DNA from: Candidatus Dojkabacteria bacterium UBA2022
GTDB taxonomy: Bacteria; Patescibacteriota; Dojkabacteria; SC72
DNA: 64,000 nt
Direction: 5' to 3'
Assembly (NCBI GenBank): GCA_002335495.1
Contig: DDBW01000006.1
Location: 72-64,071 of the forward strand
The notes under the pieces were generated by a model that was not told the DNA's origin, ran no database searches, and saw only the letters and a list, made by a program, of their open reading frames with translations. Shown one piece after another: positions 1 through 64,000 of this stretch. The position numbers and the translations under genes were made by a program. Each line of letters begins with the position of its first letter. Position 1 is the first letter of the stretch.

Positions 1-745
1 TGTTTTCCACCCCGATGTACAAATCGTACTTATCACCCCAGCGCTTGCTGATCTGCGCATTGGCCAGGAAGTAATCCGGCGAGCGCTCCAATGCCCGGTA
101 CTGCGCCGGATTGGAGGCCGTGGACGGAATGCGCCGAGCGCCCTGCCAATTGAGCGTGAAGTCGAAATGCCAGCCGCTTTTGGTTTCGTAGGCAGTATTG
201 AGAAAAGCCCGGTGCCGAGATAAGAGCGGGCGTTCCAGCAAGCCGGGCGCAAAGGTGGTGCGGGCGTCGTTGAAACGGTAGGCCAATCGCAGGTCCCAGC
301 CCGCCAGCAAATCCACATCCAACTGAGCCATAGCGCTGTTGGAAAACGAGCGCCCGTCCAAGTTGCCGATGTGCAGTTCCTGCGGACCTTTGTCGAAATC
401 AACCACCACCTGATTCACAAAATTGGTGTGATACACGCCGGCCGTGAAAGTAGCCGCGCGGTGGTTTATTTCAAAGCCTTGCGTGAAGTTGAGACCGAAA
501 TTCCAGGCTATTTCCGGGCGCAGGCCATAGGGAAGCCCTTCGGCATCGCCATGCAAAACGATGTTGCGATTGGAGGCCCAGATACCGATGTTTTCAGCCC
601 AGACGGAGGCGGTGCGCTGCCCTCTGGCTGCCGAGATGCGAAAGACCGTCAGATCGCGGGGCGTGTAGGAAACGTGCAGGCGCGGCGTAAAAAACAGCCC
701 GTAGTTGTTGTGGTAGTCGGCGCGAATGCCTGCCACGGCCGTCAA
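1..745 (-). CDS. TonB-dependent-receptor-like outer-membrane beta-barrel, C-terminal fragment (partial at both ends; high-GC, probably foreign to the rest of the window)
   Basis: Minus-strand frame is open from about nt 772 to the window edge. Own translation ends ...NFGLNFTQGFEINHRAATFTAGVYHTNF...RLAYRFNDARTTFAPG...SGWHFDFTLNWQGARRIPSTASNPAQYRALERSPDYFLANAQISKRWGDKYDLYIGVEN, barrel-like with a TBDR-type terminus. GC about 60% versus about 36% downstream. The + ORF 371..1084 in this span is the antisense of it. Confidence 0.55.
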   Translation of the reverse strand, partial: MTAVAGIRADYHNNYGLFFTPRLHVSYTPRDLTVFRISAARGQRTASVWAENIGIWASNRNIVLHGDAEGLPYGLRPEIAWNFGLNFTQGFEINHRAATFTAGVYHTNFVNQVVVDFDKGPQELHIGNLDGRSFSNSAMAQLDVDLLAGWDLRLAYRFNDARTTFAPGLLERPLLSRHRAFLNTAYETKSGWHFDFTLNWQGARRIPSTASNPAQYRALERSPDYFLANAQISKRWGDKYDLYIGVEN

Positions 746-1084
746 CTTGAGAATGAGGAAATCCTGGCTTTATACCAGCACGCTAAAGCTCTGCTCTTTT
801 GTGGTATTGAGGATTTTGGATTAGTTCCCGTTGAGGCCATGGCTACCGGTACTCCAGTACTTGCTTTAAAGGCAGGGGGGCTTTTGGAAACGGTTGAAGA
901 GGGTAAGTCTGGGTTCTTTTTTGAGACCATTGATGAACTTTCTGGAATTATTCAAGACGAGAGGGTGCGAAAGATTAATCCTAAATGGTGTATAATGAGA
1001 GCACGAAACTTTACTCAGCAGAAATTTAAGAAACAGATATATAGTTACATAGAAAAGGTTTATGAAGAAGAAAAACGGTATTAA
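746..1084 (+). pseudogene. GT4 glycosyltransferase, C-terminal ~110 aa only (N-terminal catalytic half missing at the compositional junction)
   Basis: Low-GC part of ORF 371..1084 reads ENEEILALYQHAKALLFCGIEDFGLVPVEAMATGTPVLALKAGGLLETVEEGKSGFFFE, the EX7E/GT-B C-terminal motif region. The upstream 125 aa are nonsense read from the antisense of the high-GC gene. Confidence 0.55.
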
Positions 1085-2225
1085 AGTTGCGATTGTCGCC
1101 GATTCCTTAATTGCTTCAGGAGGAGCTGAGAGGGTTATAGATGAAATTCTTCTTGAATATCCTAACGCTACCATTTACACCTCTATTGCAGATTCTAATG
1201 TTATAAAAAGTCATTTCCCAAATAATAGAGTTGTGAAGTCTTTTATACATTATCTTCCATTTGAAAAGCACCTAAGAAAAGAACTATACCTTCTATACCC
1301 CTGGGCATATCGAGCTTTCTCTTTTCTTGGCTTTGATGTAGTGATTTCTGTATCCTCTGCTTTTGGTAAATTTGTAAGACCATGGAGTAGAAAGACGAAG
1401 CACATTCTATACTGTTTAACTCCTCCAAAATTCTTTTGGATGAAAGAGGGAAGGACTATAAAGGATCAGCAAAGGGCGTCTTTTAAATTCTACTCTTTCT
1501 TCATGGATACTTTCCTTGAGAAAATATGGCAGTACTGGGATCGTAAAGCTGCTAGGAAGGCAGATAAAGTATATTCAATTTCAAATGAAGTTCGAGATCG
1601 TATTCAGAAATTCTATGGAATTGATACTGAAGTTGTGTATCCACCTGTTAAAGTTAGTGAAATCAAGTTTAGGAAGGATAATGATGATAGAGAGAATTGG
1701 TTTCTCTATCTAGGAAGAGTTGAAAGGTATAAAGGGGTTCATCTCGCAATTGCTGCAGCTGCGCATGCGAAAGTCCCTTTAAAGGTTGCTGGTACAGGTT
1801 CCCAGATGGAAGATATGAAAAATCTTGTTACAGAGCTTAACGCCAAAGGATACGTTAAATTCCTAGGTGCACCTACGGATGAACAGAAATATGAACTTTT
1901 AAGAAAGTGTAAGGCTTTAATCTTTCCCGTTAGAGAAGAAGATTTCGGTATTGTCGCTGTTGAAGGAAATGCCGCAGGAGCTCCTGTTATAGCTTTCAAA
2001 AGCGGAGGGACTCTTGAAACTATATCAGAGGTTAACCCTAAAACAGGAGTTTTCTTTAAAGAGTGGAATGCCCTTGATCTAGCCCAAGTGCTTGAGGATT
2101 TTGATCCGGATCAGTATGATCCTTTTAATTGTAGAAAACAGGCTGAGCAATTTTCAGCAGAGCTTTTCAGATATAAATTAAAGCATATTGTTAACGATGT
2201 ACTCATTTCTAAAAAGAGCGCTTGA
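1062..2225 (+). CDS. GT4-family glycosyltransferase
   Basis: 387 aa. C-terminal EDFGIVAVEGNAAGAPVIAFKSGGTLETI motif and GT-B architecture. Confidence 0.85.
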   Translation: MKKKNGIKVAIVADSLIASGGAERVIDEILLEYPNATIYTSIADSNVIKSHFPNNRVVKSFIHYLPFEKHLRKELYLLYPWAYRAFSFLGFDVVISVSSAFGKFVRPWSRKTKHILYCLTPPKFFWMKEGRTIKDQQRASFKFYSFFMDTFLEKIWQYWDRKAARKADKVYSISNEVRDRIQKFYGIDTEVVYPPVKVSEIKFRKDNDDRENWFLYLGRVERYKGVHLAIAAAAHAKVPLKVAGTGSQMEDMKNLVTELNAKGYVKFLGAPTDEQKYELLRKCKALIFPVREEDFGIVAVEGNAAGAPVIAFKSGGTLETISEVNPKTGVFFKEWNALDLAQVLEDFDPDQYDPFNCRKQAEQFSAELFRYKLKHIVNDVLISKKSA

Positions 2226-2844
2226 TCTCACAGTCGCTACTTTCGCAATTGTTTTCTTTTCCCCAGTTTTAATATTATTTGCTCTCCTTATTAAATTCGA
2301 TGGGACGGGTGGTCCAATCTTTGTTGATATATCAACAAGAGTAGGGAAGGGTATGAAGAACTTCTATATGTATAAATTTAGATCAATGGTGCCTGGTGCA
2401 CACATTGATTTCTGGGAAAAGCACCCTGAGCTTAAAGAACTTGAAAAAGAATGGAAAAAGATTGGTAAACTGCCGATTGATCAGGATCCTCGTATTACTT
2501 GGGTTGGTAGAATCATCCGTAAGACGGATCTAGATGAGCTTCCTCAGTTGTTTAATGTATTCAAGGGTGAAATGAGTATAGTTGGGCCAAGAGCTCCATA
2601 CCCTGAGGAGTTGGAAAGGTATATGGATGAGTATCCTGAGATTAAAAAAGATGTAGAGAGAACCTTTCAGGTTAAACCTGGTTTAACAGGGGTATGGCAA
2701 GTCTCTGGTAGGAATGCAATTACAATACCCCAACGTTATAAAATGGAGGGTGATTATGCTGACCGTAGAAATGTGCTTGAAGATATCGCTGTTATTATAC
2801 AAACGCCTATCGCTATGATTACCCGTAGGGGTGCAGTAGAATAG
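2188..2844 (+). CDS. Polyprenyl-phosphate sugar phosphotransferase (small bacterial sugar transferase, WbaP/WcaJ C-terminal-domain type)
   Basis: N-terminal TM helix, KFRSM motif and DELPQLFNVFKGEMSIVGPRAPYP signature. Confidence 0.85.
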   Translation: MLTMYSFLKRALDLTVATFAIVFFSPVLILFALLIKFDGTGGPIFVDISTRVGKGMKNFYMYKFRSMVPGAHIDFWEKHPELKELEKEWKKIGKLPIDQDPRITWVGRIIRKTDLDELPQLFNVFKGEMSIVGPRAPYPEELERYMDEYPEIKKDVERTFQVKPGLTGVWQVSGRNAITIPQRYKMEGDYADRRNVLEDIAVIIQTPIAMITRRGAVE

Positions 2845-2847
2845 GGG

Positions 2848-3480
2848 ATGAGGACGCATAGAGATCAGGTTATAATTCTAAAATCCAAAAACTACTCAGA
2901 AGCTGATAAGATTCTTACGGTTTTCGGGAAAGAGTTCGGTAAATTCTCACTACTGGCGAAAGGAGTTCGCAGGCTGACTAGTAAAAATCGCGGAAATATT
3001 CAGACTCTTTCTATTGTTGATATCTCTTTTTATAAAGCGCAAGGAATTCCTCTCCTCCTTGAAACGAGTGTTGTTCATATTCCTGACTTTACAAATTTTG
3101 ATGTTAAAAACTCAGAAAGGGTACTTCACTTGGTGAGTAAATTGATTCCGGAAGAGCAGAAATATTCAAAGGTATTTGATGCTTTAAGATCTGCTATCCA
3201 AAAGGGGCTTATAGATGAGTATACGAGTCGTTTTAGAATGCTTTTGCTTATGGAAGAGGGATTGATGGATAATCTGAAAGCGTGTAGTGAATGCGGTGGT
3301 ATGAGTGAAAAACGTTACATACAGCTATCAAACTTTGTGTTGCTCTGCGAAAATTGTTATATTAATAAAGGGCTGATTGAGAAAGATTTTATGGTGGTGG
3401 ATAGTAGTTTATACAGCGATCTAAGGTTTGTAAGTGCTCTTGATCAGTATATAAATAACCTGCTTATAAATATATTGTAG
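2848..3480 (+). CDS. recO: DNA repair protein RecO
   Basis: N-terminal OB-fold-like region (VIILKSKNYSEADKILTVFGKEFGK) plus C-terminal Cys4 zinc motif (CSECGG...CENC). 210 aa. Confidence 0.75.
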   Translation: MRTHRDQVIILKSKNYSEADKILTVFGKEFGKFSLLAKGVRRLTSKNRGNIQTLSIVDISFYKAQGIPLLLETSVVHIPDFTNFDVKNSERVLHLVSKLIPEEQKYSKVFDALRSAIQKGLIDEYTSRFRMLLLMEEGLMDNLKACSECGGMSEKRYIQLSNFVLLCENCYINKGLIEKDFMVVDSSLYSDLRFVSALDQYINNLLINIL

Positions 3481-3483
3481 TTT

Positions 3484-5313
3484 GTGAAAAATTTAACTGC
3501 CTTTACAATTGCAATTCTTCTGTCGTTTCTATATTTTCTTGGATACCATCCTGTTAATGCTGGAGATGTGAAAGCGGTAGTTGATACCGATGTCCTAGCC
3601 TTTATAGATATAGATCCTTTCTCGACGGTCGAGATCGATGAATCTAACGTTGAAGTTGGGCTTTGGAGGGATATTCGCGTTAGGATTACGGATCGTTTTG
3701 GTGATCCTTTGCAGGGGCGTGAGATCTCTTTTTTTGCTGATCCTCCTGGCTCTGCTGAGTTTGAACAACCGCCTGTTACCGATTCTGATGGATGGGCAAA
3801 TGGAAAGTTTAGATCTTTGACTCCGGGAGTTTTTGCTATAAAAGCGAAGGATTCTACATATCCAATTGATATATTTGTTCAACAAAGTGCTTCTGCATAT
3901 GTCTTTCCGATTCCTACCCCTACATTAAAATCCGAACCTTACTACACAAAGGGGACCTCCAATACTGTTGAATGGAATGCTGTTACTGGACTTGATTCCG
4001 ATTACTCGTATGAGGTTCAGGCGGGGCTTGATTCCAGTTTCGGAAGTGTTGTTGCTAGCTCCCCTTTGCTTGAAACTCTAAGCTATACATTTAATGGCCT
4101 CCAAGATGGGAAAATGTACTTTTACCGCGTTAGGAGTGTTAACTCTGGAGGAGGAGTTAGTTCGTGGTCAGAAGTTACTTTCAGCGTGCAAGATGGAACT
4201 GCTCCTAAAATAGTGAAGACGGAATCTCCTAAAGTTGAGAAGATTGGTAATGTACTTAACGTGACTTTTAAATTCACCGCTTCCGATTCCCTATCTCTCA
4301 AAAAAGTATGGTTGTATTGTAATGATAGTAATGGTTTAAGGGAGTGTGGAGCTCTGCAGAACACCGGAAGTTTGTATAGTGCAAGTATTCCTCTTACAGA
4401 TCTTGAGAGAGGTATATTTCAGAATTATAAACCTGAGTATAGTTTCTGTGTGAAGGCGGATGATGAGGCGGGTAACTCAAGTGAAAATTGTGACTTTAAA
4501 GTTGTATTGAAGGATTACATTGATGATGATGTTGATATCCCTGTCTATACTGAAGTTATCAATTATGTCTTTAGAAATGTTAACGAAACGCTAGACTCCA
4601 TTGATACTTTTGTGGCAGGGTATTTTTCTAGTCTCAAGGCTTTAACTTTAACAATGCTTGGTTTTCTTCTCCTAATTCTATCTGCGGTAATATCTTTATT
4701 TGCTGTGTTGGGTAGCTTAACTCTGGTACCGGTTATCATACGTTCTACAGTAACGAGGTTTTCAAGAGTGATTGGGCTAATTAAGCACGGTGCTCCAGTT
4801 GGGGTTGTTTATGATGCTGAAAGCAAAAAGCCTCTGAGGTTTGCAGAGGTGTCTATTTTTGATAATAACAATGTTTTGGTAAGAAGAGATTTTACTAATA
4901 GCAAAGGGGAGTTTACTGCTAATTTGGATATTGGTAGATATAGGGTTTTGGTTGATAGAAAGGGGTATATTTTCCCAAGTTTGATTGTAAGAAAGAGTGA
5001 GGATGAGAATTATAAGCGGGTGTATAGGGGAGAAACGATTATTGTCTCAAAGAGAAACCCAATGTTTATATCTATTCCATTAGATCCTAAGAATATGATG
5101 GGATACGAAGTGAAGAGTATATATAGAAAGCAACGTTTGGTGCATTTCCTTAAGCATCTCAATGTTCTGATTACTGTCGTTGGTTTGTTAATTGCTTTCT
5201 ATGCTTTTGAAAGAAATGTGACTTGGTTCAACCTTATTTTATTGCTTCTGTATATTCCTGTTTTTGGAATTTATCTTAAAGCCGTAGTCAAATTGAATAT
5301 AGGGTTGAAGTAG
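3484..5313 (+). CDS. Large cell-surface protein with signal peptide, FN3/Ig-like repeats, a CarboxypepD_reg-like domain and C-terminal TM helices
   Basis: GTG start. Signal peptide; FYRVRSVNSGGGVSSWSEV FN3-like strand; VYDAESKKPLRFAEVSIFDNNNVLVRRDFTNSKGEF; hydrophobic C-terminus. Confidence 0.55.
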   Translation: MKNLTAFTIAILLSFLYFLGYHPVNAGDVKAVVDTDVLAFIDIDPFSTVEIDESNVEVGLWRDIRVRITDRFGDPLQGREISFFADPPGSAEFEQPPVTDSDGWANGKFRSLTPGVFAIKAKDSTYPIDIFVQQSASAYVFPIPTPTLKSEPYYTKGTSNTVEWNAVTGLDSDYSYEVQAGLDSSFGSVVASSPLLETLSYTFNGLQDGKMYFYRVRSVNSGGGVSSWSEVTFSVQDGTAPKIVKTESPKVEKIGNVLNVTFKFTASDSLSLKKVWLYCNDSNGLRECGALQNTGSLYSASIPLTDLERGIFQNYKPEYSFCVKADDEAGNSSENCDFKVVLKDYIDDDVDIPVYTEVINYVFRNVNETLDSIDTFVAGYFSSLKALTLTMLGFLLLILSAVISLFAVLGSLTLVPVIIRSTVTRFSRVIGLIKHGAPVGVVYDAESKKPLRFAEVSIFDNNNVLVRRDFTNSKGEFTANLDIGRYRVLVDRKGYIFPSLIVRKSEDENYKRVYRGETIIVSKRNPMFISIPLDPKNMMGYEVKSIYRKQRLVHFLKHLNVLITVVGLLIAFYAFERNVTWFNLILLLLYIPVFGIYLKAVVKLNIGLK

Positions 5314-5367
5314 TAATATATTGAAAAAATATTATTATATTGATATCATCTACAGATTTACAGCCGT

Positions 5368-5443
5368 GGATGTGTAGCTCAACTGGTAGAGCAAGCGGCT
5401 CTTAACCGTTAGGTTCAGGGTTCGAGTCCCTGCACATCCACCA
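5368..5443 (+). tRNA. tRNA-Lys (anticodon CTT), CCA encoded
   Basis: Cloverleaf folded by hand: acceptor GGATGTG/CACATCC, anticodon stem AGCGG/CCGTT, loop CTCTTAA, T-arm CAGGG-TTCGAGT-CCCTG, 3' ACCA. Confidence 0.9.
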
Positions 5444-5527
5444 TTCTCATATTGACCTCATCTTATTTTATAAAATGCAAAGAGACCCTTACAGGCCTCT
5501 TCACATTTATATACTTTGTAACCTTAG

Positions 5528-5974
5528 TTACTTAGTAATCTTTATCTCTTTTGCTTTTACTTCCTCAGCCTTTGGCATTTTTATTGTAAGAACCCCGTTC
5601 TCCATCTTAGCCTCTGCCTTATCTGAATCTATCTTGCACGGAAGATTAAATCTCTGTTCGTATGATGATTCCATACTTCTATAGAAATACTTCTTTTTAT
5701 CATCACTCTTTTCTTCCTCTTTAGATGATGCAGATATTGTAAGGACTTCGTTGTCCAAGGATATTTTTACATCCTCCTCTTTAATTCCTGGAAGGGCCAT
5801 TTTAACGAATACCTCATTTCCTTCCTCCCACATATCAGCACTGAGGCTTTTTGATACAGATGGGGTTAGGGTGAAGAAGTCATCAAATGGAGATGTGAAA
5901 AAATCATCCATTATTGACCTGAATGGCCTGTAGATGACTCTGTTATCGTCGTTATTTCTTTTGATTATTTGCAT
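5528..5974 (-). CDS. Hsp20/alpha-crystallin small heat-shock protein
   Basis: 148 aa, alpha-crystallin domain (MALPGIKEEDVKISLDNEVLTI...GVLTIKMPK). Confidence 0.85.
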   Translation of the reverse strand: MQIIKRNNDDNRVIYRPFRSIMDDFFTSPFDDFFTLTPSVSKSLSADMWEEGNEVFVKMALPGIKEEDVKISLDNEVLTISASSKEEEKSDDKKKYFYRSMESSYEQRFNLPCKIDSDKAEAKMENGVLTIKMPKAEEVKAKEIKITK

Positions 5975-6016
5975 TGTATTTAAAAATGATAAATTAAATA
6001 CCGAAGGGATTACCTT

Positions 6017-6043
6017 CTAGCAAAGTATAGCTCCGAGTGCTAA
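6017..6043. promoter_or_regulatory. CIRCE-like inverted repeat (candidate HrcA operator) upstream of hsp20
   Basis: CTAGCAAAG-N9-GAGTGCTAA versus consensus TTAGCACTC-N9-GAGTGCTAA. Right half is perfect, left half 6/9, spacing exact. Lies 43 nt upstream of the hsp20 start. Confidence 0.45.
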
Positions 6044-6060
6044 TTTCTGTCAAGATGGAC

Positions 6061-7005
6061 TCAGAAGTTAAGGATTAACTCTGAGGTTATATAGACTGCA
6101 TATATAAAAAGGAGAATATAACCTTCTTTTCTGGTTATAGTCCTATCATTGATTACCATGAGGGAGAACATGAATATTGTGATTGATAGTAGAATTAAAG
6201 CGGGGATTAAGCTTGTGAAGTTAACAAGCGTAGTTGGTCGTATTAGGATAAGTAGTCCAAGCACCGCTGAGTTAAAGGTTGCACTGCCAATGAAGTTTCC
6301 TGCTGCCAGTTTACCCATATCACCATTCTTACTTCTAAGCATAATTACGATTTCTGGAAGGTTTGTTCCAATTCCCAGTACGAGCAATCCTATTATCAAA
6401 GGTGGGGTATTTAAGGCTTCTGCAAGTCCTAGGGCGGTTGAAACGGTTAGGTTTGCGCTAAGGATCAGTCCTGCTATTCCAAGAATTGATTTGATTAGAA
6501 GGGTGGATAGCTTTCTGTTGCTATGATTATTAGTAATTTCCCATACTTTACTCTTTGCGATTATATATACGACGAAGCCGGAGTACAGAGCGAGGAGGAA
6601 TATTCCTTCCATCCAGTCCATCCTACCGTCAATGAGTACAAGTATCTGTGCATAGATAATTGCTAAGGAGAATAGTACCTCTTTAGTACTATACATCCCT
6701 TTAAAAGGTAGCGATTTATTCTTGATTGCGCTTATCCCTATAACAAGGGTGAGTAGTATTATGGTTGCTCCCACAATATTTCCTACGGATAATCCCGAGT
6801 ATCCGCTTGAAGCTGCATTGATTGCTACGAAGGTTTCTGGAAGGGAAGAGGTCATTGCAAGAATTACAAAACCTATAAGGAAGGTGTTAACTCCAAGTCT
6901 TCGTGATATCCCAACGAAAGATGACTCTATAAGATCTGCTGATTTAACCAGAAGAAATATTAATACAAGAAGTGATCCTATTGTGGGCAGTATATCCATG
7001 TTCAA
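6061..7005 (-). CDS. Ca2+/Na+ (CaCA/YrbG-type) antiporter
   Basis: 314 aa polytopic. Two alpha-repeat regions: GNIVGATIILLTLVIGISAI and GTNLPEIVIML...GNFIGSATFN. Confidence 0.8.
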   Translation of the reverse strand: MNMDILPTIGSLLVLIFLLVKSADLIESSFVGISRRLGVNTFLIGFVILAMTSSLPETFVAINAASSGYSGLSVGNIVGATIILLTLVIGISAIKNKSLPFKGMYSTKEVLFSLAIIYAQILVLIDGRMDWMEGIFLLALYSGFVVYIIAKSKVWEITNNHSNRKLSTLLIKSILGIAGLILSANLTVSTALGLAEALNTPPLIIGLLVLGIGTNLPEIVIMLRSKNGDMGKLAAGNFIGSATFNSAVLGLLILIRPTTLVNFTSLIPALILLSITIFMFSLMVINDRTITRKEGYILLFIYAVYITSELILNF

Positions 7006-7057
7006 TAGTGTAGCATATGTTTATAAAATATTCAGAATATCCTTATTACCCGTGTTA

Positions 7058-7504
7058 TTAGTTGATTTCAATCCAACTATACCCTCCCTCTTTTTCATAT
7101 AGTTCCTGGTTAAAGAACTTCATTTGAACAGGGGTTATTTCATATACGACTCTTCCTATGCTCTTGATTATCTCCTTTGCATTATACTTTGAAGGATCTT
7201 TTGTGAATTGAGAAATAAACCAGATTACCTTTTTAAGATCCGTAACCTTCTTTGCTTCTCCCCATGCTTGAATAGCTTTCTTTTTATCTGCAGGGGTTTG
7301 ATGTGTATCAGTTATTGTAAAGGCAACTTTGCTGTTCTCTTCAATCTGTTTTACGTGTATGGTTTCTGGACCCGAGAGGAAGTAGAAGTGAAGGTCTTTG
7401 TCTACAACATAATATACGTTACATAACCATGGGTGATCACTGTCGCTTGTTCCTAACGACATTATCTTATTTTTGTCTAAAAAGTCTTTTATTTCCTTCT
7501 GCAT
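7058..7504 (-). CDS. Pyridoxamine-5'-phosphate-oxidase-like FMN-binding split-barrel protein
   Basis: 148 aa; MSLGTSDSDHPWLCNVYYVVD...FYFLSGPETIHVKQI pattern of PNPOx-like family. Confidence 0.45.
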   Translation of the reverse strand: MQKEIKDFLDKNKIMSLGTSDSDHPWLCNVYYVVDKDLHFYFLSGPETIHVKQIEENSKVAFTITDTHQTPADKKKAIQAWGEAKKVTDLKKVIWFISQFTKDPSKYNAKEIIKSIGRVVYEITPVQMKFFNQELYEKEGGYSWIEIN

Positions 7505-7555
7505 ATATTTTCTATATGAATTATTTTTTGAATTATATCAAATGTTATTTAATAT

Positions 7556-8053
7556 ATGGTAAATTGGGGTAGGGATAATTTAAAATTTACGATTATGAAA
7601 AAGAGTACAATTATCTATATATTAATAGCTTTGATTGTTGTAGTAGGTGGAGTTGCCTTGTATATATATTTGAAAAATGGTGATGATGGGTCTTCCGGGG
7701 ATTCTTCCAATAATGGGGGGAATGTCCCTTCCGATAACGATGGAATTAAGGATGATGGTAGGGATTATGCTACATACAAATCAGTTGAGAAAGATGGCTT
7801 TAAGCTGGAATATAAATATGTAGGGGAGAGTACTTGGGATTATAGAATTACAGGGTCTTTGCCAAATCCTTGTTATGATGTAAAGGTGGATTCTTTAGTT
7901 AGAGAGAGCTATCCTGAACAGGTTGTATTCAATTTAACGGTTGTTGGACCAAAGAAGGATGTAGTGTGTGCACAGGTTATTAAGGAATACTCATACAGAG
8001 GAGTGTTTAATGCAAGTGAGAAGGCGAGTGTGGAGATGAATGTTGTAAATTAG
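7556..8053 (+). CDS. Hypothetical membrane-anchored protein with G/S/D-rich linker
   Basis: ORF; TM helix IIYILIALIVVVGGVALYIYL; low-complexity GDDGSSGDSSNNGG. Confidence 0.4.
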   Translation: MVNWGRDNLKFTIMKKSTIIYILIALIVVVGGVALYIYLKNGDDGSSGDSSNNGGNVPSDNDGIKDDGRDYATYKSVEKDGFKLEYKYVGESTWDYRITGSLPNPCYDVKVDSLVRESYPEQVVFNLTVVGPKKDVVCAQVIKEYSYRGVFNASEKASVEMNVVN

Positions 8054-9930
8054 GCTTCTTTCTCAATCTCTAAATAAGCTTTGTAACCTTCTTCTATTAT
8101 CTCTGAAACACTTTTGTTGTTTATAAGTGCAGATCTTATTGCTGCATTTACACCCATCAATAGCATAAATTTTCTATGTGAGATTACTTTCTCTTTTGCG
8201 TCTCTCAGCAGTTTCTCTCTAACTAGAGAAACACGCACTGTTTTTCGCGGATCTTCTTTTCTTCCGTCTGCTAAATTACTCTGAGCATACATACTGTCCG
8301 CGTAGTTTACTGCGTTTAGGTAATCCACAGGTTTGGTCCTAAATCTTGCAGTTCTTATTGCTCCTGATGGAGTTTCAATCTTTGCATCTGCTGTGTTCAC
8401 TCTTAATGTTAGTGCTGATGTAAAAACTGCTCCTTTTAATTTTGTCGATACAAAGGAAGTTTGGTCGGGACCTTTTGAGACCAGGTTTGCATCCTCCTCA
8501 TATGTTGTTTCAAGAACTTTTCTTGGGATGGGATCGGTGTATGCAAACATAAAGCATCCGGTACTTATTCCTTTCTTTGATTGCTCAAACTCAAGTTTAA
8601 GTGTGTTTGCAGTTTCTGCAAGGGCCTGATCTACGGGTATACTAAGGGATGTGAGTAATACTTCTTGAAATTCTTTTATAGAAGAAATCTTTTTGCTAGG
8701 AAGGTTTGATATCTTCTCGTCAATTACTCTTTTCAACTGATGGAGTTTAGCGGGAGCGACAACCCATGCGGTTTGTAATTCGGCTGGAGGGGCTTTTTCA
8801 GGATCTCCTTCTTTTCTTTCGAGGTTTGAAATAGTGCTATCGTCTGGGTCTACGCAAACATATCCTGATCTTTCGTTATTCACGACTTGCCATCCCAGAT
8901 TGCTTGCAGCTGAAGCATATAGTTTAGGTTTAACTGACTTTCGCAGGTCGTTTCTAAATCTCTCTTCGAGTGGGGGGATTTTGTAGGGAACTCTTATATC
9001 TAAAATAGGTACTTTAATGCTTTTTTTATATGTGATTTCAGTCTCTCTGATTATTTCGGGAGGTCTAATTGGTCTATCCTCACTCTCAATATTACATTCT
9101 TCAAACATCTTTTCTGCAAAATCTACTCCGGGTCTCCCATTTATATTAAAGTGAGGGTGCATGAAAATTATTCGATCGACTTTTCCCTTTGCATTCTTTA
9201 AAATGACGATTCTTACTGCTGGCTGCTTTTCTGCAATCTCTTTATAATTTCGTGCTTTGTTAAGATCTAGATTCCCAACAACCATAACTTCGAAGGCTTT
9301 ATTTTCTGATTTTGTTAGATCGGTTCTTATACCTTGCATTTCTTCATCAGCCCTTTTTTGATGTTTTCCATCTGTAAATTTCACTCCTAACTCTACGAAT
9401 TGTTTTTTTGTCTCATCATCTTTATGTTGCCCTAATATCTTTAACCATTTATCTCTGTACTTATCTGAATTCCTCTCCTCAAATGATCCCTCCATTTTAT
9501 TTTGCTGATGAATTCTCCTTAGTCCTTGTTCATTCTCAGCTTTATACTTTTCGATTGCTATCGATAAATTTTTAACGAGTTCTTCCGGATCTACTTCACC
9601 AGCCACTGGGACATCTAAGTCCCAAACTCCAGCTTCACCACCTACATGCTCAGAAGGCTGCCCTTCCTTTTTTGCATATGCCGCCTCATAGGGAAACATC
9701 TCTTTAAAGGCATTTCTAGATGAACCAACCCCTCCGGACATCTCTAATCCAACGTTTATTGCCTTTTCTTTAAATTTATTAGTTATTGTTACTCCATATC
9801 CTGCAGCTAAAGAAAGAGATGTGGCGACCATTAAGCTCTTTTCAGCTTTTATACCCGGAACATCTAATGTCCCAGGTTGTGGTGGATGTCCAAATGAGCT
9901 ATCTGCGCCACTTAAAAACGGAATCCTCAT
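8050..9930 (-). CDS. Large conserved hypothetical protein (626 aa), no family recognised
   Basis: Long ORF with coding-like composition. Stop overlaps the start of the downstream hydrolase by 1 nt (operon). Confidence 0.5.
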   Translation of the reverse strand: MRIPFLSGADSSFGHPPQPGTLDVPGIKAEKSLMVATSLSLAAGYGVTITNKFKEKAINVGLEMSGGVGSSRNAFKEMFPYEAAYAKKEGQPSEHVGGEAGVWDLDVPVAGEVDPEELVKNLSIAIEKYKAENEQGLRRIHQQNKMEGSFEERNSDKYRDKWLKILGQHKDDETKKQFVELGVKFTDGKHQKRADEEMQGIRTDLTKSENKAFEVMVVGNLDLNKARNYKEIAEKQPAVRIVILKNAKGKVDRIIFMHPHFNINGRPGVDFAEKMFEECNIESEDRPIRPPEIIRETEITYKKSIKVPILDIRVPYKIPPLEERFRNDLRKSVKPKLYASAASNLGWQVVNNERSGYVCVDPDDSTISNLERKEGDPEKAPPAELQTAWVVAPAKLHQLKRVIDEKISNLPSKKISSIKEFQEVLLTSLSIPVDQALAETANTLKLEFEQSKKGISTGCFMFAYTDPIPRKVLETTYEEDANLVSKGPDQTSFVSTKLKGAVFTSALTLRVNTADAKIETPSGAIRTARFRTKPVDYLNAVNYADSMYAQSNLADGRKEDPRKTVRVSLVREKLLRDAKEKVISHRKFMLLMGVNAAIRSALINNKSVSEIIEEGYKAYLEIEKEA

Positions 9931-9931
9931 T

Positions 9932-10708
9932 TTAAATCTCTCCTATTCTCTTAATTAAATCTACTAATGCCCTAATATTACTATCTATATTACCATCTCT
10001 TAAGAATGCATGGGGAACGGTATTTATTTCAATGTACTCACCTTTGTTCTTTTCAGGGGTATTATTATAGAAAGATTTAGTTGATTCTACGCTTATTCTT
10101 GTTAGTAATCCTTCATGATCAATCCCTCTAAATTCAGGATCAACATACTGATTACCTTTGGAGTTTCTGATTGTGAAAGGAGTCACATATACTTTGGTGT
10201 TTGAAGTAATACTTTTCATCAAAGACGATAGAGTAGGAAATTGGGGCTTGTAGTCGTGGTTACCTGTCCACTCCCCATCCTTAGTTGATTGTCCTTCCTT
10301 TGTTACGTAGTAGTTGGCTGGATCTAAATATATAGCTTTGGAGATACGACTAGATACCAGGTCTAACAGGGCATATGTTGTTGGTATCGATCCCGCACTG
10401 GTGCATGCTAGAATGATTTCTGAAGTTCGATATTTATTCGAGAAATATTTAATAACTTCAATTGCCTCATTGATAGCATACTTGTATTTCTCGTTTGCTC
10501 TAAAATCTCCTTCCATTGATGAATAATCGAAGGATACCAGAGGGCAAGAAATAGAATTGGCTAGTACTGTGTTAAATGGTATTAAATACTCTTTATCGTC
10601 GCCGTCTCCACCTATAAAAATCAATATTTTGTCAAAACTTTTATCCTCGTTATATAGATCGATTGCTATATTTTTATTTTCTCTACTTTTTATCGTAAAT
10701 GTGTTCAT
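9932..10708 (-). CDS. alpha/beta-hydrolase-fold protein (variant nucleophile elbow)
   Basis: 258 aa; ILACTSAGS elbow-like motif; co-directional and abutting the 626-aa gene. Confidence 0.45.
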   Translation of the reverse strand: MNTFTIKSRENKNIAIDLYNEDKSFDKILIFIGGDGDDKEYLIPFNTVLANSISCPLVSFDYSSMEGDFRANEKYKYAINEAIEVIKYFSNKYRTSEIILACTSAGSIPTTYALLDLVSSRISKAIYLDPANYYVTKEGQSTKDGEWTGNHDYKPQFPTLSSLMKSITSNTKVYVTPFTIRNSKGNQYVDPEFRGIDHEGLLTRISVESTKSFYNNTPEKNKGEYIEINTVPHAFLRDGNIDSNIRALVDLIKRIGEI

Positions 10709-10749
10709 AATATACAGAATATTACGTTATTCTTCTTTAATCAATAATG

Positions 10750-10778
10750 TTGACTATTACGTAACGTAATAGTATAAC
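10750..10778 (+). promoter_or_regulatory. MerR-type promoter: TTGACT -35, 17-nt spacer filled by a 19-bp palindrome, TATAAC -10; transcript probably leaderless
   Basis: TTGACT-attacgtaacgtaatag-TATAAC. Palindrome CTATTACGT-A-ACGTAATAG. ATG of the MerR-family gene lies 7 nt after the -10. Confidence 0.45.
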
Positions 10779-10785
10779 CTCGGTT

Positions 10786-11529
10786 ATGTATTCAATTAAA
10801 GAATTTGCAAAATTAAATGGAGTTACAGTGAGAACTTTACAGTTCTACGACCGTATAGGCATTTTAAAAGCTAACTACGTTAATGAGAAACACTATCGAT
10901 TCTATACTATAGATTCCATTGGCATTCTCAAACAAATTCTCGTTCTAAAGGAGATAGGCTTGAGTTTGAGGGAAATGAAGGATGTTATCGGAAACCAAGA
11001 TAAGTTTAGGAAGGTAGTAGAAGAACGAAAGGAAAATATTGTTGAGAAGATTAGATTATTGAATCTCACCTTAAATGATTTGAATAAATTTTTAGAAACT
11101 AAAAGTATGAGTAGTTTTGATATTGAAGAGCAAATTGAAGAGATCGAGCAGAAACGCAATGAGATGGAAGCTCGTGATAGATGGGGGCATACTGATGCAT
11201 ACCGTCAATCTATGGAGAAGTACTCAAAAATGAGCAAGTCTGATCTTGAAAGGATAAAAAAAGAAGGAAAGGAGATTATGGAGGATTTTGCAGCCTTAAT
11301 GAGAGAAGGAATTTCTGTCGAGGATCCTAGGGTACAGGAATTGGTTGCTCAGTATCATAGGTTTATTGGTAACTTCTACGAGTGTGACTTAAATATCTTA
11401 GGGGAACTTGCTCGTATGTACACTGCAGATTTCAGGTTCACACGCACCTTTGAAAAGATTCAGGAGGGGTTAGCAAAGTATATGTCCGAAGCAATTCTTT
11501 ATTATGTACAAGTGAGGAGTAGTTTTTAG
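10786..11529 (+). CDS. MerR-family transcriptional regulator with C-terminal TipAS-like effector domain (TipAL/Mta-like)
   Basis: N-terminal MerR HTH (MYSIKEFAKLNGVTVRTLQFYDRIGIL), coiled-coil linker, C-terminal WGHTDAYRQSMEKY...TipAS-like region. Confidence 0.75.
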   Translation: MYSIKEFAKLNGVTVRTLQFYDRIGILKANYVNEKHYRFYTIDSIGILKQILVLKEIGLSLREMKDVIGNQDKFRKVVEERKENIVEKIRLLNLTLNDLNKFLETKSMSSFDIEEQIEEIEQKRNEMEARDRWGHTDAYRQSMEKYSKMSKSDLERIKKEGKEIMEDFAALMREGISVEDPRVQELVAQYHRFIGNFYECDLNILGELARMYTADFRFTRTFEKIQEGLAKYMSEAILYYVQVRSSF

Positions 11530-11575
11530 AGTATAAATTTCATACAATGGATGAATAAGTTCATTATTATTTGAG

Positions 11576-11974
11576 ATGAAATATTCATTGCCTAAAAGTA
11601 AGAGTCCTGTTTGGTTTAGATTGTTGGCTTGGATTCTCCTTTTGAATTACTCACTTTTTATCCTTAGTAGAATCATCGTCGGTGGAAATTTAGATGGTAG
11701 AGTTTTATTCTCATTCTTGATTCTCTCTATAGTTGTAACCCTTGTATATTTCTTAGGATATTTTGGAGCTAGAATCTGGGCATATACTTTTGCTTTTGCA
11801 AATATCTTTGCTCTTGGCTACTTAATGTACTCGGTTATATTTAATGTAGCAGATGGATGGACTGATCTAGCTTCATTTATAGGAATGTTGTTCTGGCTTA
11901 TTGCTGGATTTGTTCTTGGAGCTATTTTTCAGTTGGGAATCTTTATATATAGGAAGATTAGTTCAAAGAAGTAG
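11576..11974 (+). CDS. Hypothetical integral membrane protein (4 TM)
   Basis: ORF, hydrophobic segments. Confidence 0.4.
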   Translation: MKYSLPKSKSPVWFRLLAWILLLNYSLFILSRIIVGGNLDGRVLFSFLILSIVVTLVYFLGYFGARIWAYTFAFANIFALGYLMYSVIFNVADGWTDLASFIGMLFWLIAGFVLGAIFQLGIFIYRKISSKK

Positions 11975-12896
11975 CTGGATATAGGTCGTCAAATACATTC
12001 GAAAGTTTTGCGACATATAATCCATCATCTCTCTCAGAATCAAAGTTTTGCCAGTTTAGTAATGGCAAATCCCAAAGGGGAGCTGAGTCGTTAATAAGTT
12101 TGATATCTTCCTGTGACAGTGAGAACGATAGCGAGTTGATATTTTCATCTATGTGATTAATCTGTCCGGCTTTCACAAGTGTTAAATGTCCTAGATCGTA
12201 TAACCAGTTTAGGATGATCTGGTTTTGTGTTGCACCATACTTTTGTGAAAGCTCTACAAGTATTGGCCAATTTCGCAGAGCCGTTCTATTTCTTCTTAAA
12301 CCTTGATAGATAATATGCTGAATGCCTAGCTCTTTACCTCTTTGAATAATGCCGAGCTCTTCGTATACTCTGATTTCAAAATTATGGCATATTTCGTGTA
12401 GTACAATTTTATCTTTAAATATTGAGTGGAAATAATTGAGTTGCTCGAGGTTGAAATTATTTAGGCCAAGTGTTTTCGCGTATCGTTTTTCAAAGATATA
12501 TTCGATTAACTGAATTAAGCCTTCTCTTCCTAGTCTTCCTTCCATTGTGGATGAAACCATGAAAGTATCTACTTCTTTCCTTCCCATTATTTCTAAAAAC
12601 TCAAAAAAGTTTTCAATAGCATCCTCTACTGTTTGTGATTTTCCGGGATATGCACAGAACGTTAAGTATGTATCTGGGAATTCTTTTATAGCTTGTGCTA
12701 GAAGTTTAACTGCATTTCCGTTTGCGTATGTCATATAACCGACTGCATAGTTAATTCCCTTGTTTAATGCATATTTCATACTTTCAATCTGGTCTTGATC
12801 TGTAATTCCCTTCTCTTTTAGAATTTCTTCCCCAAATCCAAAGGATCCGAGTCCAATTGGAAAGAGCTCTTTTCCGCTTATGTTGATACTATTCAT
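11958..12896 (-). CDS. Aldo/keto reductase family oxidoreductase
   Basis: 312 aa; GLGSFGFGEE start; TIM-barrel AKR pattern; LNWL near C-terminus. Confidence 0.75.
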   Translation of the reverse strand: MNSINISGKELFPIGLGSFGFGEEILKEKGITDQDQIESMKYALNKGINYAVGYMTYANGNAVKLLAQAIKEFPDTYLTFCAYPGKSQTVEDAIENFFEFLEIMGRKEVDTFMVSSTMEGRLGREGLIQLIEYIFEKRYAKTLGLNNFNLEQLNYFHSIFKDKIVLHEICHNFEIRVYEELGIIQRGKELGIQHIIYQGLRRNRTALRNWPILVELSQKYGATQNQIILNWLYDLGHLTLVKAGQINHIDENINSLSFSLSQEDIKLINDSAPLWDLPLLNWQNFDSERDDGLYVAKLSNVFDDLYPATSLN

Positions 12897-12897
12897 T

Positions 12898-14244
12898 ATG
12901 GTATATTTATATATGTTTTATTCAAGAGTTTACCACAGTATAGCTATTCTTGCGCTTCTCTTTTTTCTTTTAATTTCACCCTTGAAAGTTCTTGCCCACA
13001 GTGCGGATACTTCTACCTATGCAATAATTACAATTCCTGAGAAAGCCGAGGAGTTGTTTAATGTATCTATTACAATTCCTGCTCCGTTACTTATGCTTGT
13101 TTTAGATGAGAAACTTGATACCCAGAACCCAGCAGAGGTTAAGTTTCAAAATTATAGGGAGGATATCTCAAACTATATATCAGATAATTTTAGAATCTTA
13201 AGTGGAGGAGAGTTATGTTCTGTCTCTGAAAATACGATTCCTGAACAGGATCAGAATAATGTGTTGTTTGGTACCGGTTTGATGGTTGAAAATAAATATA
13301 AGTGCGAAAAGGATGGTGAAGTTGTAATTGAAAATACTATGTTTGTGGATAGACTTCATCACACTAATTCGATTACCATCTACAAAGGCTCAACCGAAAA
13401 CCTTTTGCAGGCCTCACTCCTTACTAAGGACGTAACAAGTTTGCAGGTTGGTAATGCTGAAGTTAAGGAGGTAAAAAATGATAGTCAGAAAGCAGATTGG
13501 ATTTCGAAGTTAACGTCTCAAATAGGGGAGGTCTCCCTTTTCCCATTGATGGGTATTGTATTTCTGCTTGGTCTACTTCACACCTTAGAGGCAGGGCATA
13601 GCAAAACAATCCTAGGTGGGATGTTGGTTGATAGAAAAGTGGATATCAAACAGGCGATGGGGTATATAACAATATTTACAGTGACTCATATCGCTGATAT
13701 TGTTCTTATCGGTATCATTTTCTTAGTTGCAAATTCCTTTGTTGATGTGTATTCGCAACTCCCTTATCTTCAAATATTCTCCCTCTATGCTCTTATGTTT
13801 ATCTCTTTCTATCTGTTATTGAAGGCGGTGGTGGAATTGATCAAAGAGGGTATTCATAAGTACCAGCATAAGCATAACCATGAGCATCACCACCATCATG
13901 AACATGATCATGAGCATGAGCATGAGCACGGACATACTCATGCGGAGTATGATTCAAATACAAGTTTTGGAAAGCAGCTTCTAATGGGTTTTGTCGCCGG
14001 TCTAGCTCCTTGTCTATTTGGCTGGACTATATTTATGGCTGTGCTTTCAACGAGAAATATATGGGCATTATTTCCAGTAATTATTTCTTTCGGACTTGGA
14101 ATATTTCTTGCTCTTACAATATTTGCTTTGATAGTTCTTCGGCTTAAAAAGAGCGTACTTAAAGAAGGCAGTATTATTTCTCATCTTTCTCCAATACTTT
14201 CCTCTCTAATCCTCTTTATATACAGTTTAACTCAGATACTATAG
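12898..14244 (+). CDS. NicO/RcnA-like Ni/Co efflux permease with N-terminal extracytoplasmic domain and His-rich loop
   Basis: LHTLEAGHSKTILGG matches the RcnA HxxExGHxK signature; HKYQHKHNHEHHHHHEHDHEHEHEHGHTH loop; 6 TM. Start moved from ORF-track 12880 to the internal Met of MVYLYMF (signal-like). Confidence 0.6.
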   Translation: MVYLYMFYSRVYHSIAILALLFFLLISPLKVLAHSADTSTYAIITIPEKAEELFNVSITIPAPLLMLVLDEKLDTQNPAEVKFQNYREDISNYISDNFRILSGGELCSVSENTIPEQDQNNVLFGTGLMVENKYKCEKDGEVVIENTMFVDRLHHTNSITIYKGSTENLLQASLLTKDVTSLQVGNAEVKEVKNDSQKADWISKLTSQIGEVSLFPLMGIVFLLGLLHTLEAGHSKTILGGMLVDRKVDIKQAMGYITIFTVTHIADIVLIGIIFLVANSFVDVYSQLPYLQIFSLYALMFISFYLLLKAVVELIKEGIHKYQHKHNHEHHHHHEHDHEHEHEHGHTHAEYDSNTSFGKQLLMGFVAGLAPCLFGWTIFMAVLSTRNIWALFPVIISFGLGIFLALTIFALIVLRLKKSVLKEGSIISHLSPILSSLILFIYSLTQIL

Positions 14245-14663
14245 TGGAGGATTTGGTATTAGTCCGTCTTACCAATATAGAGTTTGATAAGGTTTTAAAC
14301 ATGGGGGTAGGGGAGGTATTTAATCATGTTAATTTGCTTCATGGGGCTACAATGATGAGGGTTGATTCAAGTAAATTTCAGTATGGTATTAGGATTGTTA
14401 AAAACGGTGTTTACGGCAATGGCGATGCAGTTAATACTCCCCCAGAACTCGATTACAGTAAACTAATTAAGTTGGAGTTATTAAATATTAAGGATGGGTT
14501 TGAGGTTAAAGGTAATTATGATTTTGAGAACCTACTACTACATGACGATAGAGGAATCGTTGAATCATTGTATGCAAGGTACCATCCGGTTATAGGAATT
14601 ACTAAAGGAGAGCTTTTAGATATGAAATTTTATGTAAGGAGGTTTAGAATACTAGCCTTTTAG
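14244..14663 (+). CDS. Hypothetical protein
   Basis: ORF only. Confidence 0.35.
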   Translation: MEDLVLVRLTNIEFDKVLNMGVGEVFNHVNLLHGATMMRVDSSKFQYGIRIVKNGVYGNGDAVNTPPELDYSKLIKLELLNIKDGFEVKGNYDFENLLLHDDRGIVESLYARYHPVIGITKGELLDMKFYVRRFRILAF

Positions 14664-15029
14664 TGCCTCTTTAAATGCGGTTTGTATGGCTCCTTCTTCC
14701 TCTGGTGTTACAGGTTCAATACTTAATAGATCAAACCATGTTTTACTATTCTCCCAATGTTCTTGAATCGTTGTTGCGAGTGTCCAAGCGTTCTCTCTGG
14801 CTCCCTTTGCAAACTCTCGGGCTCTTGTATGTAAGCCTAAATCTTCAAATGAATATACCGTTTCATCCCTCATTATCACATTGAAAGATCTGGCAGTCGA
14901 TATCTGTGTGTCACGTACTTTTGCCACTTCGTCATTACCATCAAACACAATATGACTTTTATCCTTATATCCATCGGCCCAAAAGGCTGACTCTTTCACA
15001 TTTTTCAACTGGTAATTTGGACGCACCAT
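14652..15029 (-). CDS. Hypothetical protein
   Basis: ORF only. Confidence 0.35.
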   Translation of the reverse strand: MVRPNYQLKNVKESAFWADGYKDKSHIVFDGNDEVAKVRDTQISTARSFNVIMRDETVYSFEDLGLHTRAREFAKGARENAWTLATTIQEHWENSKTWFDLLSIEPVTPEEEGAIQTAFKEALKG

Positions 15030-15142
15030 ATTTAATATATCCTATAGTTAATTGTTTGATATTCTCTCATCCTAAACCTCTTTCTGTCAAATATATGGTG
15101 GTATAATAAATACAAAGGTTTAAATTTATAATTTCTTCTCAT

Positions 15143-16123
15143 ATGAAAATCTCTTTAACTGAACTACAAGAATTAGTTAATAAAGCTCTTGTTAAATATG
15201 GATATAACGATGAAGAGGTGAAGGTGTTAAGTGAGATTTTAATGTATGCCCAGATGCGAGGAAATAATCAAGGAATAGTAAAGCTTATTGGAAATGGAAT
15301 TCCAAAGAATATGAATGGGAAACCGTATGAAGTAGTTAAAGATACTCCAGTATCTGCTTTGGTTAATGGAAACTACACCCATGCAATGGTTGTTATGGAT
15401 GCCATAACTGACCTTGCCATTGAAAAAGCTAAAGCATCGGGAATTGGAATTGTAGGGAATAATAATACTGCTGAGTCAACTGGAGCAATTGGCTACTATG
15501 CTTCAAAAATAGCAAAAGCTGGATTTATAGGTCTTGCATTCTCATCTGCACCTTTCCAAACTACTGCTCCTCACGGTTCTACGGAGGCTCTTTTTTGTAC
15601 TAATCCTCTCGCATACGCAATTCCAATGGAAGATGGAGAGATAGTTTTTGATATGACAACCTCTGCTGTTGCATACTACGGCCTTATAGAAGCGAAAACA
15701 CAGGGTACTCTTCTTGCTGATAATTATGGGTATGATGCTGATGGTAATGACACAAATGACCCTGTAAAGATAATGGGTGGAGCTATTAAAACAATGGCAG
15801 GCCATAAAGGTTCTGGTCTGGCACTTCTAGTTCAGGTTCTTGCTGGATCATTGGTAGGAGCAGAATCATTCAATTCAAGTAGCGACAATGGTGGAAATTT
15901 GGTTATTGCTATTGATCCTAACATTCTTTCTCAGAGTGATGATTTTAAAAAGGATGTTACAAATATTGTAAAGAGAATTAAGAGCTCAAAACCTGTAAAT
16001 ACTGAAAATGAGGTTATGTATCCAGGCGAAAGAGGGAATCAAGCTACAAAGAACGTTATAGACTCAGGATATATTGAAGTCGAAGATAATCTTCTTAATG
16101 AATTAAAGAAGGTAGTAGGGTAG
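15143..16123 (+). CDS. Ldh_2-family (malate/L-lactate/L-sulfolactate-type) NAD(P)-dependent dehydrogenase
   Basis: 326 aa; AHKGSGLALLVQVLAG and overall family pattern. Confidence 0.7.
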   Translation: MKISLTELQELVNKALVKYGYNDEEVKVLSEILMYAQMRGNNQGIVKLIGNGIPKNMNGKPYEVVKDTPVSALVNGNYTHAMVVMDAITDLAIEKAKASGIGIVGNNNTAESTGAIGYYASKIAKAGFIGLAFSSAPFQTTAPHGSTEALFCTNPLAYAIPMEDGEIVFDMTTSAVAYYGLIEAKTQGTLLADNYGYDADGNDTNDPVKIMGGAIKTMAGHKGSGLALLVQVLAGSLVGAESFNSSSDNGGNLVIAIDPNILSQSDDFKKDVTNIVKRIKSSKPVNTENEVMYPGERGNQATKNVIDSGYIEVEDNLLNELKKVVG

Positions 16124-16422
16124 AGACGAAAAGGTAGATCTCACTCTTGTGTTTATAGTGTCCTGTAGTTTACTGCCATGTAGAGATATAATTGCATGCA
16201 CATGATAGACGCATTGTTACAAAATCAAAACATAATTGAAACCGCGGTAGAGGAATACCAGTTTTAATTGATACTGGGGAAAAATATGTTATTGGCCAAA
16301 TTGCTCATGTTAATCACCTCTTCGCTGCTATTGAATTGCCTAAAGGTCCTTCTTCCTCTGACTATGCAGATATACTTTCCAATACACTCTATGCACTCCC
16401 ATTCAAATATAGGGGAGTACGA

Positions 16423-16590
16423 ATGGATCAGTTATCAGATCACGCTTTAGATAATCTTTTTGCAGAACTCTTTGATAATCTTGACGATGATTTAAGAGTT
16501 GATTTACATAGTATTGCTTTTGATTTATCTACATCACCTGCAATATCGGATGGATATGCAAAACAGTTGGACAGAATTTTAAGTCTTTAA
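16423..16590 (+). CDS. Small acidic hypothetical protein (55 aa)
   Basis: Internal ATG of ORF 16336..16590 preceded by AGGGGAG SD 6 nt upstream; MDQLSDHALDNLFAELFDNLDDD. Confidence 0.3.
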   Translation: MDQLSDHALDNLFAELFDNLDDDLRVDLHSIAFDLSTSPAISDGYAKQLDRILSL

Positions 16591-16676
16591 TAATTGCTTT
16601 CCCCCTACCTCCTTCACCAACACTTCACTCATAGTGATGTAGTATGAGCTATATTTAAATTAATTCATTTATTCTA

Positions 16677-17192
16677 ATGAATAAAAAGAATTTAACTATG
16701 GCCGCAATCGCAGTTACTTCTTCTCTTGTACTCTTTGGAAGTATTTACGGAGGAAAGATCTACGCTGAATCAGCAGATAGTACAATACAAGATACCTTTA
16801 TATCTACCCTTGCTCAGAAACTGGGAGTTACAGAAGAGAAAGTTGAAACGGCTCTAACTGAAACCCGTGAGGTTATCCATGAAGAAAGAGAAACCGCACG
16901 CGAAGCTGCAATCGCTACTGCTTTAGAAAATGGAGACCTAACTCAAAAAGAGGTCGATATTCTAAACGCTATGCACGAAATACGTGAGGAAATTAGAACC
17001 AAAGCTTTACAAGCAGGTGAAAGACCTCAAAGACCAGGATCTCTAGTTGATATGGTCGATGAGTTAAATGAGGCTGGAATAAAGGTTACAGAGGAAGAAT
17101 TAGATGCCCTTCACGAGAAAATTCAAGAACTTGATCTTGGATTTGGAAGAAGAGGAGAGGGCCGTGGAATGGGTATGCATATGGGAATGTAA
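16677..17192 (+). CDS. Secreted LTXXQ-motif protein (CpxP/Spy-like periplasmic stress protein) with GMGMHMGM tail
   Basis: Signal peptide; two LTxxQ/E-like motifs (LGVTEEKVETA, DLTQKEVDIL); immediately upstream of the RR/HK pair. Confidence 0.5.
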   Translation: MNKKNLTMAAIAVTSSLVLFGSIYGGKIYAESADSTIQDTFISTLAQKLGVTEEKVETALTETREVIHEERETAREAAIATALENGDLTQKEVDILNAMHEIREEIRTKALQAGERPQRPGSLVDMVDELNEAGIKVTEEELDALHEKIQELDLGFGRRGEGRGMGMHMGM

Positions 17193-17211
17193 TTAAGGTA
17201 TATAATATGCT

Positions 17212-17868
17212 ATGAAGGTCTTAATTGTTGAAGACGAAAAAGCATTAAGAACTCCTATGAGAAAGTTCCTCGAAAAGAGGAACTTCTCAGTGGAGGAGGC
17301 AGAAGATGGAGCAACGGCTCTATCTTTAGTCGCTACAGAAACCTATGACTGTATTCTACTCGACCTTAATCTCCCTGAGATAGATGGTATTACCGTTGCT
17401 AAAAAAATCAGAGAAGAGTCCCACACTCCAATTATTATGGTTACTGCAAGATCCCAGGTATATAATAAGCTGGAGGGATTTGAAGCCGGAACGGACGATT
17501 ACATTACCAAGCCTTTTGATTTAAATGAGTTGGTTGCCCGAATTGATGCGTTAATAAGGAGGAGTAGTACTAATAAAGAGGTTGAATTGAGGTTCGGAAA
17601 GGGTCTTCTTGATGTAAATAAAAATGTTATAAGCATTGGTAGAAAGGAAGTGCTTCTTTCAAATAAAGAAACTGCACTTCTCGAGTACTTTATTCGAAAC
17701 AAGGGAAGAGTTATCTCAGCTGAAGAGCTCTTAGAACACATATGGGGAAGGGACGTTGATATGTTTTCCGATACTGTAAAAACTCACATCAAGACTTTAA
17801 GATCAAAGATAGATCCGAAGAAGAATTTAATTAAGACAATTAGAGGGAAAGGGTATTTATATGAATAG
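17212..17868 (+). CDS. OmpR-family response regulator
   Basis: Receiver domain (DLNLPEIDG, TARSQV, KPF) plus winged-helix trans_reg_C. Confidence 0.9.
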   Translation: MKVLIVEDEKALRTPMRKFLEKRNFSVEEAEDGATALSLVATETYDCILLDLNLPEIDGITVAKKIREESHTPIIMVTARSQVYNKLEGFEAGTDDYITKPFDLNELVARIDALIRRSSTNKEVELRFGKGLLDVNKNVISIGRKEVLLSNKETALLEYFIRNKGRVISAEELLEHIWGRDVDMFSDTVKTHIKTLRSKIDPKKNLIKTIRGKGYLYE

Positions 17869-19000
17869 TGAAATTAGTTTTATTAAATCTATTAAGTTCA
17901 AACTTGCTATTTGGTATTCAACTCTACTATTTATCTTCTCAATTGGCTTTGTATTCATTTTAAACATAATTGCCGTTAAATATATTGAGAATCAGCCTGC
18001 GTTTCCACAGCCGGTGGGTATGTTTAGGCGTGGAGCAATTGTTAGAGAAATCACTGAGACTGAAAGACTCCTTTTGCACGAAGCTCGTATGAAGGATCTT
18101 GAAAATTTCAGGGAACTCTCTTTCTACTCAATCATCCCTATCGTGCTACTTAGTTTTGTGGGTGGTTACGTTATTGCTGATAGGAACTTGAGTCCTTTGG
18201 AAAAACTAAATGCGGAAATGAGAAGAAGAAATGTGGGTGATCTTTCAACTTCAATTGAGTTTAAGGATAGGGGGGATGAGATCTCCGAACTCATGAATAG
18301 TTTCAATGCTATGTCTGAACGTATACACAGAACTTTTGAATCGCAAAAGGAGTTTGTTGAAAATGTATCGCATGAAATCAAAACTCCATTGGCAATTATT
18401 CAGGCTAATTTAGATTCCGCCCTGGAGGATAAAAAGATATCTAGGGATGAATTGGAAGATATTTTAAATGAGTCAAAAAAGTCTGTAAAAACGATGAATC
18501 ATCTAACGGAGGATCTCCTCCTTCTCTCTGTTTTGCAACATGATATTGCTAAGGAAAAGGTTAGTATTAAGGATATCCTGGATAGTTGTGCTAGTGATGT
18601 GAAGAAGATTGCTAATGGGTTTGAAATTAACATTAACAGTAATGGAAAGGATGTCATGGTATACGGAAATAGTATGTTGCTTAGCCGGGCTATTTCAAAT
18701 ATCTTGGAGAACGCTGTTAAATACTCAGGTGGGAGGATTATTACAGTTAAGGTTGGTAGTAGCGACCAAAAAGACGTTGTTATTTCTATAGCTGACGATG
18801 GGGTTGGTATTCCAAAGGAACAGAGAAAGAAGATTTTTGAGAGATTCTATAGATTAGATAAAGGGAGGTCTAGGAAAGAGGGAGGTAGAGGACTTGGGCT
18901 TGCTATTACGAGTGAAATAATCAAGAACCATGGAGGTAGTATAAAGGTTGTAGATAGTGAGAAGGGGGCTGAGTTTGAAATTAGGCTTGAGAGTGCTTAG
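17861..19000 (+). CDS. Sensor histidine kinase (TM-HAMP-HisKA-HATPase_c)
   Basis: VSHEIKTPL H-box; N, G1, G2 boxes (DDGVGIP, GGRGLGLAI); overlaps the RR stop by 8 nt. Confidence 0.9.
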   Translation: MNSEISFIKSIKFKLAIWYSTLLFIFSIGFVFILNIIAVKYIENQPAFPQPVGMFRRGAIVREITETERLLLHEARMKDLENFRELSFYSIIPIVLLSFVGGYVIADRNLSPLEKLNAEMRRRNVGDLSTSIEFKDRGDEISELMNSFNAMSERIHRTFESQKEFVENVSHEIKTPLAIIQANLDSALEDKKISRDELEDILNESKKSVKTMNHLTEDLLLLSVLQHDIAKEKVSIKDILDSCASDVKKIANGFEININSNGKDVMVYGNSMLLSRAISNILENAVKYSGGRIITVKVGSSDQKDVVISIADDGVGIPKEQRKKIFERFYRLDKGRSRKEGGRGLGLAITSEIIKNHGGSIKVVDSEKGAEFEIRLESA

Positions 19001-19541
19001 TTGTCAGTTCGACTGCGACCTTTTCAATAACAGCCTCGAAGTTATTTGAAGTATCATAATAGTTAATTCCGGAACTTTTACAGATTTCATAAATACTATT
19101 ACTTCTTCTTATCCAACTTGCTATCCATTCCTTTAGTTGAGTTTCCTCAATATCATAGGTCCATTCTGCTTCACTTGGGTTTTCTCTTATATCAAATAAC
19201 TTCTTTTCAGGGGTTGTATCTTTATATCCCAGGAAACAAATTTTTACATATTCATAGTCTTTTATTGTTGCAAGGTCTTCTGGATTAAAGTTTGTTCCCT
19301 CCATTACATAATCGCTTTTATACCATCTATATTCTTCCATTATCCCTTTAAAGAATGGCCATAGTATCGGAGTCTTATCTCTATCACGCATGTCTTCCTG
19401 TATACCAAGTTGCGGATAGGCCTTTCCAAGAGCGTCCCTTAGAATATCGGTTGAGATATATGGAATAGAGTACTTTCTGTTAAGTAACTTTGCTAACTGG
19501 CTCTTACCACTTCTGGGTACTCCGGATATTACATATAGCAT
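18981..19541 (-). CDS. P-loop NTPase/kinase-like protein
   Basis: GVPRSGKS Walker A; 186 aa. Confidence 0.55.
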   Translation of the reverse strand: MLYVISGVPRSGKSQLAKLLNRKYSIPYISTDILRDALGKAYPQLGIQEDMRDRDKTPILWPFFKGIMEEYRWYKSDYVMEGTNFNPEDLATIKDYEYVKICFLGYKDTTPEKKLFDIRENPSEAEWTYDIEETQLKEWIASWIRRSNSIYEICKSSGINYYDTSNNFEAVIEKVAVELTTKHSQA

Positions 19542-19542
19542 C

Positions 19543-19875
19543 TCAGTATATTCTTTTTATTTTAAATCTTATCACTTTTACCTCTGTATCTTTATCTACT
19601 CTATCTCCATAGTATGCTTTGTAGCTTTCGAGGGCATCTTCTACAGGTTCATGTCCTTCGTAGTCCTCCGGTTGTAGCGTCGAAATAGTTCTTACATTTA
19701 CTTTCTCAATTATGGCTTCTCCGAACTCTGTAATAATTTCTCCATCTCTAGTTGCTAGAATAATCTCATCATTCTCAGACAGATCTTTATCGTCAAATAT
19801 TCTCCATGTGACATTTTTCAACCCTTGTTTTACAAGCTGCGTTAATTCGGGAGTGAATTTTACAGTTTTCTTCAT
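19543..19875 (-). CDS. ASCH (PUA-like) domain protein
   Basis: 110 aa; ASCH-like pattern (VKQGLKNVTWR...). Confidence 0.5.
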   Translation of the reverse strand: MKKTVKFTPELTQLVKQGLKNVTWRIFDDKDLSENDEIILATRDGEIITEFGEAIIEKVNVRTISTLQPEDYEGHEPVEDALESYKAYYGDRVDKDTEVKVIRFKIKRIY

Positions 19876-19939
19876 ATCAGTACTTTATTCAAAATACTGT
19901 ACCTAGTCAAATAAATTGAGTATTATTACCTAAATAATA

Positions 19940-20590
19940 TTGAATATATCTACAATGAAACTACTTCTAACTTCAATTGGAATATGTAACGACACACTGG
20001 ATAGAGAACTTGAGAGTTTAGTTGGAAAATCCAAATTAGATATCAAAATTGGTGTTGTTTGCACAGCGGGTCTTGTTGAAGGAGGAAGCAAAGATGTATT
20101 TCTTGATTCAATGAACAACCTTAGGAAATATGGGTACAGATGGATTGATATTATGGATATATCCAATCCTAACCATGACTGGAAAAGCAGGTTATCACAA
20201 TGTGATGTTATTTATGTCTCAGGTGGAAATACTTTCTTTCTAATGGATCAGTGTAGAAAGGTTGGATTTGACCAGTGGCTGAAGGATAATATTGAGAATC
20301 ATGTCTATGTGGGAGTTAGTGCAGGGTCTATTACTGTAGGAAAGTCTGTTGAGATTGCTACGGTTGAACCTGCTGATGATAATTTTGTAGGAATGGCTGA
20401 CTTTACGGGTATGGGACTTGTCCCTTTTAACCTCTCTCCTCACTCCCCAGATATGGTTAGTTATGAGAGCAACGAAGAGTATCAGAAGAAAGATGGAGGA
20501 GTATTATATGCATATGATGAGCAGAGTGCAGTTAAGGTTGAGGGAGATAGTACTGAGATTGTTGGAGGAGGGAAAATCTTTAGTTTGTAG
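19940..20590 (+). CDS. Peptidase S51 family (dipeptidase E/cyanophycinase-like)
   Basis: VYVGVSAGSI nucleophile motif; 216 aa. Confidence 0.65.
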   Translation: MNISTMKLLLTSIGICNDTLDRELESLVGKSKLDIKIGVVCTAGLVEGGSKDVFLDSMNNLRKYGYRWIDIMDISNPNHDWKSRLSQCDVIYVSGGNTFFLMDQCRKVGFDQWLKDNIENHVYVGVSAGSITVGKSVEIATVEPADDNFVGMADFTGMGLVPFNLSPHSPDMVSYESNEEYQKKDGGVLYAYDEQSAVKVEGDSTEIVGGGKIFSL

Positions 20591-20930
20591 ATTCTTCCTT
20601 CACTCTAAATCTTACTATCTTTTTTATTAATTCAATAGGGAAGGGTTTATTATGTGGGAATTGTACGGCTCCTTTACTGGTAGTATATGGTTTCAACTCT
20701 TTTTCAAAAGCCTTTATCCCTGATGGGATAGGGTAGAAGCCAATATGATTTTTATACCCTGCAAAGTGTACTAAGTTTCTTTTTAGCTTATACGTGGGCA
20801 TTTGGTATCCAATTGTTTCAGTGGCTTCTGGAACGAGGCCCTTAATGGTTTCTCTGAGTAGAATTAATCTCTCTTTTACCTCTCCTTCAAACTGTGAAAT
20901 ATACTCATCTACATTTGTAATCTTATTCAT
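20580..20930 (-). CDS. DUF1801 (YdhG-like) domain protein
   Basis: Start trimmed to internal MNKITNVDEY; domain pattern HFAGYKNHIGFYP. Confidence 0.45.
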   Translation of the reverse strand: MNKITNVDEYISQFEGEVKERLILLRETIKGLVPEATETIGYQMPTYKLKRNLVHFAGYKNHIGFYPIPSGIKAFEKELKPYTTSKGAVQFPHNKPFPIELIKKIVRFRVKEESTN

Positions 20931-20976
20931 ATCTACATCATACCATAAGTGGACTATAGGGTGTATAATTAACCCT

Positions 20977-21474
20977 ATGGTAAGAGGAAGATTTGAAGAA
21001 AATTTAAATGTATCACAGGACGTTGCTCTCGCTATCGAGGTTTGGGTCACACGAACTGACCATCTTATTATTCCTGATCCTCAATGGGGGAGAATTTTAA
21101 AAGGTGCAGAAATTGATTCTGCCTGTGAACCCATTGTAGAAAAGATTCGGGATCAATTTTATTTAGAGGGCTTAACGTCGTCTGTGGCTATTGGAGTTAT
21201 GGAAGCGGGGGCATTCCACCCACCATTTATTCGTAATGTGGCAGGAGTACCAAATGCAGTGAGGGTTTATAAAATACTCGCAGGAGGTTTTACCTGTTTA
21301 CAAGATAGGGTTGCTACTTATATGGATTCATCTTCTGATGTTATATGTATCGGCAATGGAGATGTGTTCTCATTTAAAGCTGGGGATATAGGATGTGTAT
21401 ATACAATTGTAGATTTCCCGGCTTTTTCACTGGAGTACGATGCTAACGATATTACATCTGAATTAGCAACCTAA
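20977..21474 (+). CDS. Hypothetical protein
   Basis: Internal Met of ORF 20794..21474, chosen so it no longer overlaps the opposite-strand gene. Confidence 0.3.
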   Translation: MVRGRFEENLNVSQDVALAIEVWVTRTDHLIIPDPQWGRILKGAEIDSACEPIVEKIRDQFYLEGLTSSVAIGVMEAGAFHPPFIRNVAGVPNAVRVYKILAGGFTCLQDRVATYMDSSSDVICIGNGDVFSFKAGDIGCVYTIVDFPAFSLEYDANDITSELAT

Positions 21475-22217
21475 GCGACACAGTTGTGCATATTAATTTC
21501 TTTTACGTCGTCAACCTTTTCCGCGTGTATAATTAAACTGCTTCCAAGATGAGGAAACAATTTTGCAAGAAAATACGATTCAAGTCTATTTTTCTTAAAA
21601 GAGGCAAACCTGATTCTATTAGATTTTAAGTCTAGTACTTTAAGTCCTGATGAGGTCATTAGCTGTTTGAGCATTCTAAAATTGAAGGGTCTAATATGAA
21701 AGCGATGGATTTCACAAAGTGGATTTATGTGACGTACAGGAAATCCAAGTAGGAACTTAATTCTATCATCAAAACCGTTAAGATTAGGGGTTGTAAGTAC
21801 AAGTTTTCCTCCTGGTTTGAGTATTCTGTTTATTTCAAGCATGTGAAGGTTTGTGTTAAAGAGGTGCTCCAAGGTCTCGCCTGAGTATATAATGTCAAAC
21901 ATCTTGCTTTCATATGGTAGTGCTTCTTCAAGATTGGCAACAATCGCTTTTACTCCTTTCTCTTTTGCTTTTCTTACAGATGTTGGGGAAATGTCTATTC
22001 CATACACTTCGATGCGTTTGGATATAAGCTTTTCCAGTAGTCTCCCATCTCCACATCCAATGTCGAGTATTTTAATCTTGTTACTAGAGTTGCTGTTTAT
22101 TGATTTCTCAATAAATTTGCAGGCAATATTATTCCTAACTCGATGGGACTTTTTATCTAAATAGTTATGTCCCAAGGGGGACTCGAAGCTCTGGCAGTTT
22201 TCAAGAGCTATATCCAT
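21471..22217 (-). CDS. Class I SAM-dependent methyltransferase
   Basis: ILDIGCGDGRLLEKL motif I; VLTTPN. Confidence 0.8.
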   Translation of the reverse strand: MDIALENCQSFESPLGHNYLDKKSHRVRNNIACKFIEKSINSNSSNKIKILDIGCGDGRLLEKLISKRIEVYGIDISPTSVRKAKEKGVKAIVANLEEALPYESKMFDIIYSGETLEHLFNTNLHMLEINRILKPGGKLVLTTPNLNGFDDRIKFLLGFPVRHINPLCEIHRFHIRPFNFRMLKQLMTSSGLKVLDLKSNRIRFASFKKNRLESYFLAKLFPHLGSSLIIHAEKVDDVKEINMHNCVA

Positions 22218-22287
22218 TAATCCAGTTTACTAATTTGGTCGTAGATTATATATCTTCGATTCGTAAAAAGGAATACATGCAAACTGG

Positions 22288-22536
22288 TTATCTGTACTCA
22301 GTACATTTAGGTGTACCTGGTGTCTCGCAGTACATCAATGTGCATGCTTCGAGTTTTCCGTTCCTCACACTACAAGTATTGCATCCGTCATACCAGGAGG
22401 TACATCCTTTCGGAATTTCTCCATTGTTATTTGGTGTATCTTTAGAAGTCATGTATTGGGTTATGAATATAACCGATGATGTTAGAGCAATTAAAGATAG
22501 CAGGGCATAGATTATAAATTTTTGAGATTGGTTCAT
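22288..22536 (-). CDS. Small secreted/membrane Cys-rich protein (82 aa)
   Basis: Hydrophobic N-terminus and 6 Cys in the C-terminal 40 aa. Confidence 0.35.
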   Translation of the reverse strand: MNQSQKFIIYALLSLIALTSSVIFITQYMTSKDTPNNNGEIPKGCTSWYDGCNTCSVRNGKLEACTLMYCETPGTPKCTEYR

Positions 22537-22561
22537 ATAAATAGAGTATCACTTTTCATAT

Positions 22562-23122
22562 ATGGTATGTAGTAGTTCGCAAATGTATAATATAGCCATG
22601 AGAATATTCATATTAGGAGGACAGAGTTTAAGTAATAGAGAGTGGGTGCTTGAGATTAAAGAAAGTATAAATGATTCCTTTACCACTGTAGATGTTATTG
22701 ATTATGAACATTGGAAGAAGGGTGAGGGAAGGGCAGATGTTGATCTTGAGAGTAGTAGGTTTATTGAGAAGGTTAATTCGTTGCCCGAGGATTACATGAT
22801 TTTTGCGAAGTCCATTGGAACTGTGATATTCCTGAATTCATTATCCAGATTAAAAAAGCTTCCTACTAAAGTGGTTATGGTAGGAGTTCCTCTTAATGTT
22901 GCCAAAGAGCAGGGCTATGATTTTGAAAAATTAAAAGAGGTAACTGAATTTCCTATTGCAATTCATCAGAAGAAGAACGATCCTTTTTCTGATTATGAAA
23001 ATCTTAGAGTTTTAGAAGGAGGAATGGTAAAGGTTAATGTGTATCCTTGTCTGAACGAACCTGAGAATGATCATCACTATGCAAATATGGAAACGGTTGG
23101 GGGGATTATTCTTGGTAGTTAG
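22562..23122 (+). CDS. Hypothetical protein, possibly alpha/beta-hydrolase-like
   Basis: ORF; weak Rossmann-like start (RIFILGG). Confidence 0.35.
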   Translation: MVCSSSQMYNIAMRIFILGGQSLSNREWVLEIKESINDSFTTVDVIDYEHWKKGEGRADVDLESSRFIEKVNSLPEDYMIFAKSIGTVIFLNSLSRLKKLPTKVVMVGVPLNVAKEQGYDFEKLKEVTEFPIAIHQKKNDPFSDYENLRVLEGGMVKVNVYPCLNEPENDHHYANMETVGGIILGS

Positions 23123-23780
23123 TAATCTCAGATAGTACTGTTTTGTACAAATCTACTTTATATTCTCCCGTAAAGTCGTGGTCACCTTCTAATTCAATTA
23201 GCTTTGCATTGGAAATTTTGTCCAGATCCGCCGATTGTGTGAGCCCATCTTTGTTTCCGTAAATAAGGGTTAGAGGTAGTTTACTACCAAGCTTGTTGTA
23301 TAAATCGTATTGATTTGTATTAAATCTCTCTGTCCAGTACTCTGGTGGAATCACTGTTACTTTCCCGTCCGAATGTAGTCTTCTTGATATACTGTTAAAA
23401 TCTGTTGTACTTCCAGGTCTTGAATTGTATCTGTCTTCAACAGCTTTTCGATCTGTTAGAAAGAATGGAGATATTCCAATTACCTTCAACACTCCTTCTA
23501 CATCACATAGAGTTGGTATCAATGAACCTTGGGATTGGGCAACTATAACTATATTCTCGCTTGCATCCCGGATGTTGTTAATTTGTTTTTGTAAAACTTT
23601 TGCATGCTCGGAAAAGGGTGTAGTAAATACTTCTTTGGTCTCTTCGTTATAGTCGTAGTAGTCAAAGAGAACTGTTTTATATCCTAGCTTATCAAGTTTC
23701 TTTGAAAAGTACGTAAATAGTCCTAGGTTATCTTTTCTAATACCAAATCCATGGGAAAATAGAATTGTTGGTTTACTCAT
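23106..23780 (-). CDS. alpha/beta hydrolase (serine hydrolase)
   Basis: ILFSHGFG; AQSQGS GxSxG elbow. Confidence 0.65.
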   Translation of the reverse strand: MSKPTILFSHGFGIRKDNLGLFTYFSKKLDKLGYKTVLFDYYDYNEETKEVFTTPFSEHAKVLQKQINNIRDASENIVIVAQSQGSLIPTLCDVEGVLKVIGISPFFLTDRKAVEDRYNSRPGSTTDFNSISRRLHSDGKVTVIPPEYWTERFNTNQYDLYNKLGSKLPLTLIYGNKDGLTQSADLDKISNAKLIELEGDHDFTGEYKVDLYKTVLSEITNYQE

Positions 23781-23829
23781 AATGTTTTGATTATATCATT
23801 TACTATAACTCCTAGAACATTAAAATACT

Positions 23830-24408
23830 TTGATGATAGTATGGTGTGATATGTATATTGAATTTTTAGCATTATATCTCTTCTGGTTTATTGCGTGGGG
23901 AATATATAACTACTATTTTAATCTGAAGGGATTTTCAACAGAGTATACACCGCTGCGTACCTCATTATTTTTCTACTTCCTTTTCTGCCTTCTTTTTATT
24001 AGCTTCGATTTAGTTGTATATACAGAGAACCTTGCTTCTTGGTGGTTAGGGGTTGGGGCGTTAGTAGGTCTTTGTACTACTCGAAATATCTACTTTGCAC
24101 GCTTTTCTAACTCCCTTTTTCAAATGCTTTGGGTTTATGCTTTGTCAGTTGTTATTACAACTGACCTTTTACATCTTGCTTTGTTATTTTTTGTAGGTCA
24201 TATCCCTATTTTTCTCCTTCCGCATTTAAGTAATAAGGGTCGTCTATTTATATTTGTATCTTCTTTCGCAGGGGGAATTATATTTGCATTAATATATCAT
24301 AGTTTTGATTTTCTTCCTGCCATAGTAGTTAACTCATTAATTCATACTTTGTTCTATGCAATTCTTAGACCATACGATAGAAAACTTCATATGAATATAA
24401 TTAATTAG
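23830..24408 (+). CDS. Polytopic membrane protein
   Basis: Five or six hydrophobic helices. Confidence 0.4.
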   Translation: MMIVWCDMYIEFLALYLFWFIAWGIYNYYFNLKGFSTEYTPLRTSLFFYFLFCLLFISFDLVVYTENLASWWLGVGALVGLCTTRNIYFARFSNSLFQMLWVYALSVVITTDLLHLALLFFVGHIPIFLLPHLSNKGRLFIFVSSFAGGIIFALIYHSFDFLPAIVVNSLIHTLFYAILRPYDRKLHMNIIN

Positions 24409-24427
24409 TAATGATATAGTTTGGCAT

Positions 24428-24772
24428 GTGAAGAGATATTGTGAACAAGCAATTGCCGGACCAACTACAGATGAAATTGAGTTAGGATTAAGGCCTACCT
24501 TTGGTGATAATAGAACAATTTGGTTTGCATCTGCATCTAATTGTAATAACAAAGATTTCAATATAACTACTCAATCCAATGGTTACGTTACAATTCAATT
24601 TTGTAGAGATACAATGCTTGCGGGGGATATGTCAGGGTTCATAATAGAACAACAGTTTGAAAGTACTCTTAAGGAGTTTGATGATGTAACGAAGGTTCGA
24701 ATTCTTGATTCAAAAGGACAGTGTTTTAATGATATGAGAGGTGATCCCGACCCTAATACCTGTTATAGATGA
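24428..24772 (+). CDS. Hypothetical protein
   Basis: ORF (GTG start). Confidence 0.3.
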   Translation: MKRYCEQAIAGPTTDEIELGLRPTFGDNRTIWFASASNCNNKDFNITTQSNGYVTIQFCRDTMLAGDMSGFIIEQQFESTLKEFDDVTKVRILDSKGQCFNDMRGDPDPNTCYR

Positions 24773-24785
24773 TTGAAGCAGGAGT

Positions 24786-25415
24786 TTGAGGTATACTGTT
24801 TGTATGGATAAGAACTCTGATTTGCTTAAAATTCTCGATTTTTTTAGAGTTGTCATAAGACTCAAAGAAACATATCGATTTACTCCTAAGGGCGAGAATG
24901 TATTCGAAAATGATGCTGAACACTCTTGGAGTGTAGTTATGCTTTGTATGCTTATAGGTAAAAGGGTGGGTGAGGAGTTAAAGGTTGAAATAGATGTAGA
25001 GAAGATGCTTAAAATGGCCGCGTTGCATGATATTGCAGAGGTGATTACGGGAGATACAAAGACGTGGGATAGTAATGCACGAGTTTCCAAGGAAGAGAGG
25101 GAGAGGAGGGCTGTTACAGAAATGTTTCAAAAACTTCCTAATGACCTTCGTGATGAATTTATAATATTGTGGGAAGAGTGCGAAGCTAGATCTACAGTAG
25201 AAGCTAAGATTGTTAAGTCTCTTGATAGGGTCGAGCCAGTTCTTCATAGAGTTCTACTCAACTACGGATGGGGAAATTTCGGGAAAGATGATCCTGAAAA
25301 AACAGTAGCTGCTTTAGATGAAAGACAGCTTGTTAGACATGAGTTCTCAAATATTCTCACTCAACTCTACAAGGAGATTAGGCAGGAGGCATTAGATAGG
25401 AAGATGTTAGAGTAA
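24786..25415 (+). CDS. HD-domain phosphohydrolase (YfbR-like 5'-deoxynucleotidase family)
   Basis: ENDAEHSW...LHDIAE HD motif. Confidence 0.7.
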   Translation: MRYTVCMDKNSDLLKILDFFRVVIRLKETYRFTPKGENVFENDAEHSWSVVMLCMLIGKRVGEELKVEIDVEKMLKMAALHDIAEVITGDTKTWDSNARVSKEERERRAVTEMFQKLPNDLRDEFIILWEECEARSTVEAKIVKSLDRVEPVLHRVLLNYGWGNFGKDDPEKTVAALDERQLVRHEFSNILTQLYKEIRQEALDRKMLE

Positions 25416-25423
25416 TTTGAGCT

Positions 25424-26323
25424 ATGGATACATCACTTTTCGAAATCTACAAACAATCTCATGAGTATACTCTATGGCCTTTAAAAGAAGATAAGTTCCT
25501 ATCTATTCTATATGGTACCGATAGCAGTGATATAAATAATCAAACTAAGGTCTTTACCCATATAGAATCCAATAATCCTGTTGGATTTGTTTCTGCCAAA
25601 ATCAAAGATAGCAAAGGAGTTATTGTTTTCCTATTTGTTTCCCCCGAATCTAGATTGAAGGGAGTAGGCACGTCTCTTCTTAAACAATCCCTTGAATGGT
25701 TTAAACAGAATGATGTTCATGAAATTGCATTGGGGGCTAAAGCAGGTTCCTATATATTTCCAGGACTACCCAAGAATTTGGGAATAGAAGGCTTCTTTAA
25801 AAAGAATGGATTTGAAATTTCAGATGATGGGCTAGTTGATATGTATCAAGATATAACTAACTGGGATGTACCACAAAGTGTATTTGATAGTGTTGAGAGT
25901 GAGAATGTGAAGATCAATTTTTCGAATGAGAAAGTTGCAAAGGATATTGTGGAATTTACTAAAAATAATTTTCCCAATTGGTATGATAACTACAAATTTG
26001 ATATGGAGAGGAAGAAGTATGAGAAGGTATTCTATGCAAGTATTGGAGATGAAATTGTTGGGATAAGCAAACTGTGGGTTGGAGACTGTGTATGGGATTT
26101 ACTATTTGAAAACAATGTGGGAGGTGGTGGAGCCTTGGGGGTATCAGAAAAGCACAGAGGTAAGGGGATTGGACTCGCTATGAAGGCTTGGGGAACCATT
26201 AAGATTAAAGAAAAGGGTATAAAATATGTATGGATTGGTTGGACCTACGCAGTAGATTTTTATAAAAAACTTGGATTTAAAGTCTGGAGAGAATATTATA
26301 AAGGTAAGTTAATGTTGAAATAA
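25424..26323 (+). CDS. Tandem GNAT N-acetyltransferase
   Basis: Two acetyl-CoA motifs (RLKGVGTSLL; HRGKGIGLAM). Confidence 0.7.
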   Translation: MDTSLFEIYKQSHEYTLWPLKEDKFLSILYGTDSSDINNQTKVFTHIESNNPVGFVSAKIKDSKGVIVFLFVSPESRLKGVGTSLLKQSLEWFKQNDVHEIALGAKAGSYIFPGLPKNLGIEGFFKKNGFEISDDGLVDMYQDITNWDVPQSVFDSVESENVKINFSNEKVAKDIVEFTKNNFPNWYDNYKFDMERKKYEKVFYASIGDEIVGISKLWVGDCVWDLLFENNVGGGGALGVSEKHRGKGIGLAMKAWGTIKIKEKGIKYVWIGWTYAVDFYKKLGFKVWREYYKGKLMLK

Positions 26324-26327
26324 TAAT

Positions 26328-27362
26328 ATGAAAAATTTCTTTATAATCCACGGTACTGATGGTCACTCACAGGAGAATTGGTTTCCATGGATGAAGCAAC
26401 AGTTAGAATCAAGAGGATACGAGTGTATTGTTCCTGATTTTCCATGTGAAGATGGTCATCAGCTCTCTAAATGGTATGGTGAGATGGATAAGTATAAAGA
26501 TAATATTACTGAAGAAACTATCTTCATTGCTCATTCAAGAGGAGTTTCATTTATTCTTAACCTTCTTACAGATTTCAATTACAAAATAGACTCACTATAT
26601 ATGATTGGAGGTTTTATAGATTATTTATGGCAAAAACCTAATACCCCTCCGACATCTTTCTTTGCTAAACCTTTTGACTATATGAAGATTAAGAAGCAGT
26701 GTAGTAGGTTTGTTAATTATCAATCTGATAATGATCCATATATTCCTGTTGAACATGGCAAGAAAGTGAGTGATGTTTTAAATGCCCGATACGAGTTTAT
26801 TCCCAATGCCGGGCATTTCAATACGGCTGCTGGTTATACTGCTTTTGATGTCCTTCTGGATGATATTCTTGGTGAATCAGAAGATAAGCTCAGAATTATT
26901 AGAGAAAATATAGATGGCTATAATTACTTTCAAAATACCCTAGAAATTCTCTCTGCTGACGAACTTCAAACCCCGAATATTTTGGGGCACTGGGGAGTCA
27001 AAGAAATTATAGCTCATCTCTCGGGTTGGGAGACTATTGTGCTGGGGGAGATTGAGCAGATCCTAGAGGATAGGCTTCCTGATACCGTTGGTATTCCTGA
27101 CCAGGAGGTTGATAGGATAAATATTGAGGAGGTTAATAAGCGGAAAGGTTTGAGCTTTGAAGAGACTGTGCAGGACTGGAGGAATACTTTTAAAAATTTG
27201 CATGAAAAACTTGAAACTTTATCTGCGGATGATTATAGTAAAGTAGTTAGCAAGCTCGATCGTAGTACAAGTATAAAAGAAATCTTTGATTATCGGTACG
27301 AGGGCTTCGATCATACTACTGCTCACGCTAAGCAAATCAGAGGTTTCTTCAATAAAGAGTGA
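26328..27362 (+). CDS. Fusion of a YdeN/RBBP9-like serine hydrolase with a ClbS/DfsB (DUF1706) four-helix-bundle domain
   Basis: FIIHG...IAHSRG hydrolase half; C-terminal W-rich DUF1706-like half. Confidence 0.55.
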   Translation: MKNFFIIHGTDGHSQENWFPWMKQQLESRGYECIVPDFPCEDGHQLSKWYGEMDKYKDNITEETIFIAHSRGVSFILNLLTDFNYKIDSLYMIGGFIDYLWQKPNTPPTSFFAKPFDYMKIKKQCSRFVNYQSDNDPYIPVEHGKKVSDVLNARYEFIPNAGHFNTAAGYTAFDVLLDDILGESEDKLRIIRENIDGYNYFQNTLEILSADELQTPNILGHWGVKEIIAHLSGWETIVLGEIEQILEDRLPDTVGIPDQEVDRINIEEVNKRKGLSFEETVQDWRNTFKNLHEKLETLSADDYSKVVSKLDRSTSIKEIFDYRYEGFDHTTAHAKQIRGFFNKE

Positions 27363-27719
27363 TTTTTCTTAGTCTTCTAACCTTTTTCTAAAGGTTTTTG
27401 TTACTCATCAATCAGACTGTTACTTAGGCACTCTTAATTTCTTTCACAACATTTTACGCCGCCCTATAATTTCTATCTCTTGTTTTCCATATGGTTTAGG
27501 TGTACCTAGTGAGTAGGAAGCGATGACCCATCCTATACACTTGGTCGCTAGGAAGGATGGAGAGTTAATAGCGAACCCACTCCTAACTACTAGGGGGCGG
27601 TAGTACTTACATTCTCCCAAATAAACCTTATCTCACCTCCATATCTAACTTTTGTATATGAAAGGAGGATAGATAAAGGGTTTAAAATTTTCTCTCTATT
27701 TATTTAATATTCGATCACT

Positions 27720-28316
27720 ATGAAAAGGATATTAGCTAGCTTGGTAACTATAGCTCTGCTTGGAGCCTTAGCCGCAGGTGCAACCTTTGCTGTATTCACG
27801 GATCAGGAAGTGTTAGGAAGCAACACCGTTGCTACCGGAACCCTTGCCCTTACCTTGAATCACTCAGCAGGTAAGCCATATTCGATCTCAAATGCATACC
27901 CAGGGTATGTGGGAAGCTGGGAGCATATTGATATCTTTAATGCTGGTACATTACCTTTTGAAGGCTACCTTAGTTTCAACAAAACTGGGGGAGATACAGG
28001 TTTGTACAATGAGCTTACGATGAAGATAGAGACTGCGGGAGGAGATGGTTTATGTAATACCAATGACTTTGCCGAGAACCTTATATATAACGGTAAGGTC
28101 TCCGCTTTCACACCACAAACTTTGGTAAGTAGCCTTAACTATTGGCACTTAGCAAATGAGGATGATGCAAGTGGCTCTCCAGCAGATAATATAAGGAGCA
28201 ACTGGACAGAGAGACTCTGTCAGCAAGTTGGAGTTGATGTCAGTGCGGGTAATAGCATAATGGGAAAGAGCGTTACTTTCTCAGAAGTTGTTGATGCCAT
28301 GCAGGATAACGACTAA
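27720..28316 (+). CDS. SipW-cognate-signal-peptide protein (TasA/camelysin-like secreted protein)
   Basis: LGALAAGATFAVFTDQEVLGSNTVATGTLAL fits the xGTxAxF[ST]D...N.[FI].[AT]GTL.L signature of the SipW-cognate class; SD AAAGGAGG upstream. Confidence 0.6.
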   Translation: MKRILASLVTIALLGALAAGATFAVFTDQEVLGSNTVATGTLALTLNHSAGKPYSISNAYPGYVGSWEHIDIFNAGTLPFEGYLSFNKTGGDTGLYNELTMKIETAGGDGLCNTNDFAENLIYNGKVSAFTPQTLVSSLNYWHLANEDDASGSPADNIRSNWTERLCQQVGVDVSAGNSIMGKSVTFSEVVDAMQDND

Positions 28317-28371
28317 CGGTTTGATTAGGCTGCACCAGTCTTCCTTGGGTGCAGCCAAGGTATAAGTTTTA

Positions 28372-28911
28372 ATGAAATGTAGTTTGGAAGAAGTAATTAT
28401 TGAGGATAAAAAGGAGAAAGATTATATAAAAACTCTTGTGTACACCCTATTGGGGTTACTATTACTTCTGCTTGCATTTGGAGCCTATGTAAATCGTGAG
28501 CAGATTGCCAAATATAGTATTTATATTGTTCAGTCCGGATCCATGCGTCCAGCCTTAAGAGAAGGAGACCTGATATTCACATATAAAAGTGATGATTACT
28601 CTAAAAATGACATTATCACTTTCAAATCATTAAATAAGCAGGTAATTACACATCGACTTATTGATGTGCTTGATAATGGAAACTATAGAACGAAAGGAGA
28701 TTACAATTCCGTTGTAGATATTGATGAAGTTTCTAAAAAGCGAGTGCTAGGTGAGTATCTCTTTAAGATTCCTCTAATTGGTTACCTCTTCAACTTTATT
28801 AAATCTGATGTCGGTCTTATTCTGCTTGTTTTTGTACCGTGTACGATTTTGATCTATGAAGAAATTAAAAAAATTAAAAGTGAAATTAAAAAGCTTAAAT
28901 CTAAAAAATAG
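28372..28911 (+). CDS. Signal peptidase I, SipW/archaeal-ER type (S26B)
   Basis: SGSMRPALREGDLI catalytic Ser box; N-terminal TM; 179 aa. Confidence 0.75.
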   Translation: MKCSLEEVIIEDKKEKDYIKTLVYTLLGLLLLLLAFGAYVNREQIAKYSIYIVQSGSMRPALREGDLIFTYKSDDYSKNDIITFKSLNKQVITHRLIDVLDNGNYRTKGDYNSVVDIDEVSKKRVLGEYLFKIPLIGYLFNFIKSDVGLILLVFVPCTILIYEEIKKIKSEIKKLKSKK

Positions 28912-29548
28912 TTGGGTTGTAGCTATTGTTACTGTAATTATTATGGTTTTTGTTACAGATACCCAGGCGCAGTTCGCAGCCCGTAGGGTAGTTGGGGGTA
29001 ATACTGTTAGAGCTGCCTCTCTCGACTTTCTCCCGCAAGTTATCGAGGTTAGTAATCTTCGTTCTTCTCTCAACACAGGTAGTCATGAAAGTTTTAAACT
29101 GGATATTCATAACACTAAACAACTTCCTATAAAAGCTTTCGTGACGGCAAATTCTCTCCCTGCTAGCTGTAGGTTGTTGAAAGTAAGGGTTATGGATTAT
29201 AGAGGAGGAGTTCTGTATGAGGGGAATTTAGAAGATCTGGTTATCAATACAGGTGTAATTAAATTTGGAGGAAGGGTAGAGTATAGTTTCGATATCTCGT
29301 CCGATTCACATGATAGTGTTACATGTAGAATTCCCTTGAGTATTACAGCTTGGCAGTCAATATTTACAACTCCAAGGTTTGGTTATGTCGTCGTTAGAAG
29401 AGTGTATAGAAACGTGACCTTTATAAATATCCCTGAGGAAGTACCAGAGGAAGTCACAGAAGGGGGTATTTCTGTCTCCGACCGCGTTGGGGTAGAACGG
29501 GAGGTTAGTATTGAAACTGTTGAAACAATAAATGCTGATTCAAATTAA
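28856..29548 (+). CDS. Second SipW-cognate-signal-peptide protein; 5' end overlaps sipW in another frame
   Basis: KNSWVVAIVTVIIMVFVTDTQAQFAARRVVGGNTVRAASLDF is an n-h signal region followed by the same [FV]TD...GN...LD motif. True start may be the GTG near 28880. Confidence 0.5.
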   Translation: MKKLKKLKVKLKSLNLKNSWVVAIVTVIIMVFVTDTQAQFAARRVVGGNTVRAASLDFLPQVIEVSNLRSSLNTGSHESFKLDIHNTKQLPIKAFVTANSLPASCRLLKVRVMDYRGGVLYEGNLEDLVINTGVIKFGGRVEYSFDISSDSHDSVTCRIPLSITAWQSIFTTPRFGYVVVRRVYRNVTFINIPEEVPEEVTEGGISVSDRVGVEREVSIETVETINADSN

Positions 29549-29590
29549 GCCTTTAAGTATCGCTCCCAGAGTTGTTTGTAGAATCTTGGT

Positions 29591-30061
29591 TTAATTGTAA
29601 GGATTTTCAGGTTGCTTACCTAAAGTACTACCTTGATAATATTTAATTGCTTCTATTTCTGATTCCCATGTATTTTGATCATTTAATTCTTCTAACGTAA
29701 ATAATTTTGTTTTCATTGGTGAGTTTGAAATTATTTCTTCTGCCTCTTCTAAACTAATTTCAATTTGAAATAAAGTGTTTATCATCATACTGCCATCTTT
29801 AAATAAACTATCAAAGAATAGCTCTTCTGTATTAGCTGTTTCTATTTTTAATCCTACTTCTTCTTTTAACTCTCTTTTAAGCCCTTCAAGTAATGATTCA
29901 TTAATATGTACATGTCCACCGGGATGTTTATATTTCTTAGCTCCTTCATTCAGAACCATTAGGTATTTATTACCAACTACTATTAGTGCACTAGCTCTTA
30001 GACTAAATGACTTTACTGTGCCATTATCTGAAATAAATGTGTTTTTTCTGAACTCTCTCAT
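29591..30061 (-). CDS. NUDIX hydrolase
   Basis: GGHVHINESLLEGLKRELKEEVGL Nudix box. Confidence 0.75.
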   Translation of the reverse strand: MREFRKNTFISDNGTVKSFSLRASALIVVGNKYLMVLNEGAKKYKHPGGHVHINESLLEGLKRELKEEVGLKIETANTEELFFDSLFKDGSMMINTLFQIEISLEEAEEIISNSPMKTKLFTLEELNDQNTWESEIEAIKYYQGSTLGKQPENPYN

Positions 30062-30069
30062 TAGATTGG

Positions 30070-30651
30070 TTATTTAATAAATTTTGTAAAAGAATCTACT
30101 GAATCAATACTGTTTTCTAAAACCGCCTTGTAAATATCAATACTCTTTACCTTATCTTTATACTTAATTCCATCAAAGTATGCTTCTTTTATTTTTAGTA
30201 TAATTTCTCTCTTTTCAGGATGCTCTTTTAGAATCTTTTCAAACGATTCAATGCAAGAAAGTACTAATTTTGTATATTCCTCATCTGGCCTAAGGTACCA
30301 AATATCAAATTTCCATTTTTCATTATTCTTAACGACAATTAATTCCCAATAGTACCCTTTAGGAAAATCATTTTCTGGATATGTTTGATAATCCGCTACA
30401 GCTACTGTTTGAAATTTATTAGAATCCAGAAGTCGTTTGGTAACTTCCTTCGCTTTCGTATTATGAATGTCATCAGATAGGACAAACAAATCTATATCGT
30501 TTCTATACATAACATCTAACCTAAGACTACCAATTACCACCACTTTTCCAATTGAGGAAAATAACTCAAATGCTTTTACATCTTGCAGTATATCCAGTGC
30601 AGTTCTCTTTTTCCAATCTGTGTTATCAAGAAGTGTGTTGCTCATATACAT
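30070..30651 (-). CDS. Nucleotidyltransferase (Pol-beta-superfamily NTase) domain protein
   Basis: VVVIGSLRLDVMYRNDIDLFVL, the GS...D.D motif. Confidence 0.6.
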   Translation of the reverse strand: MYMSNTLLDNTDWKKRTALDILQDVKAFELFSSIGKVVVIGSLRLDVMYRNDIDLFVLSDDIHNTKAKEVTKRLLDSNKFQTVAVADYQTYPENDFPKGYYWELIVVKNNEKWKFDIWYLRPDEEYTKLVLSCIESFEKILKEHPEKREIILKIKEAYFDGIKYKDKVKSIDIYKAVLENSIDSVDSFTKFIK

Positions 30652-30734
30652 AAAGTACTTCTTTATTTGAAAATAATCAATTAAATAAATGTTCGGAATC
30701 TGTTAGAAGGGTAGGCGGTGATAAATAGTAGTTG

Positions 30735-30815
30735 ACCTTATTAATAAAGAATTATTTCACCTTCGGGGGAATTGTGAAAAGGTATGGCGGGACATACGAG
30801 TCTGGAACCTATGTC
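30735..30815. repeat. Direct-repeat copy of the tRNA-Asp 3' flank (att-like), ending in a GACATA-N13-TATGTC hairpin that overlaps the methyltransferase stop codon
   Basis: About 80% identity over ~75 nt with 40088..40156 (ttaataa.ag.at.atttca..ttcgggg.aatt.tgaaaa.gtatggcgg). Confidence 0.5.
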
Positions 30816-31543
30816 TTTGTTATTACTGCGGCATATGTTGGATCATTAGCACTGAAATGTTTCTCTACTTTCCATCCGGTCTTTTTCAGAAGATCTTCTA
30901 ATTCTAACTGTGAAGTAAGAAGGTATTCAATCCAATCGCTTTCATAATCTTCAGCTTTAATTTTAATTCGTACTTGTCCGGGCATTCGACCCTTATTCGT
31001 ATTAAACTTGTGATAGTTTAGGTGTTCAGGGTCATCTGTTTGGTAGGGGTCTAATCCATCTCCAATTATTCTCGCATGCTCAGAAGTAATTTGGTGTAGC
31101 CTTTCTAAGGTTTTTTGTGCTAACTCTTTATTTCCTAGCAACCCAAGTCCAAGTCCGAAGAGGACCACAGTATCAAACTTCTCTCCATTTAATATATTAA
31201 TTTCTTCTATTGGAATAACTCGGGCATCTTTAACCCCTCTTTTTTTGCATACTTCAACTGCAAGTGGCGAATTATCGATTGCCGTTACTTCATGCCCTTT
31301 ATCTTGTAAATACATGGAAACGCGTCCCGCACCTGCTCCAATATCTAATACCTTACCTTGGGTGAACTGTATTGCTTCTTGTTGAACATGTGGCCAATCC
31401 TTGAATTCTGAAAAATAAGCAGGTGAGTATTGCGACTTTTCAGTGTGACCGTCATCTCTTTCTATTATTTGAGTTGGATTCTTGCCATTATAGGCATCTA
31501 GGAGATATTTCCCATATGCATCTGTTTTGTCATTAGTGGTCAT
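30809..31543 (-). CDS. Class I SAM-dependent methyltransferase
   Basis: VLDIGAGAGRVSMYL motif I. Confidence 0.75.
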   Translation of the reverse strand: MTTNDKTDAYGKYLLDAYNGKNPTQIIERDDGHTEKSQYSPAYFSEFKDWPHVQQEAIQFTQGKVLDIGAGAGRVSMYLQDKGHEVTAIDNSPLAVEVCKKRGVKDARVIPIEEINILNGEKFDTVVLFGLGLGLLGNKELAQKTLERLHQITSEHARIIGDGLDPYQTDDPEHLNYHKFNTNKGRMPGQVRIKIKAEDYESDWIEYLLTSQLELEDLLKKTGWKVEKHFSANDPTYAAVITKT

Positions 31544-31618
31544 ATAGGAGAGATTATATCAGAAGAAATTTCAGGGTACTAATAGAATAAGGGAATAACT
31601 GTAGTACAAAAAGCTTCT

Positions 31619-31800
31619 ACCTTCGAACAAAGGAGTACTAAAAACTGCTCAAAATATGGATATTTTCATCCACCAGGATGTGAAATTGATAATTAACTTT
31701 TTAAGAGGAAAATAGTGAAGCAACCAAGGGATTCCTAGAGATAGTGGACGGGTCTTGTCGCAACCTTGAAAGAATAGCGGGACATATGAGTCTGGTACCA
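31619..31800. repeat. Intergenic repeat family L, copy 1 (~180 nt)
   Basis: Shares a 55-nt identical core (gaagcaaccaagggattcctagagatagtggacgggtcttgtcgcaaccttgaaa) plus flanking similarity with 35677..35862. Confidence 0.5.
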
Positions 31801-31816
31801 TGTTGTATAATGAAGT

Positions 31817-32284
31817 ATGAAGATATATTTAACAGGAAGTTCAGGTAGCGGAAAAACTACGTATGCTAAAAAGTTAGCAGAATTAACAGGGGTGAGTTTA
31901 TATTCCACGGATGACTTTTATAATGAAAAAGATAAAAGGATGTTCACATTAGACGAGATTATGGCTGTTGTACCAATAGATTCTGATTGGGTTATTGAAG
32001 GGGCATATTACATTCCAGAATATATTAAAGCAGCAGACAAGGTGATTTATATAAGAATTGGTCCTATTAAGACTGCATGGAGGATTGTTAAAAGATGGAT
32101 GCAGAATAACGACTTGAGAAAGAAGTTTACACTTTCAGAAACACTTAAACTTGTTTATACAACTGTTCGTGATATGTATATTAGTGATGATGTTGATTTG
32201 AATTCTCCAGAGCAGAGGCATTATAAAGAAAGGGATAGGTATCTACTTTGCAAAAATAACGCAAAAGTATTAGAAGTGTTATAG
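31817..32284 (+). CDS. P-loop kinase-like protein (adenylate-kinase/topology-modulation FlaR-like)
   Basis: MKIYLTGSSGSGKTT Walker A at the N-terminus; 155 aa. Confidence 0.55.
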   Translation: MKIYLTGSSGSGKTTYAKKLAELTGVSLYSTDDFYNEKDKRMFTLDEIMAVVPIDSDWVIEGAYYIPEYIKAADKVIYIRIGPIKTAWRIVKRWMQNNDLRKKFTLSETLKLVYTTVRDMYISDDVDLNSPEQRHYKERDRYLLCKNNAKVLEVL

Positions 32285-32307
32285 ATGTGTATGTTTCTCC
32301 TATGAAT

Positions 32308-32364
32308 ATGGTGGGACATACACGTCTGGAACCCAAAATGAGACAAAAGAGACATATAAAAAAG
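32308..32364. repeat. Intergenic repeat family S, copy 1 (~60 nt)
   Basis: ggGACATAcacGTCTGGAACCcAAAATGAGACAAAagAGACAtATAAAAAAG; near-identical copy at 35174..35232. Confidence 0.45.
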
Positions 32365-32434
32365 TAGTAGATTGTGTCTCAGAAGAAAAGGTAGCCCTCA
32401 ATTTTTGGTTGAGGGCTATCCCTTTTGTTCTTTG

Positions 32435-32947
32435 TTATGCGTTTTGAAGTTGTTCGAGATATTCGAGAAGCTTTTCGAGAGCATCAATTGTATTTTCCAA
32501 TTGACTGTTTGACATTGCTGTCAAAGACCGCTCAAGATAAATCTTCCCTTCCTTTTCTTGAATCAACATCAATCCGCTCCAGCCTAAGCCGTTTTCTCCG
32601 CCATCAAAAAGCAATGGTACCACGGTATATTGTGGTGAGGAGTAAACAGACATAGGTGGTGTCTCAACTTCAGTTATCAGGTGCTTTATGGTCACATATC
32701 CGTTCGCATCCACTTTTACATGGTATACGTATTGCATCGGATAGTTGACCGCGGTCACTTTTAAACCATCATAGGGAACTTCTTCCCAGTTCATCGGCGT
32801 ATTGGTTGCCGTGTAGATGGTTTCGACCATTAAATTCACCCGAGTTTGAAGTTCGCTTGGAGTAGAATCTGGAGTCGGCGACGCCGGCTCGGGCTTTCCG
32901 CCACAAGCTGTAATAACAAAGAGCAATAAAACTAGGAACTTCTTCAT
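32435..32947 (-). CDS. Lipoprotein (signal peptide II, lipobox ITAC), unknown function; GC-richer than neighbours
   Basis: MKKFLVLLLFVITACGG; local GC about 45%. Confidence 0.5.
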   Translation of the reverse strand: MKKFLVLLLFVITACGGKPEPASPTPDSTPSELQTRVNLMVETIYTATNTPMNWEEVPYDGLKVTAVNYPMQYVYHVKVDANGYVTIKHLITEVETPPMSVYSSPQYTVVPLLFDGGENGLGWSGLMLIQEKEGKIYLERSLTAMSNSQLENTIDALEKLLEYLEQLQNA

Positions 32948-33071
32948 GAGTCACCTCTTGTTTTTTTAGTACCCTTTTCAGGATCCAAGTTATTATACCA
33001 TCCTATAGTATGACTGCGCACTAGTAGGATAATATGTTTCAGAAAATATGGGATTGTGATAGATTGTAATT

Positions 33072-33998
33072 ATGAAGACAACACCATTCTTTAGTAAGGA
33101 AATCAAAGTAGGTAGGATATTTAAGGCTTTAGGTGTTTCTTTGCTCTGTCTCGTTTCTATTACCACGGTTTTTACATTTGGTTATGATTCTCTTTTAACC
33201 TTATATAGTAAATATTCGGCTGCTTCGTATGTAAAGAACTCGGAAGTATTGGGTGTTGAGGATATGGCTGAGTTTACAGGCTCATATGGTGATTATAAGT
33301 ATGATGAAGCAGTCTGGGACTTTGAGATGGACAGAGAAGGGTATTACAAACTTGATGAGTTAATTACATACCCTGAGTTCTACCTTCCAGTAAATAAAGG
33401 GGCTGTTAAGGAAACTTGGTTATTAAAAGGACAAAGAAAACTAAACCTATCCTGTCCTGACTTGAGCAAAGAACTGGTTGTGGCAGGTAACTCATATGGT
33501 TGTACCCTTACTTACAATAATCAAGTGTTAAATAAGAATGTAAGGATGATTGGGACTTGCGATGATGTTGATAAACAAACAGGATGTAGTCTAGAAGTTG
33601 CATTTAGGGTCTATTCAAATAGATGGGGTTCAAGTAATGCAAATGAATACATAGTTACCTATGAGTGGGCTACTGGCTCCAAAGATGAAATAAGTGTTTA
33701 TAAACTAAGTGATGGAAAATCAACCCATCTTAAATTCAATGAAGATGGTAGAGTTGAAGATAAATGGTTTATTTCTTCATATGCTTCAGAGTTGTATGGA
33801 AAATATACAACTTGGGAGAATAAAGTAGATTTTAACGATGAAGTTGAACTTGTTACATTATTACATGAACCGAGCATGGGTAGTGGAAATAATCTCGAGA
33901 ATATATTCAAAATTTGGAAGGTTAAAGATAGTCAACTTATACGAATAAAGACCGTTTTTGATTTGTATAGAGACGATGAGGGGAGGTACTGGAATTAG
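33072..33998 (+). CDS. Hypothetical membrane-anchored extracytoplasmic protein
   Basis: N-terminal TM; 308 aa ORF. Confidence 0.4.
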   Translation: MKTTPFFSKEIKVGRIFKALGVSLLCLVSITTVFTFGYDSLLTLYSKYSAASYVKNSEVLGVEDMAEFTGSYGDYKYDEAVWDFEMDREGYYKLDELITYPEFYLPVNKGAVKETWLLKGQRKLNLSCPDLSKELVVAGNSYGCTLTYNNQVLNKNVRMIGTCDDVDKQTGCSLEVAFRVYSNRWGSSNANEYIVTYEWATGSKDEISVYKLSDGKSTHLKFNEDGRVEDKWFISSYASELYGKYTTWENKVDFNDEVELVTLLHEPSMGSGNNLENIFKIWKVKDSQLIRIKTVFDLYRDDEGRYWN

Positions 33999-34018
33999 CT
34001 ATTAATATAATTACTAGT

Positions 34019-35008
34019 ATGAAAATGACAAGGGAACAGGCACTTCGTACTCTTGGACTTGGGAAATCTCCTACTAGAGGAGAGATTACTTCCGCGTATC
34101 GAAAGCTTGTGAGCAAATTGCATCCGGATAAAAATTCTTCAAATTTAAGTAAATTTTTAGAGACTAAAGAAGCCTACGAATTTCTTAAAAAAGTAGGAAT
34201 AAAAAAGGGGCTTTCGGAGATTCGAGAGCTAATCTGCCCGTTTTGTTACGCTAATCTTACACTTTCGTTAGCAGAAAGGCGTAGAGATTGTGATATTGTC
34301 TGCCCACAATGCAAGAAGGACTTCTCTCTGGATTATGGCCTCGCTTTTTATTCTTCTTTGTCTACAATCACTTCTGGCAACTGTCCTTCCTGTAATACTA
34401 GTCTAGCATTTGATGTGAATGCTCGTGTTCCTGGAAGACTTATCTCCTGTGCTAATTGCAATGAGGAGTTTTATATCAATGAGATAAATGGAGAGGGGTT
34501 ACTGCCAAATACTCCTATGTTTTGTAGCTCGTGCTATGAACCTTTGGTGTTAAACCTCAAAGAAAGAAGAGGTGATTGTGACATATTTTGTTCAAGTTGC
34601 AATACTGAAACAAAATTTCGGGAGTTCGTTCTATTCAACACCAGCTTGAGCCCATATACACAAGGAGAATGCCCTAATTGTTGTGTGAAATTACAGTTCC
34701 CGATTGGATCAAGAATTCCCGATGAGTTAATAGAATGTCCCGATTGCAAGGAATCTTTTTACTTAGAAGAGGCTGAGAATCTTACAAGTGAGGCGATTGA
34801 GCAAAGTATTGCGCATAAACGCCGAGATATAAGGCTCATAGAAGGGCGTAACCAATTTAATAGGGGGCTTCTGGTACTGGCCATTGGAATAGTTGTTACT
34901 TTTATTTCTTATTCTACTGCTGAAGATGGCGGGACATATATTCTTACTTCAGGGGCTATTTTTTGGGGGCTTTGGGATGTTATTGCTGGATTTTTAAAAA
35001 TGTCCTAG
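34019..35008 (+). CDS. J-domain protein with four zinc-ribbon repeats and a C-terminal TM anchor
   Basis: HPDKN J-domain motif; four Cxx(C)...CxxC modules of ~45 aa; hydrophobic tail LLVLAIGIVVTFISY. Confidence 0.6.
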   Translation: MKMTREQALRTLGLGKSPTRGEITSAYRKLVSKLHPDKNSSNLSKFLETKEAYEFLKKVGIKKGLSEIRELICPFCYANLTLSLAERRRDCDIVCPQCKKDFSLDYGLAFYSSLSTITSGNCPSCNTSLAFDVNARVPGRLISCANCNEEFYINEINGEGLLPNTPMFCSSCYEPLVLNLKERRGDCDIFCSSCNTETKFREFVLFNTSLSPYTQGECPNCCVKLQFPIGSRIPDELIECPDCKESFYLEEAENLTSEAIEQSIAHKRRDIRLIEGRNQFNRGLLVLAIGIVVTFISYSTAEDGGTYILTSGAIFWGLWDVIAGFLKMS

Positions 35009-35173
35009 CTTTTTACCCCGTATACTTATGTAATCCCATTATTTTTAGTTGCGGTAAAAGGTTTTTTTGAGCTAGAAGAAGTTATTTGGATTTTATGATG
35101 ATTTTTTAATTATAACTCAATCCCCATAAAGGTTTTTAAGCATAGTAAACGAGACTTGTTGGAACCTGTGAAG

Positions 35174-35232
35174 TATGGCGAGACATATGAGTCTGGAACC
35201 TAAAATGAGACAAATAAGACAGTATAAAAAAG
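35174..35232. repeat. Intergenic repeat family S, copy 2
   Basis: See 32308..32364. Confidence 0.45.
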
Positions 35233-35275
35233 GAAAGGGTGCTTGTAAAAAATTAAATTATGGTAGAATCCTAGA

Positions 35276-35668
35276 ATGAAAGTATACTTGGCAGGACAAC
35301 CTAGTGAATATGATAAGTGGAAAGAGAGCTTTAGGGAAGTTAAGGGTTTTGACTTTTATGACCCCGAGATAGATTCAGATCAATCCTCATCTGATACTTT
35401 CTTTCCCCAAGATCTTAAGGCAGTTTCAGAAGCGGATATCCTAATGGCGAATCCCGGCTTGGCTCCCTCGGAAGGTACATGGATAGAGATTGGATATTTC
35501 TTAGCTCTTAATACTGAAAAGCCTGGGGATAGATGTAATAGATTAATCATTATTTGGGATAAAGAAAGGATACCTTGGTCTATTGAATTTGTTAAGAAAG
35601 CAGGAATTATAGTATCAACTGTAGAGGAGGCAATAAATAAGCTAGAAGAAATTAGGTTGGAGAAATAA
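35276..35668 (+). CDS. Nucleoside 2-deoxyribosyltransferase-like protein
   Basis: MKVYLAG start and a WIEIGYFLAL Glu-containing motif in a ~130 aa Rossmann-like protein. Confidence 0.45.
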   Translation: MKVYLAGQPSEYDKWKESFREVKGFDFYDPEIDSDQSSSDTFFPQDLKAVSEADILMANPGLAPSEGTWIEIGYFLALNTEKPGDRCNRLIIIWDKERIPWSIEFVKKAGIIVSTVEEAINKLEEIRLEK

Positions 35669-35676
35669 GCGTTTCA

Positions 35677-35862
35677 CCTTCGAACCAAGGGTTATTAAAA
35701 CTCCCTCTTTTTTGACCTTTTTCATACACCAGGATACGAAATTGAGAATTAACTTTTTAAGGGGGAAATAATGAAGCAACCAAGGGATTCCTAGAGATAG
35801 TGGACGGGTCTTGTCGCAACCTTGAAAAAATGGCGAGGGATATGGAATGGTATCCGAACTTT
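35677..35862. repeat. Intergenic repeat family L, copy 2
   Basis: See 31619..31800. Ends with a GGATA-N8-TATCC hairpin + CGAACTTTTA, also found at ~39048..39078. Confidence 0.5.
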
Positions 35863-35923
35863 TAGCTCAAATAATTCAGTTAATTACTTAGCGATTCCAA
35901 AATTAATGAATTACAAATAGCCT

Positions 35924-36811
35924 CTATACTTCTTGTCCATTTAATTGACTGCGTATTTCTTTGGCTATTAAGTGAGTGAATTTATGACCTGGAACATCAA
36001 TCTTAAAATGTCCATTTATTCTATATCCAACTAATGCAAGATCTCCAATTGTGTCTAACATTTTATGCATTGCAGGCTCATTCTCAGCTTTTAATGGAGT
36101 TAAAAACTTTGATTCAGTAAATGTTATTACAGGTGATTGTCTAGGGTCTTCGGGAAGAGCTTTATAAACAGATCTTATTCCATTCCATTTAGTCAAATCA
36201 GTAGGATCTAGAGGTGATCTTAAAAAAGTTCTAGCCCATGATACTTTCTTCTCAAAATCATCATTCTCAGAATAATTTACAGTATATGTATTTATCGGGG
36301 CGGGGTATGGAGCTGTTAATTCTATAGATAATCCATTAGAATTTGAAGATAATGTTGCCTTTCTACCCTCAAATTCAGGCTGTTCAAAATAAAGATTTTC
36401 ATGTATCTCTACTACCGTCCTTTTAGCACCTTGTACAGTAATACCCGCTTCTTTTAATGCTTGTGCAAAAGGTTCAGCTGATCCATCCTGAGCTGGGATT
36501 ATTTTTTGATCCAGTTTAATTTCAATATTGTCAATTCCCATCCCCCAAATTGCTGCTAGAAGGTGTTCAACCATTAAGACTTCTGCATCGTCCTTTGTTA
36601 ATGATGTTGTGTGAAGCTCCGTGAAGTTCAAATAATCAGAAAGTGCAGGGATTTTTGTTCCATTAACATTAAAAACAATCCCTGTATTTACCTCGGCTGG
36701 AAGTAATTGCATAGATATCTTAGTAGAGGAAAAAAGAGACTGACCTTCAAAAGTTATTTCTTTAGCTATTGTTCTTTGAGATTTATTACTTTCTTTAAGG
36801 GATAATTTCAT
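35924..36811 (-). CDS. lpxC: UDP-3-O-acyl-N-acetylglucosamine deacetylase (LpxC) homolog
   Basis: VEHLLAAIWGMGIDNIEI (E-H pair), HKMLDTIGDL (His/Asp zinc ligands) and GH near the C-terminus align with E. coli LpxC catalytic positions. Confidence 0.7.
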   Translation of the reverse strand: MKLSLKESNKSQRTIAKEITFEGQSLFSSTKISMQLLPAEVNTGIVFNVNGTKIPALSDYLNFTELHTTSLTKDDAEVLMVEHLLAAIWGMGIDNIEIKLDQKIIPAQDGSAEPFAQALKEAGITVQGAKRTVVEIHENLYFEQPEFEGRKATLSSNSNGLSIELTAPYPAPINTYTVNYSENDDFEKKVSWARTFLRSPLDPTDLTKWNGIRSVYKALPEDPRQSPVITFTESKFLTPLKAENEPAMHKMLDTIGDLALVGYRINGHFKIDVPGHKFTHLIAKEIRSQLNGQEV

Positions 36812-36838
36812 ACGATTCCGTCCTATAATATGTTATAA

Positions 36839-38044
36839 TTGCTCACTACTTATTATAGCACACTCCAAATGAGTAACTACGAGAAGCTTGATAGGATAAA
36901 AACGATTACTAAAGAGATTAATCCCAATGTTGTTTTTAACTGCGAAACTGTTTCTTTCGGAAAAGACCGTTTTACAAACATTTACTGGTTAGAATTGAAG
37001 AAAGATTCTTTAAAATTCAAATTGTCATATGCTGACAAACTATTACCATTGAAGGATTTTGAGAAAAATGATTCAAGTGTAATTGCTGGGATAAACGTTG
37101 GAGGCTTTTATCTATCTGACGATAACTTAACTCCACCAGTACAATATTACAATTTAGCTGTTGATGAGGGGCATATTAAACAGCTTCCTAGCAATACTCG
37201 TAGTTGCATTCAGACTTACAATGGAAATCTTACAAAATCATTAGTAATAGCTCATGGGTTAATGCGAATCGGTCAAAAGGATTTCTCATGGTCTGGCTTA
37301 AATGAAAAACAGGACTCGCAATTGATTGTGTATGGAATGTTCAATCTTGATATAACTAAAAATAAGTTTAGGAACCCTTCGAATGCAAGAGAAACAGTTG
37401 AGACCTCTAGATTTATAAAAGCGAATAATAACGAGATCTTATTGGGAATAGGCACATCAGGAACTAATCCGTCTGTGCAACGAATATCAAAAAATACTCT
37501 TGATTTGATTCAGTACAGTTTTATCTTAAAGGGTAATAAAAACTTGCTAAAAGAAATAAGTGTAGGGAATGAAATAACTAGGGTGAGGTTTGGTCATGTT
37601 GAACATAATGCAAGTGCAAGTCTTTGCAGCGGATCATTTATTTTAGGAAAAGATAAGGTTGATCTTGATAAAAATCTTCGTAATGAGTTGATACATCCTG
37701 TTGATGGTAATCCCAAACCAATGTCTGAGGAATATAAGAAGTCTTGGAGTGTGATATTAGAAACGAACGATTCATATATTTTATTTATTAATGATGCACG
37801 ACCGAAAGTACCCAATCAAAATGGTATAACGGTTTACGAGCTTCAAGACTTAATCCTTAAAAAGTTTGATTATACATGGGGAGTTGTTGGTGATAGCGGT
37901 CAGAGTAGTAAGTTATTTGTTAGGGAAAATGGAGAAAGAACAGTTTATGGAAATCTGCATTATATAAATTATTCTAAAACTGAATCTTATTGGGATGGAA
38001 TAAACGGTCGCCCTGTAAGTGTAGGATTACTCGCTTATGCTTGA
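36839..38044 (+). CDS. Hypothetical protein, possibly phosphodiester-glycosidase (DUF2233/NAGPA-like) family
   Basis: SVIAGINVGGFY and C-terminal WGVVGDSGQSS resemble that family; weak. Confidence 0.35.
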   Translation: MLTTYYSTLQMSNYEKLDRIKTITKEINPNVVFNCETVSFGKDRFTNIYWLELKKDSLKFKLSYADKLLPLKDFEKNDSSVIAGINVGGFYLSDDNLTPPVQYYNLAVDEGHIKQLPSNTRSCIQTYNGNLTKSLVIAHGLMRIGQKDFSWSGLNEKQDSQLIVYGMFNLDITKNKFRNPSNARETVETSRFIKANNNEILLGIGTSGTNPSVQRISKNTLDLIQYSFILKGNKNLLKEISVGNEITRVRFGHVEHNASASLCSGSFILGKDKVDLDKNLRNELIHPVDGNPKPMSEEYKKSWSVILETNDSYILFINDARPKVPNQNGITVYELQDLILKKFDYTWGVVGDSGQSSKLFVRENGERTVYGNLHYINYSKTESYWDGINGRPVSVGLLAYA

Positions 38045-38906
38045 TCACAGCACTCTACAATATGAACAATTACTGTCTGATGTTACGCAAACCCTATCCG
38101 AGAAAGAGCGTGCACTGTTTGATCTACCTAGAAGGTTAATGGGACCTGAATCTGTTAATGAAATAAGAGAAATATTAACAAACATGGGATTTGTGCGATT
38201 TGAAGGAGGCCCAGTACTTATGGGAATCAATGATGGATTACCATGCTCAATTGAAGGAACTAGATTAAATGAAACTCCTGCACGTGAACTATATGTCCCT
38301 CCTTTTTATGTATCAAAGTATACCGTATCTAATTTGGAGTATGAGCAATTTGATAAGAGGCATAGTAGGACTAATACTTCGTCAGGTGATAAAAATCCGG
38401 TAACATGCGTTACATACGGTAAAGCAGTCGGCTATGCATTGTGATTAAGTGAACAAACAGGACTTGCTTTCTCACTCCCAACAGAGCCTCAATATGTAGC
38501 TGTAACTGCTCCGTATGGATGGCAATATCCGTATCAGCAGGAGGGTTTGCCTAAAAGAAAAGAGCAAAATCACTTTAGAGCTTTCCCTGATAAGTATCCT
38601 GACGGAGAGCTAGGCTCAACTTTAGAGGTTGATGACCCAATCGGTACTCCTAATCATTTGGGACTATTCCATGCAACAGGTAATGTCTCAATCTTTTCGT
38701 TAGGTCATTATCCAACAGCAGGACATTGGGGCTCCACATCAGATGGTTCCTATATTGTCGCATTGGGTGGTAACTTTAGATTATGTCCATTTGGTACACG
38801 AAATATAACTAGGGGTATCCTTGATGTTACTGGAATTGCCGATACAGTTGGAATAAGATTGGTTCACCCTGATCCTGAGTATTTATTGAGCCAAAAGCGA
38901 GATTAA
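38037..38906 (+). pseudogene. Formylglycine-generating-enzyme (FGE/SUMF1)-domain gene interrupted by an in-frame TGA at ~38442
   Basis: ORF 38037..38444 (FYVSKYTVSNLEYEQF...NPVTCVTYGKAVGYAL*) continues in the same frame after the TGA as LSEQTGLAFSLPTEPQYVAVTAPYGW..., reaching ORF 38547..38906 (GNVSIFSLGHY...GIRLVHPD). Together these make one FGE domain. Confidence 0.55.
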
Positions 38907-39171
38907 ATTATTGAGAAGGTGTTTCCCTGCTAAAGTTCGGGTTTCCGTTTACCCTACTGTGTTGATAATCTATTACCGAACCATAAGTTGGCTTATTCTA
39001 TATGTTTTTTTACTAAGTTCGGGGAAATATCTTTCAGAAACGGAGGATATGGAACGGTATCCGAACTTTTAATTATGGCGATGATAGTATCCTTGTGCAT
39101 ACCTTGATATATAAATATCTTTAGATCTGCTACTATAAAGTGATACTAAATAATATAACCCTGTCACTGAA

Positions 39172-40038
39172 ATGAATATTTATGTTTGCTCTACTTCAGC
39201 TCCCTTACCGGTAGGTGAAAACGATCTGGAAGTCGCTAAGAAATTTCTTGAATCGTTTGGTCATACTGTAACATATTCCGGAAATATGTTTGCAAGAACC
39301 GGAAATACTGCTGGAACTATAGAACAAAGAATTGAAGATCTCCATGAAGGATTTGCAAATGATAAATATGATTTAGTTCTTGCTGCTACAGGAGGTTTTA
39401 ACAGTAATGAAATATTACCGTACATTGATTATGATCTTATCTCAAAGAGTAAAAAGACATTTTGTGGGCATAGTGATAACACTACCTTATGTTTGAACCT
39501 CTATCAAAAGAGTAAGATCAGAAGTGTATATGGACTTTGTTACGAATATTTGAGATTTTCAAAGTCTAAGGATGAACTTATAGATTATAATGATGCTCTG
39601 ATATCAGCCCCCAATTATAAAGCAAACCTTGTAAGTCAATTATCTACTGGAAAAGTCTTAAGAGGAGGAGAGATGAAAGGTACTCTGATAGGCGGAAATC
39701 TCTCTGTAATAAACTGGTTGTTAGGTACAAAGTACGGTATGGAACTAACTGACGATTCTATTCTCTTCATAGAGGACGATGAAGACTCGCATGGCTCATA
39801 TTGGCAAATGTATCTAAGGAAGTTAGAAATGCTTGGATATTTTAATACTATCAAAGGTTTAATTATTGGAAAGACTCCCTTTACAGAATTCAACGAGGGG
39901 GCAGATATGAGAAGCATATTAGATACAGTCTTGAAAGACTACAAATTCCCTGTGATATATGATGCCTATTTTGGACATCTAAGGGATAACACTATGCTCA
40001 ATATTGAATTAGGAATTAATATTGCTCTTAACGTCTAA
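39172..40038 (+). CDS. LD-carboxypeptidase (peptidase S66, LdcA/MccF-like)
   Basis: ATGGFNSNEILPYIDY...FCGHSDNTTLCL...ED..SHGSYW pattern. Confidence 0.65.
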   Translation: MNIYVCSTSAPLPVGENDLEVAKKFLESFGHTVTYSGNMFARTGNTAGTIEQRIEDLHEGFANDKYDLVLAATGGFNSNEILPYIDYDLISKSKKTFCGHSDNTTLCLNLYQKSKIRSVYGLCYEYLRFSKSKDELIDYNDALISAPNYKANLVSQLSTGKVLRGGEMKGTLIGGNLSVINWLLGTKYGMELTDDSILFIEDDEDSHGSYWQMYLRKLEMLGYFNTIKGLIIGKTPFTEFNEGADMRSILDTVLKDYKFPVIYDAYFGHLRDNTMLNIELGINIALNV

Positions 40039-40087
40039 ATCCCTCAGATAATAGTGTTCGGGTACCGTTAGGTAGAGTAGGCGGGGA

Positions 40088-40156
40088 TAAATAATAACTA
40101 AGCTTGTTAATAAGAGGATATTTCAGTTCGGGGAAATTATGAAAATGTATGGCGGA
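40088..40156. repeat. tRNA-Asp 3'-flank repeat (att-like), partner of 30735..30815
   Basis: See 30735..30815; overlaps the last ~7 nt of tRNA-Asp (tggcgga). Confidence 0.5.
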
Positions 40157-40226
40157 GTGGACGGGACTCGAACCCGCAACCTTCGCAGTGACAGTGCGAT
40201 GCTCTAACCAATTGAGCTACCACTCC
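40150..40226 (-). tRNA. tRNA-Asp (anticodon GTC), CCA encoded
   Basis: Reverse complement folds as GGAGTGG acceptor, anticodon stem TCGCA/TGCGA, loop CTGTCAC, T-arm GCGGG-TTCGAGT-CCCGT, CCA. Confidence 0.9.
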
Positions 40227-40320
40227 ATAAAGTGCTGCAAAAGTATATCAAACAACCCTCCTATTTACAATAATTACAAAAGAAATATAATGGAAAAGAT
40301 AATAGATAACCTGCCCAAAA

Positions 40321-41154
40321 TTGAAACCCTCCGACATTGTTAAAATTCAAACGATTGTATTAGACCCCAACCTTGATGTTATAGCTACCTCTATCAAAGA
40401 GTATAAAGGATATAACTTCTACGACCTTTTAAGCCCACCTAAAAGTGCGATACGAGATGCCATGCGATCCCTAAAAGAAATGCAAAGCATAAGTGCGGAT
40501 ATATCAATATCAACACCTTTAACCCCTATAGAGCAGTACTCCGTGGTGATACTGCGAACTCCGTCCCACTACTTCCTAACCCTTGTACCTTTAACTCCAG
40601 CCATGCAACTTGTTGAAACGGTTACTAAGTTAGAAGAATATGCCTATACTGACCAACTCACAGGAGCACTGAACCGCCATGCATACTGGAAACTTCTAGA
40701 AACCATGCTTTACGAAATAGGTCGTGAGAACCTTGGATTAGGGGTTATCTTTTTAGATATCGATGGACTTAAGGGAATTAACACAAACTCAGGATATGCA
40801 GAAGGAGATAGCACAATCGCTTTTGTCGCAAAGTGTGCTCAAAAGAGTCTTCGAAAATACGATCTCCTTATTAGAATGGGAGGTGACGAGTTTCTAGCTA
40901 TATTCAGAATCGATCCCAAAAAAGACTTCACAGTTGAAGATATGGCTATGCGTATTTTAAACACGGTTCGCAGAGAAAGCGGTGGAAATATATCTGTCTC
41001 GATGGGGGCAAACTATATAAAACCAGGAGTTATTCATACTCTTGTTTCAGGTCCTAAATGGAAAAAAACCTGGAATAATCTATATAACGATCTTGATTCT
41101 AAACTTCGTAAAGCAAAAAAAGAGGGAAAGAACCAAGCGATTCTTTCCCTCTAG
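40321..41154 (+). CDS. GGDEF-domain diguanylate cyclase with N-terminal sensory region
   Basis: TTG start; RMGGDEFLAIF GGDEF motif, LTGALNRHAY. Confidence 0.75.
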   Translation: MKPSDIVKIQTIVLDPNLDVIATSIKEYKGYNFYDLLSPPKSAIRDAMRSLKEMQSISADISISTPLTPIEQYSVVILRTPSHYFLTLVPLTPAMQLVETVTKLEEYAYTDQLTGALNRHAYWKLLETMLYEIGRENLGLGVIFLDIDGLKGINTNSGYAEGDSTIAFVAKCAQKSLRKYDLLIRMGGDEFLAIFRIDPKKDFTVEDMAMRILNTVRRESGGNISVSMGANYIKPGVIHTLVSGPKWKKTWNNLYNDLDSKLRKAKKEGKNQAILSL

Positions 41155-41170
41155 AACTATTCTTCCCTTG

Positions 41171-41497
41171 TTACTTTCCTGCGTGGACTTCTAACGCTCT
41201 CTCATATACAGCTTTTGGCTGTACTCCTATGAAGGTTTGTACAGGTTTCCCGTCCTTAAAGAGAATAACCGTAGGGATACTCATAACCTGATACTTCATT
41301 GAGGTTTCTGGATTCTCATCAACATTCAATTTCATAACCTTAACCACATCCTTTTTCTCATGAGCGATCTCCTCAATTATTGGTCCAAGCATCAAGCAAG
41401 GCATGCACCATGCCGCCCAGAAATCCACCATTACCAGCCCCTTGCTCTCATGTACACTCTCTTGAAATGTACTGTCTGTTACTGCTAAATCTGCCAT
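41171..41497 (-). CDS. Thioredoxin (unusual WCMPC active site)
   Basis: Start trimmed to MADLAVTDSTFQ; VDFWAAWCMPC. Confidence 0.8.
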   Translation of the reverse strand: MADLAVTDSTFQESVHESKGLVMVDFWAAWCMPCLMLGPIIEEIAHEKKDVVKVMKLNVDENPETSMKYQVMSIPTVILFKDGKPVQTFIGVQPKAVYERALEVHAGK

Positions 41498-41572
41498 TGT
41501 TATTATGATATAATTTAATATGTAACCTATGTTACTACATATTCTAGTTCTTAAATATGTATAAGTCAAGGA

Positions 41573-42679
41573 ATGAAAATTATAAGTATAAAAGATCATA
41601 CAGTAGAAGAAATTGCAGCCCAAGCAGCATTAGTTTTGGAGAATGGAGGCTCTGTTATATATCCAACTGAAACCTGTTATGGAATAGGGGTTGATGCTAC
41701 AAATCAGAAAGCCGTTGACATGCTCTATGACTATAAAGGATTTAGAGGTCAAAAACCCTTTTCTATGGCTGTTGTTGATAGGGAAATGGCTGAAAAATAT
41801 GTGCATATCAATGAAATGGCAGACAACTTGTACAAAAACTACCTACCAGGCCCAGTTACTGTAGTATCTGAAAGCAAAGGATTAGTTGCCAAAGGCGTTG
41901 AAACTGAATATGGAACAGTTGGAATTAGAATCCCTGATCATGAGATTCCTGTTGCTATTGTTAAAGCCTTTGGAAATCCAATGACTTCAACATCCGCAAA
42001 TGTATCTTACAAGCCAGTCCCGTATAGCATTGAACAACTTCTTAAACTCACTCCAAAAAAGAGCCAGAAATTCATAGACCTCATTATTGATGCGGGTACC
42101 CTACCAAAGAACGTACCCTCAACTGTTTTAGATACTACGATGAATAGTCTTGAGGTGTTAAGAGAGGGGAAGATTGAATTCGAAGATGCCATTAAAAGAT
42201 CTAAACTTGTAAAACAGGTGGAAACCAAAACTACCGATGAGACTATTTCACTCGGAGAGGAAATTGCTAACCTGTTTATAGAGAAACATACTAACGGCCC
42301 GTTAGTATTCGCCCTTAGCGGTGAGCTTGGAGCGGGTAAAACACAGTTTACAAAAGGTGTCGGCAACTTGCTTAAAGTAGAGGATATTGTTAACTCTCCA
42401 ACCTATACAATTATTAATGAATATCAGTATAAAGACGGAGACAATACTCGAACCCTTGCTCATATGGATACCTGGAGAATTCAGGATGAGAATGAGTTCA
42501 ATAGATCTGGACTACAAGAATATCTTGAAAGATCGGATATTGTAGTTATCGAATGGGCAGATAAGTACTATAATCAGCTGGAAAGCTTGGTGAAAGAATT
42601 CGGAGGAAGAATTGTTAAGGTTAACTTCAGATATCTAAGTCCTCAAGAACGAGAGATATCTATATACGAAACCAATTAA
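41573..42679 (+). CDS. Fused L-threonylcarbamoyladenylate synthase (TsaC/Sua5-type) and TsaE (YjeE) P-loop ATPase
   Basis: N-half YPTETCYGIGVDATN...FRGQKPFSMAVVD; C-half ALSGELGAGKTQFTKGV plus TsaE-like tail. Confidence 0.7.
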   Translation: MKIISIKDHTVEEIAAQAALVLENGGSVIYPTETCYGIGVDATNQKAVDMLYDYKGFRGQKPFSMAVVDREMAEKYVHINEMADNLYKNYLPGPVTVVSESKGLVAKGVETEYGTVGIRIPDHEIPVAIVKAFGNPMTSTSANVSYKPVPYSIEQLLKLTPKKSQKFIDLIIDAGTLPKNVPSTVLDTTMNSLEVLREGKIEFEDAIKRSKLVKQVETKTTDETISLGEEIANLFIEKHTNGPLVFALSGELGAGKTQFTKGVGNLLKVEDIVNSPTYTIINEYQYKDGDNTRTLAHMDTWRIQDENEFNRSGLQEYLERSDIVVIEWADKYYNQLESLVKEFGGRIVKVNFRYLSPQEREISIYETN

Positions 42680-42695
42680 ATTATTCAAAACCCAA

Positions 42696-43298
42696 ATGGT
42701 AAAAGCAATCTGTTTCGATCTTGATGGTGTGTACTTCACAGAGGATAGTTTCAAGCGATTTGCACAGGCAATGTCTGTAAATACTGACTACGATACCGCC
42801 GTACAGATTCTTAAAAAATCTCCTGAGATGGCATCATTCAAAAAAGGTGAAATGTCGGAAGAGGCATATTGGGATTTTGCCAGAAGGGAGTTGAAGCTTG
42901 ATTATAGTAACGAGAAAATATTTGAACTCCTTAGGGGTAGCTATGAAGTAAACGAGAGAGTGGTTGAAGTTGTAAAAAAGGTTAGGGAGTTGGGGTATAA
43001 AACATGTATATGCTCTAACAACTTTGAGACAAGGATTCGAGAAATTGATGCGAAGTTTGATTTCTTGAAGAACTTTGATGTTAAAGTCTTTTCGTATCTG
43101 GTTGGTTGCATCAAACCATCTGAGGAAATATTCAAATACCTTGTAGGAGCTGCCTCTGTAGACCCTTCCGAAATTGTATATTCTGATGATTCTTCTGAAG
43201 CCGTTGAAACAGCGAAAAAGATTGGAATAAATGCACTGCATTATGAGGATTTTGATGGCTTTATTAAATACTTAAATGAGTTGGGAGTTAATATCTAA
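42696..43298 (+). CDS. HAD-superfamily hydrolase
   Basis: ICFDLDGVYF motif I; SNN motif; DD near C-terminus. Confidence 0.65.
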   Translation: MVKAICFDLDGVYFTEDSFKRFAQAMSVNTDYDTAVQILKKSPEMASFKKGEMSEEAYWDFARRELKLDYSNEKIFELLRGSYEVNERVVEVVKKVRELGYKTCICSNNFETRIREIDAKFDFLKNFDVKVFSYLVGCIKPSEEIFKYLVGAASVDPSEIVYSDDSSEAVETAKKIGINALHYEDFDGFIKYLNELGVNI

Positions 43299-44353
43299 TG
43301 ATAATCCTTGGTATCGACACCAGCTGTGATGAAACTTCTATTGCTATTTCAGATGGCAGAAAAGTGCTGTCCACTATCCGAGCCACTCAGGTGGATATTC
43401 ATAAAGAGTGGGGCGGTGTTGTTCCCATGATTGCCAAGCGTGCCCATGAAGAAAATATTGAGGGTGTATTCAATAAAGCTCTAAAGAAAGCCAAGGTTAC
43501 TATTGAAGATATCGATTACATTGCGGTTACGAAAGGACCAGGACTGGCAATTGATCTTGAGGTAGGAATTCAATTCGCAAAGAAATTGAGTAAAGAGTAT
43601 GGTAAACCTTTTGTTCCGGTTAATCATATGGAAGGACACCTTCTCTCCTCTCTTGCCTTAAATAGTAAAGGGAACGGACTTGTTTCAGACGAAGACTTGG
43701 AGAATCTTTTCCCAGCTCTTGGATTACTGATGTCTGGAAAGCATACCGAAATTATCTATGTTGAAGGCTTTGGAAAATATAAAAAGTTGGGACTAACATT
43801 AGATGATGCAGCTGGAGAAGCTTTTGATAAAGTCGGGAGGATGCTAAATTTCGGATATCCAGGTGGGCCAGTGGTTTCTGAGTTTGCCAAAAGAGGTAAG
43901 GTTGGAGTTATTGATTTACCAATTCCTATGGAAAAATCAGGGGACTTAAACTTCAGTTACTCTGGTCTTAAAACAGCAGTTTTGTATAAAGTTAAGGAGT
44001 ATGAGCAGAAGGGGATTCCTCAAAAAGAATGGGTTTATGATCTATGCCGTGCATTTGTTCACTCAATTGAGATGTCTGTAACAGTTAAGCTCCTTAGCGC
44101 TATTAAACAATATCCTGAAATCAAGAGTGTACTTGTTGGAGGAGGGGTATTTAGTAGTGAGTACATTTTGAGGAAGATAGGGCAGGTGGTTAAGGATAAG
44201 GGTTTAAGGTATTTGTATCCAGAACCTGATTATAGGAGCGATAACGCTGGGATGATATGTATTGCAGCGTACTACAATATTCTTGATAATAAGTTTTTAA
44301 CTGATAATACTGATATTGATAATATAGACAGAGATCCAAGACTTAGTCTCTAG
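43298..44353 (+). CDS. tsaD: tRNA N6-adenosine threonylcarbamoyltransferase TsaD (Kae1/Qri7 family)
   Basis: MIILGIDTSCDETSIAI; HMEGHL metal-binding motif. Confidence 0.85.
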   Translation: MIILGIDTSCDETSIAISDGRKVLSTIRATQVDIHKEWGGVVPMIAKRAHEENIEGVFNKALKKAKVTIEDIDYIAVTKGPGLAIDLEVGIQFAKKLSKEYGKPFVPVNHMEGHLLSSLALNSKGNGLVSDEDLENLFPALGLLMSGKHTEIIYVEGFGKYKKLGLTLDDAAGEAFDKVGRMLNFGYPGGPVVSEFAKRGKVGVIDLPIPMEKSGDLNFSYSGLKTAVLYKVKEYEQKGIPQKEWVYDLCRAFVHSIEMSVTVKLLSAIKQYPEIKSVLVGGGVFSSEYILRKIGQVVKDKGLRYLYPEPDYRSDNAGMICIAAYYNILDNKFLTDNTDIDNIDRDPRLSL

Positions 44354-45290
44354 GAAATTCAAATACTTTAATGTCTCTATCAATATAAGATTCTATTTCA
44401 AGAATAACTCTATCTGTATCTATATACGGTGTTATAAGGTAAACAGCTTTACCTTTTCTATCAAAGATTGTTATCTGAGCCGTAGGAGGGTTAAATTCTG
44501 TCCCATTAACACTCATCTCTATATCAAGTCCTGTTATATTCTTAACGGTTTTAATAATTGTCTTTCTATCCTCGCTATGGAGCTTATCTTTATTTAGATT
44601 TATTATCTGGAAGACGGAACTTAGGTCTCCAGTTAAATCATTTCTGTCTAGGAGTATTTTTGACGCAGGAAATGTATTTCTATTGTTTAGCTCCTCTGAA
44701 ATCGTAAATATATTTCTAGCGACACCTGCGCATGCGTCTTTAAATTGATTAATTGCTGAGACTGATGCGTCTATCTGAGAACTTATTGCGCTTCTTATAT
44801 CAACTCTTCCATCATTAAAGCGAAGTATAAAGTGATTATTTTCATCATCCTCAATCTCTAAAACCGAGCCGTTTTTTGTTTGGTATATTGATGTAGTTAG
44901 TGCTACTCTACCTGCAAAATCATAGTGTCGATTTACCATTGCGTAGATGTAATCGTCTTCTGGGGCTTTTTGAAACTCAACATCGAAATCTGCATTTATT
45001 CCACTCTCCTGAAATTTAGGGAGTACTTTCCATTCACTTAAAAAATCACTTGAGTGTGTGTCATATACATAAATCATTTGCTGTAGATATGTCGATAAAT
45101 CACTCCGTCCGAGTCTGAATTTTGCATCAGAAAAGTATTTTGGATTGTCTATAAAATCAGTACATTCTGGAAGTCCTATTCTTATGGCATCAACGGCAGC
45201 ATTAAACTGGTGTACAAAGTTAGTTCTGTCTTGAAGTTCCTCTTTCTCAGCTCTCTGTAGTGATCCTGTTACCCATCTTGGAGCAGGCAT
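44343..45290 (-). CDS. Hypothetical protein
   Basis: 315 aa ORF. Confidence 0.4.
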   Translation of the reverse strand: MPAPRWVTGSLQRAEKEELQDRTNFVHQFNAAVDAIRIGLPECTDFIDNPKYFSDAKFRLGRSDLSTYLQQMIYVYDTHSSDFLSEWKVLPKFQESGINADFDVEFQKAPEDDYIYAMVNRHYDFAGRVALTTSIYQTKNGSVLEIEDDENNHFILRFNDGRVDIRSAISSQIDASVSAINQFKDACAGVARNIFTISEELNNRNTFPASKILLDRNDLTGDLSSVFQIINLNKDKLHSEDRKTIIKTVKNITGLDIEMSVNGTEFNPPTAQITIFDRKGKAVYLITPYIDTDRVILEIESYIDRDIKVFEFPRD

Positions 45291-45358
45291 TATATGTTCA
45301 GTGTCTAATTCATTGAGCAGTAGTATAATTATACATTATATTACGTAATAACCGCAAT

Positions 45359-47173
45359 TTGATGATATTAAACCCCACTTTAAAGACCCTTCCATTACTC
45401 AAGGATGAAAAATCCGATAGTGTATTTACCCTTATAAAATATCTTAAGTGGGTTTTAGGCCTTAATTTCAAGCTCCTTCCTTGGGTTGTTACTATTAGAA
45501 CTCTCTACATCTTTTACTTTAATATCGAACCGATAATTCACGGTTATATTTGGGGGAAGGTTATAGATGCGCTTATAAGTAGGGAGAGCTCTCTAATCTC
45601 AAACTACTTGATTGTATATCTAATAATTATTGCTTTCTCATTTGTATTAAGTGCCGTCGGAGATAGGATTGATATGTATGGTAAATCAACCTCAATGTAT
45701 AAATATCGGGTGTACTTCTCTACTATTATCGCTTCTCTTGGAATCCCAAGTTTAGAAAACCCTCAGATATCAAATAAAATATATAGACTTAATGAATCAT
45801 ATAACGATCTGTGGAGTTTGACCCAGAAGGTTAGCAACTTAGTGTCCTCCTCTGTAAGCGTATTGGTATCTCTTTCTCTAGTTCTAAAAGCTCATTGGTT
45901 ATTTGCGGCTGCCATATTTGTTATTGTACTTGCTCGAGCATATGTTCATGGAAAAGAACTTAAGGAGGATTGGAAATTTACAACTTCAAACACTGAAAAT
46001 AGGCGAATATCTGAAGGGTATATTAGCTCGCTTATTCGTATTGATCATCTTAAGGAAGTTCTTCAAACAAACTCTTTTAATTTCTTCATGAAGAAATACC
46101 AAAAGTTTTCTAATTGGTATTACTCTATTATTGCGAAGATGAGACTCAGAAAGGGTCTTTTCGATGCAGGCTTCGAAATCCTATTCGTTATTGTTCTTGG
46201 ATTTCTCATCACATATTTTATTCGCCAATATCTTGATGAAAAGATCTCAATAGGTGAGATTACCTTCTATGTAGCAACGTTTCGCTCCTATATTAGTTCC
46301 TTGAAGAGTTTTCTTGCTGGTTTTGTTGTAGTGGGGGAGGCTAAGGAGAGAGTTAAGGATGCATATGAAATCTCACAAGTTGACTCCGTTAAAGATGTGA
46401 ATAGAGTAGTGGCACTTGATTCAAAAAATATTGATATATTAATCGATAATATTAATTTCACATATCCTGAGTCCAAAAGAGAGGTTATTTCTCAACTTAG
46501 TCTTGAGATTAAACAAGGAGAGAAAATTGCTATCGTAGGGGAGAATGGAGCAGGAAAAACTACTTTAATGAATCTTCTCCTTGGTTTCTATCCGCTTAAT
46601 AGTGGAAGTATAAAGGTAAATGGAGATGATCTCTCAACTATTGAACTAGGCTCTTGGTATAAGCATGTGGGTATGTTGATGCAAAGCTTTAATCATTACG
46701 ATTACCTAAGTCTTGAAGAGAATATAACGTTAGGAGTCAAGGATGAAAATCGTTTGAATAAAATGATGAAGATGTTTGGAGTCTCTGACTTTGCTTCTAA
46801 ATATGAATTTGGTAAGAAGCAGATGCTTGGGTCTAGGTATAGTAATGGGATTACTCCTAGCGGTGGTCAGTGGCAGAAGATTGCTATGGCAAGAACCTTG
46901 TATAGAAATACTCCGGTAGTGGTTCTGGACGAACCCACTTCAGCTCTTGATCCTGTTTCTGAGGCAGAGATTTTTGAGAATTTGTTTGAAGAACTAAATG
47001 GAAAAACAGTAATAATTATCTCTCATAGATTCTCAACGGTTAAAAAGGCTGACAGAATTATTGTAATGAAGGAGGGTAGAATAGTGGAGGAGGGAAGTCA
47101 TGCAAAATTAATGAAGCTGGATGGTGTATATGCTAAATCGTATAGATTACAAGCAGATTCGTATAGGGATTAG
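45359..47173 (+). CDS. ABC exporter, fused permease and ATP-binding domains
   Basis: 6-TM N-domain; GENGAGKTTL Walker A; LSGGQWQKIAMAR signature; VVVLDEPTSALD Walker B. Confidence 0.85.
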   Translation: MMILNPTLKTLPLLKDEKSDSVFTLIKYLKWVLGLNFKLLPWVVTIRTLYIFYFNIEPIIHGYIWGKVIDALISRESSLISNYLIVYLIIIAFSFVLSAVGDRIDMYGKSTSMYKYRVYFSTIIASLGIPSLENPQISNKIYRLNESYNDLWSLTQKVSNLVSSSVSVLVSLSLVLKAHWLFAAAIFVIVLARAYVHGKELKEDWKFTTSNTENRRISEGYISSLIRIDHLKEVLQTNSFNFFMKKYQKFSNWYYSIIAKMRLRKGLFDAGFEILFVIVLGFLITYFIRQYLDEKISIGEITFYVATFRSYISSLKSFLAGFVVVGEAKERVKDAYEISQVDSVKDVNRVVALDSKNIDILIDNINFTYPESKREVISQLSLEIKQGEKIAIVGENGAGKTTLMNLLLGFYPLNSGSIKVNGDDLSTIELGSWYKHVGMLMQSFNHYDYLSLEENITLGVKDENRLNKMMKMFGVSDFASKYEFGKKQMLGSRYSNGITPSGGQWQKIAMARTLYRNTPVVVLDEPTSALDPVSEAEIFENLFEELNGKTVIIISHRFSTVKKADRIIVMKEGRIVEEGSHAKLMKLDGVYAKSYRLQADSYRD

Positions 47174-47343
47174 ATTACGAGTTGAGCAACAGTGGGTTCA
47201 CCCTCTCTTTCAGAATAAATGTCCAAAACTACGCTTTCCCCCATTTGAGTCAGTAACATTCTGTAATCTAAATCTCGTGGATTCTCTGTTTTCGAAACAA
47301 AAATATGTGTTGATGTAAAACCTCCTCCTCTTAACACTCCTTC

Positions 47344-47655
47344 TCAAGTAATGAAAATTCCTGATCTACCAAGATCCTTATTAATTCTATCAAAGTTTAG
47401 AATGTCCTCTCTATGTCGGTATATTGTTTGAAGTATTGTTAGCATATGAGTGTAAAGGTCTCCGTTTGGTATATTGCTTCTTAGTCCGGGAAATACTTCG
47501 GGGTTACTAAAGAAGTTTTCCTCAAATATATGTAGAAAACTTGCTGTTGCGCCTACACAATGCTTGTATTGGTTTAGAGCCTCAACACTATGATGCGTTT
47601 GAGTGAATTGTGCTTCCTCTGATTGTAGTAAACTTGCAACCCCTTTTAATTTCAT
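47344..47655 (-). CDS. Hypothetical protein
   Basis: ORF only. Confidence 0.3.
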   Translation of the reverse strand: MKLKGVASLLQSEEAQFTQTHHSVEALNQYKHCVGATASFLHIFEENFFSNPEVFPGLRSNIPNGDLYTHMLTILQTIYRHREDILNFDRINKDLGRSGIFIT

Positions 47656-47704
47656 ATGAGGATTATGCTATAGGGCGCTAGTTCTGGTCTAGTGAGAGTT
47701 TTAA

Positions 47705-48223
47705 CTAAATTTTCTCATCTACCTTCACAATTACTTCAACTGCGGGGGCTGTTGATAACATGTTTCCGGTTCTTGGTGCTACTGCTATTCCAGCTTTGAT
47801 TTTTCCATCTGTAACTAGAGCAATACCATATGTATTAGAGTCAACCTTAGGGTTAAATGTATTCTCATCAAATCGACCTATCCTTAATACTTCTCCTTGG
47901 GTACTAGTTGGAATTTCAATCACCATACTATACGGATCTCGTTGTAGACCCGCGATTTGTAATTCTGGATTTTTTGTCGCTACTGTATACAGACGGGGGA
48001 TTTCCTCTTTTTTATGGACTATACTTTCTAGTATTGACCTAAATATGCTGCCATTCGTTAGTTCTGTGCTGGCAAACATGTTTGGACTTTCGGCTAGTTT
48101 TTTTTCTATTTCAGCAACCATTCTTTTTAACGATGCATAATCTCTACTCCCAATATTCTCAATAGGTATGAACGCCCCAATTGCATCTCTAATACTTAAA
48201 GGAGCATTTTGTTTATCTGGCAT
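47705..48223 (-). CDS. Hypothetical protein
   Basis: ORF only. Confidence 0.35.
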   Translation of the reverse strand: MPDKQNAPLSIRDAIGAFIPIENIGSRDYASLKRMVAEIEKKLAESPNMFASTELTNGSIFRSILESIVHKKEEIPRLYTVATKNPELQIAGLQRDPYSMVIEIPTSTQGEVLRIGRFDENTFNPKVDSNTYGIALVTDGKIKAGIAVAPRTGNMLSTAPAVEVIVKVDEKI

Positions 48224-48235
48224 TGTCTTATTTGA

Positions 48236-49510
48236 TTATTTTATCTCACTCTCAATCTCTAACAATCTGTTGTATTTTGCAAGTCTCTCACCTCTGTCTG
48301 GTCCTCCAAACTTACTCTGGCTTGAGCCTGTTCCTACAACTAGATCTGCAATCATATCATCGTTAGTTTCGCCTCCTCTATGGGAGATCACTGCTTTCAT
48401 ACCTGATTTATGTGTTAGTCTAATAGCATCAATTGTTTCCGTAACAGAACCTATTTGATTAAGTTTAATCAAAACTGCGTTCATCGCTTTTAGATTTATA
48501 CCCTTGGTTATTCTCTCTACATTTGTTGTGAGCAGATCATCTCCTACGACTTGATATTTATCTCCTGAGTTTCTCATCAAATACTGCCAACCCACCCAGT
48601 CCTCCTGGTCAAAAGTGTCTTCAACCGAGAATATTGGATACTCATTAAACCACTCAAGTTGTTTTTCTAACCATTCTGTACGAGTCAATTCTAATCCTTC
48701 TCTTTTAAGAACATACTTCTCCTTTTCATCATCGTAGAATTCAGATGCGGCTACGTCAATCGCAAGTCTGAAATCGATATATGGCTTATATCCAGCCCTC
48801 TCTATTCCTTCCATTATGATATCAAATGCCTCTTTATTTGATTGTAGTTCGCTTGGGGCATATGCTCCTTCAAATCCTACGTTAGCACTATATTTCTTCT
48901 CTACAAGAATATCGTGCATAGCATGGAATATCTCGGCTCCTGCTCTAAACTTCTCTTTGAAGTTTGGAAATCTAAATTCATCGGGAACAACCATGTACTC
49001 TTGGAAATCTGTTGCCCAGTTCCCATGGAGTCCCCCCTCCATTACAAGAATTAATGGATTTGGAAGTTTAAAGAAATCTTTATCATATCTATCATTTGTG
49101 TATATTTTGGCAAAGTATTCATAAAGAAGGATTCCCATCTCTAATGCTGTCGCTCTACAAAAAGCCATTGAGAGAGAAAGAATGCTATTTCCTCCCAGGT
49201 TCGTTTTGAGTTTTGTTCCATCCATATCAATCAGGAACTTATCAAACTCCTCTTGTGATTTGAAATCTCTACCGACGATCTCTTTTTTTATCTGATTATT
49301 TACTGTGTCTACTGCCTTGAGTACCCCCTTGCCTCGGTAACGACCTTTATCGCCATCTCTAAGCTCCAATACCTCAGTATCTCCTGTGGATGCCCCTGAT
49401 GGAACTTCTCCCTTGGCCCACACCCCCGAATCAAGTACTATTTTAGTGGATAGGGTAGGGTATCCTCTGGAATCCAGAATCTCTATTGATTTTACGTCTT
49501 TAATTCTCAT
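48236..49510 (-). CDS. eno: Enolase (phosphopyruvate hydratase)
   Basis: IEILDSRGYPTL, SGASTGDTEVLELRD, and C-terminal enolase signature region. Confidence 0.9.
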   Translation of the reverse strand: MRIKDVKSIEILDSRGYPTLSTKIVLDSGVWAKGEVPSGASTGDTEVLELRDGDKGRYRGKGVLKAVDTVNNQIKKEIVGRDFKSQEEFDKFLIDMDGTKLKTNLGGNSILSLSMAFCRATALEMGILLYEYFAKIYTNDRYDKDFFKLPNPLILVMEGGLHGNWATDFQEYMVVPDEFRFPNFKEKFRAGAEIFHAMHDILVEKKYSANVGFEGAYAPSELQSNKEAFDIIMEGIERAGYKPYIDFRLAIDVAASEFYDDEKEKYVLKREGLELTRTEWLEKQLEWFNEYPIFSVEDTFDQEDWVGWQYLMRNSGDKYQVVGDDLLTTNVERITKGINLKAMNAVLIKLNQIGSVTETIDAIRLTHKSGMKAVISHRGGETNDDMIADLVVGTGSSQSKFGGPDRGERLAKYNRLLEIESEIK

Positions 49511-49528
49511 TTGGGCAGTTATTCAAAT

Positions 49529-50377
49529 TTACTTATTTAAATCCAGTATGAAGCTAGAATCTCCCCCAGCCATAACTTCTGGAAGAATACCATTCCATTT
49601 CTCAATATACTGCTTCTGGATAAGTTCTTTGCTTAAGGTTTGCTGTTGAAGTCTCTGTGCTTCTGCTTCACCCTGGGCTTTTGTAATCAAAGCCTTCTTT
49701 TTGAACTCTTCCTGTTGAGCTTTATACTCTTCGGTTGCAATCCTCTCTTTCTCTATCTGTTTCTGTTCAATGGTGTTTACATAATCTTCTTGAAACGAGA
49801 TTGATCGAATTCCGAATTCATCAAGGATAATTCCGTTCTCTTCGAAGCTTGGAACTAACTTTTCTGCAATCTGTTCGGATACCTCTTGAATATTACCTGT
49901 ATAGAGGTCCAAGGCTGAGAAACTTCTTGGCATATTTCTTGCCCAAATTCTGGAGTCAGTCTTTACGATTTTTTCAACTACTTCACCTTCTGTTCCCAGA
50001 CGTTCTGCAATGTTTTTTACTTCCTTCGGATTAATCGAAAATCTTACAGTGTATCTTACGGAAATCTGTTGCCCGTCCTTTGTTGTTGTATCAACCGCAT
50101 AGTCCTGGTAGTTGGCTTGTGAGTTGCTGTTTGCCATTACATCCGCTGCTAGAGTCTCGTAGATAATCTTCTGCGTTCTATATACGAGAACTTTGTCTAC
50201 AAAGGGAATTTTTACATGTAATCCTGGTTTAACAGGGGATCCTACGATCTGTCCAAACCTTGTAACTACACCTATGGTTCCATAGTTAATGGAGTATAGG
50301 GTGGAGGAGAGAAGCACTATTGCTGCTGCAACTCCTATTCCTACGAGCATGACTAGCTTTGCTTTTTCTTGATTCAT
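49529..50377 (-). CDS. SPFH/band-7 (prohibitin/HflK-like) membrane protein
   Basis: N-terminal TM, SPFH domain, coiled-coil C-terminus. Confidence 0.7.
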   Translation of the reverse strand: MNQEKAKLVMLVGIGVAAAIVLLSSTLYSINYGTIGVVTRFGQIVGSPVKPGLHVKIPFVDKVLVYRTQKIIYETLAADVMANSNSQANYQDYAVDTTTKDGQQISVRYTVRFSINPKEVKNIAERLGTEGEVVEKIVKTDSRIWARNMPRSFSALDLYTGNIQEVSEQIAEKLVPSFEENGIILDEFGIRSISFQEDYVNTIEQKQIEKERIATEEYKAQQEEFKKKALITKAQGEAEAQRLQQQTLSKELIQKQYIEKWNGILPEVMAGGDSSFILDLNK

Positions 50378-50467
50378 TATGATATTAAAAAATGTTATCT
50401 CTATATTGTTACATTAAATTATTGTTGGATGCAATTCTTTTTGGTAGAATACTCATGAAATCATTTA

Positions 50468-50553
50468 GCCGAGGTGGTGAAATTGGCAGACACGCTACCT
50501 TGAGGTGGTAGTGGGAGTTAAATCCCTTGCAGGTTCAAGTCCTGTCCTCGGCA
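50468..50553 (+). tRNA. tRNA-Leu (anticodon GAG), long variable arm, CCA not encoded
   Basis: GCCGAGG acceptor; anticodon loop TTGAGGT; T-arm AGGTTCAAGTCCT; close to canonical bacterial tRNA-Leu(GAG). Confidence 0.8.
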
Positions 50554-50580
50554 TATGTGTGGTATAATCTCACACTATTG

Positions 50581-50657
50581 GGGCGATTAGCTCAGCTGGT
50601 TAGAGCACCTCGTTTACACCGAGGGGGTCATAGGTTCGAATCCTATATCGCCCACCA
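50581..50657 (+). tRNA. tRNA-Val (anticodon TAC), CCA encoded
   Basis: GGGCGAT acceptor; anticodon stem CCTCG/CGAGG, loop TTTACAC; T-arm ATAGG-TTCGAAT-CCTAT. Confidence 0.9.
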
Positions 50658-52439
50658 TTTATCCTCGTCTACCCCGAAGCTCCGTTCAAGATCGTTCATA
50701 ATCTCGCTTGGTAATCTAAGTCTTATGTTCAATTTGTATGGAATCATTTGTCCTTTTTTCTGCCTTCCTGCAATGATATCCTTTTTTGTCACAGGTCTTG
50801 AAAAGACAATTATGTCATGAATAATCAATTGCAAGATATCTCTTAATTGTTCTCTGTCTTTGTACAAGTTTTCTAGCTCCTCTAGATACTTCTTTTTGAA
50901 GAGCTCAAATACTTTGTTATATCCTTCATCTATCGTCAGATCTGCCAATCTAGATTCAAGTTCATCATAATCAGCTTTATTCTTTTTATATAGTTTATCT
51001 TCTTCATCCATTTGCTCTGTAAATTGGTTGTCAGATAGATGCCCATTTTTATGTTGAAACTTTATGCTATCTATAGTTCTGCTGTGACTATTTATTAGCC
51101 TTTTAAGAACCGATAATCTCTTATTTAACATCTCTTTTTCAAGTCTGCGAGATTCTAACTTTAGTTGATGGTTATATACATCTCTCGGATTTCGTATAAG
51201 CTTTTTTAGGAAATCAACAACATACTCCTCAATGCCGTAAGCTGGAAGAGGAAGGCAACTACAGTGGATAGAACTATGCTTGGGACTTTTCCTTTTACAT
51301 TTGTAATAGTAAGAATACTTTCCAGTCCCTTTATTAACTAGCTTTCTTTCTCCCACCCAGTTATGTGGTTGCATGTCAATTTCAGGATTGTAACAATTTG
51401 CACATCTTAATAATCCCCTTAGTAAATAAATACTATCACTATGCATTCCTTGATCTCTACGAGTTATTTCGTCTTTGAGTAACTTCTCCTGTACAGCTAC
51501 AAAAGTCGGTTTATCAATAATTGCATCATGTATGTGTTCGGATAGTACCCTTTCTTTATCCTTACCCTTCTTCTTTGAGTACCAATACTCACCCATATAT
51601 ATCTTGTTTCTCAGAATATGCTTAATGACATTTGAGTCCCAAAAGTATGGTTTATTAACTTTTCTTCTTTTCCCTCTATATTTCTCATGCATCTCAGCAG
51701 AAACACTTGGAGACGGAACTTTATGTTGCATTAACCAATCAGCGATAGCCTGTCTACTTGAGTTTTCCCATAAATACATGTTAAAGATTTGTCTAATATA
51801 GTTAGCTTCCTCTTCTAGTATTACTAACTTTTTATCTAGGTCCTTCTTGTATCCATAAGGAGCATGTGACCCCATAAATACACCTTCTTTAGATGCAGAG
51901 GCTTTACCTGTATGAGTTCTTTCCATGATATTTTCAAGCTCAAGTTCTGCGATGACTCCTATAATCCCTAAAACTGCCTTTCCGAAAGGGTTAGTGGTAT
52001 CAATACTCTCATTTGCAGAAATAAACTCAATGTCTTTCTCGTCAAAATAATCAATTATTTCAAGAAGAACTTTTAACCTACGAGCAAATCTGTCAATTTT
52101 GTAGACAGCAACAACATCAAACGGTTTTTGTAAACCTTCTGTATTATCTATATCCGAAATCATTCTCCTGAAAGCAACTCTCTCATCCATAGGTAGAGTT
52201 CCACTCGCACCCTCATCTATATAGATATATTGGTCGTCTATTACATTTCCCTTCTCATCCATCCCTCCGGCATAGACATATCTATCCTTTCCTTCAATAG
52301 TTTTCCCTTTAGCCTTTATAAGATTTAGAAGTGTCTCTTTTTGCATCGGAATGCCGAACTTTTCTACTTGTTCATCGGTTGAAACCCTTATATACAAGGC
52401 AACTCTTTTAACATTTTCTTGGTCAAATCTGTTTTGCAT
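50643..52439 (-). CDS. Large serine recombinase (resolvase-recombinase-zinc-ribbon-coiled-coil integrase)
   Basis: ALYIRVSTDEQ catalytic Ser region; recombinase domain; Cys-cluster zinc ribbon (CANCYN...CKRK...HCSC); last 5 codons (KWWAI*) are antisense to the tRNA-Val acceptor/CCA. Confidence 0.85.
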   Translation of the reverse strand: MQNRFDQENVKRVALYIRVSTDEQVEKFGIPMQKETLLNLIKAKGKTIEGKDRYVYAGGMDEKGNVIDDQYIYIDEGASGTLPMDERVAFRRMISDIDNTEGLQKPFDVVAVYKIDRFARRLKVLLEIIDYFDEKDIEFISANESIDTTNPFGKAVLGIIGVIAELELENIMERTHTGKASASKEGVFMGSHAPYGYKKDLDKKLVILEEEANYIRQIFNMYLWENSSRQAIADWLMQHKVPSPSVSAEMHEKYRGKRRKVNKPYFWDSNVIKHILRNKIYMGEYWYSKKKGKDKERVLSEHIHDAIIDKPTFVAVQEKLLKDEITRRDQGMHSDSIYLLRGLLRCANCYNPEIDMQPHNWVGERKLVNKGTGKYSYYYKCKRKSPKHSSIHCSCLPLPAYGIEEYVVDFLKKLIRNPRDVYNHQLKLESRRLEKEMLNKRLSVLKRLINSHSRTIDSIKFQHKNGHLSDNQFTEQMDEEDKLYKKNKADYDELESRLADLTIDEGYNKVFELFKKKYLEELENLYKDREQLRDILQLIIHDIIVFSRPVTKKDIIAGRQKKGQMIPYKLNIRLRLPSEIMNDLERSFGVDEDKWWAI

Positions 52440-52475
52440 CTTTAATACAATGACTTCTCCCCGAAGTATATATAA

Positions 52476-52868
52476 TTATTTCTTTCCTCTGGTTTTCATC
52501 AATAGGGTATGAAGTAGTCTTTTATCATTTTCTTCAATTGAAGTTACAACTACCTCCATCTCCAATACTTTATTGTTACTTTCTACTTTGAGCTTTTTAT
52601 TTACCTTTTTGTAAAGTAACTTCCCATTGGAATCAGTAGCCTTTGCATTATCAACATAGTCAGGAAGTACTCCAAACATACTTTCCTTGCCCTTCCAATC
52701 CGATGATTCTATCCAATGTGTAAGATCCATTTCTTTTTGGGAAGTAATTTCAATATAGATATACTCTCCATTATTGTCTTTAATTGCCTTCATTGGATAT
52801 TGGGAGTTTTTTGGGGGAGAATCGTGTACTTTTGAGAAAAGTTGTTTTATTTCGCTTCTTGTTTTCAT
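52476..52868 (-). CDS. Hypothetical protein
   Basis: ORF only. Confidence 0.3.
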   Translation of the reverse strand: MKTRSEIKQLFSKVHDSPPKNSQYPMKAIKDNNGEYIYIEITSQKEMDLTHWIESSDWKGKESMFGVLPDYVDNAKATDSNGKLLYKKVNKKLKVESNNKVLEMEVVVTSIEENDKRLLHTLLMKTRGKK

Positions 52869-52990
52869 GAATATATATTACTTGACGGAGTGTCAACATG
52901 CAATGCACCACGAAGTCCATTATCTGCTGGAGGTTGGTGATACAACATAATTATATATTCAGTTTCCGGGTAACTATGGTATATTTACAT

Positions 52991-53593
52991 ATGGCTACTG
53001 CCCGTCAAATAAAAGCTATAGAAAAATTATCAGATTTTATCAGAAACACAAAAGGTACAAAGATTCCTTTCAAAACACTTGGAGAAATACTCCGAGAAGC
53101 AGGTTACTCTGATAGTGTTTCTAAATCCCCTCAAAGGGTAACTGAGAGAAAGGGATGGAATGAGTTAATGAGTGAATACTTTCCGGAGAAAGATTTAATT
53201 GACTTGCACAAACGAATATTAAATAAGTCTGAGTCGTTCAGGTATAAAGATAAAGTCGTTAAAACAAATCAGCCACATTCGGATGCAAAATATGCCTTAG
53301 ATATGTACTACAAATTGAAAGGAGCATACAAGTACGATCCTGAAAAAGTTGCTTATCAAAAACCACATCCTGGCTTTGAGTTTTTCCAAACGGATATAGC
53401 ATGTGAGTTCTGGTTGCATAACAGATATTTCAGAAACTTTCTAAAAGCTAAAGAATTGAATGTTCCAATGACACATCCTGATGCAGGAAGAGACCTGGAT
53501 CATATAGTGATTAGAGGATATGCAGAGGATTACTCTTACGAAGATGTTGTTCAAATGTTCATTGAGAAATATGAAAGAGGTGAAAGGGATTGA
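52991..53593 (+). CDS. Hypothetical protein with N-terminal HTH-like segment (terminase-small-subunit-like?)
   Basis: Internal ATG (MATARQIKAIEKL...GEILREAGYSDSVSKSPQRV) of ORF 52898..53593; weak resemblance only. Confidence 0.3.
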   Translation: MATARQIKAIEKLSDFIRNTKGTKIPFKTLGEILREAGYSDSVSKSPQRVTERKGWNELMSEYFPEKDLIDLHKRILNKSESFRYKDKVVKTNQPHSDAKYALDMYYKLKGAYKYDPEKVAYQKPHPGFEFFQTDIACEFWLHNRYFRNFLKAKELNVPMTHPDAGRDLDHIVIRGYAEDYSYEDVVQMFIEKYERGERD

Positions 53594-53598
53594 AAATC

Positions 53599-54243
53599 TT
53601 AGGGTTTTAGAAATAGATCAGCAAGAACATATGTTCTACTAAATGACTTTTGCCCTTCTTTCGTTTTTAAGACAATCTCAACATCAATCTCAGGAGTTTC
53701 TTCGCTATAAACTTTAGTGTCATATATTTTTCTATCCGATTCCTCCCTAAGTGCCAAAGTTGAAAATACTCTAATCCATTTTTCAAAATGTTCAGAAGTA
53801 TTAGCATTAACTTTAACCGGTAGGTTCAGTCTATTACTCGCACTGCCTTTTATTTTCCCGTACCAATCCAACTTCCTACCATTGATAATAATTCTTTCAA
53901 TGTATATATCGTAATCACTGTAATTATGAATATAGTAGGGAATCTTATACTCAGTTTCGTTTGTTCGTGAGTATGATACAAAACTTGTTCCTTTCCTTAT
54001 CTGTTCGTATTCAACTTCAATATCAAATATTTTATATCGCAAATAAACTTTGTATGTGGAGTAAAATAGAAAAATAAAAGCAGAAAACAGGAGGATTAGG
54101 TTACTGTATTTTTGGACTAACAATGAGTACACAGAAGCACTCATCCCACTAAAAAGTATTACATACTGAATCCAATCAACCCCGTCCTTCCAAAATATCA
54201 AAACTTCGGAGAGATATTTCAAAAACTTTTGATAATTCTTCAT
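53599..54243 (-). CDS. Hypothetical 2-TM membrane protein
   Basis: ORF; two N-terminal hydrophobic helices. Confidence 0.4.
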   Translation of the reverse strand: MKNYQKFLKYLSEVLIFWKDGVDWIQYVILFSGMSASVYSLLVQKYSNLILLFSAFIFLFYSTYKVYLRYKIFDIEVEYEQIRKGTSFVSYSRTNETEYKIPYYIHNYSDYDIYIERIIINGRKLDWYGKIKGSASNRLNLPVKVNANTSEHFEKWIRVFSTLALREESDRKIYDTKVYSEETPEIDVEIVLKTKEGQKSFSRTYVLADLFLKP

Positions 54244-54279
54244 CTGTTGGATTGTACTCTAAAAGGTCTTTTAGAACAA

Positions 54280-54495
54280 TTATAATCCTTCGGTCAGTTT
54301 ACTGACTGTAATTCCAATAGCCTTTGCAATACTGTAGACAACTGATAGGGAGGGACTAACCGTTCCTCTTTCAATTCTACCTATATAATTACTACTCACA
54401 TTTGCCTTAAATGCTAACTTCTCTTGTGTTAATCCTGCCTTAGTTCTTGCTTTTCTAAGTAAAGCACCAAACTTTTTCTCTATTTGATTTGCCAT
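54280..54495 (-). CDS. XRE-family HTH transcriptional regulator (71 aa; candidate island repressor)
   Basis: LRKARTKAGLTQEKLAFKANVSSNYIGRIERG helix-turn-helix. Confidence 0.75.
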   Translation of the reverse strand: MANQIEKKFGALLRKARTKAGLTQEKLAFKANVSSNYIGRIERGTVSPSLSVVYSIAKAIGITVSKLTEGL

Positions 54496-54584
54496 ATCTA
54501 AAGATTATGCAATCACAGCCCTATAGACAACGAGCTATCTACACGGTACAATCTGCATGGCTAAGTTAAATAAATGCAGTTAAG

Positions 54585-54827
54585 ATGGATATATTTCTAA
54601 CAATTCTCAAGTGGGTTATTGGATTGATAATTCCGTTAATAGTTAGATATTTAGTCATTAAAAAATCTGTTACAAAATGGGTTGCAATTGGGATACTTGT
54701 TGTAAATTGGTTCATTTGTGCCTTCCTTTACTTTTCACTCCTTGAATCCATGGATGTTATGGCTGATGTTGGAGTACCAATTTTTGTGATTATTTCATTT
54801 GCAGGGTATTCAATTCTTACCAATTAA
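54585..54827 (+). CDS. Small 2-TM membrane protein
   Basis: ORF, divergent from the XRE gene. Confidence 0.35.
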   Translation: MDIFLTILKWVIGLIIPLIVRYLVIKKSVTKWVAIGILVVNWFICAFLYFSLLESMDVMADVGVPIFVIISFAGYSILTN

Positions 54828-54830
54828 AGT

Positions 54831-55394
54831 ATGAAATGGTTTTGGGTTATATTAACAACTATCTTGCTATCAATCCTTTCCGGAGCATTCTACTGGTTTG
54901 CATATAGACCATATGAGATCAAAAGGGATTGTTCGGTCGTAAGCGAAATTAGTAAAGAAATAAGGGAAATTACAACTCAAGATGTACACGAAAGTATCAG
55001 ATTGAATAATCTTTGTAATCAATTCACTGAAAGATATGCAAAAACTTACTACAATTGTTTACAGGAAAAGAAGAAAAACTATATTAAGACAAGTACAGAA
55101 GATTCAGAATTATGGAAATCGTGCGATGAAATAGAAAAAGTATGCAGGAAGGAATTAAATAAAGAAACAAGCAACAAATACGACTTCCTATTCAGTAGAT
55201 TGACTCAACCTACATGTGAACGAGAAGATCAGACAAAAAAGAATCGTTTCTACGATTACTACTACGAAAACGGGATTTACTGTAACGAAAGCTTCCCTGT
55301 ACTTAAAGAAAGAGATGGCGAACAAGAAAAGACCCTAAAAAGAGATGCAACTAACGAAGAGTATCAAAAGTGCCTTAGAAACAATGGACTATAG
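54831..55394 (+). CDS. Hypothetical protein with N-terminal TM
   Basis: ORF; Cys- and charge-rich. Confidence 0.35.
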   Translation: MKWFWVILTTILLSILSGAFYWFAYRPYEIKRDCSVVSEISKEIREITTQDVHESIRLNNLCNQFTERYAKTYYNCLQEKKKNYIKTSTEDSELWKSCDEIEKVCRKELNKETSNKYDFLFSRLTQPTCEREDQTKKNRFYDYYYENGIYCNESFPVLKERDGEQEKTLKRDATNEEYQKCLRNNGL

Positions 55395-55439
55395 GGATAT
55401 TTAGGTATAAAATCGTTAATAAACTTTTATCAAATTACT

Positions 55440-56423
55440 GTGGCAGTAACAAAGTGTCCAAAATGCGATCATTCACTTGAAGTAGATACACCCGGTAAGT
55501 ATAAATGCCCTGAATGTAAAAGCCTTTTTACATACGAAGGGAAAGACATTCCTAGAAAAGCAGAGAAAATCTCTGACAAGAAATCCTCAAATGTAGGATG
55601 TGGGACAATAATTATTATCTTTCTCGCATTAGGTGTTATTGGAGCATTTATTTCTGCTGTACAAGAAGCCCTTACTCCTGCAAGTTTTACCCTGAATGGA
55701 AGGGATGAGAGAGTCGCATCTACACCTACAACTACATTAACTTTTGAATGTGTAAAGATTGATTCTGTTAAAATAAACGATACTCTTTTGAGAGAAAGTG
55801 AGAAAGAGGGTTTATGCGATACAGGTTATGAAATATCCTTGAAGGACGGTAAAAACGAATATAAGGTACAGGCACTTGGAGATGATAAAACCTTTCAGGA
55901 AACCGTAACAATTTCATTTGATAAAAAGGCTTACGATAAAGCACAGGCAGAAATCGCTAAAAAGAAGAAAGAAGCAGAGGCGAAAAAGAAAGCGGAAGAG
56001 GAAGCTAAACTAAATGCACTTGCAAAAGATTATTGCTCACAAAGAAAAAGCGATATTAGAAAGTATCCAACACTAAAAATTGATGGCTCAAGCTATATTA
56101 TGGAGTTTAATACCGCAAAACAAGGGAGATACTTAACCCAGACAGACTGCAAAAATAGAATAACTCAATTGCTCAAGTTAGCTGAAAAGGATGGGACTGT
56201 TATTTCAGATAGTAGAATGAAAGACATAATCCAGAAGAAACATTGGATTGGAATGAGGGACTATCAATTTGTTATCTCGGTAGGTAATCCTGACGACATT
56301 AACAGTTCCAACTATGGTTCGTACAAGAGTGACCAGTATGTATACCACAAAGATTCATATGGAATAAGTGCATATTATGTCTATTTTGATGATGGAAAAC
56401 TTTCAAGTACTCAAGACTTTTGA
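55440..56423 (+). CDS. Membrane protein: N-terminal zinc ribbon, TM helix, extracytoplasmic coiled-coil and unknown C-terminal domain
   Basis: CPKCDHSLEVDTPGKYKCPECKSLF; TM GCGTIIIIFLALGVIGAFISAV; KKKEAEAKKKAEEEAK coiled-coil. Confidence 0.5.
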   Translation: MAVTKCPKCDHSLEVDTPGKYKCPECKSLFTYEGKDIPRKAEKISDKKSSNVGCGTIIIIFLALGVIGAFISAVQEALTPASFTLNGRDERVASTPTTTLTFECVKIDSVKINDTLLRESEKEGLCDTGYEISLKDGKNEYKVQALGDDKTFQETVTISFDKKAYDKAQAEIAKKKKEAEAKKKAEEEAKLNALAKDYCSQRKSDIRKYPTLKIDGSSYIMEFNTAKQGRYLTQTDCKNRITQLLKLAEKDGTVISDSRMKDIIQKKHWIGMRDYQFVISVGNPDDINSSNYGSYKSDQYVYHKDSYGISAYYVYFDDGKLSSTQDF

Positions 56424-57841
56424 TGAATATGAAAAGGATCTCTTGTCCACAATGTAATCAGACTCTTAATATAGAAAAAGAAGGTGTATATAAATGTCCC
56501 GACTGCCAAAGTACCTTTGAATATACAAAAAAGAAAGTAAATCTCTTGGAAAAGGGAAACGGTAAAACATTATCTACTCAGGTAGTTACTTACTCATTAT
56601 GGGTACTTTCCTTATTAGGAATACTCTTTTCCTTTGTGGTTTTAGCTACAAGTTTATTTGGAGGGTTTTTAGTACTACTTTCAGCTATTCTTATCATGCC
56701 TCCTATAAGGAATCTATATTCACAGAGATTGAAGGTCAGATACCTACATGCACTAATCATTTCGTTTATCTTTTTTATAGTTGGTTTGGGATACATGATG
56801 AATGTATATGTAAATAGTGATGAATATAAGCAGTCAGTTGCACAACAAGAGTCGGACAAGAAACTAGAATCAGAAAGACAAAAGAGATTAGAAGCAGAGA
56901 GAATAGCAAATGAAGAAAAGAAAGAGCGAGAAAAGGCAGAAGAACTTGCAAAAAAAGAAAAAGAGGAACGAGAGAAGTTGGAGAGGCTTATTGCAGAAGC
57001 ACAAGCAATAAATGAAGACTATCCAGAAGAAAAGGATGGAGTAAAGACAGATGTAAAGGGTACACAAGATGCAAATATAAGGTTAATTAATGAAACTGAA
57101 ACAATTTCAGATAAAGAAACAAACGAAGAGAAAACACTAACAAAGCTACTTGATGTTATTGAAGTGGTAGATGGTGACACAATAAAAGTCTCCGAACTTG
57201 GTACATTAAGACTTATTGGCATTGATACTCCAGAAACAGTAGATCCTAGAAAACCAGTACAATGCTTTGGGAAAGAAGCATCAGATAAAGCAAAATCTTT
57301 GTTGAGTGGTAAAAAGGTTAGATTGGAGTTTGATACCTCACAAGGAAGACTTGATAAATACGGAAGGACACTTGCTTATGTATACCGTGAAGATGGATTA
57401 TTTTTCAATAAAGAGATGATTAAGCAGGGCTTTGCACATGAATACACATATTCAACCCCATACAAGTACCAAAGTGAGTTTAAGAAGGCTCAGAGCGAAG
57501 CACAGGAAGCTAAGAGTGGGCTGTGGGGTAGTGCATGTAAGTGTGAGAAGGGAGAGGAAGTATCCAAGAGTTGTACCGCATGTAACCAATTGACAGTAAA
57601 GAAATACAATTGGGATTGCAGTACATATACAGAGAAAGTTTCAAGTAGCTCATGTTCTTACAAATGTTCAACTACAACTCCGGTAGCACCTAAACCATCT
57701 TCTCCATATACATGTAATTGTAGTAAAACTTGCTCACAAATAACTAGCTGTGCCGAAGCTCAATATCAATTAAAGACCTGTGGTTGTTCTGCTAGAGATG
57801 GAGATGATGATGGAATAGCTTGTGACTCTATGTGTCAGTAA
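56420..57841 (+). CDS. Membrane-anchored nuclease: zinc ribbon, 2 TM, coiled-coil, staphylococcal-nuclease (SNase/thermonuclease) domain, C-terminal Excalibur Ca-binding domain
   Basis: CPQCNQ...CPDCQSTF; LIGIDTPETVDPRKPVQCFGKEASDKAK...LDKYGRTLAYVY SNase motifs; C-terminal CAEAQYQLKTCGCSARDGDDDGIACDSMCQ Excalibur-like; start overlaps the previous gene by 4 nt. Confidence 0.7.
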   Translation: MMNMKRISCPQCNQTLNIEKEGVYKCPDCQSTFEYTKKKVNLLEKGNGKTLSTQVVTYSLWVLSLLGILFSFVVLATSLFGGFLVLLSAILIMPPIRNLYSQRLKVRYLHALIISFIFFIVGLGYMMNVYVNSDEYKQSVAQQESDKKLESERQKRLEAERIANEEKKEREKAEELAKKEKEEREKLERLIAEAQAINEDYPEEKDGVKTDVKGTQDANIRLINETETISDKETNEEKTLTKLLDVIEVVDGDTIKVSELGTLRLIGIDTPETVDPRKPVQCFGKEASDKAKSLLSGKKVRLEFDTSQGRLDKYGRTLAYVYREDGLFFNKEMIKQGFAHEYTYSTPYKYQSEFKKAQSEAQEAKSGLWGSACKCEKGEEVSKSCTACNQLTVKKYNWDCSTYTEKVSSSSCSYKCSTTTPVAPKPSSPYTCNCSKTCSQITSCAEAQYQLKTCGCSARDGDDDGIACDSMCQ

Positions 57842-57901
57842 GTAGTTGATACATTGTTATGAGGTAATTGCTTTAAAGCTCAAAATAAATATAATGAATG
57901 T

Positions 57902-59044
57902 ATGGAAACCCCTTTGGTGAACCCAATAGTCTTAAAATGGGCGAGAGAGAAGAACGGCTTCACAATACAGCAAGCCTCAAAGAAATGTGGTGTTACTGAA
58001 AGTACCTATCTTTCTTGGGAAGAAGGGAAGGTTGAGATTCCAATAAGGAAACTGCCTGTTTTTGCGAAAGTCTTCAAATATACATCTGCAATTTTTTTGT
58101 TGGATGTTATACCAGAAGAGAAGTATCCGATTGAGTTTAGAAACTTCTTTATTACATACGGAAATATAGGTAGAGAACTCAATTTAGCCATTAGATCTGC
58201 ACAATATGTACAATCAATCTTGAAAGAGTTGTCTGAATACTCTGACAACAAGTTCGTGAAAAGAATATCCGAGTTGGGAGAAAAGTCTAAGAAATTTGAA
58301 GAAATTTCCACGATCCTTGAAGAATATCTAAATCTTAATTACTCTCTTCTTCACGGGCAAAGGGATCAATTCAAGGTTTTCAAGAGGTGGAAGGAATATG
58401 TTGAATCTCAGGGAATCTCCGTTATGGAGAGAGGATTTCCACAGAATGAGGCGAGGGGCTTCTTGTTATACGATGAAATAGCCCCGGTTATTGTATTGAA
58501 TACAAAAGATTCTATTCATTCAAAAATATTCTCGTTAATACATGAGCTTGCACATGTCGTCTATAGACAATCAAGCATTGATAATGAAATAACCCTGACA
58601 GAAAACAAAAAAGGTGAAATTGAAACATTGTGTAATCAAATTGCAAGTGAAATTCTTGTTCCCCCAACTATACTTGAAGAAAGAATTATCTCTGTTCAGT
58701 CCTCTCCTTTAGAGGTAGTTATTTCGGACTTGAGCAAATATTTTTGTGTTAGTAGGGAAGTTATTGCTTATAAATTATTAGATTTGAAATACTATACAAG
58801 GTCAGTAATTGAACAATATATAGAAGAAGTAAGGCAGGAATCATTGCTATTCAAATCTAAGAAGAATAATGGAGGAGACTACTACAAAAATGTGATAGTT
58901 AACAATAGCCCATTGTATTTATTTACTGTTTTTGATGGGCTAAACAATAATAAAATCACTTTTGGTGAAGTGGTGTCAATTCTTAAAGTGAAATCAGAAA
59001 ATATAACCAAATTGGAAAGAGTTCTCCTAGACTACTATGAATAA
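57902..59044 (+). CDS. XRE-HTH fused to ImmA/IrrE-family (COG2856) zinc metallopeptidase domain
   Basis: N-terminal HTH (WAREKNGFTIQQASKKCGVTESTYLSWEEG); HEXXH motif SLIHELAHVVY. Confidence 0.7.
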   Translation: METPLVNPIVLKWAREKNGFTIQQASKKCGVTESTYLSWEEGKVEIPIRKLPVFAKVFKYTSAIFLLDVIPEEKYPIEFRNFFITYGNIGRELNLAIRSAQYVQSILKELSEYSDNKFVKRISELGEKSKKFEEISTILEEYLNLNYSLLHGQRDQFKVFKRWKEYVESQGISVMERGFPQNEARGFLLYDEIAPVIVLNTKDSIHSKIFSLIHELAHVVYRQSSIDNEITLTENKKGEIETLCNQIASEILVPPTILEERIISVQSSPLEVVISDLSKYFCVSREVIAYKLLDLKYYTRSVIEQYIEEVRQESLLFKSKKNNGGDYYKNVIVNNSPLYLFTVFDGLNNNKITFGEVVSILKVKSENITKLERVLLDYYE

Positions 59045-59501
59045 ATATTTACTTGATACAAATGCCTATATAGAAATTGATAGAGGTGCATCGGTTGATA
59101 TGTTTCCTACTACACTGTGGGCTAGTATTGGAGATTCAATAAAGAAGGGAGAGATTTTATTACTTAAGGCCGTATATAACGAAGTTACAAAGTCTAGTGA
59201 TGGATTAAGTAGCTGGATGAAAGGTTATTCAGATTTCATATACGATCACCTCGCGGATATTGATTTAATAGCAAGAGCAAAGATAATTGTAAATAAATAT
59301 CCAACAATAGTTGATCCCAAAAATATCAATGATCAAGCAGATCCATATATAATTGCTTGTGCTTATGAAAAGTCACTATGTATTGTAACGAATGAGGGTA
59401 GAAAGCATAGTAAGATAAATATCCCGTATATCTGTGATGAGTACAATATTAATTGTATTCAGTCATATGAGTTTATGAGAAACACTGGATGGAAGTTCTA
59501 G
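59037..59501 (+). CDS. DUF4411/PIN-like domain protein (predicted nuclease partner of the ImmA/IrrE-HTH gene)
   Basis: YLLDTNAYIEI N-terminal Asp motif; further acidic positions (QADPYIIACA, VTNEG); 8-nt overlap with the upstream gene. Confidence 0.5.
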   Translation: MNKYLLDTNAYIEIDRGASVDMFPTTLWASIGDSIKKGEILLLKAVYNEVTKSSDGLSSWMKGYSDFIYDHLADIDLIARAKIIVNKYPTIVDPKNINDQADPYIIACAYEKSLCIVTNEGRKHSKINIPYICDEYNINCIQSYEFMRNTGWKF

Positions 59502-59706
59502 CCAACCATAATTGTTACTTATAGTAAGTAAAAGAACCGCATTACTGGGCTTTTTTTGGGGCAAGTAAACAAATTGTTTAACATCTCACGAGTCATATAT
59601 ATTATTTTTATCCTGCTTTGGGGTTCTTGCTTTTTGGGGAAATTGATATTCGCCCTTATTTCTCATAGTCTTAAGCCATCTTTTCCCTTCGCGACAATAC
59701 AATTTA

Positions 59707-59735
59707 TTGTAAATCATAACCATATGCCCTATAAT
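59707..59735 (+). promoter_or_regulatory. Sigma70-like promoter (TTGTAA-17-TATAAT) for the graspetide precursor
   Basis: Perfect -10, good -35, 17-nt spacer, followed ~30 nt later by the AAAGGAGGTGAGG SD. Confidence 0.5.
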
Positions 59736-59767
59736 ATTCTATCTCAACCCGAAAGGAGGTGAGGTTA

Positions 59768-59863
59768 ATGTTTGCAGTGAACTTTTTCACTCGGATTGAG
59801 TCCGCTGATGCCAAAGGAACCGGCACAGTAGACAAATCCACAGGTCAGACTGACTTTGACTAG
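59768..59863 (+). CDS. Graspetide (omega-ester RiPP, microviridin-like) precursor peptide, 31 aa
   Basis: ATG 7 nt after a strong SD; MFAVNFFTRIESADAKGTGTVDKSTGQTDFD; leader FAVNFFTRI resembles the PFFARFL leader motif; Thr/Ser + Asp/Lys-rich C-terminal core; below the 60-aa ORF-track cutoff. Confidence 0.55.
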   Translation: MFAVNFFTRIESADAKGTGTVDKSTGQTDFD

Positions 59864-59885
59864 TCGTCAACCTGCAAGCAAGAAA

Positions 59886-59941
59886 GGAGATGTAGAGAAT
59901 CAATACCGTCATCAATATGACAACCCTTTCTCTACATCTCC
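59886..59941 (+). terminator. Perfect 14-bp stem hairpin between precursor and ligase (attenuator or partial terminator)
   Basis: GGAGATGTAGAGAA-N28-TTCTCTACATCTCC followed by CCAGCTCTTTC. Confidence 0.4.
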
Positions 59942-59972
59942 CCAGCTCTTTCAAATCGTTTAAGGAGACACC

Positions 59973-60908
59973 ATGCACACAGTACTAGTAATAACATCGT
60001 TGCCTGACCCCCATGTGGAAATGGTCAAGGAGCATCTTTCTGCGGATGTAGAAATGGTGATTTTTGATCCAAAGGCTCTCGGTATTTCTGGAAGTTTTAC
60101 TATTTCAGAATCAGGAGAGCTGCTTTCACTTGGTGGACAGAGTCCTGTCTCAGTCTGGTACAGAAAGCCGAAGTATTTATCAGAGTCAGAGATAGAAAAA
60201 CTTAGAGTCCCGAAAGATTATCTTCCTGCAATTGCTTCATTGCATGAAGAAGGGTTCTCACTAATCCAAGAAGCATACCCAGATAGTCTGTGGGTATCTA
60301 AACCAGCTGCAATCAAGAGAGCTTCCAACAAGCTTCTGCAATTCTTGACGGCAAAGAAGATTGGTTTCGCAATTCCGGAAACAATCTTTTCAACAGATCC
60401 AAAAGCAATTGATGAGTTACGAAGTAAGGTGGGAGACATTGTGATGAAACCATTGGGGAGACCATTTGCAAATGTAAATGGAGTACCGTCGTGGTTTTTC
60501 GCAACAGTCATCCCTGCAAGCCAGACCATGAATTATGAGGGTCTTGGATTAACACCCATGATCTTTCAGCAATTAATTCATAAGGCTTATGATTTGAGGG
60601 TAACAGTTATCGGTAACAAAGTCTTTGGATGTAAGATAGTTTCAGAGAAAATTGATTGGCGAGTAGCTCAATCAGAACCTGAGACATTGTATACTCCACT
60701 TGACCTTGATAAGGAAACTACCGAAAAATGTTTACTCATGAATCAACAGCTTGGTCTGAACTTTGGAGCCTACGACTTCGCATACTCCAATGAAGGAGAA
60801 CTTGTTTTTCTTGAGATAAATCCAAACGGACAGTGGGGATTTGTTGAGAATAAAACAGGATTACCTTTATCAAAGGCAATGGCGGAGGTGCTTATTGGTT
60901 CTTCTTAG
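59973..60908 (+). CDS. ATP-grasp RiPP maturase (graspetide/microviridin-type ligase, MdnC/MvdD-like)
   Basis: Pre-ATP-grasp N-domain (MHTVLVITSLPD), WYRKP, and FLEINPNGQWGFVENKTGLPLSKAMAEVL C-terminal motif characteristic of this ligase family; GC higher than surroundings. Confidence 0.75.
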   Translation: MHTVLVITSLPDPHVEMVKEHLSADVEMVIFDPKALGISGSFTISESGELLSLGGQSPVSVWYRKPKYLSESEIEKLRVPKDYLPAIASLHEEGFSLIQEAYPDSLWVSKPAAIKRASNKLLQFLTAKKIGFAIPETIFSTDPKAIDELRSKVGDIVMKPLGRPFANVNGVPSWFFATVIPASQTMNYEGLGLTPMIFQQLIHKAYDLRVTVIGNKVFGCKIVSEKIDWRVAQSEPETLYTPLDLDKETTEKCLLMNQQLGLNFGAYDFAYSNEGELVFLEINPNGQWGFVENKTGLPLSKAMAEVLIGSS

Positions 60909-60944
60909 ATGTGCTGGAGGGTAGTTTTTTGGTAGAATACACCA

Positions 60945-61505
60945 ATGAAACAAAGCTACCCTCCAGTTACAACTAAAAGAGTGGATGTAAAGAAAATTGC
61001 TAAAAGATTAATCATGATGGCAAAGCGAGATCAAGAAGTAAGAGATAAATACTTTGCTCTGAATGATAAAAAGTATCTGGACGAAATGTGGAAGATTGAT
61101 GAAAAGAATCAAAGGGAGTTTAAGGAAATCTTTAGGCAAGTAGGTTTAATCACCTCAGAGTATGGATCAGAAGCACAAATGTCTGCTTTCTTGATCGTTC
61201 AACACATGTCTAGAGAAGAAGTGAAGTTTATGAAAAACTACCTTTCTCTAATGAAAAAGAATATTACAGGTTATCCACTCAATATTTATGCAATGTTAGT
61301 TGACAGAGTTAGAAATTGGGAAGGTAAAGACCAGTTATACGGGACTCAGTTTATGCCTGTAGAAGGGAAAGAAAACACCTACAAACTTAAAAAGCTATAC
61401 AAGTCTCATTTGGTAGAAAAGAGAAGAATGGAGTTAGGTTTAGAGCCTCTAGGAGAGTACATTAAGAAACTTCAGGAAGAGAGGGGAGTTACTTTAATAC
61501 TTTAG
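60945..61505 (+). CDS. Hypothetical protein
   Basis: ORF; start codon lies in the loop of an 11-bp stem (60914..60966). Confidence 0.35.
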   Translation: MKQSYPPVTTKRVDVKKIAKRLIMMAKRDQEVRDKYFALNDKKYLDEMWKIDEKNQREFKEIFRQVGLITSEYGSEAQMSAFLIVQHMSREEVKFMKNYLSLMKKNITGYPLNIYAMLVDRVRNWEGKDQLYGTQFMPVEGKENTYKLKKLYKSHLVEKRRMELGLEPLGEYIKKLQEERGVTLIL

Positions 61506-61617
61506 TACCTTCTAATTGCTTTATCTAGATCATGTATAATCAATACCAACCTTCTTTCTTGGGCTTCTGGGTGGTACAATATCTCTGACCATTTTCCCAT
61601 TATGATATGATATTAAT

Positions 61618-62043
61618 ATGACGCAAGAAATTGAAGAAGAAATAAAGGCACATATTGCATTAGGAATCATTTTGAATGAGAAAGGTGAAGTCCTTATTAT
61701 TCAGAGAATCAAGGAAGAAAAGGGGGCAGGTGAAGTTACCCTCAATTGGGCGTTTCCAGGTGGGAAAATTGAAGAAGGTGAAGATAGCGTAAGTACTTCT
61801 ATAAGGGAAGTATTGGAAGAGACAGGGTATTCAGTAAGCATTAGTAATGAAATTTCAGGAAGAAAACATCCTCAATTTCCAGTATATGTTCATTACATGG
61901 CAGGTGTTTTACTCTCATCTACCCAGCTTGATTACGACCAGTCTGAAATAAAAGAGGTTAAGTGGGTTAAACCTGAACAATTGAAAGATTACTTCTCAAC
62001 CGACTTTGACGAGAAGGTACAAGACAGCCTAGGGATTCACTAA
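61618..62043 (+). CDS. NUDIX hydrolase
   Basis: GGKIEEGEDSVSTSIREVLEETGY Nudix box. Confidence 0.7.
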   Translation: MTQEIEEEIKAHIALGIILNEKGEVLIIQRIKEEKGAGEVTLNWAFPGGKIEEGEDSVSTSIREVLEETGYSVSISNEISGRKHPQFPVYVHYMAGVLLSSTQLDYDQSEIKEVKWVKPEQLKDYFSTDFDEKVQDSLGIH

Positions 62044-62087
62044 TGATTTCAAATTGATTGCTAATTAGAAAGATATACTATCAATGA

Positions 62088-62153
62088 GTAGTTAGTTTTA
62101 AGTTCCATGCTTTGAAGTGTCGCCCACCATTTTTCGTTCTCTACCCATAAATG
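62088..62153. repeat. att-like direct repeat A (degenerate tRNA-Val 3' end, gttttaagttccaTgct...gtcgcccaccattttt)
   Basis: 12-13 nt identical to the tRNA-Val terminus plus flank similarity; partner copy at 63148..63210. Confidence 0.45.
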
Positions 62154-62169
62154 ATTCTGTATTGTAATA

Positions 62170-63147
62170 TTGGATGAAATGTCAGAATCTTTAATTGAAA
62201 ACCGGCCACAAATACCTCAATCACTTGGTGAAACAGATTTGCGAAATTATTTATCTCAAAGGGATATTGTCCTTAGCGATGAGGAGTTGGAACACTGTAG
62301 ACTGATTGAAGTACCAGATGGGGTACCTATACTAATCATTGATCGTGAACACGATGAGTGGGAAGGCGGTGATGACCCGCTCCTGGCAAAATGTTTAGGC
62401 AGTCCTTCCTGCAAAGAATTTATCCCAGAATATTTTCTTCCCGACCTCAAAAGGGATGAGGATAAATACCCAGATTTTGTTAAAAAGCTTATGGGGTTCA
62501 GCGCTGATGATACAAACGCTGCATATGAGAAGAGGGGGGGATTCTTCTATTATCATGCACAAAAGTTTATGGGAGTGGAAGGAAAGAAAGTTTCTGTTGT
62601 TGATATTGCAAACACTGGCTTGTATGAAGCATATTTCAGCCTCTGGCCAGCAGTGTATTCGTTAACAGGCAGTGCATTACCACTTCCCCCAACACTTAAA
62701 ATCATCACAGTATTAGCGCCGTGGGTAATGCGGGCAATTAACTACATTGGTGATGGTCAAAAAGTAGGGGATCAAAAGACAAATGAAAACGGACGCGGTA
62801 TATATGACAAACGCCATATAAATAGCTATGAAAAAGCCATTTACGACATGGAAGATGCAAGACGAGTATATGCAGCAAGGGCGCTAGAGAAATTAAGTAA
62901 TGACAGGAAAAAACAATATCCAAATAATGATCAACTATTAGTGGCTGTATATCCTAAGGCGCATGCAATGAGAATAGCCAACTATTTAACCAATTTAAAT
63001 CCATCTACGGCAATTTCCACACAAGTCAAGAATCTCTTATACCGATACCCAGGCTTGGAATTTTCAACAAGAACATATGAGAAAAAGAAAAGCTATGGTA
63101 GCAAACCAGAGGGTTATTGGGATTTAGTTGAAAACGTTAAATTCTAA
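62170..63147 (+). CDS. Hypothetical protein (325 aa) in a cassette flanked by the A/B repeats
   Basis: ORF only. Confidence 0.4.
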   Translation: MDEMSESLIENRPQIPQSLGETDLRNYLSQRDIVLSDEELEHCRLIEVPDGVPILIIDREHDEWEGGDDPLLAKCLGSPSCKEFIPEYFLPDLKRDEDKYPDFVKKLMGFSADDTNAAYEKRGGFFYYHAQKFMGVEGKKVSVVDIANTGLYEAYFSLWPAVYSLTGSALPLPPTLKIITVLAPWVMRAINYIGDGQKVGDQKTNENGRGIYDKRHINSYEKAIYDMEDARRVYAARALEKLSNDRKKQYPNNDQLLVAVYPKAHAMRIANYLTNLNPSTAISTQVKNLLYRYPGLEFSTRTYEKKKSYGSKPEGYWDLVENVKF

Positions 63148-63210
63148 GAATCAAAATAACACCAGTTTTAAGTTCCAGGCTACTTTGTACTGCCCACCAT
63201 TTTTTAGAAA
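63148..63210. repeat. att-like direct repeat B (gttttaagttccaGgct...ctgcccaccatttttt)
   Basis: About 45-nt similarity to repeat A. Confidence 0.4.
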
Positions 63211-63222
63211 TTACCTTAACAA

Positions 63223-63729
63223 ATGGGAACTGGATTATCCTTAATTACTGAATATGCACTCGGAGGACTTATTTTCTGGTCTACATTAGTCGTAGGATTC
63301 TTCCTTTCGAGTATCTTTCCTGCTGAACTACTTACTAACTTATCACCTATCTTAACCGGGTTAGTCCTAATTGGATCTCCTTTCGTGTATTTAACCGGAC
63401 TTTTAATTGATATATTGGGGAATGAAGTTCTTCAATTGATTAAAATCGAAAGAAATCTGGGCTCAGATAACTACAATAAAATAGTTGTAAATGGCTCAAA
63501 TTCAGCTAAAGACAGAGTAAGGGGATTTGAGTCAACAAAAAGGTTTCTGCGGATTTCGTTTATATCCTTTTTGATTAATGTAGTTATATTTTTGATCACC
63601 GGATGTATTACAAATCAGCCGTTACTCTTCTGCTTTACAATAATCGCTTTATTTATTGGAATTCTTTCTTTCACAGGCTATTTAATGATAAAGCAAAAGT
63701 ATGAAGCAGTTTTGGAGCAATTGAGTTAA
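63223..63729 (+). CDS. Hypothetical polytopic membrane protein
   Basis: ORF with 4-5 hydrophobic helices. Confidence 0.4.
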   Translation: MGTGLSLITEYALGGLIFWSTLVVGFFLSSIFPAELLTNLSPILTGLVLIGSPFVYLTGLLIDILGNEVLQLIKIERNLGSDNYNKIVVNGSNSAKDRVRGFESTKRFLRISFISFLINVVIFLITGCITNQPLLFCFTIIALFIGILSFTGYLMIKQKYEAVLEQLS

Positions 63730-64000
63730 GTATTGTCCAGCTTCTAATAAAGAATAGTTTCTGATCATTTCCCATCATTTCCCCAAGAATAATATATTAT
63801 TAACGAGTGACCAACTTAGATAAGCATAATAAAATTAGGGAAGATTTAGTTGAAATTGATAGTATACCTAATCCCCCTTTCAATACCAGGTCAATTAAGA
63901 AATACTTACAGTGGAAGGTAGGGTCTCTTGGTTTTGATCTTGTTTCAAATCCATACTACTCATATATTCATGTTACTTCCAATCCTGGTGCTCAGAAGTT

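Follow-up and report, generated by a model that had tools for sequence, protein, structure and literature searches.

Three co-directional genes on the + strand occupy positions 27720-29548 of the window, by which we mean the whole 64-kb stretch of DNA that was analysed, from a member of the Dojkabacteria (WS6, CPR). The original prediction placed an S26B-type peptidase between two secreted proteins of about 200-230 aa, and the reading frames found here, of 198, 179 and 230 aa, confirm that arrangement. The genes and the features of their products are as follows, with a slash marking each cleavage site.

27720-28316, + strand: ORF A, 198 aa, a TasA/camelysin-family secreted protein and putative major fibre subunit
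27720-27791, + strand: signal peptide of ORF A, residues 1-24, with predicted cleavage TFA/VFTDQ
28372-28911, + strand: ORF B (sipW), 179 aa, including SGSMRPALREGDLI, an ER/archaeal-type (S26B) signal peptidase I
28856-28911, + strand: stretch shared out of frame (+1) by sipW and ORF C, A-rich with Lys in both frames, read from the sequence
28856-29548, + strand: ORF C, 230 aa, apparently a divergent TasA-family paralogue and putative minor or nucleator subunit
After residue 38 of ORF C, + strand: cleavage TQA/QFAARR, predicted from the alignment to ORF A

A TasA-like protein beside a SipW-type peptidase

To place ORF A we compared it with curated family models, and it scores above the cut-offs of both Pfam PF12389 (TasA/camelysin, Peptidase_M73; 23.9 bits, cut-off 22.5, residues 2-79 only) and TIGR04088 cognate_SipW (23.5 bits, cut-off 19), with PF12389 also matched by 24 of 29 ORF A homologues. 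The homologues (n = 57, identity 46-67%) carry the NCBI name 'TasA family protein', and the ORF A-like subunit is strongly conserved, at about 60% identity across the Dojkabacteria. When the ORF A family was aligned to B. subtilis TasA with hhalign, the match ran from the signal peptide to residue ~110 (probability 92%, E = 6e-7); PF12389 and TasA cover only the N-terminal 80-110 residues of ORF A. The alignment places A27/A28 of TasA on A24/V25 of ORF A, and A28 is the first residue of the TasA chain in the fibre structure 8AUR. Phe26, the aromatic residue at P2' of the predicted site, is almost invariant across the family; an aromatic P2' residue is reported to make TasA a poor LepB substrate and dependent on SipW (PMC10269814). 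A Cys pair is conserved in the ORF A family, and another in the ORF C family. The AF2 model of ORF A is all-beta (pLDDT 81.6), and its best PDB neighbours in Foldseek are donor-strand filament subunits, namely FimG, AbpA (7ueg, probability 0.97), the Sulfolobus thread and CanA, the similarity to these donor-strand pilins being weak (TM about 0.3). Among PDB sequences, the profile of the ORF A family found nothing relevant.

The product of sipW exceeds the cut-off of the archaeal/ER-type signal peptidase I model TIGR02228 sigpep_I_arch (91.5 bits, cut-off 51.85) and scores 108.4 bits against the Bacillus SipW equivalog NF046067, below the cut-off of 190. It is the same type of enzyme as Bacillus SipW, though not its equivalog. 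Ser57 (SGSM), His94 (THR), Asp110 (GDxN) and Asp116 are invariant in nine relatives, so the predicted catalytic pair is Ser-His, not Ser-Lys, with a conserved Asp. Hydropathy predicts two transmembrane segments, TM1 at about residues 19-41 and TM2 at about residues 147-164, followed by a Lys-rich cytoplasmic tail.

One may ask whether this enzyme is just the general type I signal peptidase of the cell, with ORF A and ORF C being ordinary secreted proteins (camelysin-like proteases or cell-surface proteins, for example) whose adjacency carries no enzyme-substrate meaning. Such a reading would agree with the window, in which we found no LepB-type gene, LepB-like motif or second signal peptidase, and with the reduced genomes of CPR bacteria. 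PF12389 is also formally named as a metallo-endopeptidase family, the Foldseek support for a filament fold is weak, and SipW-type signals occur on unrelated passengers as well, including a 724-aa protein at one related locus (L024) and a LamG-like protein at another (L029). We nevertheless regard this explanation as unlikely. The tasA-like/sipW pair stays together in about 20 distinct Dojkabacteria loci, with the flanking genes otherwise all different, and the peptidase repeatedly overlaps with or is fused to a substrate. A scan of all ORFs of the window for the SipW-cognate motif returned ORF A and ORF C only, besides two obvious chance matches, and conservation extends to the aromatic P2' residue that is typical of substrates dependent on SipW. 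ORF A, as read from its sequence, has no HExxH motif, and both TasA and CalY are now seen as fibre subunits (PMC9674648, PMC10151520).

A metagenome scan with three SipW queries returned only eight loci, mostly distant. We consider it probable that the locus is a relative of the Bacillus biofilm-fibre operon, in which the peptidase would process secreted subunits that assemble into fibres. The original prediction had likewise named SipW with TasA-family substrates, kin of tapA-sipW-tasA, and it is upheld by the curated cut-offs, the alignment to TasA and the conservation across those ~20 loci. The core operon is of an already recognised type; what is new is the variant in which peptidase and substrate overlap or are fused.

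ORF C and its overlap with sipW

The check proposed with the original prediction, a search with the SipW-cognate and TasA/camelysin models, succeeded for ORF A and gave no match for ORF C. Indeed, ORF C matches no Pfam or NCBIfam family, its family (six members) has no match to TIGR04088 even at E values up to 10, nor to the other NCBIfam models, and a direct hhalign comparison of the family with TasA also gave no match. The ORF C and ORF A families, when aligned to each other by hhalign, match with a probability of 97.2% (E = 3.3e-11), which stays at 96.6% (E = 5.1e-10) after removal of both signal peptides, and the two families show reciprocal HMM matches. These comparisons show ORF C to be a divergent paralogue of ORF A, tied to the TasA family through profile-profile homology to ORF A only. 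The same alignment bears on the SipW-cognate motif that had been claimed for ORF C: its homology to the signal motif of ORF A is real, with TFA/VFTDQEVLGSNTVATGTL of ORF A aligned to TQA/QFAARRVVGGNTVRAASL of ORF C, but the register read as VFVTD was wrong by six residues. The position equivalent to P2' is Phe or Tyr in all six family members, in which Cys105, Cys157 and the motif AWQxIF are invariant as well.

Only five relatives of ORF C were found among 1.8-5.8 billion proteins. The AF2 model has a core (pLDDT 85-94) that resembles an Ig/PapD/macroglobulin-like beta-sandwich, followed by an acidic disordered tail. Many Dojkabacteria have no ORF C downstream of sipW, and hence it is not essential to the tasA-like/sipW pair.

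That ORF C must start inside sipW, as had been predicted, holds: ATG 28856 (56-nt overlap) and GTG 28880 (32 nt) are the sole in-frame starts before the hydrophobic core, and the next in-frame ATG, at 28943, already lies within that core. GTG 28880, from which the overlap would be 32 nt, coincides with the position of the ATG at a related locus (L014). Seven lineages carry a second substrate gene that begins in the +1 frame within the 3' end of sipW, with an overlap of 20-56 nt in the window and in L011, L014, L016, L024 and L025; in L033 the overlap is also in the +1 frame. Because seven lineages share this arrangement, each with its own start codon, we rejected sequencing error as its cause. 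Two further relatives, whose fused genes lie outside what had originally been noted, encode SipW and a substrate in frame as one polypeptide (L013, 351 aa; L018, 700 aa), and beyond TM2 of SipW these fusions keep a TM segment and an SFA/SF or TFA/LFTDQ site. There is no Shine-Dalgarno sequence at the start of ORF C, which we read as a sign neither for nor against the coupled or reinitiated translation that had been suggested as possible, since Shine-Dalgarno sites are rarely used in this genome (52 of 62 ORFs are without one).

The fusions raise the question of whether SipW and ORF C are partly made as one polypeptide in this organism too, through a +1/-2 ribosomal frameshift or transcriptional slippage on A-runs, such that the peptidase frees its own fused substrate. 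Candidate runs at the end of sipW are AAA AAA TAG at 28903-28911 and the A7 at about 28866-28872, and a one-base change in the A6 run before the stop, as read from the sequence, would join the two frames. The same fusion is encoded in frame by L013 and L018 with the catalytic residues, the Lys-rich loop, the third TM segment and the cleavage motif intact, and the SipW tree groups L013 in one clade with the window and L014. The predicted topology fits as well, with TM2 running out-to-in, a cytoplasmic loop and a signal anchor running in-to-out, and the frame is +1 in all seven overlapping lineages, which common ancestry can however account for. Against this, an ATG of its own is present in each overlapping lineage (in the window together with a GTG), just past a stop codon in the +1 frame and just ahead of the n-region; independent initiation would be expected to give such a pattern, which frameshifting does not require. 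Any Lys-rich tract in a genome of 36% GC can be expected to contain A-runs, and we identified neither a stimulatory structure nor a conserved slippery heptamer. We therefore hold a joint polypeptide in this organism to be quite improbable and favour separate initiation of ORF C within sipW.

It is very improbable that ORF C is a decaying remnant of an ancestral SipW-substrate fusion, split by a frameshift and now untranslated or non-functional, for its very few relatives, its loss in many lineages, its start buried in sipW without a Shine-Dalgarno sequence (the norm here) and the existence of fused forms are set against a frame intact over 230 codons, a start codon kept in all seven overlapping lineages, a confidently modelled core, and a Cys pair, AWQxIF and donor-strand motif kept across six members at only 19-27% identity, which points to purifying selection.

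Promoter-like and RNA elements

Upstream of ORF A and between ORF A and sipW lie four further features, of which the riboswitch-like element and the inter-gene hairpin are observations that go beyond the original prediction.

27443-27470, + strand: TTCACA-16-TATAAT, a sigma-70-type promoter-like site that precedes ORF A by about 250 nt; agrees with the consensus at 11 of 12 positions, a consensus match only
27507-27592, + strand: within the 5' leader of ORF A, a probable riboswitch aptamer of c-di-GMP-II-like type; RF01786, full model 1-84
27622-27684, + strand: leader hairpin with CCUCC...GGAGG arms, then a U-rich tract; RNAfold -18 kcal/mol; candidate terminator or expression platform
28328-28356, + strand: inter-gene hairpin GGCUGCACC-loop-GGUGCAGCC, lying past ORF A and ahead of sipW; putatively an attenuator or a 3' stabiliser

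Relatives have a strong TTGACA-N17 box equally far from the ATG of their tasA-like gene. The RF01786 match in the window scores 40.6 bits, below the gathering score of 53.5 (E = 1e-7 to 4e-7), and a match over the full model length upstream of the tasA-like gene of L010 scores 52.7 bits against the same gathering score (E = 5e-11). At L025 the match is weaker (17.9 bits), and core motifs are seen at L022. The segments UCGC and GCGA in the window are complementary, as are GCAC and GUGC in the Rfam consensus, and the covariance model does not score the pseudoknot; we take UCGC and GCGA to be the putative halves of the c-di-GMP-II pseudoknot, formed by the P3 loop with the 3' single strand. A GGDEF protein is encoded in the window, so that c-di-GMP is plausibly made. 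In the literature searched, we found no link of a c-di-GMP-II riboswitch to TasA/SipW or to CPR bacteria.

RNA folding of the leader revealed no clear ligand-dependent alternative fold, and the ORF A leader fold is no more stable than that of shuffled sequence; hence we treat the leader hairpin as a candidate only and claim no model of an expression platform. The sequence GAAAGGAGG, about 50 nt upstream of ORF A, could be taken for a distant Shine-Dalgarno or a STAB-SD-like 5' stabiliser. We rejected this as the primary reading because the sequence is the 3' arm of the CCUCC...GGAGG hairpin, AAGGAGG is not enriched in the window and Shine-Dalgarno sites are rarely used. The inter-gene hairpin lies directly 3' of the tasA-like stop codon in 15 aligned loci, and for five of its nine pairs at least one sequence carries a compensatory change.

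Proposed mechanism and comparison with known systems

We propose that ORF A is the abundant subunit, which would be exported through Sec and cut by the adjacent SipW after Ala24 (TFA/VF, with an aromatic P2'). The new N-terminal strand of ORF A (VFTDQEVLGSNTVATGTLAL) may then act as a donor strand and join one beta-sandwich subunit to the next along a fibre, as happens with TasA of B. subtilis. ORF C would be a fast-evolving paralogue that retains the signal and donor-strand region on an Ig-like body of another kind; produced with SipW in small amounts, it would probably act as a TapA-like or second-CalY-like nucleator, tip or anchor. Its start inside sipW may be explained by the Lys-rich tail of SipW and the Lys-rich n-region of ORF C sharing A-rich DNA in two frames. 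The promoter and the long leader with its c-di-GMP-II-like aptamer would control transcription, and the conserved inter-gene hairpin would reduce the transcription that continues past ORF A into sipW and ORF C. More speculatively, and we would not put this higher than a tentative suggestion, the dedicated peptidase and the minor fibre subunit may form one physical unit in Dojkabacteria, encoded as a single chain in certain lineages and by +1-overlapping genes in the rest. Each SipW would then enter the membrane beside one nucleator, cut that adjacent nucleator in cis and mark the start site of a c-di-GMP-controlled TasA-like fibre.

The prevailing view is that CPR bacteria live attached to other cells; apart from type IV pili, little is known of their surface structures. 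In Dojkabacteria, a conserved TasA-like subunit with a peptidase of its own points to a second filament type, possibly one that is switched by c-di-GMP. That peptidase and substrate recurrently overlap or are fused is strong evidence, of the gene-fusion kind, for SipW-type enzymes acting on substrates encoded next to them, and it also gives a simple system in which to test whether a signal peptidase can cleave in cis. If true, a self-releasing fusion of signal peptidase and substrate would be a new coupling of secretion, processing and filament nucleation.

In Clostridia, c-di-GMP-II riboswitches (RF01786) control pilus or adhesin genes, such as pilA1 of C. difficile. The locus described here resembles these in having such an aptamer in the long 5' leader of a gene for a putative surface filament, and in the presence of a GGDEF protein in the organism; it differs in the sub-gathering score (40.6 versus 53.5 bits), the variant sequence of the putative pseudoknot and the phylum. 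The archaeal bundling pili AbpA/AbpB of Pyrobaculum calidifontis, type 1 pili, Sulfolobus threads and cannulae consist of subunits with a beta-sandwich or jelly-roll fold whose N-terminus supplies a donor strand, and their structural similarity to the ORF A model is weak (TM about 0.3). Type 1 pili differ in being a chaperone-usher system, and AbpA/AbpB pair a major subunit with a larger minor protein in an ABP operon that has no dedicated peptidase (PMC9245690).

Parallels are also found in Bacillus. In B. cereus, sipW-calY1-bc1280-calY2 also places two TasA/camelysin paralogues beside one SipW, and one CalY paralogue is thought to fill the role of TapA (PMC10151520). The locus described here differs in lacking a bc1280-like gene, in having sipW placed between the two paralogues and overlapping the second one, and in the far greater divergence of the paralogues, whose relationship is detectable by profile-profile comparison only.

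In tapA-sipW-tasA of B. subtilis, as here, an ER/archaeal-type peptidase lies beside a TasA-family major subunit and an accessory protein of low abundance (presumed low in our case), the N-terminus of the accessory protein resembles the donor strand of the major subunit, and the cleavage sites share the context A-x-A/x-F-[TN]-D...G-T-L. In both, substrate and peptidase genes overlap, and the Ig-like body of the accessory protein contains a disulfide, a predicted one in the case of ORF C (PMC10151520). The gene order of tasA-like, sipW and accessory paralogue is unlike either Bacillus order, and the overlap of 32-56 nt is at the 3' end of sipW, whereas in B. subtilis a stop/start overlap is found at its 5' end. 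ORF A has 198 aa compared with 261 aa for B. subtilis TasA, with the match in the N-terminal half only, and SipW scores 108 bits against the Bacillus equivalog cut-off of 190, in a host that is a CPR bacterium. TasA of B. subtilis receives the N-terminus of TapA, a protein about 100 times rarer that has a disulfide-bonded Ig fold and whose gene overlaps sipW (PMC10151520). Whereas the accessory protein of B. subtilis is TapA, ORF C appears from its profile homology to be a paralogue within the TasA family, and it would be an analogue of TapA in function only, homologous instead to the TasA-like ORF A.

A SipW-type peptidase among putative TasA-type substrates

Three co-directional genes occupy 27720-29548 of the window (G+C ~36%), the interval in which the original prediction had placed a SipW-type peptidase flanked by two of its substrates:

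27720-28316, + strand: ORF A (tasA-like), 198 aa, matching the TasA/camelysin and SipW-cognate signal models
28372-28911, + strand: ORF B (sipW), 179 aa, matching TIGR02228
28856-29548, + strand: ORF C, 230 aa, with no curated family

The direction of the genes and the curated models for ORF A and ORF B bear out this cluster, and its reading as a SipW-type peptidase with TasA-type substrates was essentially right. ORF B scores 91.5 bits against TIGR02228 (archaeal/ER-type signal peptidase I; cut-off 51.85) and 108 bits, under the cut-off of 190, against the Bacillus SipW equivalog. Nine aligned relatives all have Ser57 (SGSM), His94 (THR), Asp110 and Asp116; judged from this alignment, the catalytic residues are of the Ser-His type expected for S26B, and the model score together with Ser57, His94 and Asp110 upholds the assignment to that family.

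The window is part of a Candidatus Dojkabacteria (WS6; candidate phyla radiation, CPR) genome, and database proteins 100% identical to ORF A and ORF C bear this name. The surrounding genes (HD hydrolase, GNAT acetyltransferase, serine hydrolase/DinB, NUDIX, methyltransferase) are unrelated to the cluster. Elsewhere in the window, a strong match to LpxC, the deacetylase of the lipid A pathway, lies at 35924-36811 (- strand; PF03331, 182 bits), which is unexpected in bacteria usually considered to have no LPS.

The tasA-like/sipW pair recurs in ~20 distinct Dojkabacteria-type loci, with flanking genes that change between loci, and what stands next to sipW also differs.

Neighbours of sipW in the window and in related loci from other genomes and metagenomes (L numbers)
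Nothing related 3' of sipW: L001, L003, L005, L007, L010, L017, L020, L022, L027
ORF C homologue 3' of sipW: window, L011, L014, L016, L025
Passenger with SipW-type signal (SFFVDRETIENNSVSAG), 724-aa multi-domain protein: L024, 5203-7374
Passenger with SipW-type signal (ASFFSDTETSVDNTFVAG), LamG-like protein: L029, 2504-3298
Passenger with SipW-type signal, 502 aa, between the tasA-like gene and sipW: L028, 4773-6281
sipW and ORF C-like substrate in one frame, 351 aa: L013, 29-1084
sipW and ORF C-like substrate in one frame, 700 aa: L018 (NCBI MAG), 4238-6340

The three passengers resemble interchangeable tip or adhesin modules. Downstream of the cassette, L003 (6236-7408), L010 (6389-7575) and L011 (6778-7981) share a gene pair absent from the window. 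One gene codes for a small Cys-rich protein (~91-100 aa) that weakly matches Pacifastin_I, the other for a protein of ~270-295 aa in which no known domain was recognised. In L003, L010, L016, L017, L020 and L022 the cassette is followed at 2-3 kb by a tmRNA gene; the window contains none.

ORF A and its divergent relative ORF C

ORF A passes the curated cut-offs of both PF12389 (TasA/camelysin; 23.9 bits, cut-off 22.5) and TIGR04088 (SipW-dependent signal; 23.5 bits, cut-off 19), and its protein is named 'TasA family protein' by NCBI. Against a B. subtilis TasA sequence identical to PDB chain 8AUR_A (first residue Ala28), the profile of the ORF A family aligns over a stretch that extends from the signal peptide as far as about residue 110 (probability 92%, E 6e-7). 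The alignment pairs TWA/AFND of TasA with TFA/VFTD of ORF A (slash, predicted cleavage site), and cleavage of ORF A is therefore predicted after Ala24. Phe26, the second residue after the cut (P2'), is nearly invariant among 29 aligned homologues; an aromatic P2' residue is given in PMC10269814 as the reason why TasA is a poor LepB substrate and depends on SipW. AF2 gives a confident, all-beta model for ORF A (pLDDT 81.6, pTM 0.76), whose top PDB neighbours are donor-strand filament subunits, namely FimG, AbpA (7ueg, a TasA homologue; probability 0.97), the Sulfolobus thread and CanA. Since these neighbours have weak E-values (2e-3 to 5e-3) and TM reaches just ~0.3, the predicted resemblance to such subunits is suggestive only.

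ORF C matches no curated family in Pfam or NCBIfam, and when sets of 5.8 and 1.84 billion proteins were searched, only five relatives came to light. The resulting six-member family nevertheless aligns with the 29-member ORF A family in profile-profile comparison (probability 97.2%, E 3.3e-11), and, because an effect of signal-peptide composition had to be excluded, we repeated the comparison with both signal peptides cut off (96.6%, E 5.1e-10, 80 columns). In both families a pair of Cys residues is invariant and the C-terminal strand ends in A-x-Q. From these profiles we conclude that ORF C is a divergent paralogue of ORF A. The alignment sets TFA/VFTDQEVLGSNTVATGTL of ORF A against TQA/QFAARRVVGGNTVRAASL of ORF C, so that the 'VFVTD' originally read as the ORF C motif, six residues upstream of this register, is a coincidence. 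At P2' all six members carry Phe or Tyr; they do not conserve the Asp of FTD. In the AF2 model the core of ORF C (~residues 70-190; pLDDT 85-94) resembles Ig, PapD and macroglobulin-type sandwiches, and an acidic, disordered tail makes up the final 35 residues. The ORF C family gave no match to TIGR04088 and no direct alignment with TasA. The SipW-cognate signal claimed for both proteins thus holds by this model for ORF A and not for ORF C, and TasA-family membership, direct for ORF A, extends to ORF C only through its homology to ORF A.

Overlap and fusion of sipW with its neighbour

ORF C has only two in-frame starts before its hydrophobic core, ATG 28856 (56-nt overlap) and GTG 28880 (32 nt), and the predicted out-of-frame start inside sipW is thereby confirmed. 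GTG 28880 occupies the position of the ATG in L014, the closest relative, where the overlap is also 32 nt. A substrate gene begins within the 3' end of sipW in seven lineages: by 20-56 nt in the window, L011, L014, L016, L024 and L025, and in L033, where a substrate-like gene with its own start codon overlaps the first sipW in the +1 frame. The substrate frame is +1 and the start codon is kept in 7/7, and in the window, L011, L014, L016, L024 and L025 this codon closely follows a +1-frame stop codon. In L033, which is a metagenome contig of more distant relationship, the substrate-like gene stands between two sipW paralogues (3-368, 337-936, 952-1479).

The overlapped DNA is A-rich. One frame yields the cytoplasmic tail of SipW (EEIKKIKSEIKKLKSKK), the other the n-region of the signal peptide of ORF C (MKKLKKLKVKLKSLNLKNS), and both stretches are rich in Lys; dual coding may be cheap here, because both segments need just cytoplasmic positive charge. 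Among window ORFs of at least 150 aa, 52 of 62 lack even a 4-mer Shine-Dalgarno match upstream, and a TATAAT-like box often stands 5-12 nt ahead of the ATG. This suggests that leaderless or Shine-Dalgarno-independent initiation is widespread here. The missing Shine-Dalgarno sequence before ORF C (and ORF A) is therefore normal and is no argument for reinitiation.

In the L013 fusion, SipW is followed by ...EAKKLSKKNKGGGK, AAIALLLVLLLPISSSFA/SFSAKRTLAQNTIS... and the ORF C-like body; in L018, by ...KEINLRKQAIR, a TM segment, ...TFA/LFTDQSQIKQNSVSTGIL..., the ORF C-like body and a long acidic tail. Both keep the catalytic Ser and His as well as the substrate's own TM segment and cleavage motif, and the topology is consistent, with TM2 running out-to-in, the basic loop cytoplasmic, a third TM in-to-out and the cleavage motif outside. 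These fusions argue for an action of SipW on the substrate next to it, and suggest that the fused forms may be self-processing peptidase-substrate proteins that free the substrate by self-cleavage. A neighbour-joining tree of SipW, built without bootstrap, places L013 in one clade with the window and L014 and intermingles the fused, overlapping and 'none' states, so fusion, fission and loss have probably happened repeatedly. Frameshifting that joins SipW and ORF C in the window itself is quite improbable: changing a single base of the A6 run ahead of the sipW stop would restore the fusion, but start codons are retained in the overlapping lineages, which makes independent initiation of ORF C the simpler reading.

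RNA elements and comparison with known systems

Four candidate elements accompany ORF A:

27443-27470, + strand: promoter-like site, 11/12 consensus positions, within the 357-nt region upstream of ORF A
27507-27592, + strand: c-di-GMP-II-like aptamer, full-length match to RF01786
27622-27684, + strand: leader hairpin CCUCC...GAAAGGAGG with U-rich tract, candidate terminator
28328-28356, + strand: hairpin GGCUGCACC-loop-GGUGCAGCC, directly 3' of the ORF A stop codon

The aptamer scores 40.6 bits (E 1e-7), below the gathering threshold of 53.5, which is why a default Rfam scan of the window contains no such match. A copy upstream of the tasA-like gene in L010 (4740-4824) reaches 52.7 bits (E 5e-11) against the same threshold; L025 (3776-3863) matches more weakly than either, and L022 (1-60) has the core motifs. 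In these copies the consensus GCAC/GUGC is replaced by UCGC/GCGA with complementarity kept; we take these segments to be the RF01786 pseudoknot, whose pairing is outside the model's scoring, and the putative pseudoknot would thus carry compensatory changes relative to the consensus. A GGDEF diguanylate cyclase domain protein encoded at 40321-41154 (+ strand; PF00990, 80 bits) makes c-di-GMP signalling plausible for this CPR bacterium.

A TTGACA-N17 promoter box ~200-250 nt upstream is common to all loci, so a long leader is general and its content varies by lineage: the CCUCC hairpin and U-rich tract lie ~40-100 nt before the tasA-like ATG in the window, L001, L005, L018 and L027, and in other loci its place is taken, at that distance, by a GCAUA-uAAGGaau-UAUGC hairpin. 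Folding of the ORF A leader yielded no convincing ligand-dependent switch. The hairpin after ORF A is kept in 15 aligned loci (the window and 14 others), with compensatory changes at 5/9 pairs; the stem sequence (GGCUGCAyC-loop-GrUGCAGCC) is conserved, with compensatory variants in a few lineages, and a U-tract follows in some loci, not in the window. It is a putative attenuator or 3' stabiliser that would hold ORF A in excess over SipW and ORF C, paralleling the ~100:1 TasA:TapA of Bacillus (PMC10151520).

PF12389 homologues had already been noted in Patescibacteria (PMC9245690), and our literature searches found no paper tying SipW to CPR or a c-di-GMP riboswitch to TasA/SipW. What appears new is the orphan ORF C family as a putative second subunit and the riboswitch-like leader before a tasA-like gene; the recurrent 3' overlap or fusion of peptidase with substrate is also new. 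The cluster would work like tapA-sipW-tasA of B. subtilis and sipW-calY1-bc1280-calY2 of B. cereus. In the former, tapA overlaps sipW, and TapA, a scarce protein with a disulfide-bonded Ig fold, nucleates TasA fibres by donating its N-terminus (PMC10151520).

Follow-up and report, generated by a model that had tools for sequence, protein, structure and literature searches.

At the tRNA-Asp locus of a Dojkabacteria (CPR) genome, six small cassettes are packed as a compact array at positions 30,789-40,153 of the window, the 64,000-nucleotide stretch of DNA that was analysed. The cassettes were very probably inserted serially at the 3' end of the tRNA-Asp gene by site-specific recombination, as non-autonomous units served by an enzyme acting in trans. 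This inference rests on the anatomy of the locus, its specificity for tRNA-Asp, cassettes whose presence or absence varies with exact breakpoints, the recurrence of one cassette in several contexts and a lack of recombinase genes.

Anatomy of the tRNA-Asp array

The array sits directly 3' of the tRNA gene, whose extreme 3' end CCGCCA (TGGCGG on the plus strand) is the insertion point. The tRNA remains intact at the array edge, with the array ending at 40153. The cassettes measure 534-3,207 nt and contain one to three genes apiece, four of the six being single-gene units. Read along the plus strand, the locus consists of the chromosomal flank, a core, repeated units of T arm, cargo, F arm and core, and finally the tRNA. 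The features are as follows, beginning at the tRNA.

40150..40226, minus strand: tRNA-Asp(GTC), intact, CCA encoded (ARAGORN; Rfam RF00005, 74.9 bits)
39045..40153, plus strand: cassette C1, 1109 nt, closest to the tRNA (Pfam, nhmmer matches to T2 and FA, junction sequences)
39040-39071, plus strand: T2 arm of C1 (nhmmer)
39172-40038, plus strand: LD-carboxypeptidase gene of C1 (Pfam S66/S66C)
40048-40149, plus strand: FA arm of C1, then the TGGCGG core at the cassette end (nhmmer)
35838..39044, plus strand: cassette C2, 3207 nt
35832-35864, plus strand: T2 arm of C2
35924-36811, minus strand: LpxC-like gene of C2
36839-38044, plus strand: unknown gene of C2, 391/401 aa
38037-38906, plus strand: FGE-sulfatase gene of C2 with one in-frame TGA
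38929-39044, plus strand: FA arm of C2, ending in an ACGG core without CCA
35180..35837, plus strand: cassette C3, 658 nt (Pfam and PHROG matches)
35174-35231, plus strand: T1ext arm of C3
35276-35668, plus strand: nucleoside 2-deoxyribosyltransferase-like (NDT-like) gene of C3 (Pfam, PHROG)
35672-35837, plus strand: FB arm of C3, containing a tRNA-derived T3 block at 35797-35824
32313..35179, plus strand: cassette C4, 2867 nt
32307-32363, plus strand: T1ext arm of C4
32390-32420: bidirectional terminator-like hairpin of C4
32435-32947, minus strand: lipoprotein gene of C4
33072-33998, plus strand: unknown gene of C4, 308 aa
34019-35008, plus strand: J-domain/zinc-ribbon gene of C4
35112-35179, plus strand: FB arm of C4, partial
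31779..32312, plus strand: cassette C5, 534 nt
31775-31799, plus strand: T1 arm of C5
31817-32284, plus strand: P-loop kinase-like gene of C5
30789..31778, plus strand: cassette C6, 990 nt, most distant from the tRNA
30783-30811, plus strand: T1 arm of C6
30809-31543, minus strand: SAM methyltransferase gene of C6
31615-31778, plus strand: FB arm of C6, containing a T3 block at 31741-31768
30689..30788, plus strand: distal array boundary, FA-type arm and TGGCGG core (76.7% identity to 40074-40174; nhmmer FA match)
30070..30651, minus strand: conserved flank gene, 193 aa, with a nucleotidyltransferase-like GS...DIDL motif, marking the chromosomal side
29591-30061: NUDIX flank gene, adjoining the 193-aa gene

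No further sites or arm families were found to the left of 30689. The 193-aa flank gene has no match in Pfam, PHROG, NCBIfam or PDB, and its homologues adjoin the same kind of junction in three related loci (L164, L165, and L004).

The gene identities given in the original prediction are borne out by Pfam, but only one of the two methyltransferases assigned to the array lies inside it. Cargo genes occupy both strands, form divergent pairs within C2 and C4, and appear to have their own promoters. Gene orientation, expected to flip at almost every repeat, does so at three of the five internal junctions. Coding sequence makes up 84% of the array, and the arms constitute more than half of the non-coding DNA (824 of 1,516 nt). 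Cumulative GC skew climbs through the locus without inversion and indicates no terminus at 40 kb.

Each junction is built from a left arm (FA or FB), a core of 3-7 nt, and a right arm (T1 or T2), except at the right end of C5, where no left-arm family is recognisable. The core is CGG, usually within TGGCGG or ACGG, and equals the discriminator/CCA end of the tRNA. It is present at seven of seven junctions in a single orientation, with the near variants TGGCGA and TGGTGG also counted, and all junction parts lie in the tRNA orientation. The arm families are distributed as follows.

30785, 31775, 32309, 35176, plus strand: T1 right arm, TGGCGG-GACATAYGAGTCTGGAACC
35838, 39045, plus strand: T2 right arm, GGATATGGAAYGGTATCCGAAC
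31741, 35797, plus strand: T3, a true tRNA-Asp 3' fragment
30689-30788, 38929-39044, 40048-40149, plus strand: FA left arms
31615-31778, 35112-35179, 35672-35837, plus strand: FB left arms

Apart from the T3 blocks, identity with the tRNA at the junctions is limited to 3-7 nt, and the likeness of single T1 arms to the tRNA is not significant beyond the 6-7 nt core. The T3 block within FB spans the variable loop to the acceptor stem of tRNA-Asp (0 of 500 shuffles).

The repeat of the tRNA flank, originally put at about 75 nt, is real and longer: 30708-30809 matches 40074-40174 at 79 of 103 positions (76.7%), a score that none of 1000 shuffles reached. The internal copies also exist, all on the plus strand, but instead of being degraded versions of the tRNA flank they belong to the distinct families T1, T2, T3, FA, and FB. 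The copy placed at 39085 was mislocated; the true junction lies at 39040-39066 and has an ACGG core, and the TGGCGA at 39076 is probably due to chance. Short hairpins, reported after each copy, are present in T1 (AGAC-N6-GTCT) and T2 (GGATA-N8-TATCC), but are weak and poorly conserved. The T-arm hairpins are unrelated to those of the F arms. Folding stronger than that of shuffled sequence is limited to the FA-T2 junction: positions 38926-39070 form a 140-nt imperfect palindrome (z -2.4 as DNA, -3.3 as RNA) with terminal inverted repeats of 9-17 nt (AAAGTTCGG...CCGAACTTT). The FB junctions are not palindromic (z > 0).

The junctions are mosaic. FA pairs with the tRNA, T1, and T2; FB pairs with T1 and T2 here and, in relatives, with the tRNA. 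Reassortment of arms around a fixed crossover point would be expected to produce such combinations. All five families are confined to 30.7-40.2 kb of the window; no arm copies were found at its other tRNAs or in the adjacent 7 kb. Across related loci totalling about 1 Mb, the significant nhmmer arm matches are without exception located 3' of tRNA-Asp and share its orientation. The check for copies elsewhere was limited to about 71 kb from the source genome and about 150 kb from Dojkabacteria. Between genomes with TsaC-TsaE protein identities of 55-79%, the arms are 82-90% identical.

Variation among related genomes

The 5' side of the tRNA displays conserved synteny (GGDEF, thioredoxin, TsaC-TsaE, TsaD, and enolase), but the 3' cargo is unrelated in relatives. 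No homologue of the array cargo was found 3' of tRNA-Asp in L003, L004, L010, L016, L018, or L021, where only the flank genes (NUDIX and the 193-aa gene) recur.

Three relatives differ in what adjoins the tRNA. L018 possesses a 2.4 kb cassette exactly at the tRNA 3' end that is absent from L017 and L019. Identity is 100% over the 200 nt next to it on either side, the insertion is flanked by a 28-nt perfect direct repeat, and the unit starts with T1ext and ends with FB. L021 and L022 share a 2.0 kb cassette at the same position, encoding an MFS transporter and a serine hydrolase, which L023 lacks. The two junctions in this comparison have only ACGG in common, and the inserted unit starts with a T2-like arm. 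In L010, the NUDIX flank gene has its homologue 1.26 kb from tRNA-Asp, compared with 10.1 kb in the window, and the intervening DNA contains one single-gene cassette bounded by T2 and FA.

Copies of cassette C3 with 99.2-99.5% identity are present in differing contexts in L164, L165, and L166. L164 contains C3 with a flank that is 91% identical but lacks C4-C6. L165 contains C3 next to a flank gene of 69% identity, with a different FA arm and an ACGG core. In L166, C3 is bordered on its right by a perfect 3' fragment of tRNA-Asp, beyond which lies another gene. In these copies, identity to the window begins or ends at the core. All three are short contigs (1.1-1.4 kb) produced by automated assembly. 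Chimeras formed at repeats cannot be ruled out, but since no shared exact run reaches 31 nt they are unlikely. A T1 variant present in L164 may have arisen by homologous recombination between two T1 arms and not by a crossover at the core.

These four natural comparisons (L018, L021/L022, L010, and C3) show that the cassettes are discrete mobile units, and that cassettes of this kind have been gained, lost, and exchanged at the tRNA-Asp site in related genomes. They agree with the original prediction of serial insertion at tRNA-Asp, given that two other lineages offer both empty and occupied sites, and that the breakpoint there coincides with the 3' end of the tRNA. Its description as a tandem island array is likewise upheld by the more than 99% identity of C3 in other contexts and by the unrelated 3' cargo of relatives beside conserved 5' synteny.

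Proposed mechanism and rival explanations

No recombinase is encoded among about 45 ORFs of about 17 cassettes from seven genomes, and comparison of ORFs with Pfam, NCBIfam, PADLOC, PHROG, and PDB detected no integration or transfer genes in the units. As predicted, an integrase is missing: there is no PF00589 gene in contig positions 17,491-88,467, nor on either side of tRNA-Asp in relatives. The sole recombinase in the 71 kb of source contig is one large serine recombinase at tRNA-Val, and the annotated 71 kb has no Y1_Tnp or OrfB genes. The array contains no integrase remnants and no gap long enough for one. The recently moved cassettes of 0.66, 2.0, and 2.4 kb are also without a recombinase, and a small sample of loci, viral contigs, phages, and plasmids yielded no parent element. 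Since no recombinase was identified, its action in trans is inferred from absence. The original prediction had allowed for either mobilisation in trans or later loss of the integrase; the recently moved cassettes favor the former, and the latter is less likely in an array that is 84% coding.

In the proposed mechanism, each cassette would carry a two-part attachment site. The end farther from the tRNA would provide a right arm of 25-50 nt (T1 or T2; elsewhere T4 or a true tRNA-Asp 3' fragment), which, once inserted, would occupy the place of the tRNA body. The end nearer the tRNA would provide a left arm of 80-165 nt (FA or FB) that becomes the new tRNA 3' flank. Strand exchange is presumed to occur inside the 3-7 nt core (CGG; TGGCGG or ACGG on the plus strand), corresponding to the last acceptor-stem bases, the discriminator, and CCA. 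A crossover within the core would always restore the mature tRNA, and each insertion would alter the trailer and even the encoding of CCA. A new cassette would enter beside the tRNA and displace older ones outward. The recombinase would have to be supplied by another part of the genome or by a different element. With so short a shared core, a serine recombinase (2-bp crossover) or a tyrosine recombinase that tolerates heterology is a better match than a tRNA-targeting integrase of the classical kind. A circular intermediate, the insertion order, and the identity and class of the enzyme are inferences; no circle or excision junction was seen.

The units might instead be decayed classical islands, each once autonomous with an integrase and now a fixed or cis-mobilizable remnant (CIME). 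Tandem accretion of integrase-less remnants at tRNA/tmRNA genes is well documented (PMC5704250, PMC3146451, 10.1101/2020.12.28.424599), and the T3 block in FB (31741, 35797) resembles the scar of a classical integrase with a long identity segment. Such decay is nevertheless unlikely, as about 17 cassettes in seven genomes have neither an integrase gene nor space for a remnant, and arms are complete in cassettes down to 534-658 nt (although C5, at 534 nt, has no recognisable left arm). In addition, the three recently moved cassettes consist of cargo only, and independent, precise loss of an integrase from every unit is not parsimonious. Homologous recombination, with the arms and the tRNA serving as homology anchors after DNA uptake and no dedicated recombinase, would be in keeping with the conservation of arms between genomes, the 28-nt perfect repeat around the extra cassette of L018, and the L164 T1 variant, which is compatible with exchange inside T1. 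CPR bacteria are also generally thought to be naturally competent. This explanation is very doubtful, however: the L021 and L023 junctions have only ACGG in common, and in L165 and L166 the sequence outside C3 is unrelated to the window, with identity switching at a 3-6 nt core, so that no homology anchors the outer crossovers. Nor does it predict that the copies strictly share one orientation and are restricted to a single tRNA.

The alternative raised in the original prediction, a lineage-specific family of REP/MITE-like intergenic repeats whose likeness to the tRNA flank is secondary and whose intervening genes are ordinary chromosomal ones, can draw on the FA-T2 palindrome, which with its terminal inverted repeats is MITE-like, but is barely tenable. 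In all sequence examined, members of the families are confined to the 3' side of tRNA-Asp and follow its orientation; the rest of the 64 kb window, the adjacent 7 kb, and the parts of related loci away from tRNA-Asp are free of them, although the whole genome was not scanned. All copies in the window fall within 9.5 kb in one orientation, the FB-type junctions are not palindromic, and the unit that varies between genomes is arm-cargo-arm rather than the junction element.

Comparison with known mobile systems

The array is best explained as a variant of tandem accretion at tRNA genes that is integron-like in function. Xer-dependent IMEX, which use dif, and the pdif modules of Acinetobacter plasmids are recombinase-less and moved by a host recombinase at short sites. 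The cassettes are similar in being small recombinase-less modules with short flanking sites, for which tandem arrays at one chromosomal site are possible, but their site is the tRNA-Asp 3' end and not dif, and the flanking sites are direct and not inverted. No dif-like sequence is evident at the array, and an IMEX/Xer module at dif was rejected on the grounds that GC skew indicates no terminus and that the site is a tRNA gene end. PATEs of the IS200/IS605 type have similar subterminal hairpins at both ends and rely on TnpA (Y1 HUH) supplied in the genome; this type was rejected given the unrelated T- and F-arm hairpins and the lack of Y1_Tnp/OrfB in the annotated 71 kb.

CIMEs accrete in tandem with ICEs/IMEs at tRNA 3' ends, for example in ICESt1-related elements and streptococcal tRNA-Lys islands (PMC5704250). 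Like the cassettes, they are integrase-less units with att repeats, stacked in one orientation at a tRNA 3' end; their newest unit lies beside the gene and their mobilisation needs a recombinase encoded elsewhere (PMC5704250), both of which are inferred for the cassettes. CIMEs are by definition decay products, however, usually located beside an integrase-bearing partner (PMC5704250). The units described here are 0.5-3.2 kb with one to three genes and conserved two-part arms that directly adjoin the cargo, neither a partner element nor an integrase remnant was seen in the seven genomes, and tRNA identity spans only 3-7 nt.

The ssrA islands of Dehalococcoides are also tandem, lie downstream of a small-RNA gene whose 3'-end repeats delimit them, and reside in a streamlined genome (PMC3146451). 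Their recombinase is a serine recombinase, and cis-mobilisation was proposed for those units that are without the integration module (PMC3146451). Unlike the cassettes, most of these islands carry a six-gene integration module including the CcrB-like DsiB, and they feature a 20-bp ssrA repeat, a T-loop crossover, and a far larger size (PMC3146451). Prochlorococcus tycheposons and tRNA-linked islands, which use both tyrosine and large serine recombinases, likewise place flexible genes beside specific tRNA genes in a streamlined genome, with successive integrations pushing older material inward and partial tRNAs scattered (10.1101/2020.12.28.424599). Tycheposons differ in carrying their own recombinase and often replication genes, and island material without such hallmarks was deemed immobile remnants (10.1101/2020.12.28.424599), whereas the integrase-free units here show discrete mobility.

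The likeness to integrons is one of organization: small non-autonomous cassettes, most with a single gene, form an array at one fixed place in the chromosome, each with its own recombination site, with very diverse cargo and, by inference, a recombinase outside the cassettes. Integrons comprise IntI, attI, and attC, with small non-autonomous cassettes and the recombinase gene outside them. Their attC sites have an R''/L''-L'/R' architecture with R''/R' boxes (RYYYAAC / GTTRRRY), and the cassettes are co-oriented and mostly promoterless. In the present array, no intI lies beside the cassettes, insertion is at a tRNA gene end and not at attI, the junctions lack the R''/L''-L'/R' architecture and GTTRRRY boxes, only FA-T2 being palindromic, and cargo occurs in both orientations. 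A true integron was rejected for want of a PF00589 protein in contig positions 17,491-88,467 and beside tRNA-Asp in relatives, for want of attC boxes, and because cargo lies on both strands. It is nonetheless conceivable, as a tentative suggestion, that Dojkabacteria, and perhaps other CPR, possess a dedicated integron-like gene-capture platform anchored at tRNA-Asp and served by an unlinked chromosomal recombinase. If so, the enzyme might belong to the large serine recombinase family, which is widespread among CPR bacteria and has a member at tRNA-Val, 10 kb away, and it would insert, excise, and shuffle cassettes, enabling exchange between lineages. The tRNA-Asp end would then play the part of attI, and the two-part site of the 0.5-3 kb cassettes (FA/FB arm, CGG core, and T arm) that of attC.

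An array of arms and cassettes 3′ of tRNA-Asp

An intact tRNA-Asp(GTC) gene occupies 40150-40226 on the minus strand (ARAGORN; Rfam 74.9 bits), within an annotated contig stretch covering positions 17,491-88,467 of DAOMYW010000002.1 (181 kb; GCA_035437765.1, a metagenome-assembled genome annotated as Candidatus Dojkabacteria, candidate division WS6; window position 1 = 17,560). As the original prediction stated, its 3′ flank recurs at the far end of the adjoining array. The repeat is somewhat longer than proposed: 30708-30809 and 40074-40174 are identical at 79 of 103 positions (76.7%), a score reached by none of 1000 shuffles. No 3′-end copies of the other three tRNA genes are found nearby in the window. 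The array has a G+C content of 36.5%, versus 36.9% for the window, and composition is flat over the region.

Internal TGGCG(G/A)G copies exist as predicted. Rather than decayed versions of the tRNA flank, they are members of separate, well-conserved families. One had been misplaced at 39085, and the actual junction lies at 39040-39066. Each junction is built of a left arm (FA or FB), a short core, and a right arm (T1 or T2), the right arm taking the side that the tRNA body would occupy.

Arm families of the array
30789, 31779, 32313, 35180 (+): T1 right arm, GACATAYGAGTCTGGAACC
32313, 35180 (+): 30-nt T1 extension on these two copies (extended T1, T1ext), CYAAAATGAGACAAA.AGACAGTATAAAAA
35838, 39045 (+): T2 right arm, GGATATGGAAYGGTATCCGAAC
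30689-30788, 38929-39044, 40048-40149 (+): FA left arm, with two GTTCGGG motifs
31615-31778, 35672-35837 (+): FB left arm; partial copy at 35112-35179 (+)

Every family copy is on the plus strand within 30.7-40.2 kb, and the families are absent from the rest of the 64-kb window. The two full FB copies share 82% identity overall and 90.5% across 126 nt. A block inside FB, T3 (GTGGACGGGTCTTGTCGCAACCTTG), is a true piece of the tRNA-Asp 3′ half (0/500 shuffles). The core is TGGCGG (or TAGCGG, TGGTGG, TGGCGA) at five junctions and ACGGAG at the one at 39040; it is the sole part common to the tRNA end and all junctions. Single T1 arms have no significant likeness to tRNA past the core.

The arms delimit six cassettes, all beginning with a T arm and all except C5 finishing with an F arm and core.

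Cassettes, from the farthest from the tRNA (C6) to the nearest (C1)
C6: 30789-31778, 990 nt; methyltransferase
C5: 31779-32312, 534 nt; P-loop kinase-like
C4: 32313-35179, 2867 nt; lipoprotein, 308-aa unknown, J-domain/zinc-ribbon protein
C3: 35180-35837, 658 nt; nucleoside deoxyribosyltransferase-like
C2: 35838-39044, 3207 nt; LpxC-like, 391/401-aa unknown, FGE-sulfatase with in-frame TGA
C1: 39045-40153, 1109 nt; LD-carboxypeptidase

Coding sequence fills 84% of the array, and more than half of the 1,516 non-coding bases belong to the arms. Pfam confirms the predicted gene list, except that only one of the two methyltransferases lies inside the array. Gene orientation, thought to flip at almost every repeat, changes at three internal junctions out of five.

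The LpxC homologue of C2, at 35924-36811 (-), is a clear match (Pfam 1.8e-53) in a CPR bacterium; to our knowledge, lipid A synthesis is not expected in CPR bacteria. The gene forms a divergent pair with the unknown 391/401-aa gene and the FGE-like gene. The latter contains a single in-frame TGA at 38442-38444, also present in the JGI assembly (L007). The stop (...GYAL*LSEQTG...LPTEPQ) falls at the site where a conserved Trp would be expected from FGE-family sequences. It reflects either a TGG-to-TGA nonsense mutation or an origin of the cassette in a lineage using TGA as a sense codon. No recent copies of the C1 cassette are found elsewhere; the nearest homologues reach no more than 46% identity, in an unrelated context.

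Several other roles for the arms were considered and rejected. The FA-T2 junction is palindromic and is the sole junction type to be so, while the folding of FB junctions does not exceed that of shuffled sequence; attC-like folding is thus rejected. Membership of an integron also fails on the lack of intI and of attC architecture and on the mixed gene orientation. Structured RNA is not supported, as Rfam at E<=1 returns tRNA only, and promoter or terminator motif counts do not exceed those of shuffles. IS200/IS605-type ends are ruled out by unlike hairpins at the two ends and the absence of TnpA from the annotated 71 kb, and a dif/Xer site by the lack of a terminus in GC skew. A terminator-like hairpin is clear at one site only, 32390-32420. 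Outside the array, a 357-nt intergenic region with G+C-rich stretches (27363-27719), upstream of a camelysin-like gene, is unusually long for this compact genome and has no Rfam match at the gathering threshold.

Related loci and cassette movement

Comparison loci were the surroundings of the TsaC-TsaE fusion gene in genome and metagenome collections. The synteny comparison bears out a variable island on one side of the tRNA. On the 5′ side, gene order (GGDEF, thioredoxin, TsaC-TsaE, TsaD, enolase, Band-7, tRNA-Leu, tRNA-Val) is kept in L003, L004, L010, and others; on the 3′ side, gene content is unrelated between genomes. The NUDIX homologue of the conserved far flank (window 29591-30061) is 1.26 kb from the tRNA in L010 versus 10.1 kb in the window, so that 9.4 kb is extra DNA relative to L010.

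The arms recur at these loci. L003 has FB at the real tRNA flank, then T1ext at 2.6 kb, T2 at 4.3 kb, and an additional type of arm, T4, at 5.5 kb. L010 has FA at the flank and a T2 arm 1.1 kb off, L018 combines FB next to the tRNA with three further junctions, L095 has FA beside the tRNA, and L004 has a degenerate T1ext. Across ~1 Mb of fetched loci, all significant profile hits lie 3′ of a tRNA-Asp gene in the same orientation. The arms are 82-90% identical across genomes that share just 55-79% identity in the TsaC-TsaE protein. Sampling of more arrays through GGDEF yielded mostly contigs that stop ~1 kb past the tRNA. In L004 (~6553-6580 and 7907-7936), the degenerate T1ext lies in the usual orientation between kinase-like and Fic genes, and an inverted T1-like sequence, CCAGACTCATAATGT, lies between Fic and the 193-aa flank-gene homologue. 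This inverted sequence, which lacks statistical support, would be the sole arm in opposite orientation.

Cargo across loci includes methyltransferases, kinases, NUDIX and HD hydrolases, aminoacyl-tRNA synthetase-like extras, transporters, cell-wall enzymes, and Fic. The synthetase-like genes, at L003 4557-5852 (class II core and anticodon-binding domain) and L018 7253-8272 (TrpRS/TyrRS-like), may have resistance or paralogue functions.

Differences between close assemblies capture individual units. L018 contains 2,419 nt (5953-8371), encoding a 333-aa unknown protein and the TrpRS/TyrRS-like gene, that are absent from L017 and L019, which were also assembled from this population; over the 200 nt bordering the insert on either side, identity is 100%. 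The insert opens with T1ext, immediately after ...GCGGGACGG; its other end, next to the tRNA, consists of an FB arm and the same 28 nt (TTGAAACTACTATAAGTTAGCGGGACGG). Likewise, L021 and L022 carry 2,026 nt (MFS transporter and serine hydrolase) missing in L023, exactly at the tRNA 3′ end. This insert starts with a T2-like arm, and its two junctions have only ACGG in common. Separately, ~1.2 kb starting ~400 nt 5′ of tRNA-Asp (L021 6500-7700, L023 6700-7900) is only 66-84% identical between strains that are otherwise 99-100% identical; it may be a hypervariable or recombined gene beside the hotspot.

An exact look-up of the C3 protein located this cassette in three other contexts, all on short contigs. 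In L164, C3 (99.2% identity) is preceded by the 193-aa flank gene with its FA arm, these being only 91.3% identical to the window, and C4-C6 are absent. In L165, C3 (99.5%) follows a homologue of the 193-aa gene (68.7% nucleotide identity), a different FA arm, and an ACGG core, and identity to the window begins at the core. In L166, C3 (99.5%) ends in TGGCG(G), followed by a perfect 19-nt copy of the tRNA-Asp 3′ end (GATGGACGGGACTCGAACC) outside any tRNA gene and then an unrelated gene. A 655-nt unit is thus nearly identical among neighbours diverged by 9-31%, with edges on a 3-6-nt core and unrelated sequence outside. On this sequence evidence it is judged a product of site-specific recombination, since homologous exchange or vertical descent would not yield such a pattern.

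Several independent short assemblies of this and related strains (L152, L159, L160, L154) stop at or inside the tRNA-Asp 3′ end (40150-40167): L159 ends at 40158, L152 starts at 40167, and L154 starts at ~40198. The breaks fit assembly-graph branching where the population is heterogeneous at the insertion point. Both L159 and L160 begin at ~38651-38659, inside the FGE gene.

Search for a recombinase

The prediction that the array lacks an integrase is borne out by domain searches. Cassette ORFs in the window have no recombinase or transposase match in Pfam, NCBIfam, PADLOC, PHROGs, or PDB sequences, nor do ~35 ORFs downstream of tRNA-Asp in L003, L004, L010, L016, L018, L021, and L023. Precomputed Pfam hits for all called genes at contig positions 17,491-88,467 include no tyrosine recombinase, and no gap in the array is big enough for an integrase gene remnant. 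The 193-, 308-, and 401-aa window ORFs and the 333-aa L018 ORF were considered as hidden recombinases and gave no Pfam, NCBIfam, PHROG, PADLOC, or PDB signal. The 193-aa protein (30070-30651, -) looks like a minimal nucleotidyltransferase. A parent element was also not found: IMG/VR has no exact T1ext or T2 matches, its 48 matches to the FB motif are due to chance by nhmmer, and the arms have no blastn matches in phage or plasmid collections.

The contig stretch 17,491-88,467 contains one large serine recombinase (window 50643-52439, -; 598 aa; Resolvase, Recombinase, and Zn_ribbon_recom), of a family widespread among CPR bacteria. The last 15 nt of its ORF overlap the 3′ end of tRNA-Val (50581-50657), and it heads an ~11-kb insertion (to ~61600); L011 and L004 have no such insertion behind tRNA-Val. 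The far end of the insertion showed no copy of the tRNA-Val 3′ end. The case shows that recombinases acting at extreme tRNA 3′ ends operate in this genome. As the array enzyme, the protein is a circumstantial candidate only, and was set aside because its closest relatives showed no link to tRNA-Asp arrays. The insertion also encodes HTH regulators, SNase, an M78 peptidase, and DUF4411. Between tRNA-Leu(GAG) and tRNA-Val(TAC), L003 (17864-19346) has ~1.5 kb with a 210-aa Ig-like-domain ORF, where the window (50553-50581) has 27 nt and L004 has 9 nt. CCA is encoded in the tRNA-Leu of L003 and not in that of the window. The 1.5 kb may represent a mini-insertion of the same type, here at the 3′ end of a different tRNA.

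Proposed exchange and comparison with known systems

We propose that an unidentified recombinase, supplied in trans, would swap strands inside the CGG core, which corresponds to the last acceptor bases, discriminator, and CCA. The partners would be the tRNA-Asp end and a cassette site (F arm, core, and T arm), with a circular intermediate that is inferred. After insertion, the old junction would have the T arm where the tRNA body had been, and the tRNA would gain the F arm as its new trailer. Such an exchange would explain the mosaic junctions, the restored tRNA, and the coming and going of encoded CCA. The 39040 junction has a CCA-less ACGG core, as in the tRNA genes of L010 and L016-L023, while the present tRNA end in the window has CCA. 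Because the shared core is so short, a serine or heterology-tolerant tyrosine recombinase is inferred. The newest cassette would adjoin the tRNA, as in L018 and L021. Only ~71 kb of the source genome is visible.

The classical explanation for such a locus is the decay of once-autonomous islands by CIME-type accretion, and the T3 block is a hint of an older integration of that kind; decay would, however, need clean loss of the integrase from all units, recently moved ones included. Homologous recombination between arms may contribute, as the 28-nt repeat in L018 and the T1 variant in L164 suggest, but it cannot account for junctions with only 4 nt in common or for unrelated outer sequence. The REP/MITE-like repeat family offered as the alternative in the original prediction is rejected, since the copies in the sequence examined (the window and ~1 Mb of related loci) that reach significance occur only 3′ of tRNA-Asp and in one orientation. 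Exchange in trans at the core remains our preferred reading.

The genomes of CPR bacteria (Patescibacteria) are tiny, and little is understood of how accessory genes enter them. The locus represents a compact route for gaining single genes with no recombinase per gene and with an essential tRNA undisturbed. With cassette ends defined within a few bases and one near-identical cassette in diverged genomes, the system lends itself to direct testing. With the arms as probes, the pool of Dojkabacteria cassettes can be catalogued in metagenomes and the recombinase sought via co-occurrence; the arms are also a possible basis of an integration tool for organisms now without genetics.

No description of mobile elements of this kind in Dojkabacteria was found in the searchable literature. 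In its workings the array is like the tandem accretion beside tRNA or tmRNA genes in streptococcal CIMEs (PMC5704250), Dehalococcoides ssrA islands (PMC3146451), and Prochlorococcus tycheposon islands (10.1101/2020.12.28.424599). It is functionally akin to integrons or Xer-dependent modules, because it consists of small, non-autonomous cassettes, each with conserved sites of its own. Four features set it apart from all of these systems: arms in two parts, a minimal core at the extreme end of the tRNA gene, units that consistently lack a recombinase, and the host lineage.

What the first reader, a model, noticed from the sequence alone, without database searches (positions are those of the whole stretch)
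50468..62153. tRNA-Leu/tRNA-Val pair with a large serine recombinase overlapping the tRNA-Val 3' end, heading an ~11.5 kb island
Seen: the recombinase stop codon lies 15 nt inside tRNA-Val, so its last codons KWWAI are antisense to ATCGCCCACCA. Downstream at ~62127 there is a 27-nt stretch 22/27 identical to the tRNA 3' end plus flank, with cgcccaccattt exact. Cargo between them: hypotheticals, an XRE repressor divergent from small membrane genes, zinc-ribbon nuclease genes, HTH-ImmA/DUF4411, a graspetide cluster and a Nudix gene. Established: integrative elements target tRNA 3' ends and leave direct repeats, though large serine recombinases less commonly use tRNA sites. Inference: prophage remnant or integrative island; it has an integrase and a repressor but I see no capsid or terminase genes.
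Basis: partly seen in the sequence, partly recalled or inferred. Interest (0 to 1): 0.55.

Follow-up and report, generated by a model that had tools for sequence, protein, structure and literature searches.

The report
Serine-recombinase island inserted at tRNA-Val
An 11.5 kb mobile island in an uncultured Dojkabacteria (CPR) genome sits at the end of a tRNA-Val gene, put there by a large serine recombinase from a CPR-wide clade whose sampled members all sit at tRNA gene ends, a target usually credited to tyrosine integrases.

Summary
The 598-aa large serine recombinase (LSR, 50643-52439, minus strand) ends 15 nt inside tRNA-Val(UAC). The 13-mer TCGCCCACCATTT recurs exactly 11,472 nt downstream, and a third related site lies 1,070 nt further on.

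The region is a composite. Element E1 (about 50658-62129) is followed by E2 (62130-63199), a 1.07 kb cassette with no recombinase. Conserved chromosome resumes at about 63200. Another strain carries different DNA up to exactly that junction.

The right-end sites share a composite motif, TAAGTTnCAnGC-N12-CCCACCA, with 0.00 expected by chance. The same motif closes related elements in four other CPR genomes.

All 10 relatives (37-53% identity) whose gene end I could read abut an antisense tRNA (Val, Glu, Lys, Gly, Cys). Among more distant LSRs the counts were 1 of about 60 and 0 of 34.

No phage, conjugation or replication genes were found. Cargo is a toxin-antitoxin-like pair, a membrane nuclease, a graspetide cluster and a Nudix gene.

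Verdict: a real integrative island, not a prophage, and a new variant of a known kind. The crossover position and the recognition model are inferred. No empty site in the same species and no circular form were found.

The parts
50468..50553 (+). tRNA-Leu(GAG). This is a chromosomal neighbour and not part of the element.
   Evidence: ARAGORN. The order enolase, tRNA-Leu, tRNA-Val is conserved in L044, L084 and L015.
50581..50657 (+). tRNA-Val(UAC). Its T-arm and 3' acceptor strand form the left (B) half-site of the attachment site. The gene remains intact.
   Evidence: ARAGORN. The 3' 25-mer is shared by at least 119 genome stretches, mostly CPR.
50648..50660 (+). attL identity block TCGCCCACCATTT. 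The inferred crossover dinucleotide is AC at 50654-50655 (discriminator A73 and C74).
   Evidence: Exact repeat of 62120-62132. The centre is inferred from the symmetric RGTTC motifs at positions 22-26 of both attP arms.
50655..50682 (+). P' half-site of attP, lying inside the last codons of the LSR gene (SFGVDEDKWW). It carries GAAGC at positions 22-26.
   Evidence: GAAC[CT]-like pentamer at the same distance from the tRNA discriminator in 11 elements integrated at five named tRNA types, and in two different reading frames.
50643..52439 (-). Large serine recombinase, 598 aa, with the catalytic Ser20 in YIRVSTDEQ. The stop codon lies in the tRNA.
   Evidence: Pfam PF00239, PF07508 and PF13408. 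Invariant R18, S20, D116, R117 and R120 across 30 relatives. 509 relatives at E <= 1e-10.
52476..52868 (-). 130-aa ORF directly upstream of the LSR on the same strand. Function unknown; a candidate accessory or directionality factor (speculative).
   Evidence: 32% identical to the ORF in the same position in L210. No family hit.
52898..53593 (+). ORF divergent from the LSR module, 200-231 aa, function unknown.
   Evidence: 52% identical over 116 aa to a gene of the L209 element.
53599..54243 (-). 214-aa ORF with no family hit.
   Evidence: ORF list; no Pfam, PADLOC or PHROGs family.
54280..54495 (-). XRE-type HTH repressor, 71 aa, divergent from the two small genes at 54585-55394.
   Evidence: PF01381, E = 2.6e-16.
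54585..55394 (+). Two small ORFs with hydrophobic stretches (80 aa and 187 aa); no family hit.
55440..57841 (+). Two genes with an N-terminal zinc ribbon followed by a hydrophobic stretch. The second (56420-57841) carries SNase and Excalibur domains and is probably a membrane-anchored or secreted nuclease (the location is my reading of the sequence).
   Evidence: PF00565, E = 3.7e-28; NucI-like, 3.8e-40; PADLOC SNc+LTD, 7e-39. An SNase plus zinc-ribbon cargo also occurs in the L215 element.
57902..59501 (+). HTH-M78 (ImmA/IrrE-like) gene at 57902-59044 and an overlapping DUF4411 gene at 59037-59501. This looks like a toxin-antitoxin or defence-like pair.
   Evidence: PF06114 and PF01381; PF14367, E = 9e-29; NCBIfam spr1629 antitoxin family; PADLOC RmrA models.
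59768..61505 (+). Graspetide-type module: a 31-aa precursor (59768-59863), an ATP-grasp maturase (59973-60908) and a DUF6624 gene (60945-61505).
   Evidence: TIGR04187, E = 1e-54, below the curated cutoff. The precursor and both enzymes are conserved in L084 (77.6% nucleotide identity over 1751 nt).
61618..62043 (+). NUDIX hydrolase, the last cargo gene of E1.
   Evidence: PF00293, E = 1.4e-19.
62099..62132 (+). attR of E1: the P half-site (TAAGTTCCATGC at positions 28-17, then a 12-nt spacer) plus the core ending CCCACCATTT.
   Evidence: The composite pattern has 2 hits in the window against 0.00 expected. The same architecture occurs in L210, L084, L101 (twice), L024 and L006/L007.
62127..62150 (+). 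P'-like remnant. By hand count it is 18/26 identical to E1's P' arm, and on the minus strand it reads VENEKWW against VDEDKWW. This is probably the last trace of a second LSR gene end.
   Evidence: (family D8) plus direct reading.
62130..63199 (+). E2, a 1.07 kb recombinase-less cassette with one ORF (62179-63147, 322 aa, function unknown), closed by its own P half-site and core (63169-63199).
   Evidence: (family D3). The ORF has no family hit.
63200..63729 (+). Chromosomal right flank (B'), including the 168-aa gene at 63223-63729.
   Evidence: L006 and L007, from other samples, share this flank from GCCCACCATTTTTT rightwards but carry different DNA to its left.

Best explanation
E1 (about 50658-62129, 11,472 bp) is an integrative, non-phage, non-conjugative island of a CPR-specific element family in a Candidatus Dojkabacteria genome.

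How it most likely works. Its large serine recombinase recombined a roughly 56-bp attP with an attB. The attB consists of the 3' part of the tRNA-Val(UAC) gene (T-arm plus acceptor strand, the B arm) and about 25 bp downstream (the B' arm). The attP straddles the end of the recombinase gene. The P' arm is the last 26 or so nucleotides of the ORF, and the P arm lies at the opposite end of the element.

Both attP arms carry an RGTTC motif 22-26 bp from a centre that falls on A73-C74 of the tRNA. The tRNA's own T-loop GGTTC lies 4 bp closer to that centre. This is the geometry expected for the zinc-ribbon-domain motif of serine integrases in attB versus attP.

Because the P arm copies TCGCCCA|CCATTT, the tRNA stays intact after integration, and the recombinase ORF then terminates in tRNA-derived sequence.

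A second, related insertion left E2, which has lost its recombinase. The order of the two insertion events cannot be told.

Shown: domain architecture, the tRNA overlap, the repeats, motif conservation across genomes, the clade-wide tRNA association and the variable/constant junction. Inferred: the crossover dinucleotide, the T-loop recognition, current activity and the route of cell-to-cell transfer.
For: - LSR domains and invariant catalytic residues.
- Exact 13-bp direct repeat 11,472 nt apart, plus a third site; 6 hits against 0.74 expected.
- Composite P-arm and core pattern: 2 hits against 0.00 expected in the window. Among 296 fetched loci it occurs only in the same genome, L006/L007, L084, L210/L211, L101 and L024. 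In every one whose flanks can be read it closes a block that starts at a tRNA-Val.
- The L210 element has an LSR only 41% identical and sits at tRNA-Val(GAC). It carries the same P arm 10.5 kb from its attL, and the motif is inverted in its P' arm.
- L006/L007 share the right flank but carry different DNA left of the junction.
- All 10 clade members I could inspect have an antisense tRNA at the stop: 7 with a called tRNA overlapping it and 3 cut by a contig end. Among non-clade LSRs the counts are 1 of about 60 and 0 of 34.
- 33 of 120 clade proteins have antisense-tRNA peptide tails, against 0-1 of 120 in eight control windows.
- The P' pentamer keeps a fixed distance in two reading frames.
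- No phage or conjugation genes.
Against: - No empty attB from the same species was found. The metagenome scan returned nothing.
- No circular attP junction was found.
- All six contigs carrying this exact LSR show the same arrangement, so current mobility is unproven.
- The outer P-arm motif TAAGTTCCATGC is only weakly mirrored in E1's own P' arm (5/12 by hand count); only the RGTTC part is shared.
- The motif shift is 4 bp, not the 5 bp described for the Listeria phage (LI) integrase.
- attR could not be located for the Lys, Gly and Val(GAC)-L297 relatives.
- GC content does not set the island apart from its flanks.
Confidence: 0.85

Rival explanations
1. Decayed prophage: the region is the remnant of a temperate CPR phage that used a serine integrase and has lost its structural genes.
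For: An integrase plus an XRE repressor divergent from small genes looks like a lysogeny switch. The two zinc-ribbon genes hit PHROGs families of unknown function, and the nuclease hits phage nuclease families.
Against: No capsid, terminase, portal, tail or lysis genes among 17 ORFs. Seven relatives in other genomes are also small or carry restriction-modification, nuclease, reverse-transcriptase or Schlafen-like cargo and no virion genes.
Confidence: 0.07
2. Fixed, no longer mobile island: the element integrated as described but is now immobile. The LSR would be retained without function or used for something else, and the conserved att motifs would reflect recent ancestry only.
For: Identical arrangement in all contigs carrying this LSR. 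No attP or empty-site sequence was recovered. The neighbouring E2 has lost its LSR.
Against: The LSR ORF is intact with all catalytic residues. In nine right-end sites the outer 12-nt motif and the core are nearly invariant while the 12-nt spacer between them varies freely. That is the pattern of a selected binding site, not neutral decay. A different occupant exists at the same junction in other samples.
Confidence: 0.3
3. Coincidence: the recombinase merely happens to lie next to the tRNA, the repeats are chance, and the 'cargo' is ordinary chromosome.
For: The graspetide genes lie next to tRNA-Val without any integrase in L084. GC content is unremarkable.
Against: Repeat statistics. Clade-wide tRNA adjacency against controls. 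L084's module ends in the same att motif. L044 has the syntenic enolase, tRNA-Leu, tRNA-Val arrangement followed by unrelated genes, with no LSR and no cargo homologue.
Confidence: 0.03

Closest known systems
Serine integrases of temperate phages (A118/LI, Bxb1, phiC31, TP901-1)
   Same: Resolvase, recombinase and zinc-ribbon domain architecture. Short attP with two pseudo-symmetric half-sites. A distal motif that lies closer to the centre in attB than in attP (model of Rutherford et al. 2013, PMC3783163). The nearest solved chains are the TP901-1 integrase N-terminal domain and entry 9iu2, labelled 'Integrase'.
   Different: Only weak sequence similarity (PDB hits E about 1e-14, mostly to the catalytic domain). 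The target is a tRNA gene 3' end rather than a protein-coding gene or intergenic site. attP overlaps the integrase stop codon. The carrier is a small island and not a phage.
tRNA-targeting genomic islands of the Islander type (tyrosine integrases)
   Same: An intact tRNA at one end, a displaced copy of its 3' end at the other, the integrase gene next to the tRNA, and tandem accretion at one tRNA.
   Different: The enzyme is a serine, not a tyrosine, recombinase. [quoted passage not shown] The identity block here is short, 9-13 bp.
SCC elements of staphylococci (CcrAB/CcrC large serine recombinases at the 3' end of rlmH/orfX); comparison from my own knowledge, not tested here
   Same: An LSR inserts at the 3' end of a conserved housekeeping gene without inactivating it. 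Composite arrays form that include recombinase-less pseudo-elements bounded by the same short repeats. Cargo is adaptive genes with no virion or conjugation genes.
   Different: The target is a tRNA rather than rlmH. The LSR clade, host phylum and cargo are unrelated.
phiRSM filamentous phage integrase
   Same: A serine-family recombinase whose attP equals 13 nt at the 3' end of a tRNA-Ser gene (Table 1 of PMC4471427).
   Different: It is a small resolvase/invertase-type enzyme on a filamentous phage, not a 600-aa LSR on a cargo island.
Tycheposons of Prochlorococcus
   Same: Cargo-carrying elements integrated at tRNA genes. A minority (27 of 937) carry a large serine recombinase (bioRxiv 10.1101/2020.12.28.424599).
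   Different: Tycheposons mostly use tyrosine recombinases, and many carry replication genes. None were found here.

Membership tests
Large serine recombinase (serine integrase) | N-terminal resolvase catalytic domain with a serine nucleophile and conserved Arg/Asp residues | tested here: met
   PF00239, E = 1.5e-31. S20, R18, D116, R117 and R120 are invariant across 30 relatives.
Large serine recombinase (serine integrase) | Recombinase domain followed by a zinc-ribbon domain | tested here: met
   PF07508, E = 2e-19; PF13408, E = 7.9e-8, above its cutoff.
Large serine recombinase (serine integrase) | Short (about 40-56 bp) att sites with a central crossover dinucleotide and paired half-sites | tested here: inconclusive
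   Conserved motifs at positions 22-26 of both arms and 17-28 of the P arm define a centre at A73-C74. The crossover itself is inferred, not observed.
Large serine recombinase (serine integrase) | Unidirectional integration, with excision needing a directionality factor | not testable with these tools
   Candidates are the 130-aa ORF here (52476-52868) and the HTH_17/MerR genes next to relatives' LSRs.
Classical tRNA-integrating genomic island (Islander definition) | A tRNA gene and a displaced tRNA 3' fragment bracket the island, which contains an integrase gene | tested here: met
Classical tRNA-integrating genomic island (Islander definition) | Integrase of the tyrosine recombinase family | tested here: not met
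   The only recombinase is of the serine family. No PF00589-type hit among the island ORFs.
Prophage | Virion structural, packaging or lysis genes | tested here: not met
   Pfam and PHROGs scans of the ORFs. The clade was not found in the IMG/VR scan.
Integrative conjugative or mobilizable element | Relaxase, coupling protein or type IV secretion genes | tested here: not met
   No such Pfam family in any island ORF. oriT was not tested.
Integron | IntI tyrosine recombinase with attI and attC-bounded cassettes | tested here: not met
   No tyrosine recombinase. The cassette-like units end in an LSR half-site and not in attC.
Tycheposon | tRNA-integrated element that often carries replication genes (primase, helicase or polymerase) | tested here: not met
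   No replication genes found.

The most novel reading that the evidence does not exclude
The recombinase-less units are E2 in the window, the 1.95 kb graspetide unit in L084, two units in L101 and one in L024. They are 0.4-2 kb long, and each ends in a nearly invariant P half-site and core despite unrelated cargo and a freely varying spacer. On the novel reading they are not decay products. They would be cassettes moved in trans by this LSR clade, giving a serine-recombinase cassette array at tRNA-Val. The clade's use of the universal T-loop GGTTCG as its distal attB motif would let it hop between tRNA genes.
Probability: 0.2. Interest if true: 0.85.

Novelty: new variant of a known kind. Interest (0 to 1): 0.6.

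Why it matters
tRNA genes are the textbook targets of tyrosine integrases. The Islander paper (2014) states that no serine integrase was known to specify them. In the papers I searched, the precedents were one small serine recombinase and a tycheposon minority that carries LSRs.

Here a clade of hundreds of 600-aa serine integrases appears to do exactly that. All named members come from CPR bacteria, whose mobile elements are poorly known. The sampled members sit at five named tRNA types, and the attP is built into the end of the integrase gene.

If the inferred recognition of T-loop plus acceptor end is right, it explains how the clade switches tRNA targets. It would also offer simple, cofactor-independent integrases whose natural landing sites are highly conserved sequences.

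It also gives a practical annotation rule. Many LSR proteins in databases carry spurious C-terminal tails translated from antisense tRNA.

Finally, the islands appear to be a main vehicle for defence and nuclease genes in these very small genomes.

Tried and rejected
- **Empty site or other occupants in JGI metagenomes.** The pattern GCCCACCATTTTTTAGAAATTACC gave 0 hits, so it found neither the empty site nor the occupied one.
- **Circular attP junction in IMG/VR.** 0 hits.
- **The LSR alone against viral contigs.** Nothing found. With the clade alignment, only LSRs of 33% identity or less were found.
- **The 119 genome stretches sharing the tRNA-Val 3' end.** None encodes an LSR relative. The same tRNA sequence is therefore usually unoccupied by this family.
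- **attR of the Lys, Gly and Val(GAC)-L297 relatives and L298.** Neither repeat search nor motif search located them. Those subfamilies probably share less than 9 bp of identity, or their right end lies off the contig.
- **An internal att site at about 59.5 kb that would split E1 before the graspetide module.** The only candidate (GGAAGTTCTAGCCAACCA, 59490-59508) is the coding end of the full-length DUF4411 gene and has the wrong spacing. Rejected.
- **Contexts of E2's ORF homologues (P0122, P0123).** They lie in unrelated contexts without att motifs, so they say nothing about cassette mobility.
- **A full inverted repeat between E1's P and P' arms.** Only RGTTC is shared (5/12 for the long motif). 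The clear inverted repeat is seen only in L210.


Full report
**1. Checking the observation**

ARAGORN places tRNA-Leu(GAG) at 50468-50553 and tRNA-Val(UAC) at 50581-50657, both on the plus strand. The minus-strand ORF 50643-52439 encodes 598 aa with Resolvase, Recombinase and Zn_ribbon_recom domains, all above their Pfam cutoffs. It is therefore a large serine recombinase (LSR).

Its TAG stop occupies 50643-50645, 15 nt inside the tRNA. The last codons K-W-W-A-I are antisense to the tRNA's ...ATCGCCCACCA end.

The downstream repeat is real. 50648-50674 and 62120-62146 are 23/27 identical, with TCGCCCACCATTT exact, 11,472 nt apart. The 13-mer at up to 2 mismatches gives 6 hits against 0.74 expected, and none of 100 shuffles reached 6.

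62094-62134 and 63164-63204 are 78% identical, 1,070 nt apart.

**2. Anatomy of the three sites**

- Site A (at the tRNA) and site B (62120) share their right sides.
- Site B and site C (63190) share their left sides, AGTTTTAAGTTCCAkGCT...GCCCACCATTTTT.

This is what tandem site-specific insertions produce: tRNA|P'1-E1-P1|P'2-E2-P2|B'.

By hand count, site B's right arm is 18/26 identical to E1's P' arm. On the minus strand it reads V-E-N-E-K-W-W against V-D-E-D-K-W-W. It therefore looks like the last trace of a second recombinase gene end (direct reading).

E2 (62130-63199) now holds one ORF of unknown function and no recombinase.

The composite pattern TAAGTTnCAnGC-N12-CCCACCA occurs twice in the window, at B and C, against 0.00 expected.

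**3. Organism and comparative evidence**

*Organism.* The exact LSR is on a Candidatus Dojkabacteria (WS6, CPR) assembly, GCA_035437765.1, and in JGI, ENA and Logan assemblies with the same arrangement.

*The right junction.* Contigs from two other samples (L006, L007) carry the same right-flank gene (window 63223-63729) and the same sequence from GCCCACCATTTTTT rightwards. To the left they carry different DNA, which nevertheless ends in TAAGTTTCAGGC-N12-CCCACCA. The position at about 63199 is therefore a true junction between variable and constant DNA.

*Other species with the same synteny.* In four other genomes the enolase gene lies next to the same tRNA-Val, and in three of them tRNA-Leu is visibly between the two.

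| Locus | What follows tRNA-Val |
|---|---|
| L044 | An unrelated gene; no LSR and no cargo homologue |
| L084 | The graspetide precursor, ATP-grasp and DUF6624 genes (77.6% nucleotide identity to 59722-61468), no LSR, closed by the same P-arm and core motif, then an ORF starting MDLVKYIIVGG... |
| L101 | Two short recombinase-less units, closed by the motif at +484 and +1902 |
| L024 (contig too short to check enolase) | One short recombinase-less unit, closed by the motif at +381 |

*A full-length relative.* L210/L211 carry a 10.5 kb element at tRNA-Val(GAC) whose LSR is only 41% identical. Its right end has TTTTAAGTTCCATGCTAGAAAGTGTAGCCCACCA, and the same motif is inverted in its P' arm.

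*Specificity.* Among 296 fetched loci the composite pattern occurs nowhere else.

**4. A clade-wide property**

The LSR has 509 relatives at E <= 1e-10. The best 120 are 41-53% identical, and those that carry a phylum name come from CPR groups: Levybacteria, Amesbacteria, WWE3 and Parcubacteria.

All ten clade members outside this genome whose gene end I could inspect have an antisense tRNA there. Seven have a called tRNA whose 3' end overlaps the stop:
- tRNA-Cys: L129
- tRNA-Glu(CTC): L130 and L131
- tRNA-Val(TAC): L133 and L298
- tRNA-Val(GAC): L210 and L297
- tRNA-Lys(CTT): L212
- tRNA-Gly(TCC): L215

L132, L209 and L216 are cut by a contig end, but the visible sequence is still the 3' part of a tRNA.

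Controls show the arrangement is specific to the clade:
- Among about 60 metagenomic LSRs of 24-38% identity with a readable stop, only L156 (tRNA-Pro) shows it.
- Among 34 IMG/VR LSRs with downstream sequence, none has a tRNA within 150 nt of the stop.
- At the protein level, 33 of 120 clade members have C-terminal tails typical of antisense T-arms (RDSNP, GFEPW, GIRTHD). Eight internal control windows gave 0-1 of 120.

**5. Inferred attP and attB geometry**

I count positions from the tRNA discriminator as 0.
- The P' arm carries GAAC[CT] (GAAGC in the window) at +22 to +26 in all eleven elements.
- The motif is read in different frames. In the window it is .GC TTC, giving S-F. In L133 it is AGT TC., giving S-S. 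Its conservation is therefore at the DNA level.
- The P arm carries AGTTC at positions 22-26 on the other side. This places the centre between A73 and C74 (window 50654-50655).
- The inverted TAAGTT.CA.GC pair in L210 gives the same centre independently.
- The tRNA's own T-loop GGTTC lies at positions 18-22, which is 4 bp closer to the centre.

Rutherford et al. describe a distal zinc-ribbon-domain motif that is shifted 5 bp towards the centre in attB relative to attP (PMC3783163). The geometry here is similar, though not identical.

In nine right-end sites the outer 12 nt and the core are nearly invariant while the 12-nt spacer varies freely. This is the pattern of a bipartite binding site.

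All of this section is inference from sequence. No crossover was observed.

One consequence follows. In an excised circle the ORF would read ...KWWATLQSMELKTNYSLIVYLSN* (616 aa) instead of ...KWWAI* (direct reading).

**6. What kind of element it is**

No ORF matches virion, packaging, lysis, relaxase, type IV secretion or replication families.

Cargo of E1:
- an XRE repressor
- two small ORFs with hydrophobic stretches
- two zinc-ribbon proteins, one with SNase and Excalibur domains
- an HTH-M78 plus DUF4411 pair that matches spr1629-type antitoxins and PADLOC RmrA models
- a graspetide-type module whose 31-aa precursor is conserved in L084
- a NUDIX hydrolase

Relatives are 8-11 kb, or larger in the L212 case. 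Their cargo includes:
- a type I restriction-modification system (L212)
- an Mrr-like nuclease (L210)
- an SNase (L215)
- a Tsp45I-type restriction-modification pair with a Schlafen/AlbA-type gene (L297)
- a reverse transcriptase (L298)

These are small cargo or defence islands. How they move between cells is unknown.

**7. Comparison with what is known**

The enzyme is a bona fide LSR. Its nearest solved relatives are distant: the TP901-1 integrase N-terminal domain and entry 9iu2, both at E about 1e-14.

The island has the tRNA-plus-fragment signature of classical tRNA islands, but it fails their defining tyrosine integrase. [quoted passage not shown] A 2026 provirus survey reports that tyrosine integrases preferentially target RNA loci. 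The Durrant et al. LSR survey does not mention tRNA at all.

Precedents exist:
- The small serine recombinase of phiRSM uses a tRNA-Ser end.
- A few tycheposons carry LSRs.

From my own knowledge, SCC elements are the best functional analogue. There an LSR inserts at the 3' end of a housekeeping gene, and composite arrays form that include recombinase-less units.

I found no description of this CPR clade in the seven searches I ran. That is not proof that none exists.

**8. Limits**

- No empty site in the same species was found.
- No circular form was found.
- All carriers of this exact LSR look alike, so present-day activity is open.
- attR could not be found for other subfamilies.
- The order of the E1 and E2 insertions cannot be resolved.

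**9. Verdict**

The added value is fourfold:
- the island is composite;
- the prophage option is rejected;
- this LSR belongs to a large CPR clade whose sampled members all sit at tRNA gene ends, with attP built into the integrase stop region;
- recombinase-less cassettes bounded by the same half-site recur downstream of tRNA-Val in several genomes, which remains unexplained.

Novelty: a new variant of a known kind. Interest: 0.6.

Noticed in passing
window 59768-59863, and L084 about 4670-4765: A 31-aa graspetide-type precursor (MFAVNFFTRIESADAKGTGTVDKSTGQTDFD) lies upstream of the ATP-grasp gene. L084 has a conserved counterpart (MFAVKYFTQIESTDANATSTVDTSSGQTDFD). The Thr/Ser- and Asp-rich core is well conserved.
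   Followed up: partly
window 49529-50377: The SPFH/Band-7 gene lies between enolase and tRNA-Leu here. In L044 and L084 the enolase gene ends within about 75-210 nt of tRNA-Leu with no SPFH gene, so this gene is a lineage-specific insertion or loss.
   Followed up: no
L023, L050, L051, L061, L065, L067, L071, L073, L086, L095 (Saccharibacteria and other genomes): Ten loci with the same tRNA-Val 3' end carry an ACCCCTGT-type motif (for example ACCCCTGTTAT) about 10-65 nt downstream of the tRNA. None has an LSR relative. This may be the end of a different integrative element family using the same tRNA.
   Followed up: no
L156 5614-5690 (contig Ga0209373_10000011): An LSR from outside the clade (32% identity) also has its stop 21 nt inside an antisense tRNA-Pro(TGG). 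This suggests a second, independent LSR lineage that targets a tRNA.
   Followed up: no
proteins P0003-P0119: At least 33 of 120 database LSR sequences carry C-terminal extensions of up to about 90 aa that are simply antisense tRNA, and beyond, read until the next stop. This is a gene-calling artefact that inflates protein lengths from about 590 aa to as much as 687 aa.
   Followed up: partly
L213 9684-9878, L214 9078-9272, L297 9673-9876: A 64-67 aa HTH_17/MerR-type (excisionase-like) gene sits immediately upstream of the LSR in several relatives. The window has an unrelated 130-aa ORF at that position. Either could be a directionality factor.
   Followed up: no
L299-L301 (homologue of the E2 ORF, 56% identity): All three contigs end 39 nt after the gene. 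The gene is flanked by an inverted pair of a repeat: ...CATTGCGAGAATTTTT...GGCAATCTCGTTGGAAT upstream and ATTCCAACGAGATTGC...CTCGCAATG downstream. This suggests the ORF rides on a different small repeat-bounded unit in that genome.
   Followed up: no
window 5368-5443 and 40150-40226: The window's two other tRNA genes, Lys(CTT) and Asp(GTC), were not examined for similar recombinases or att arrays.
   Followed up: no
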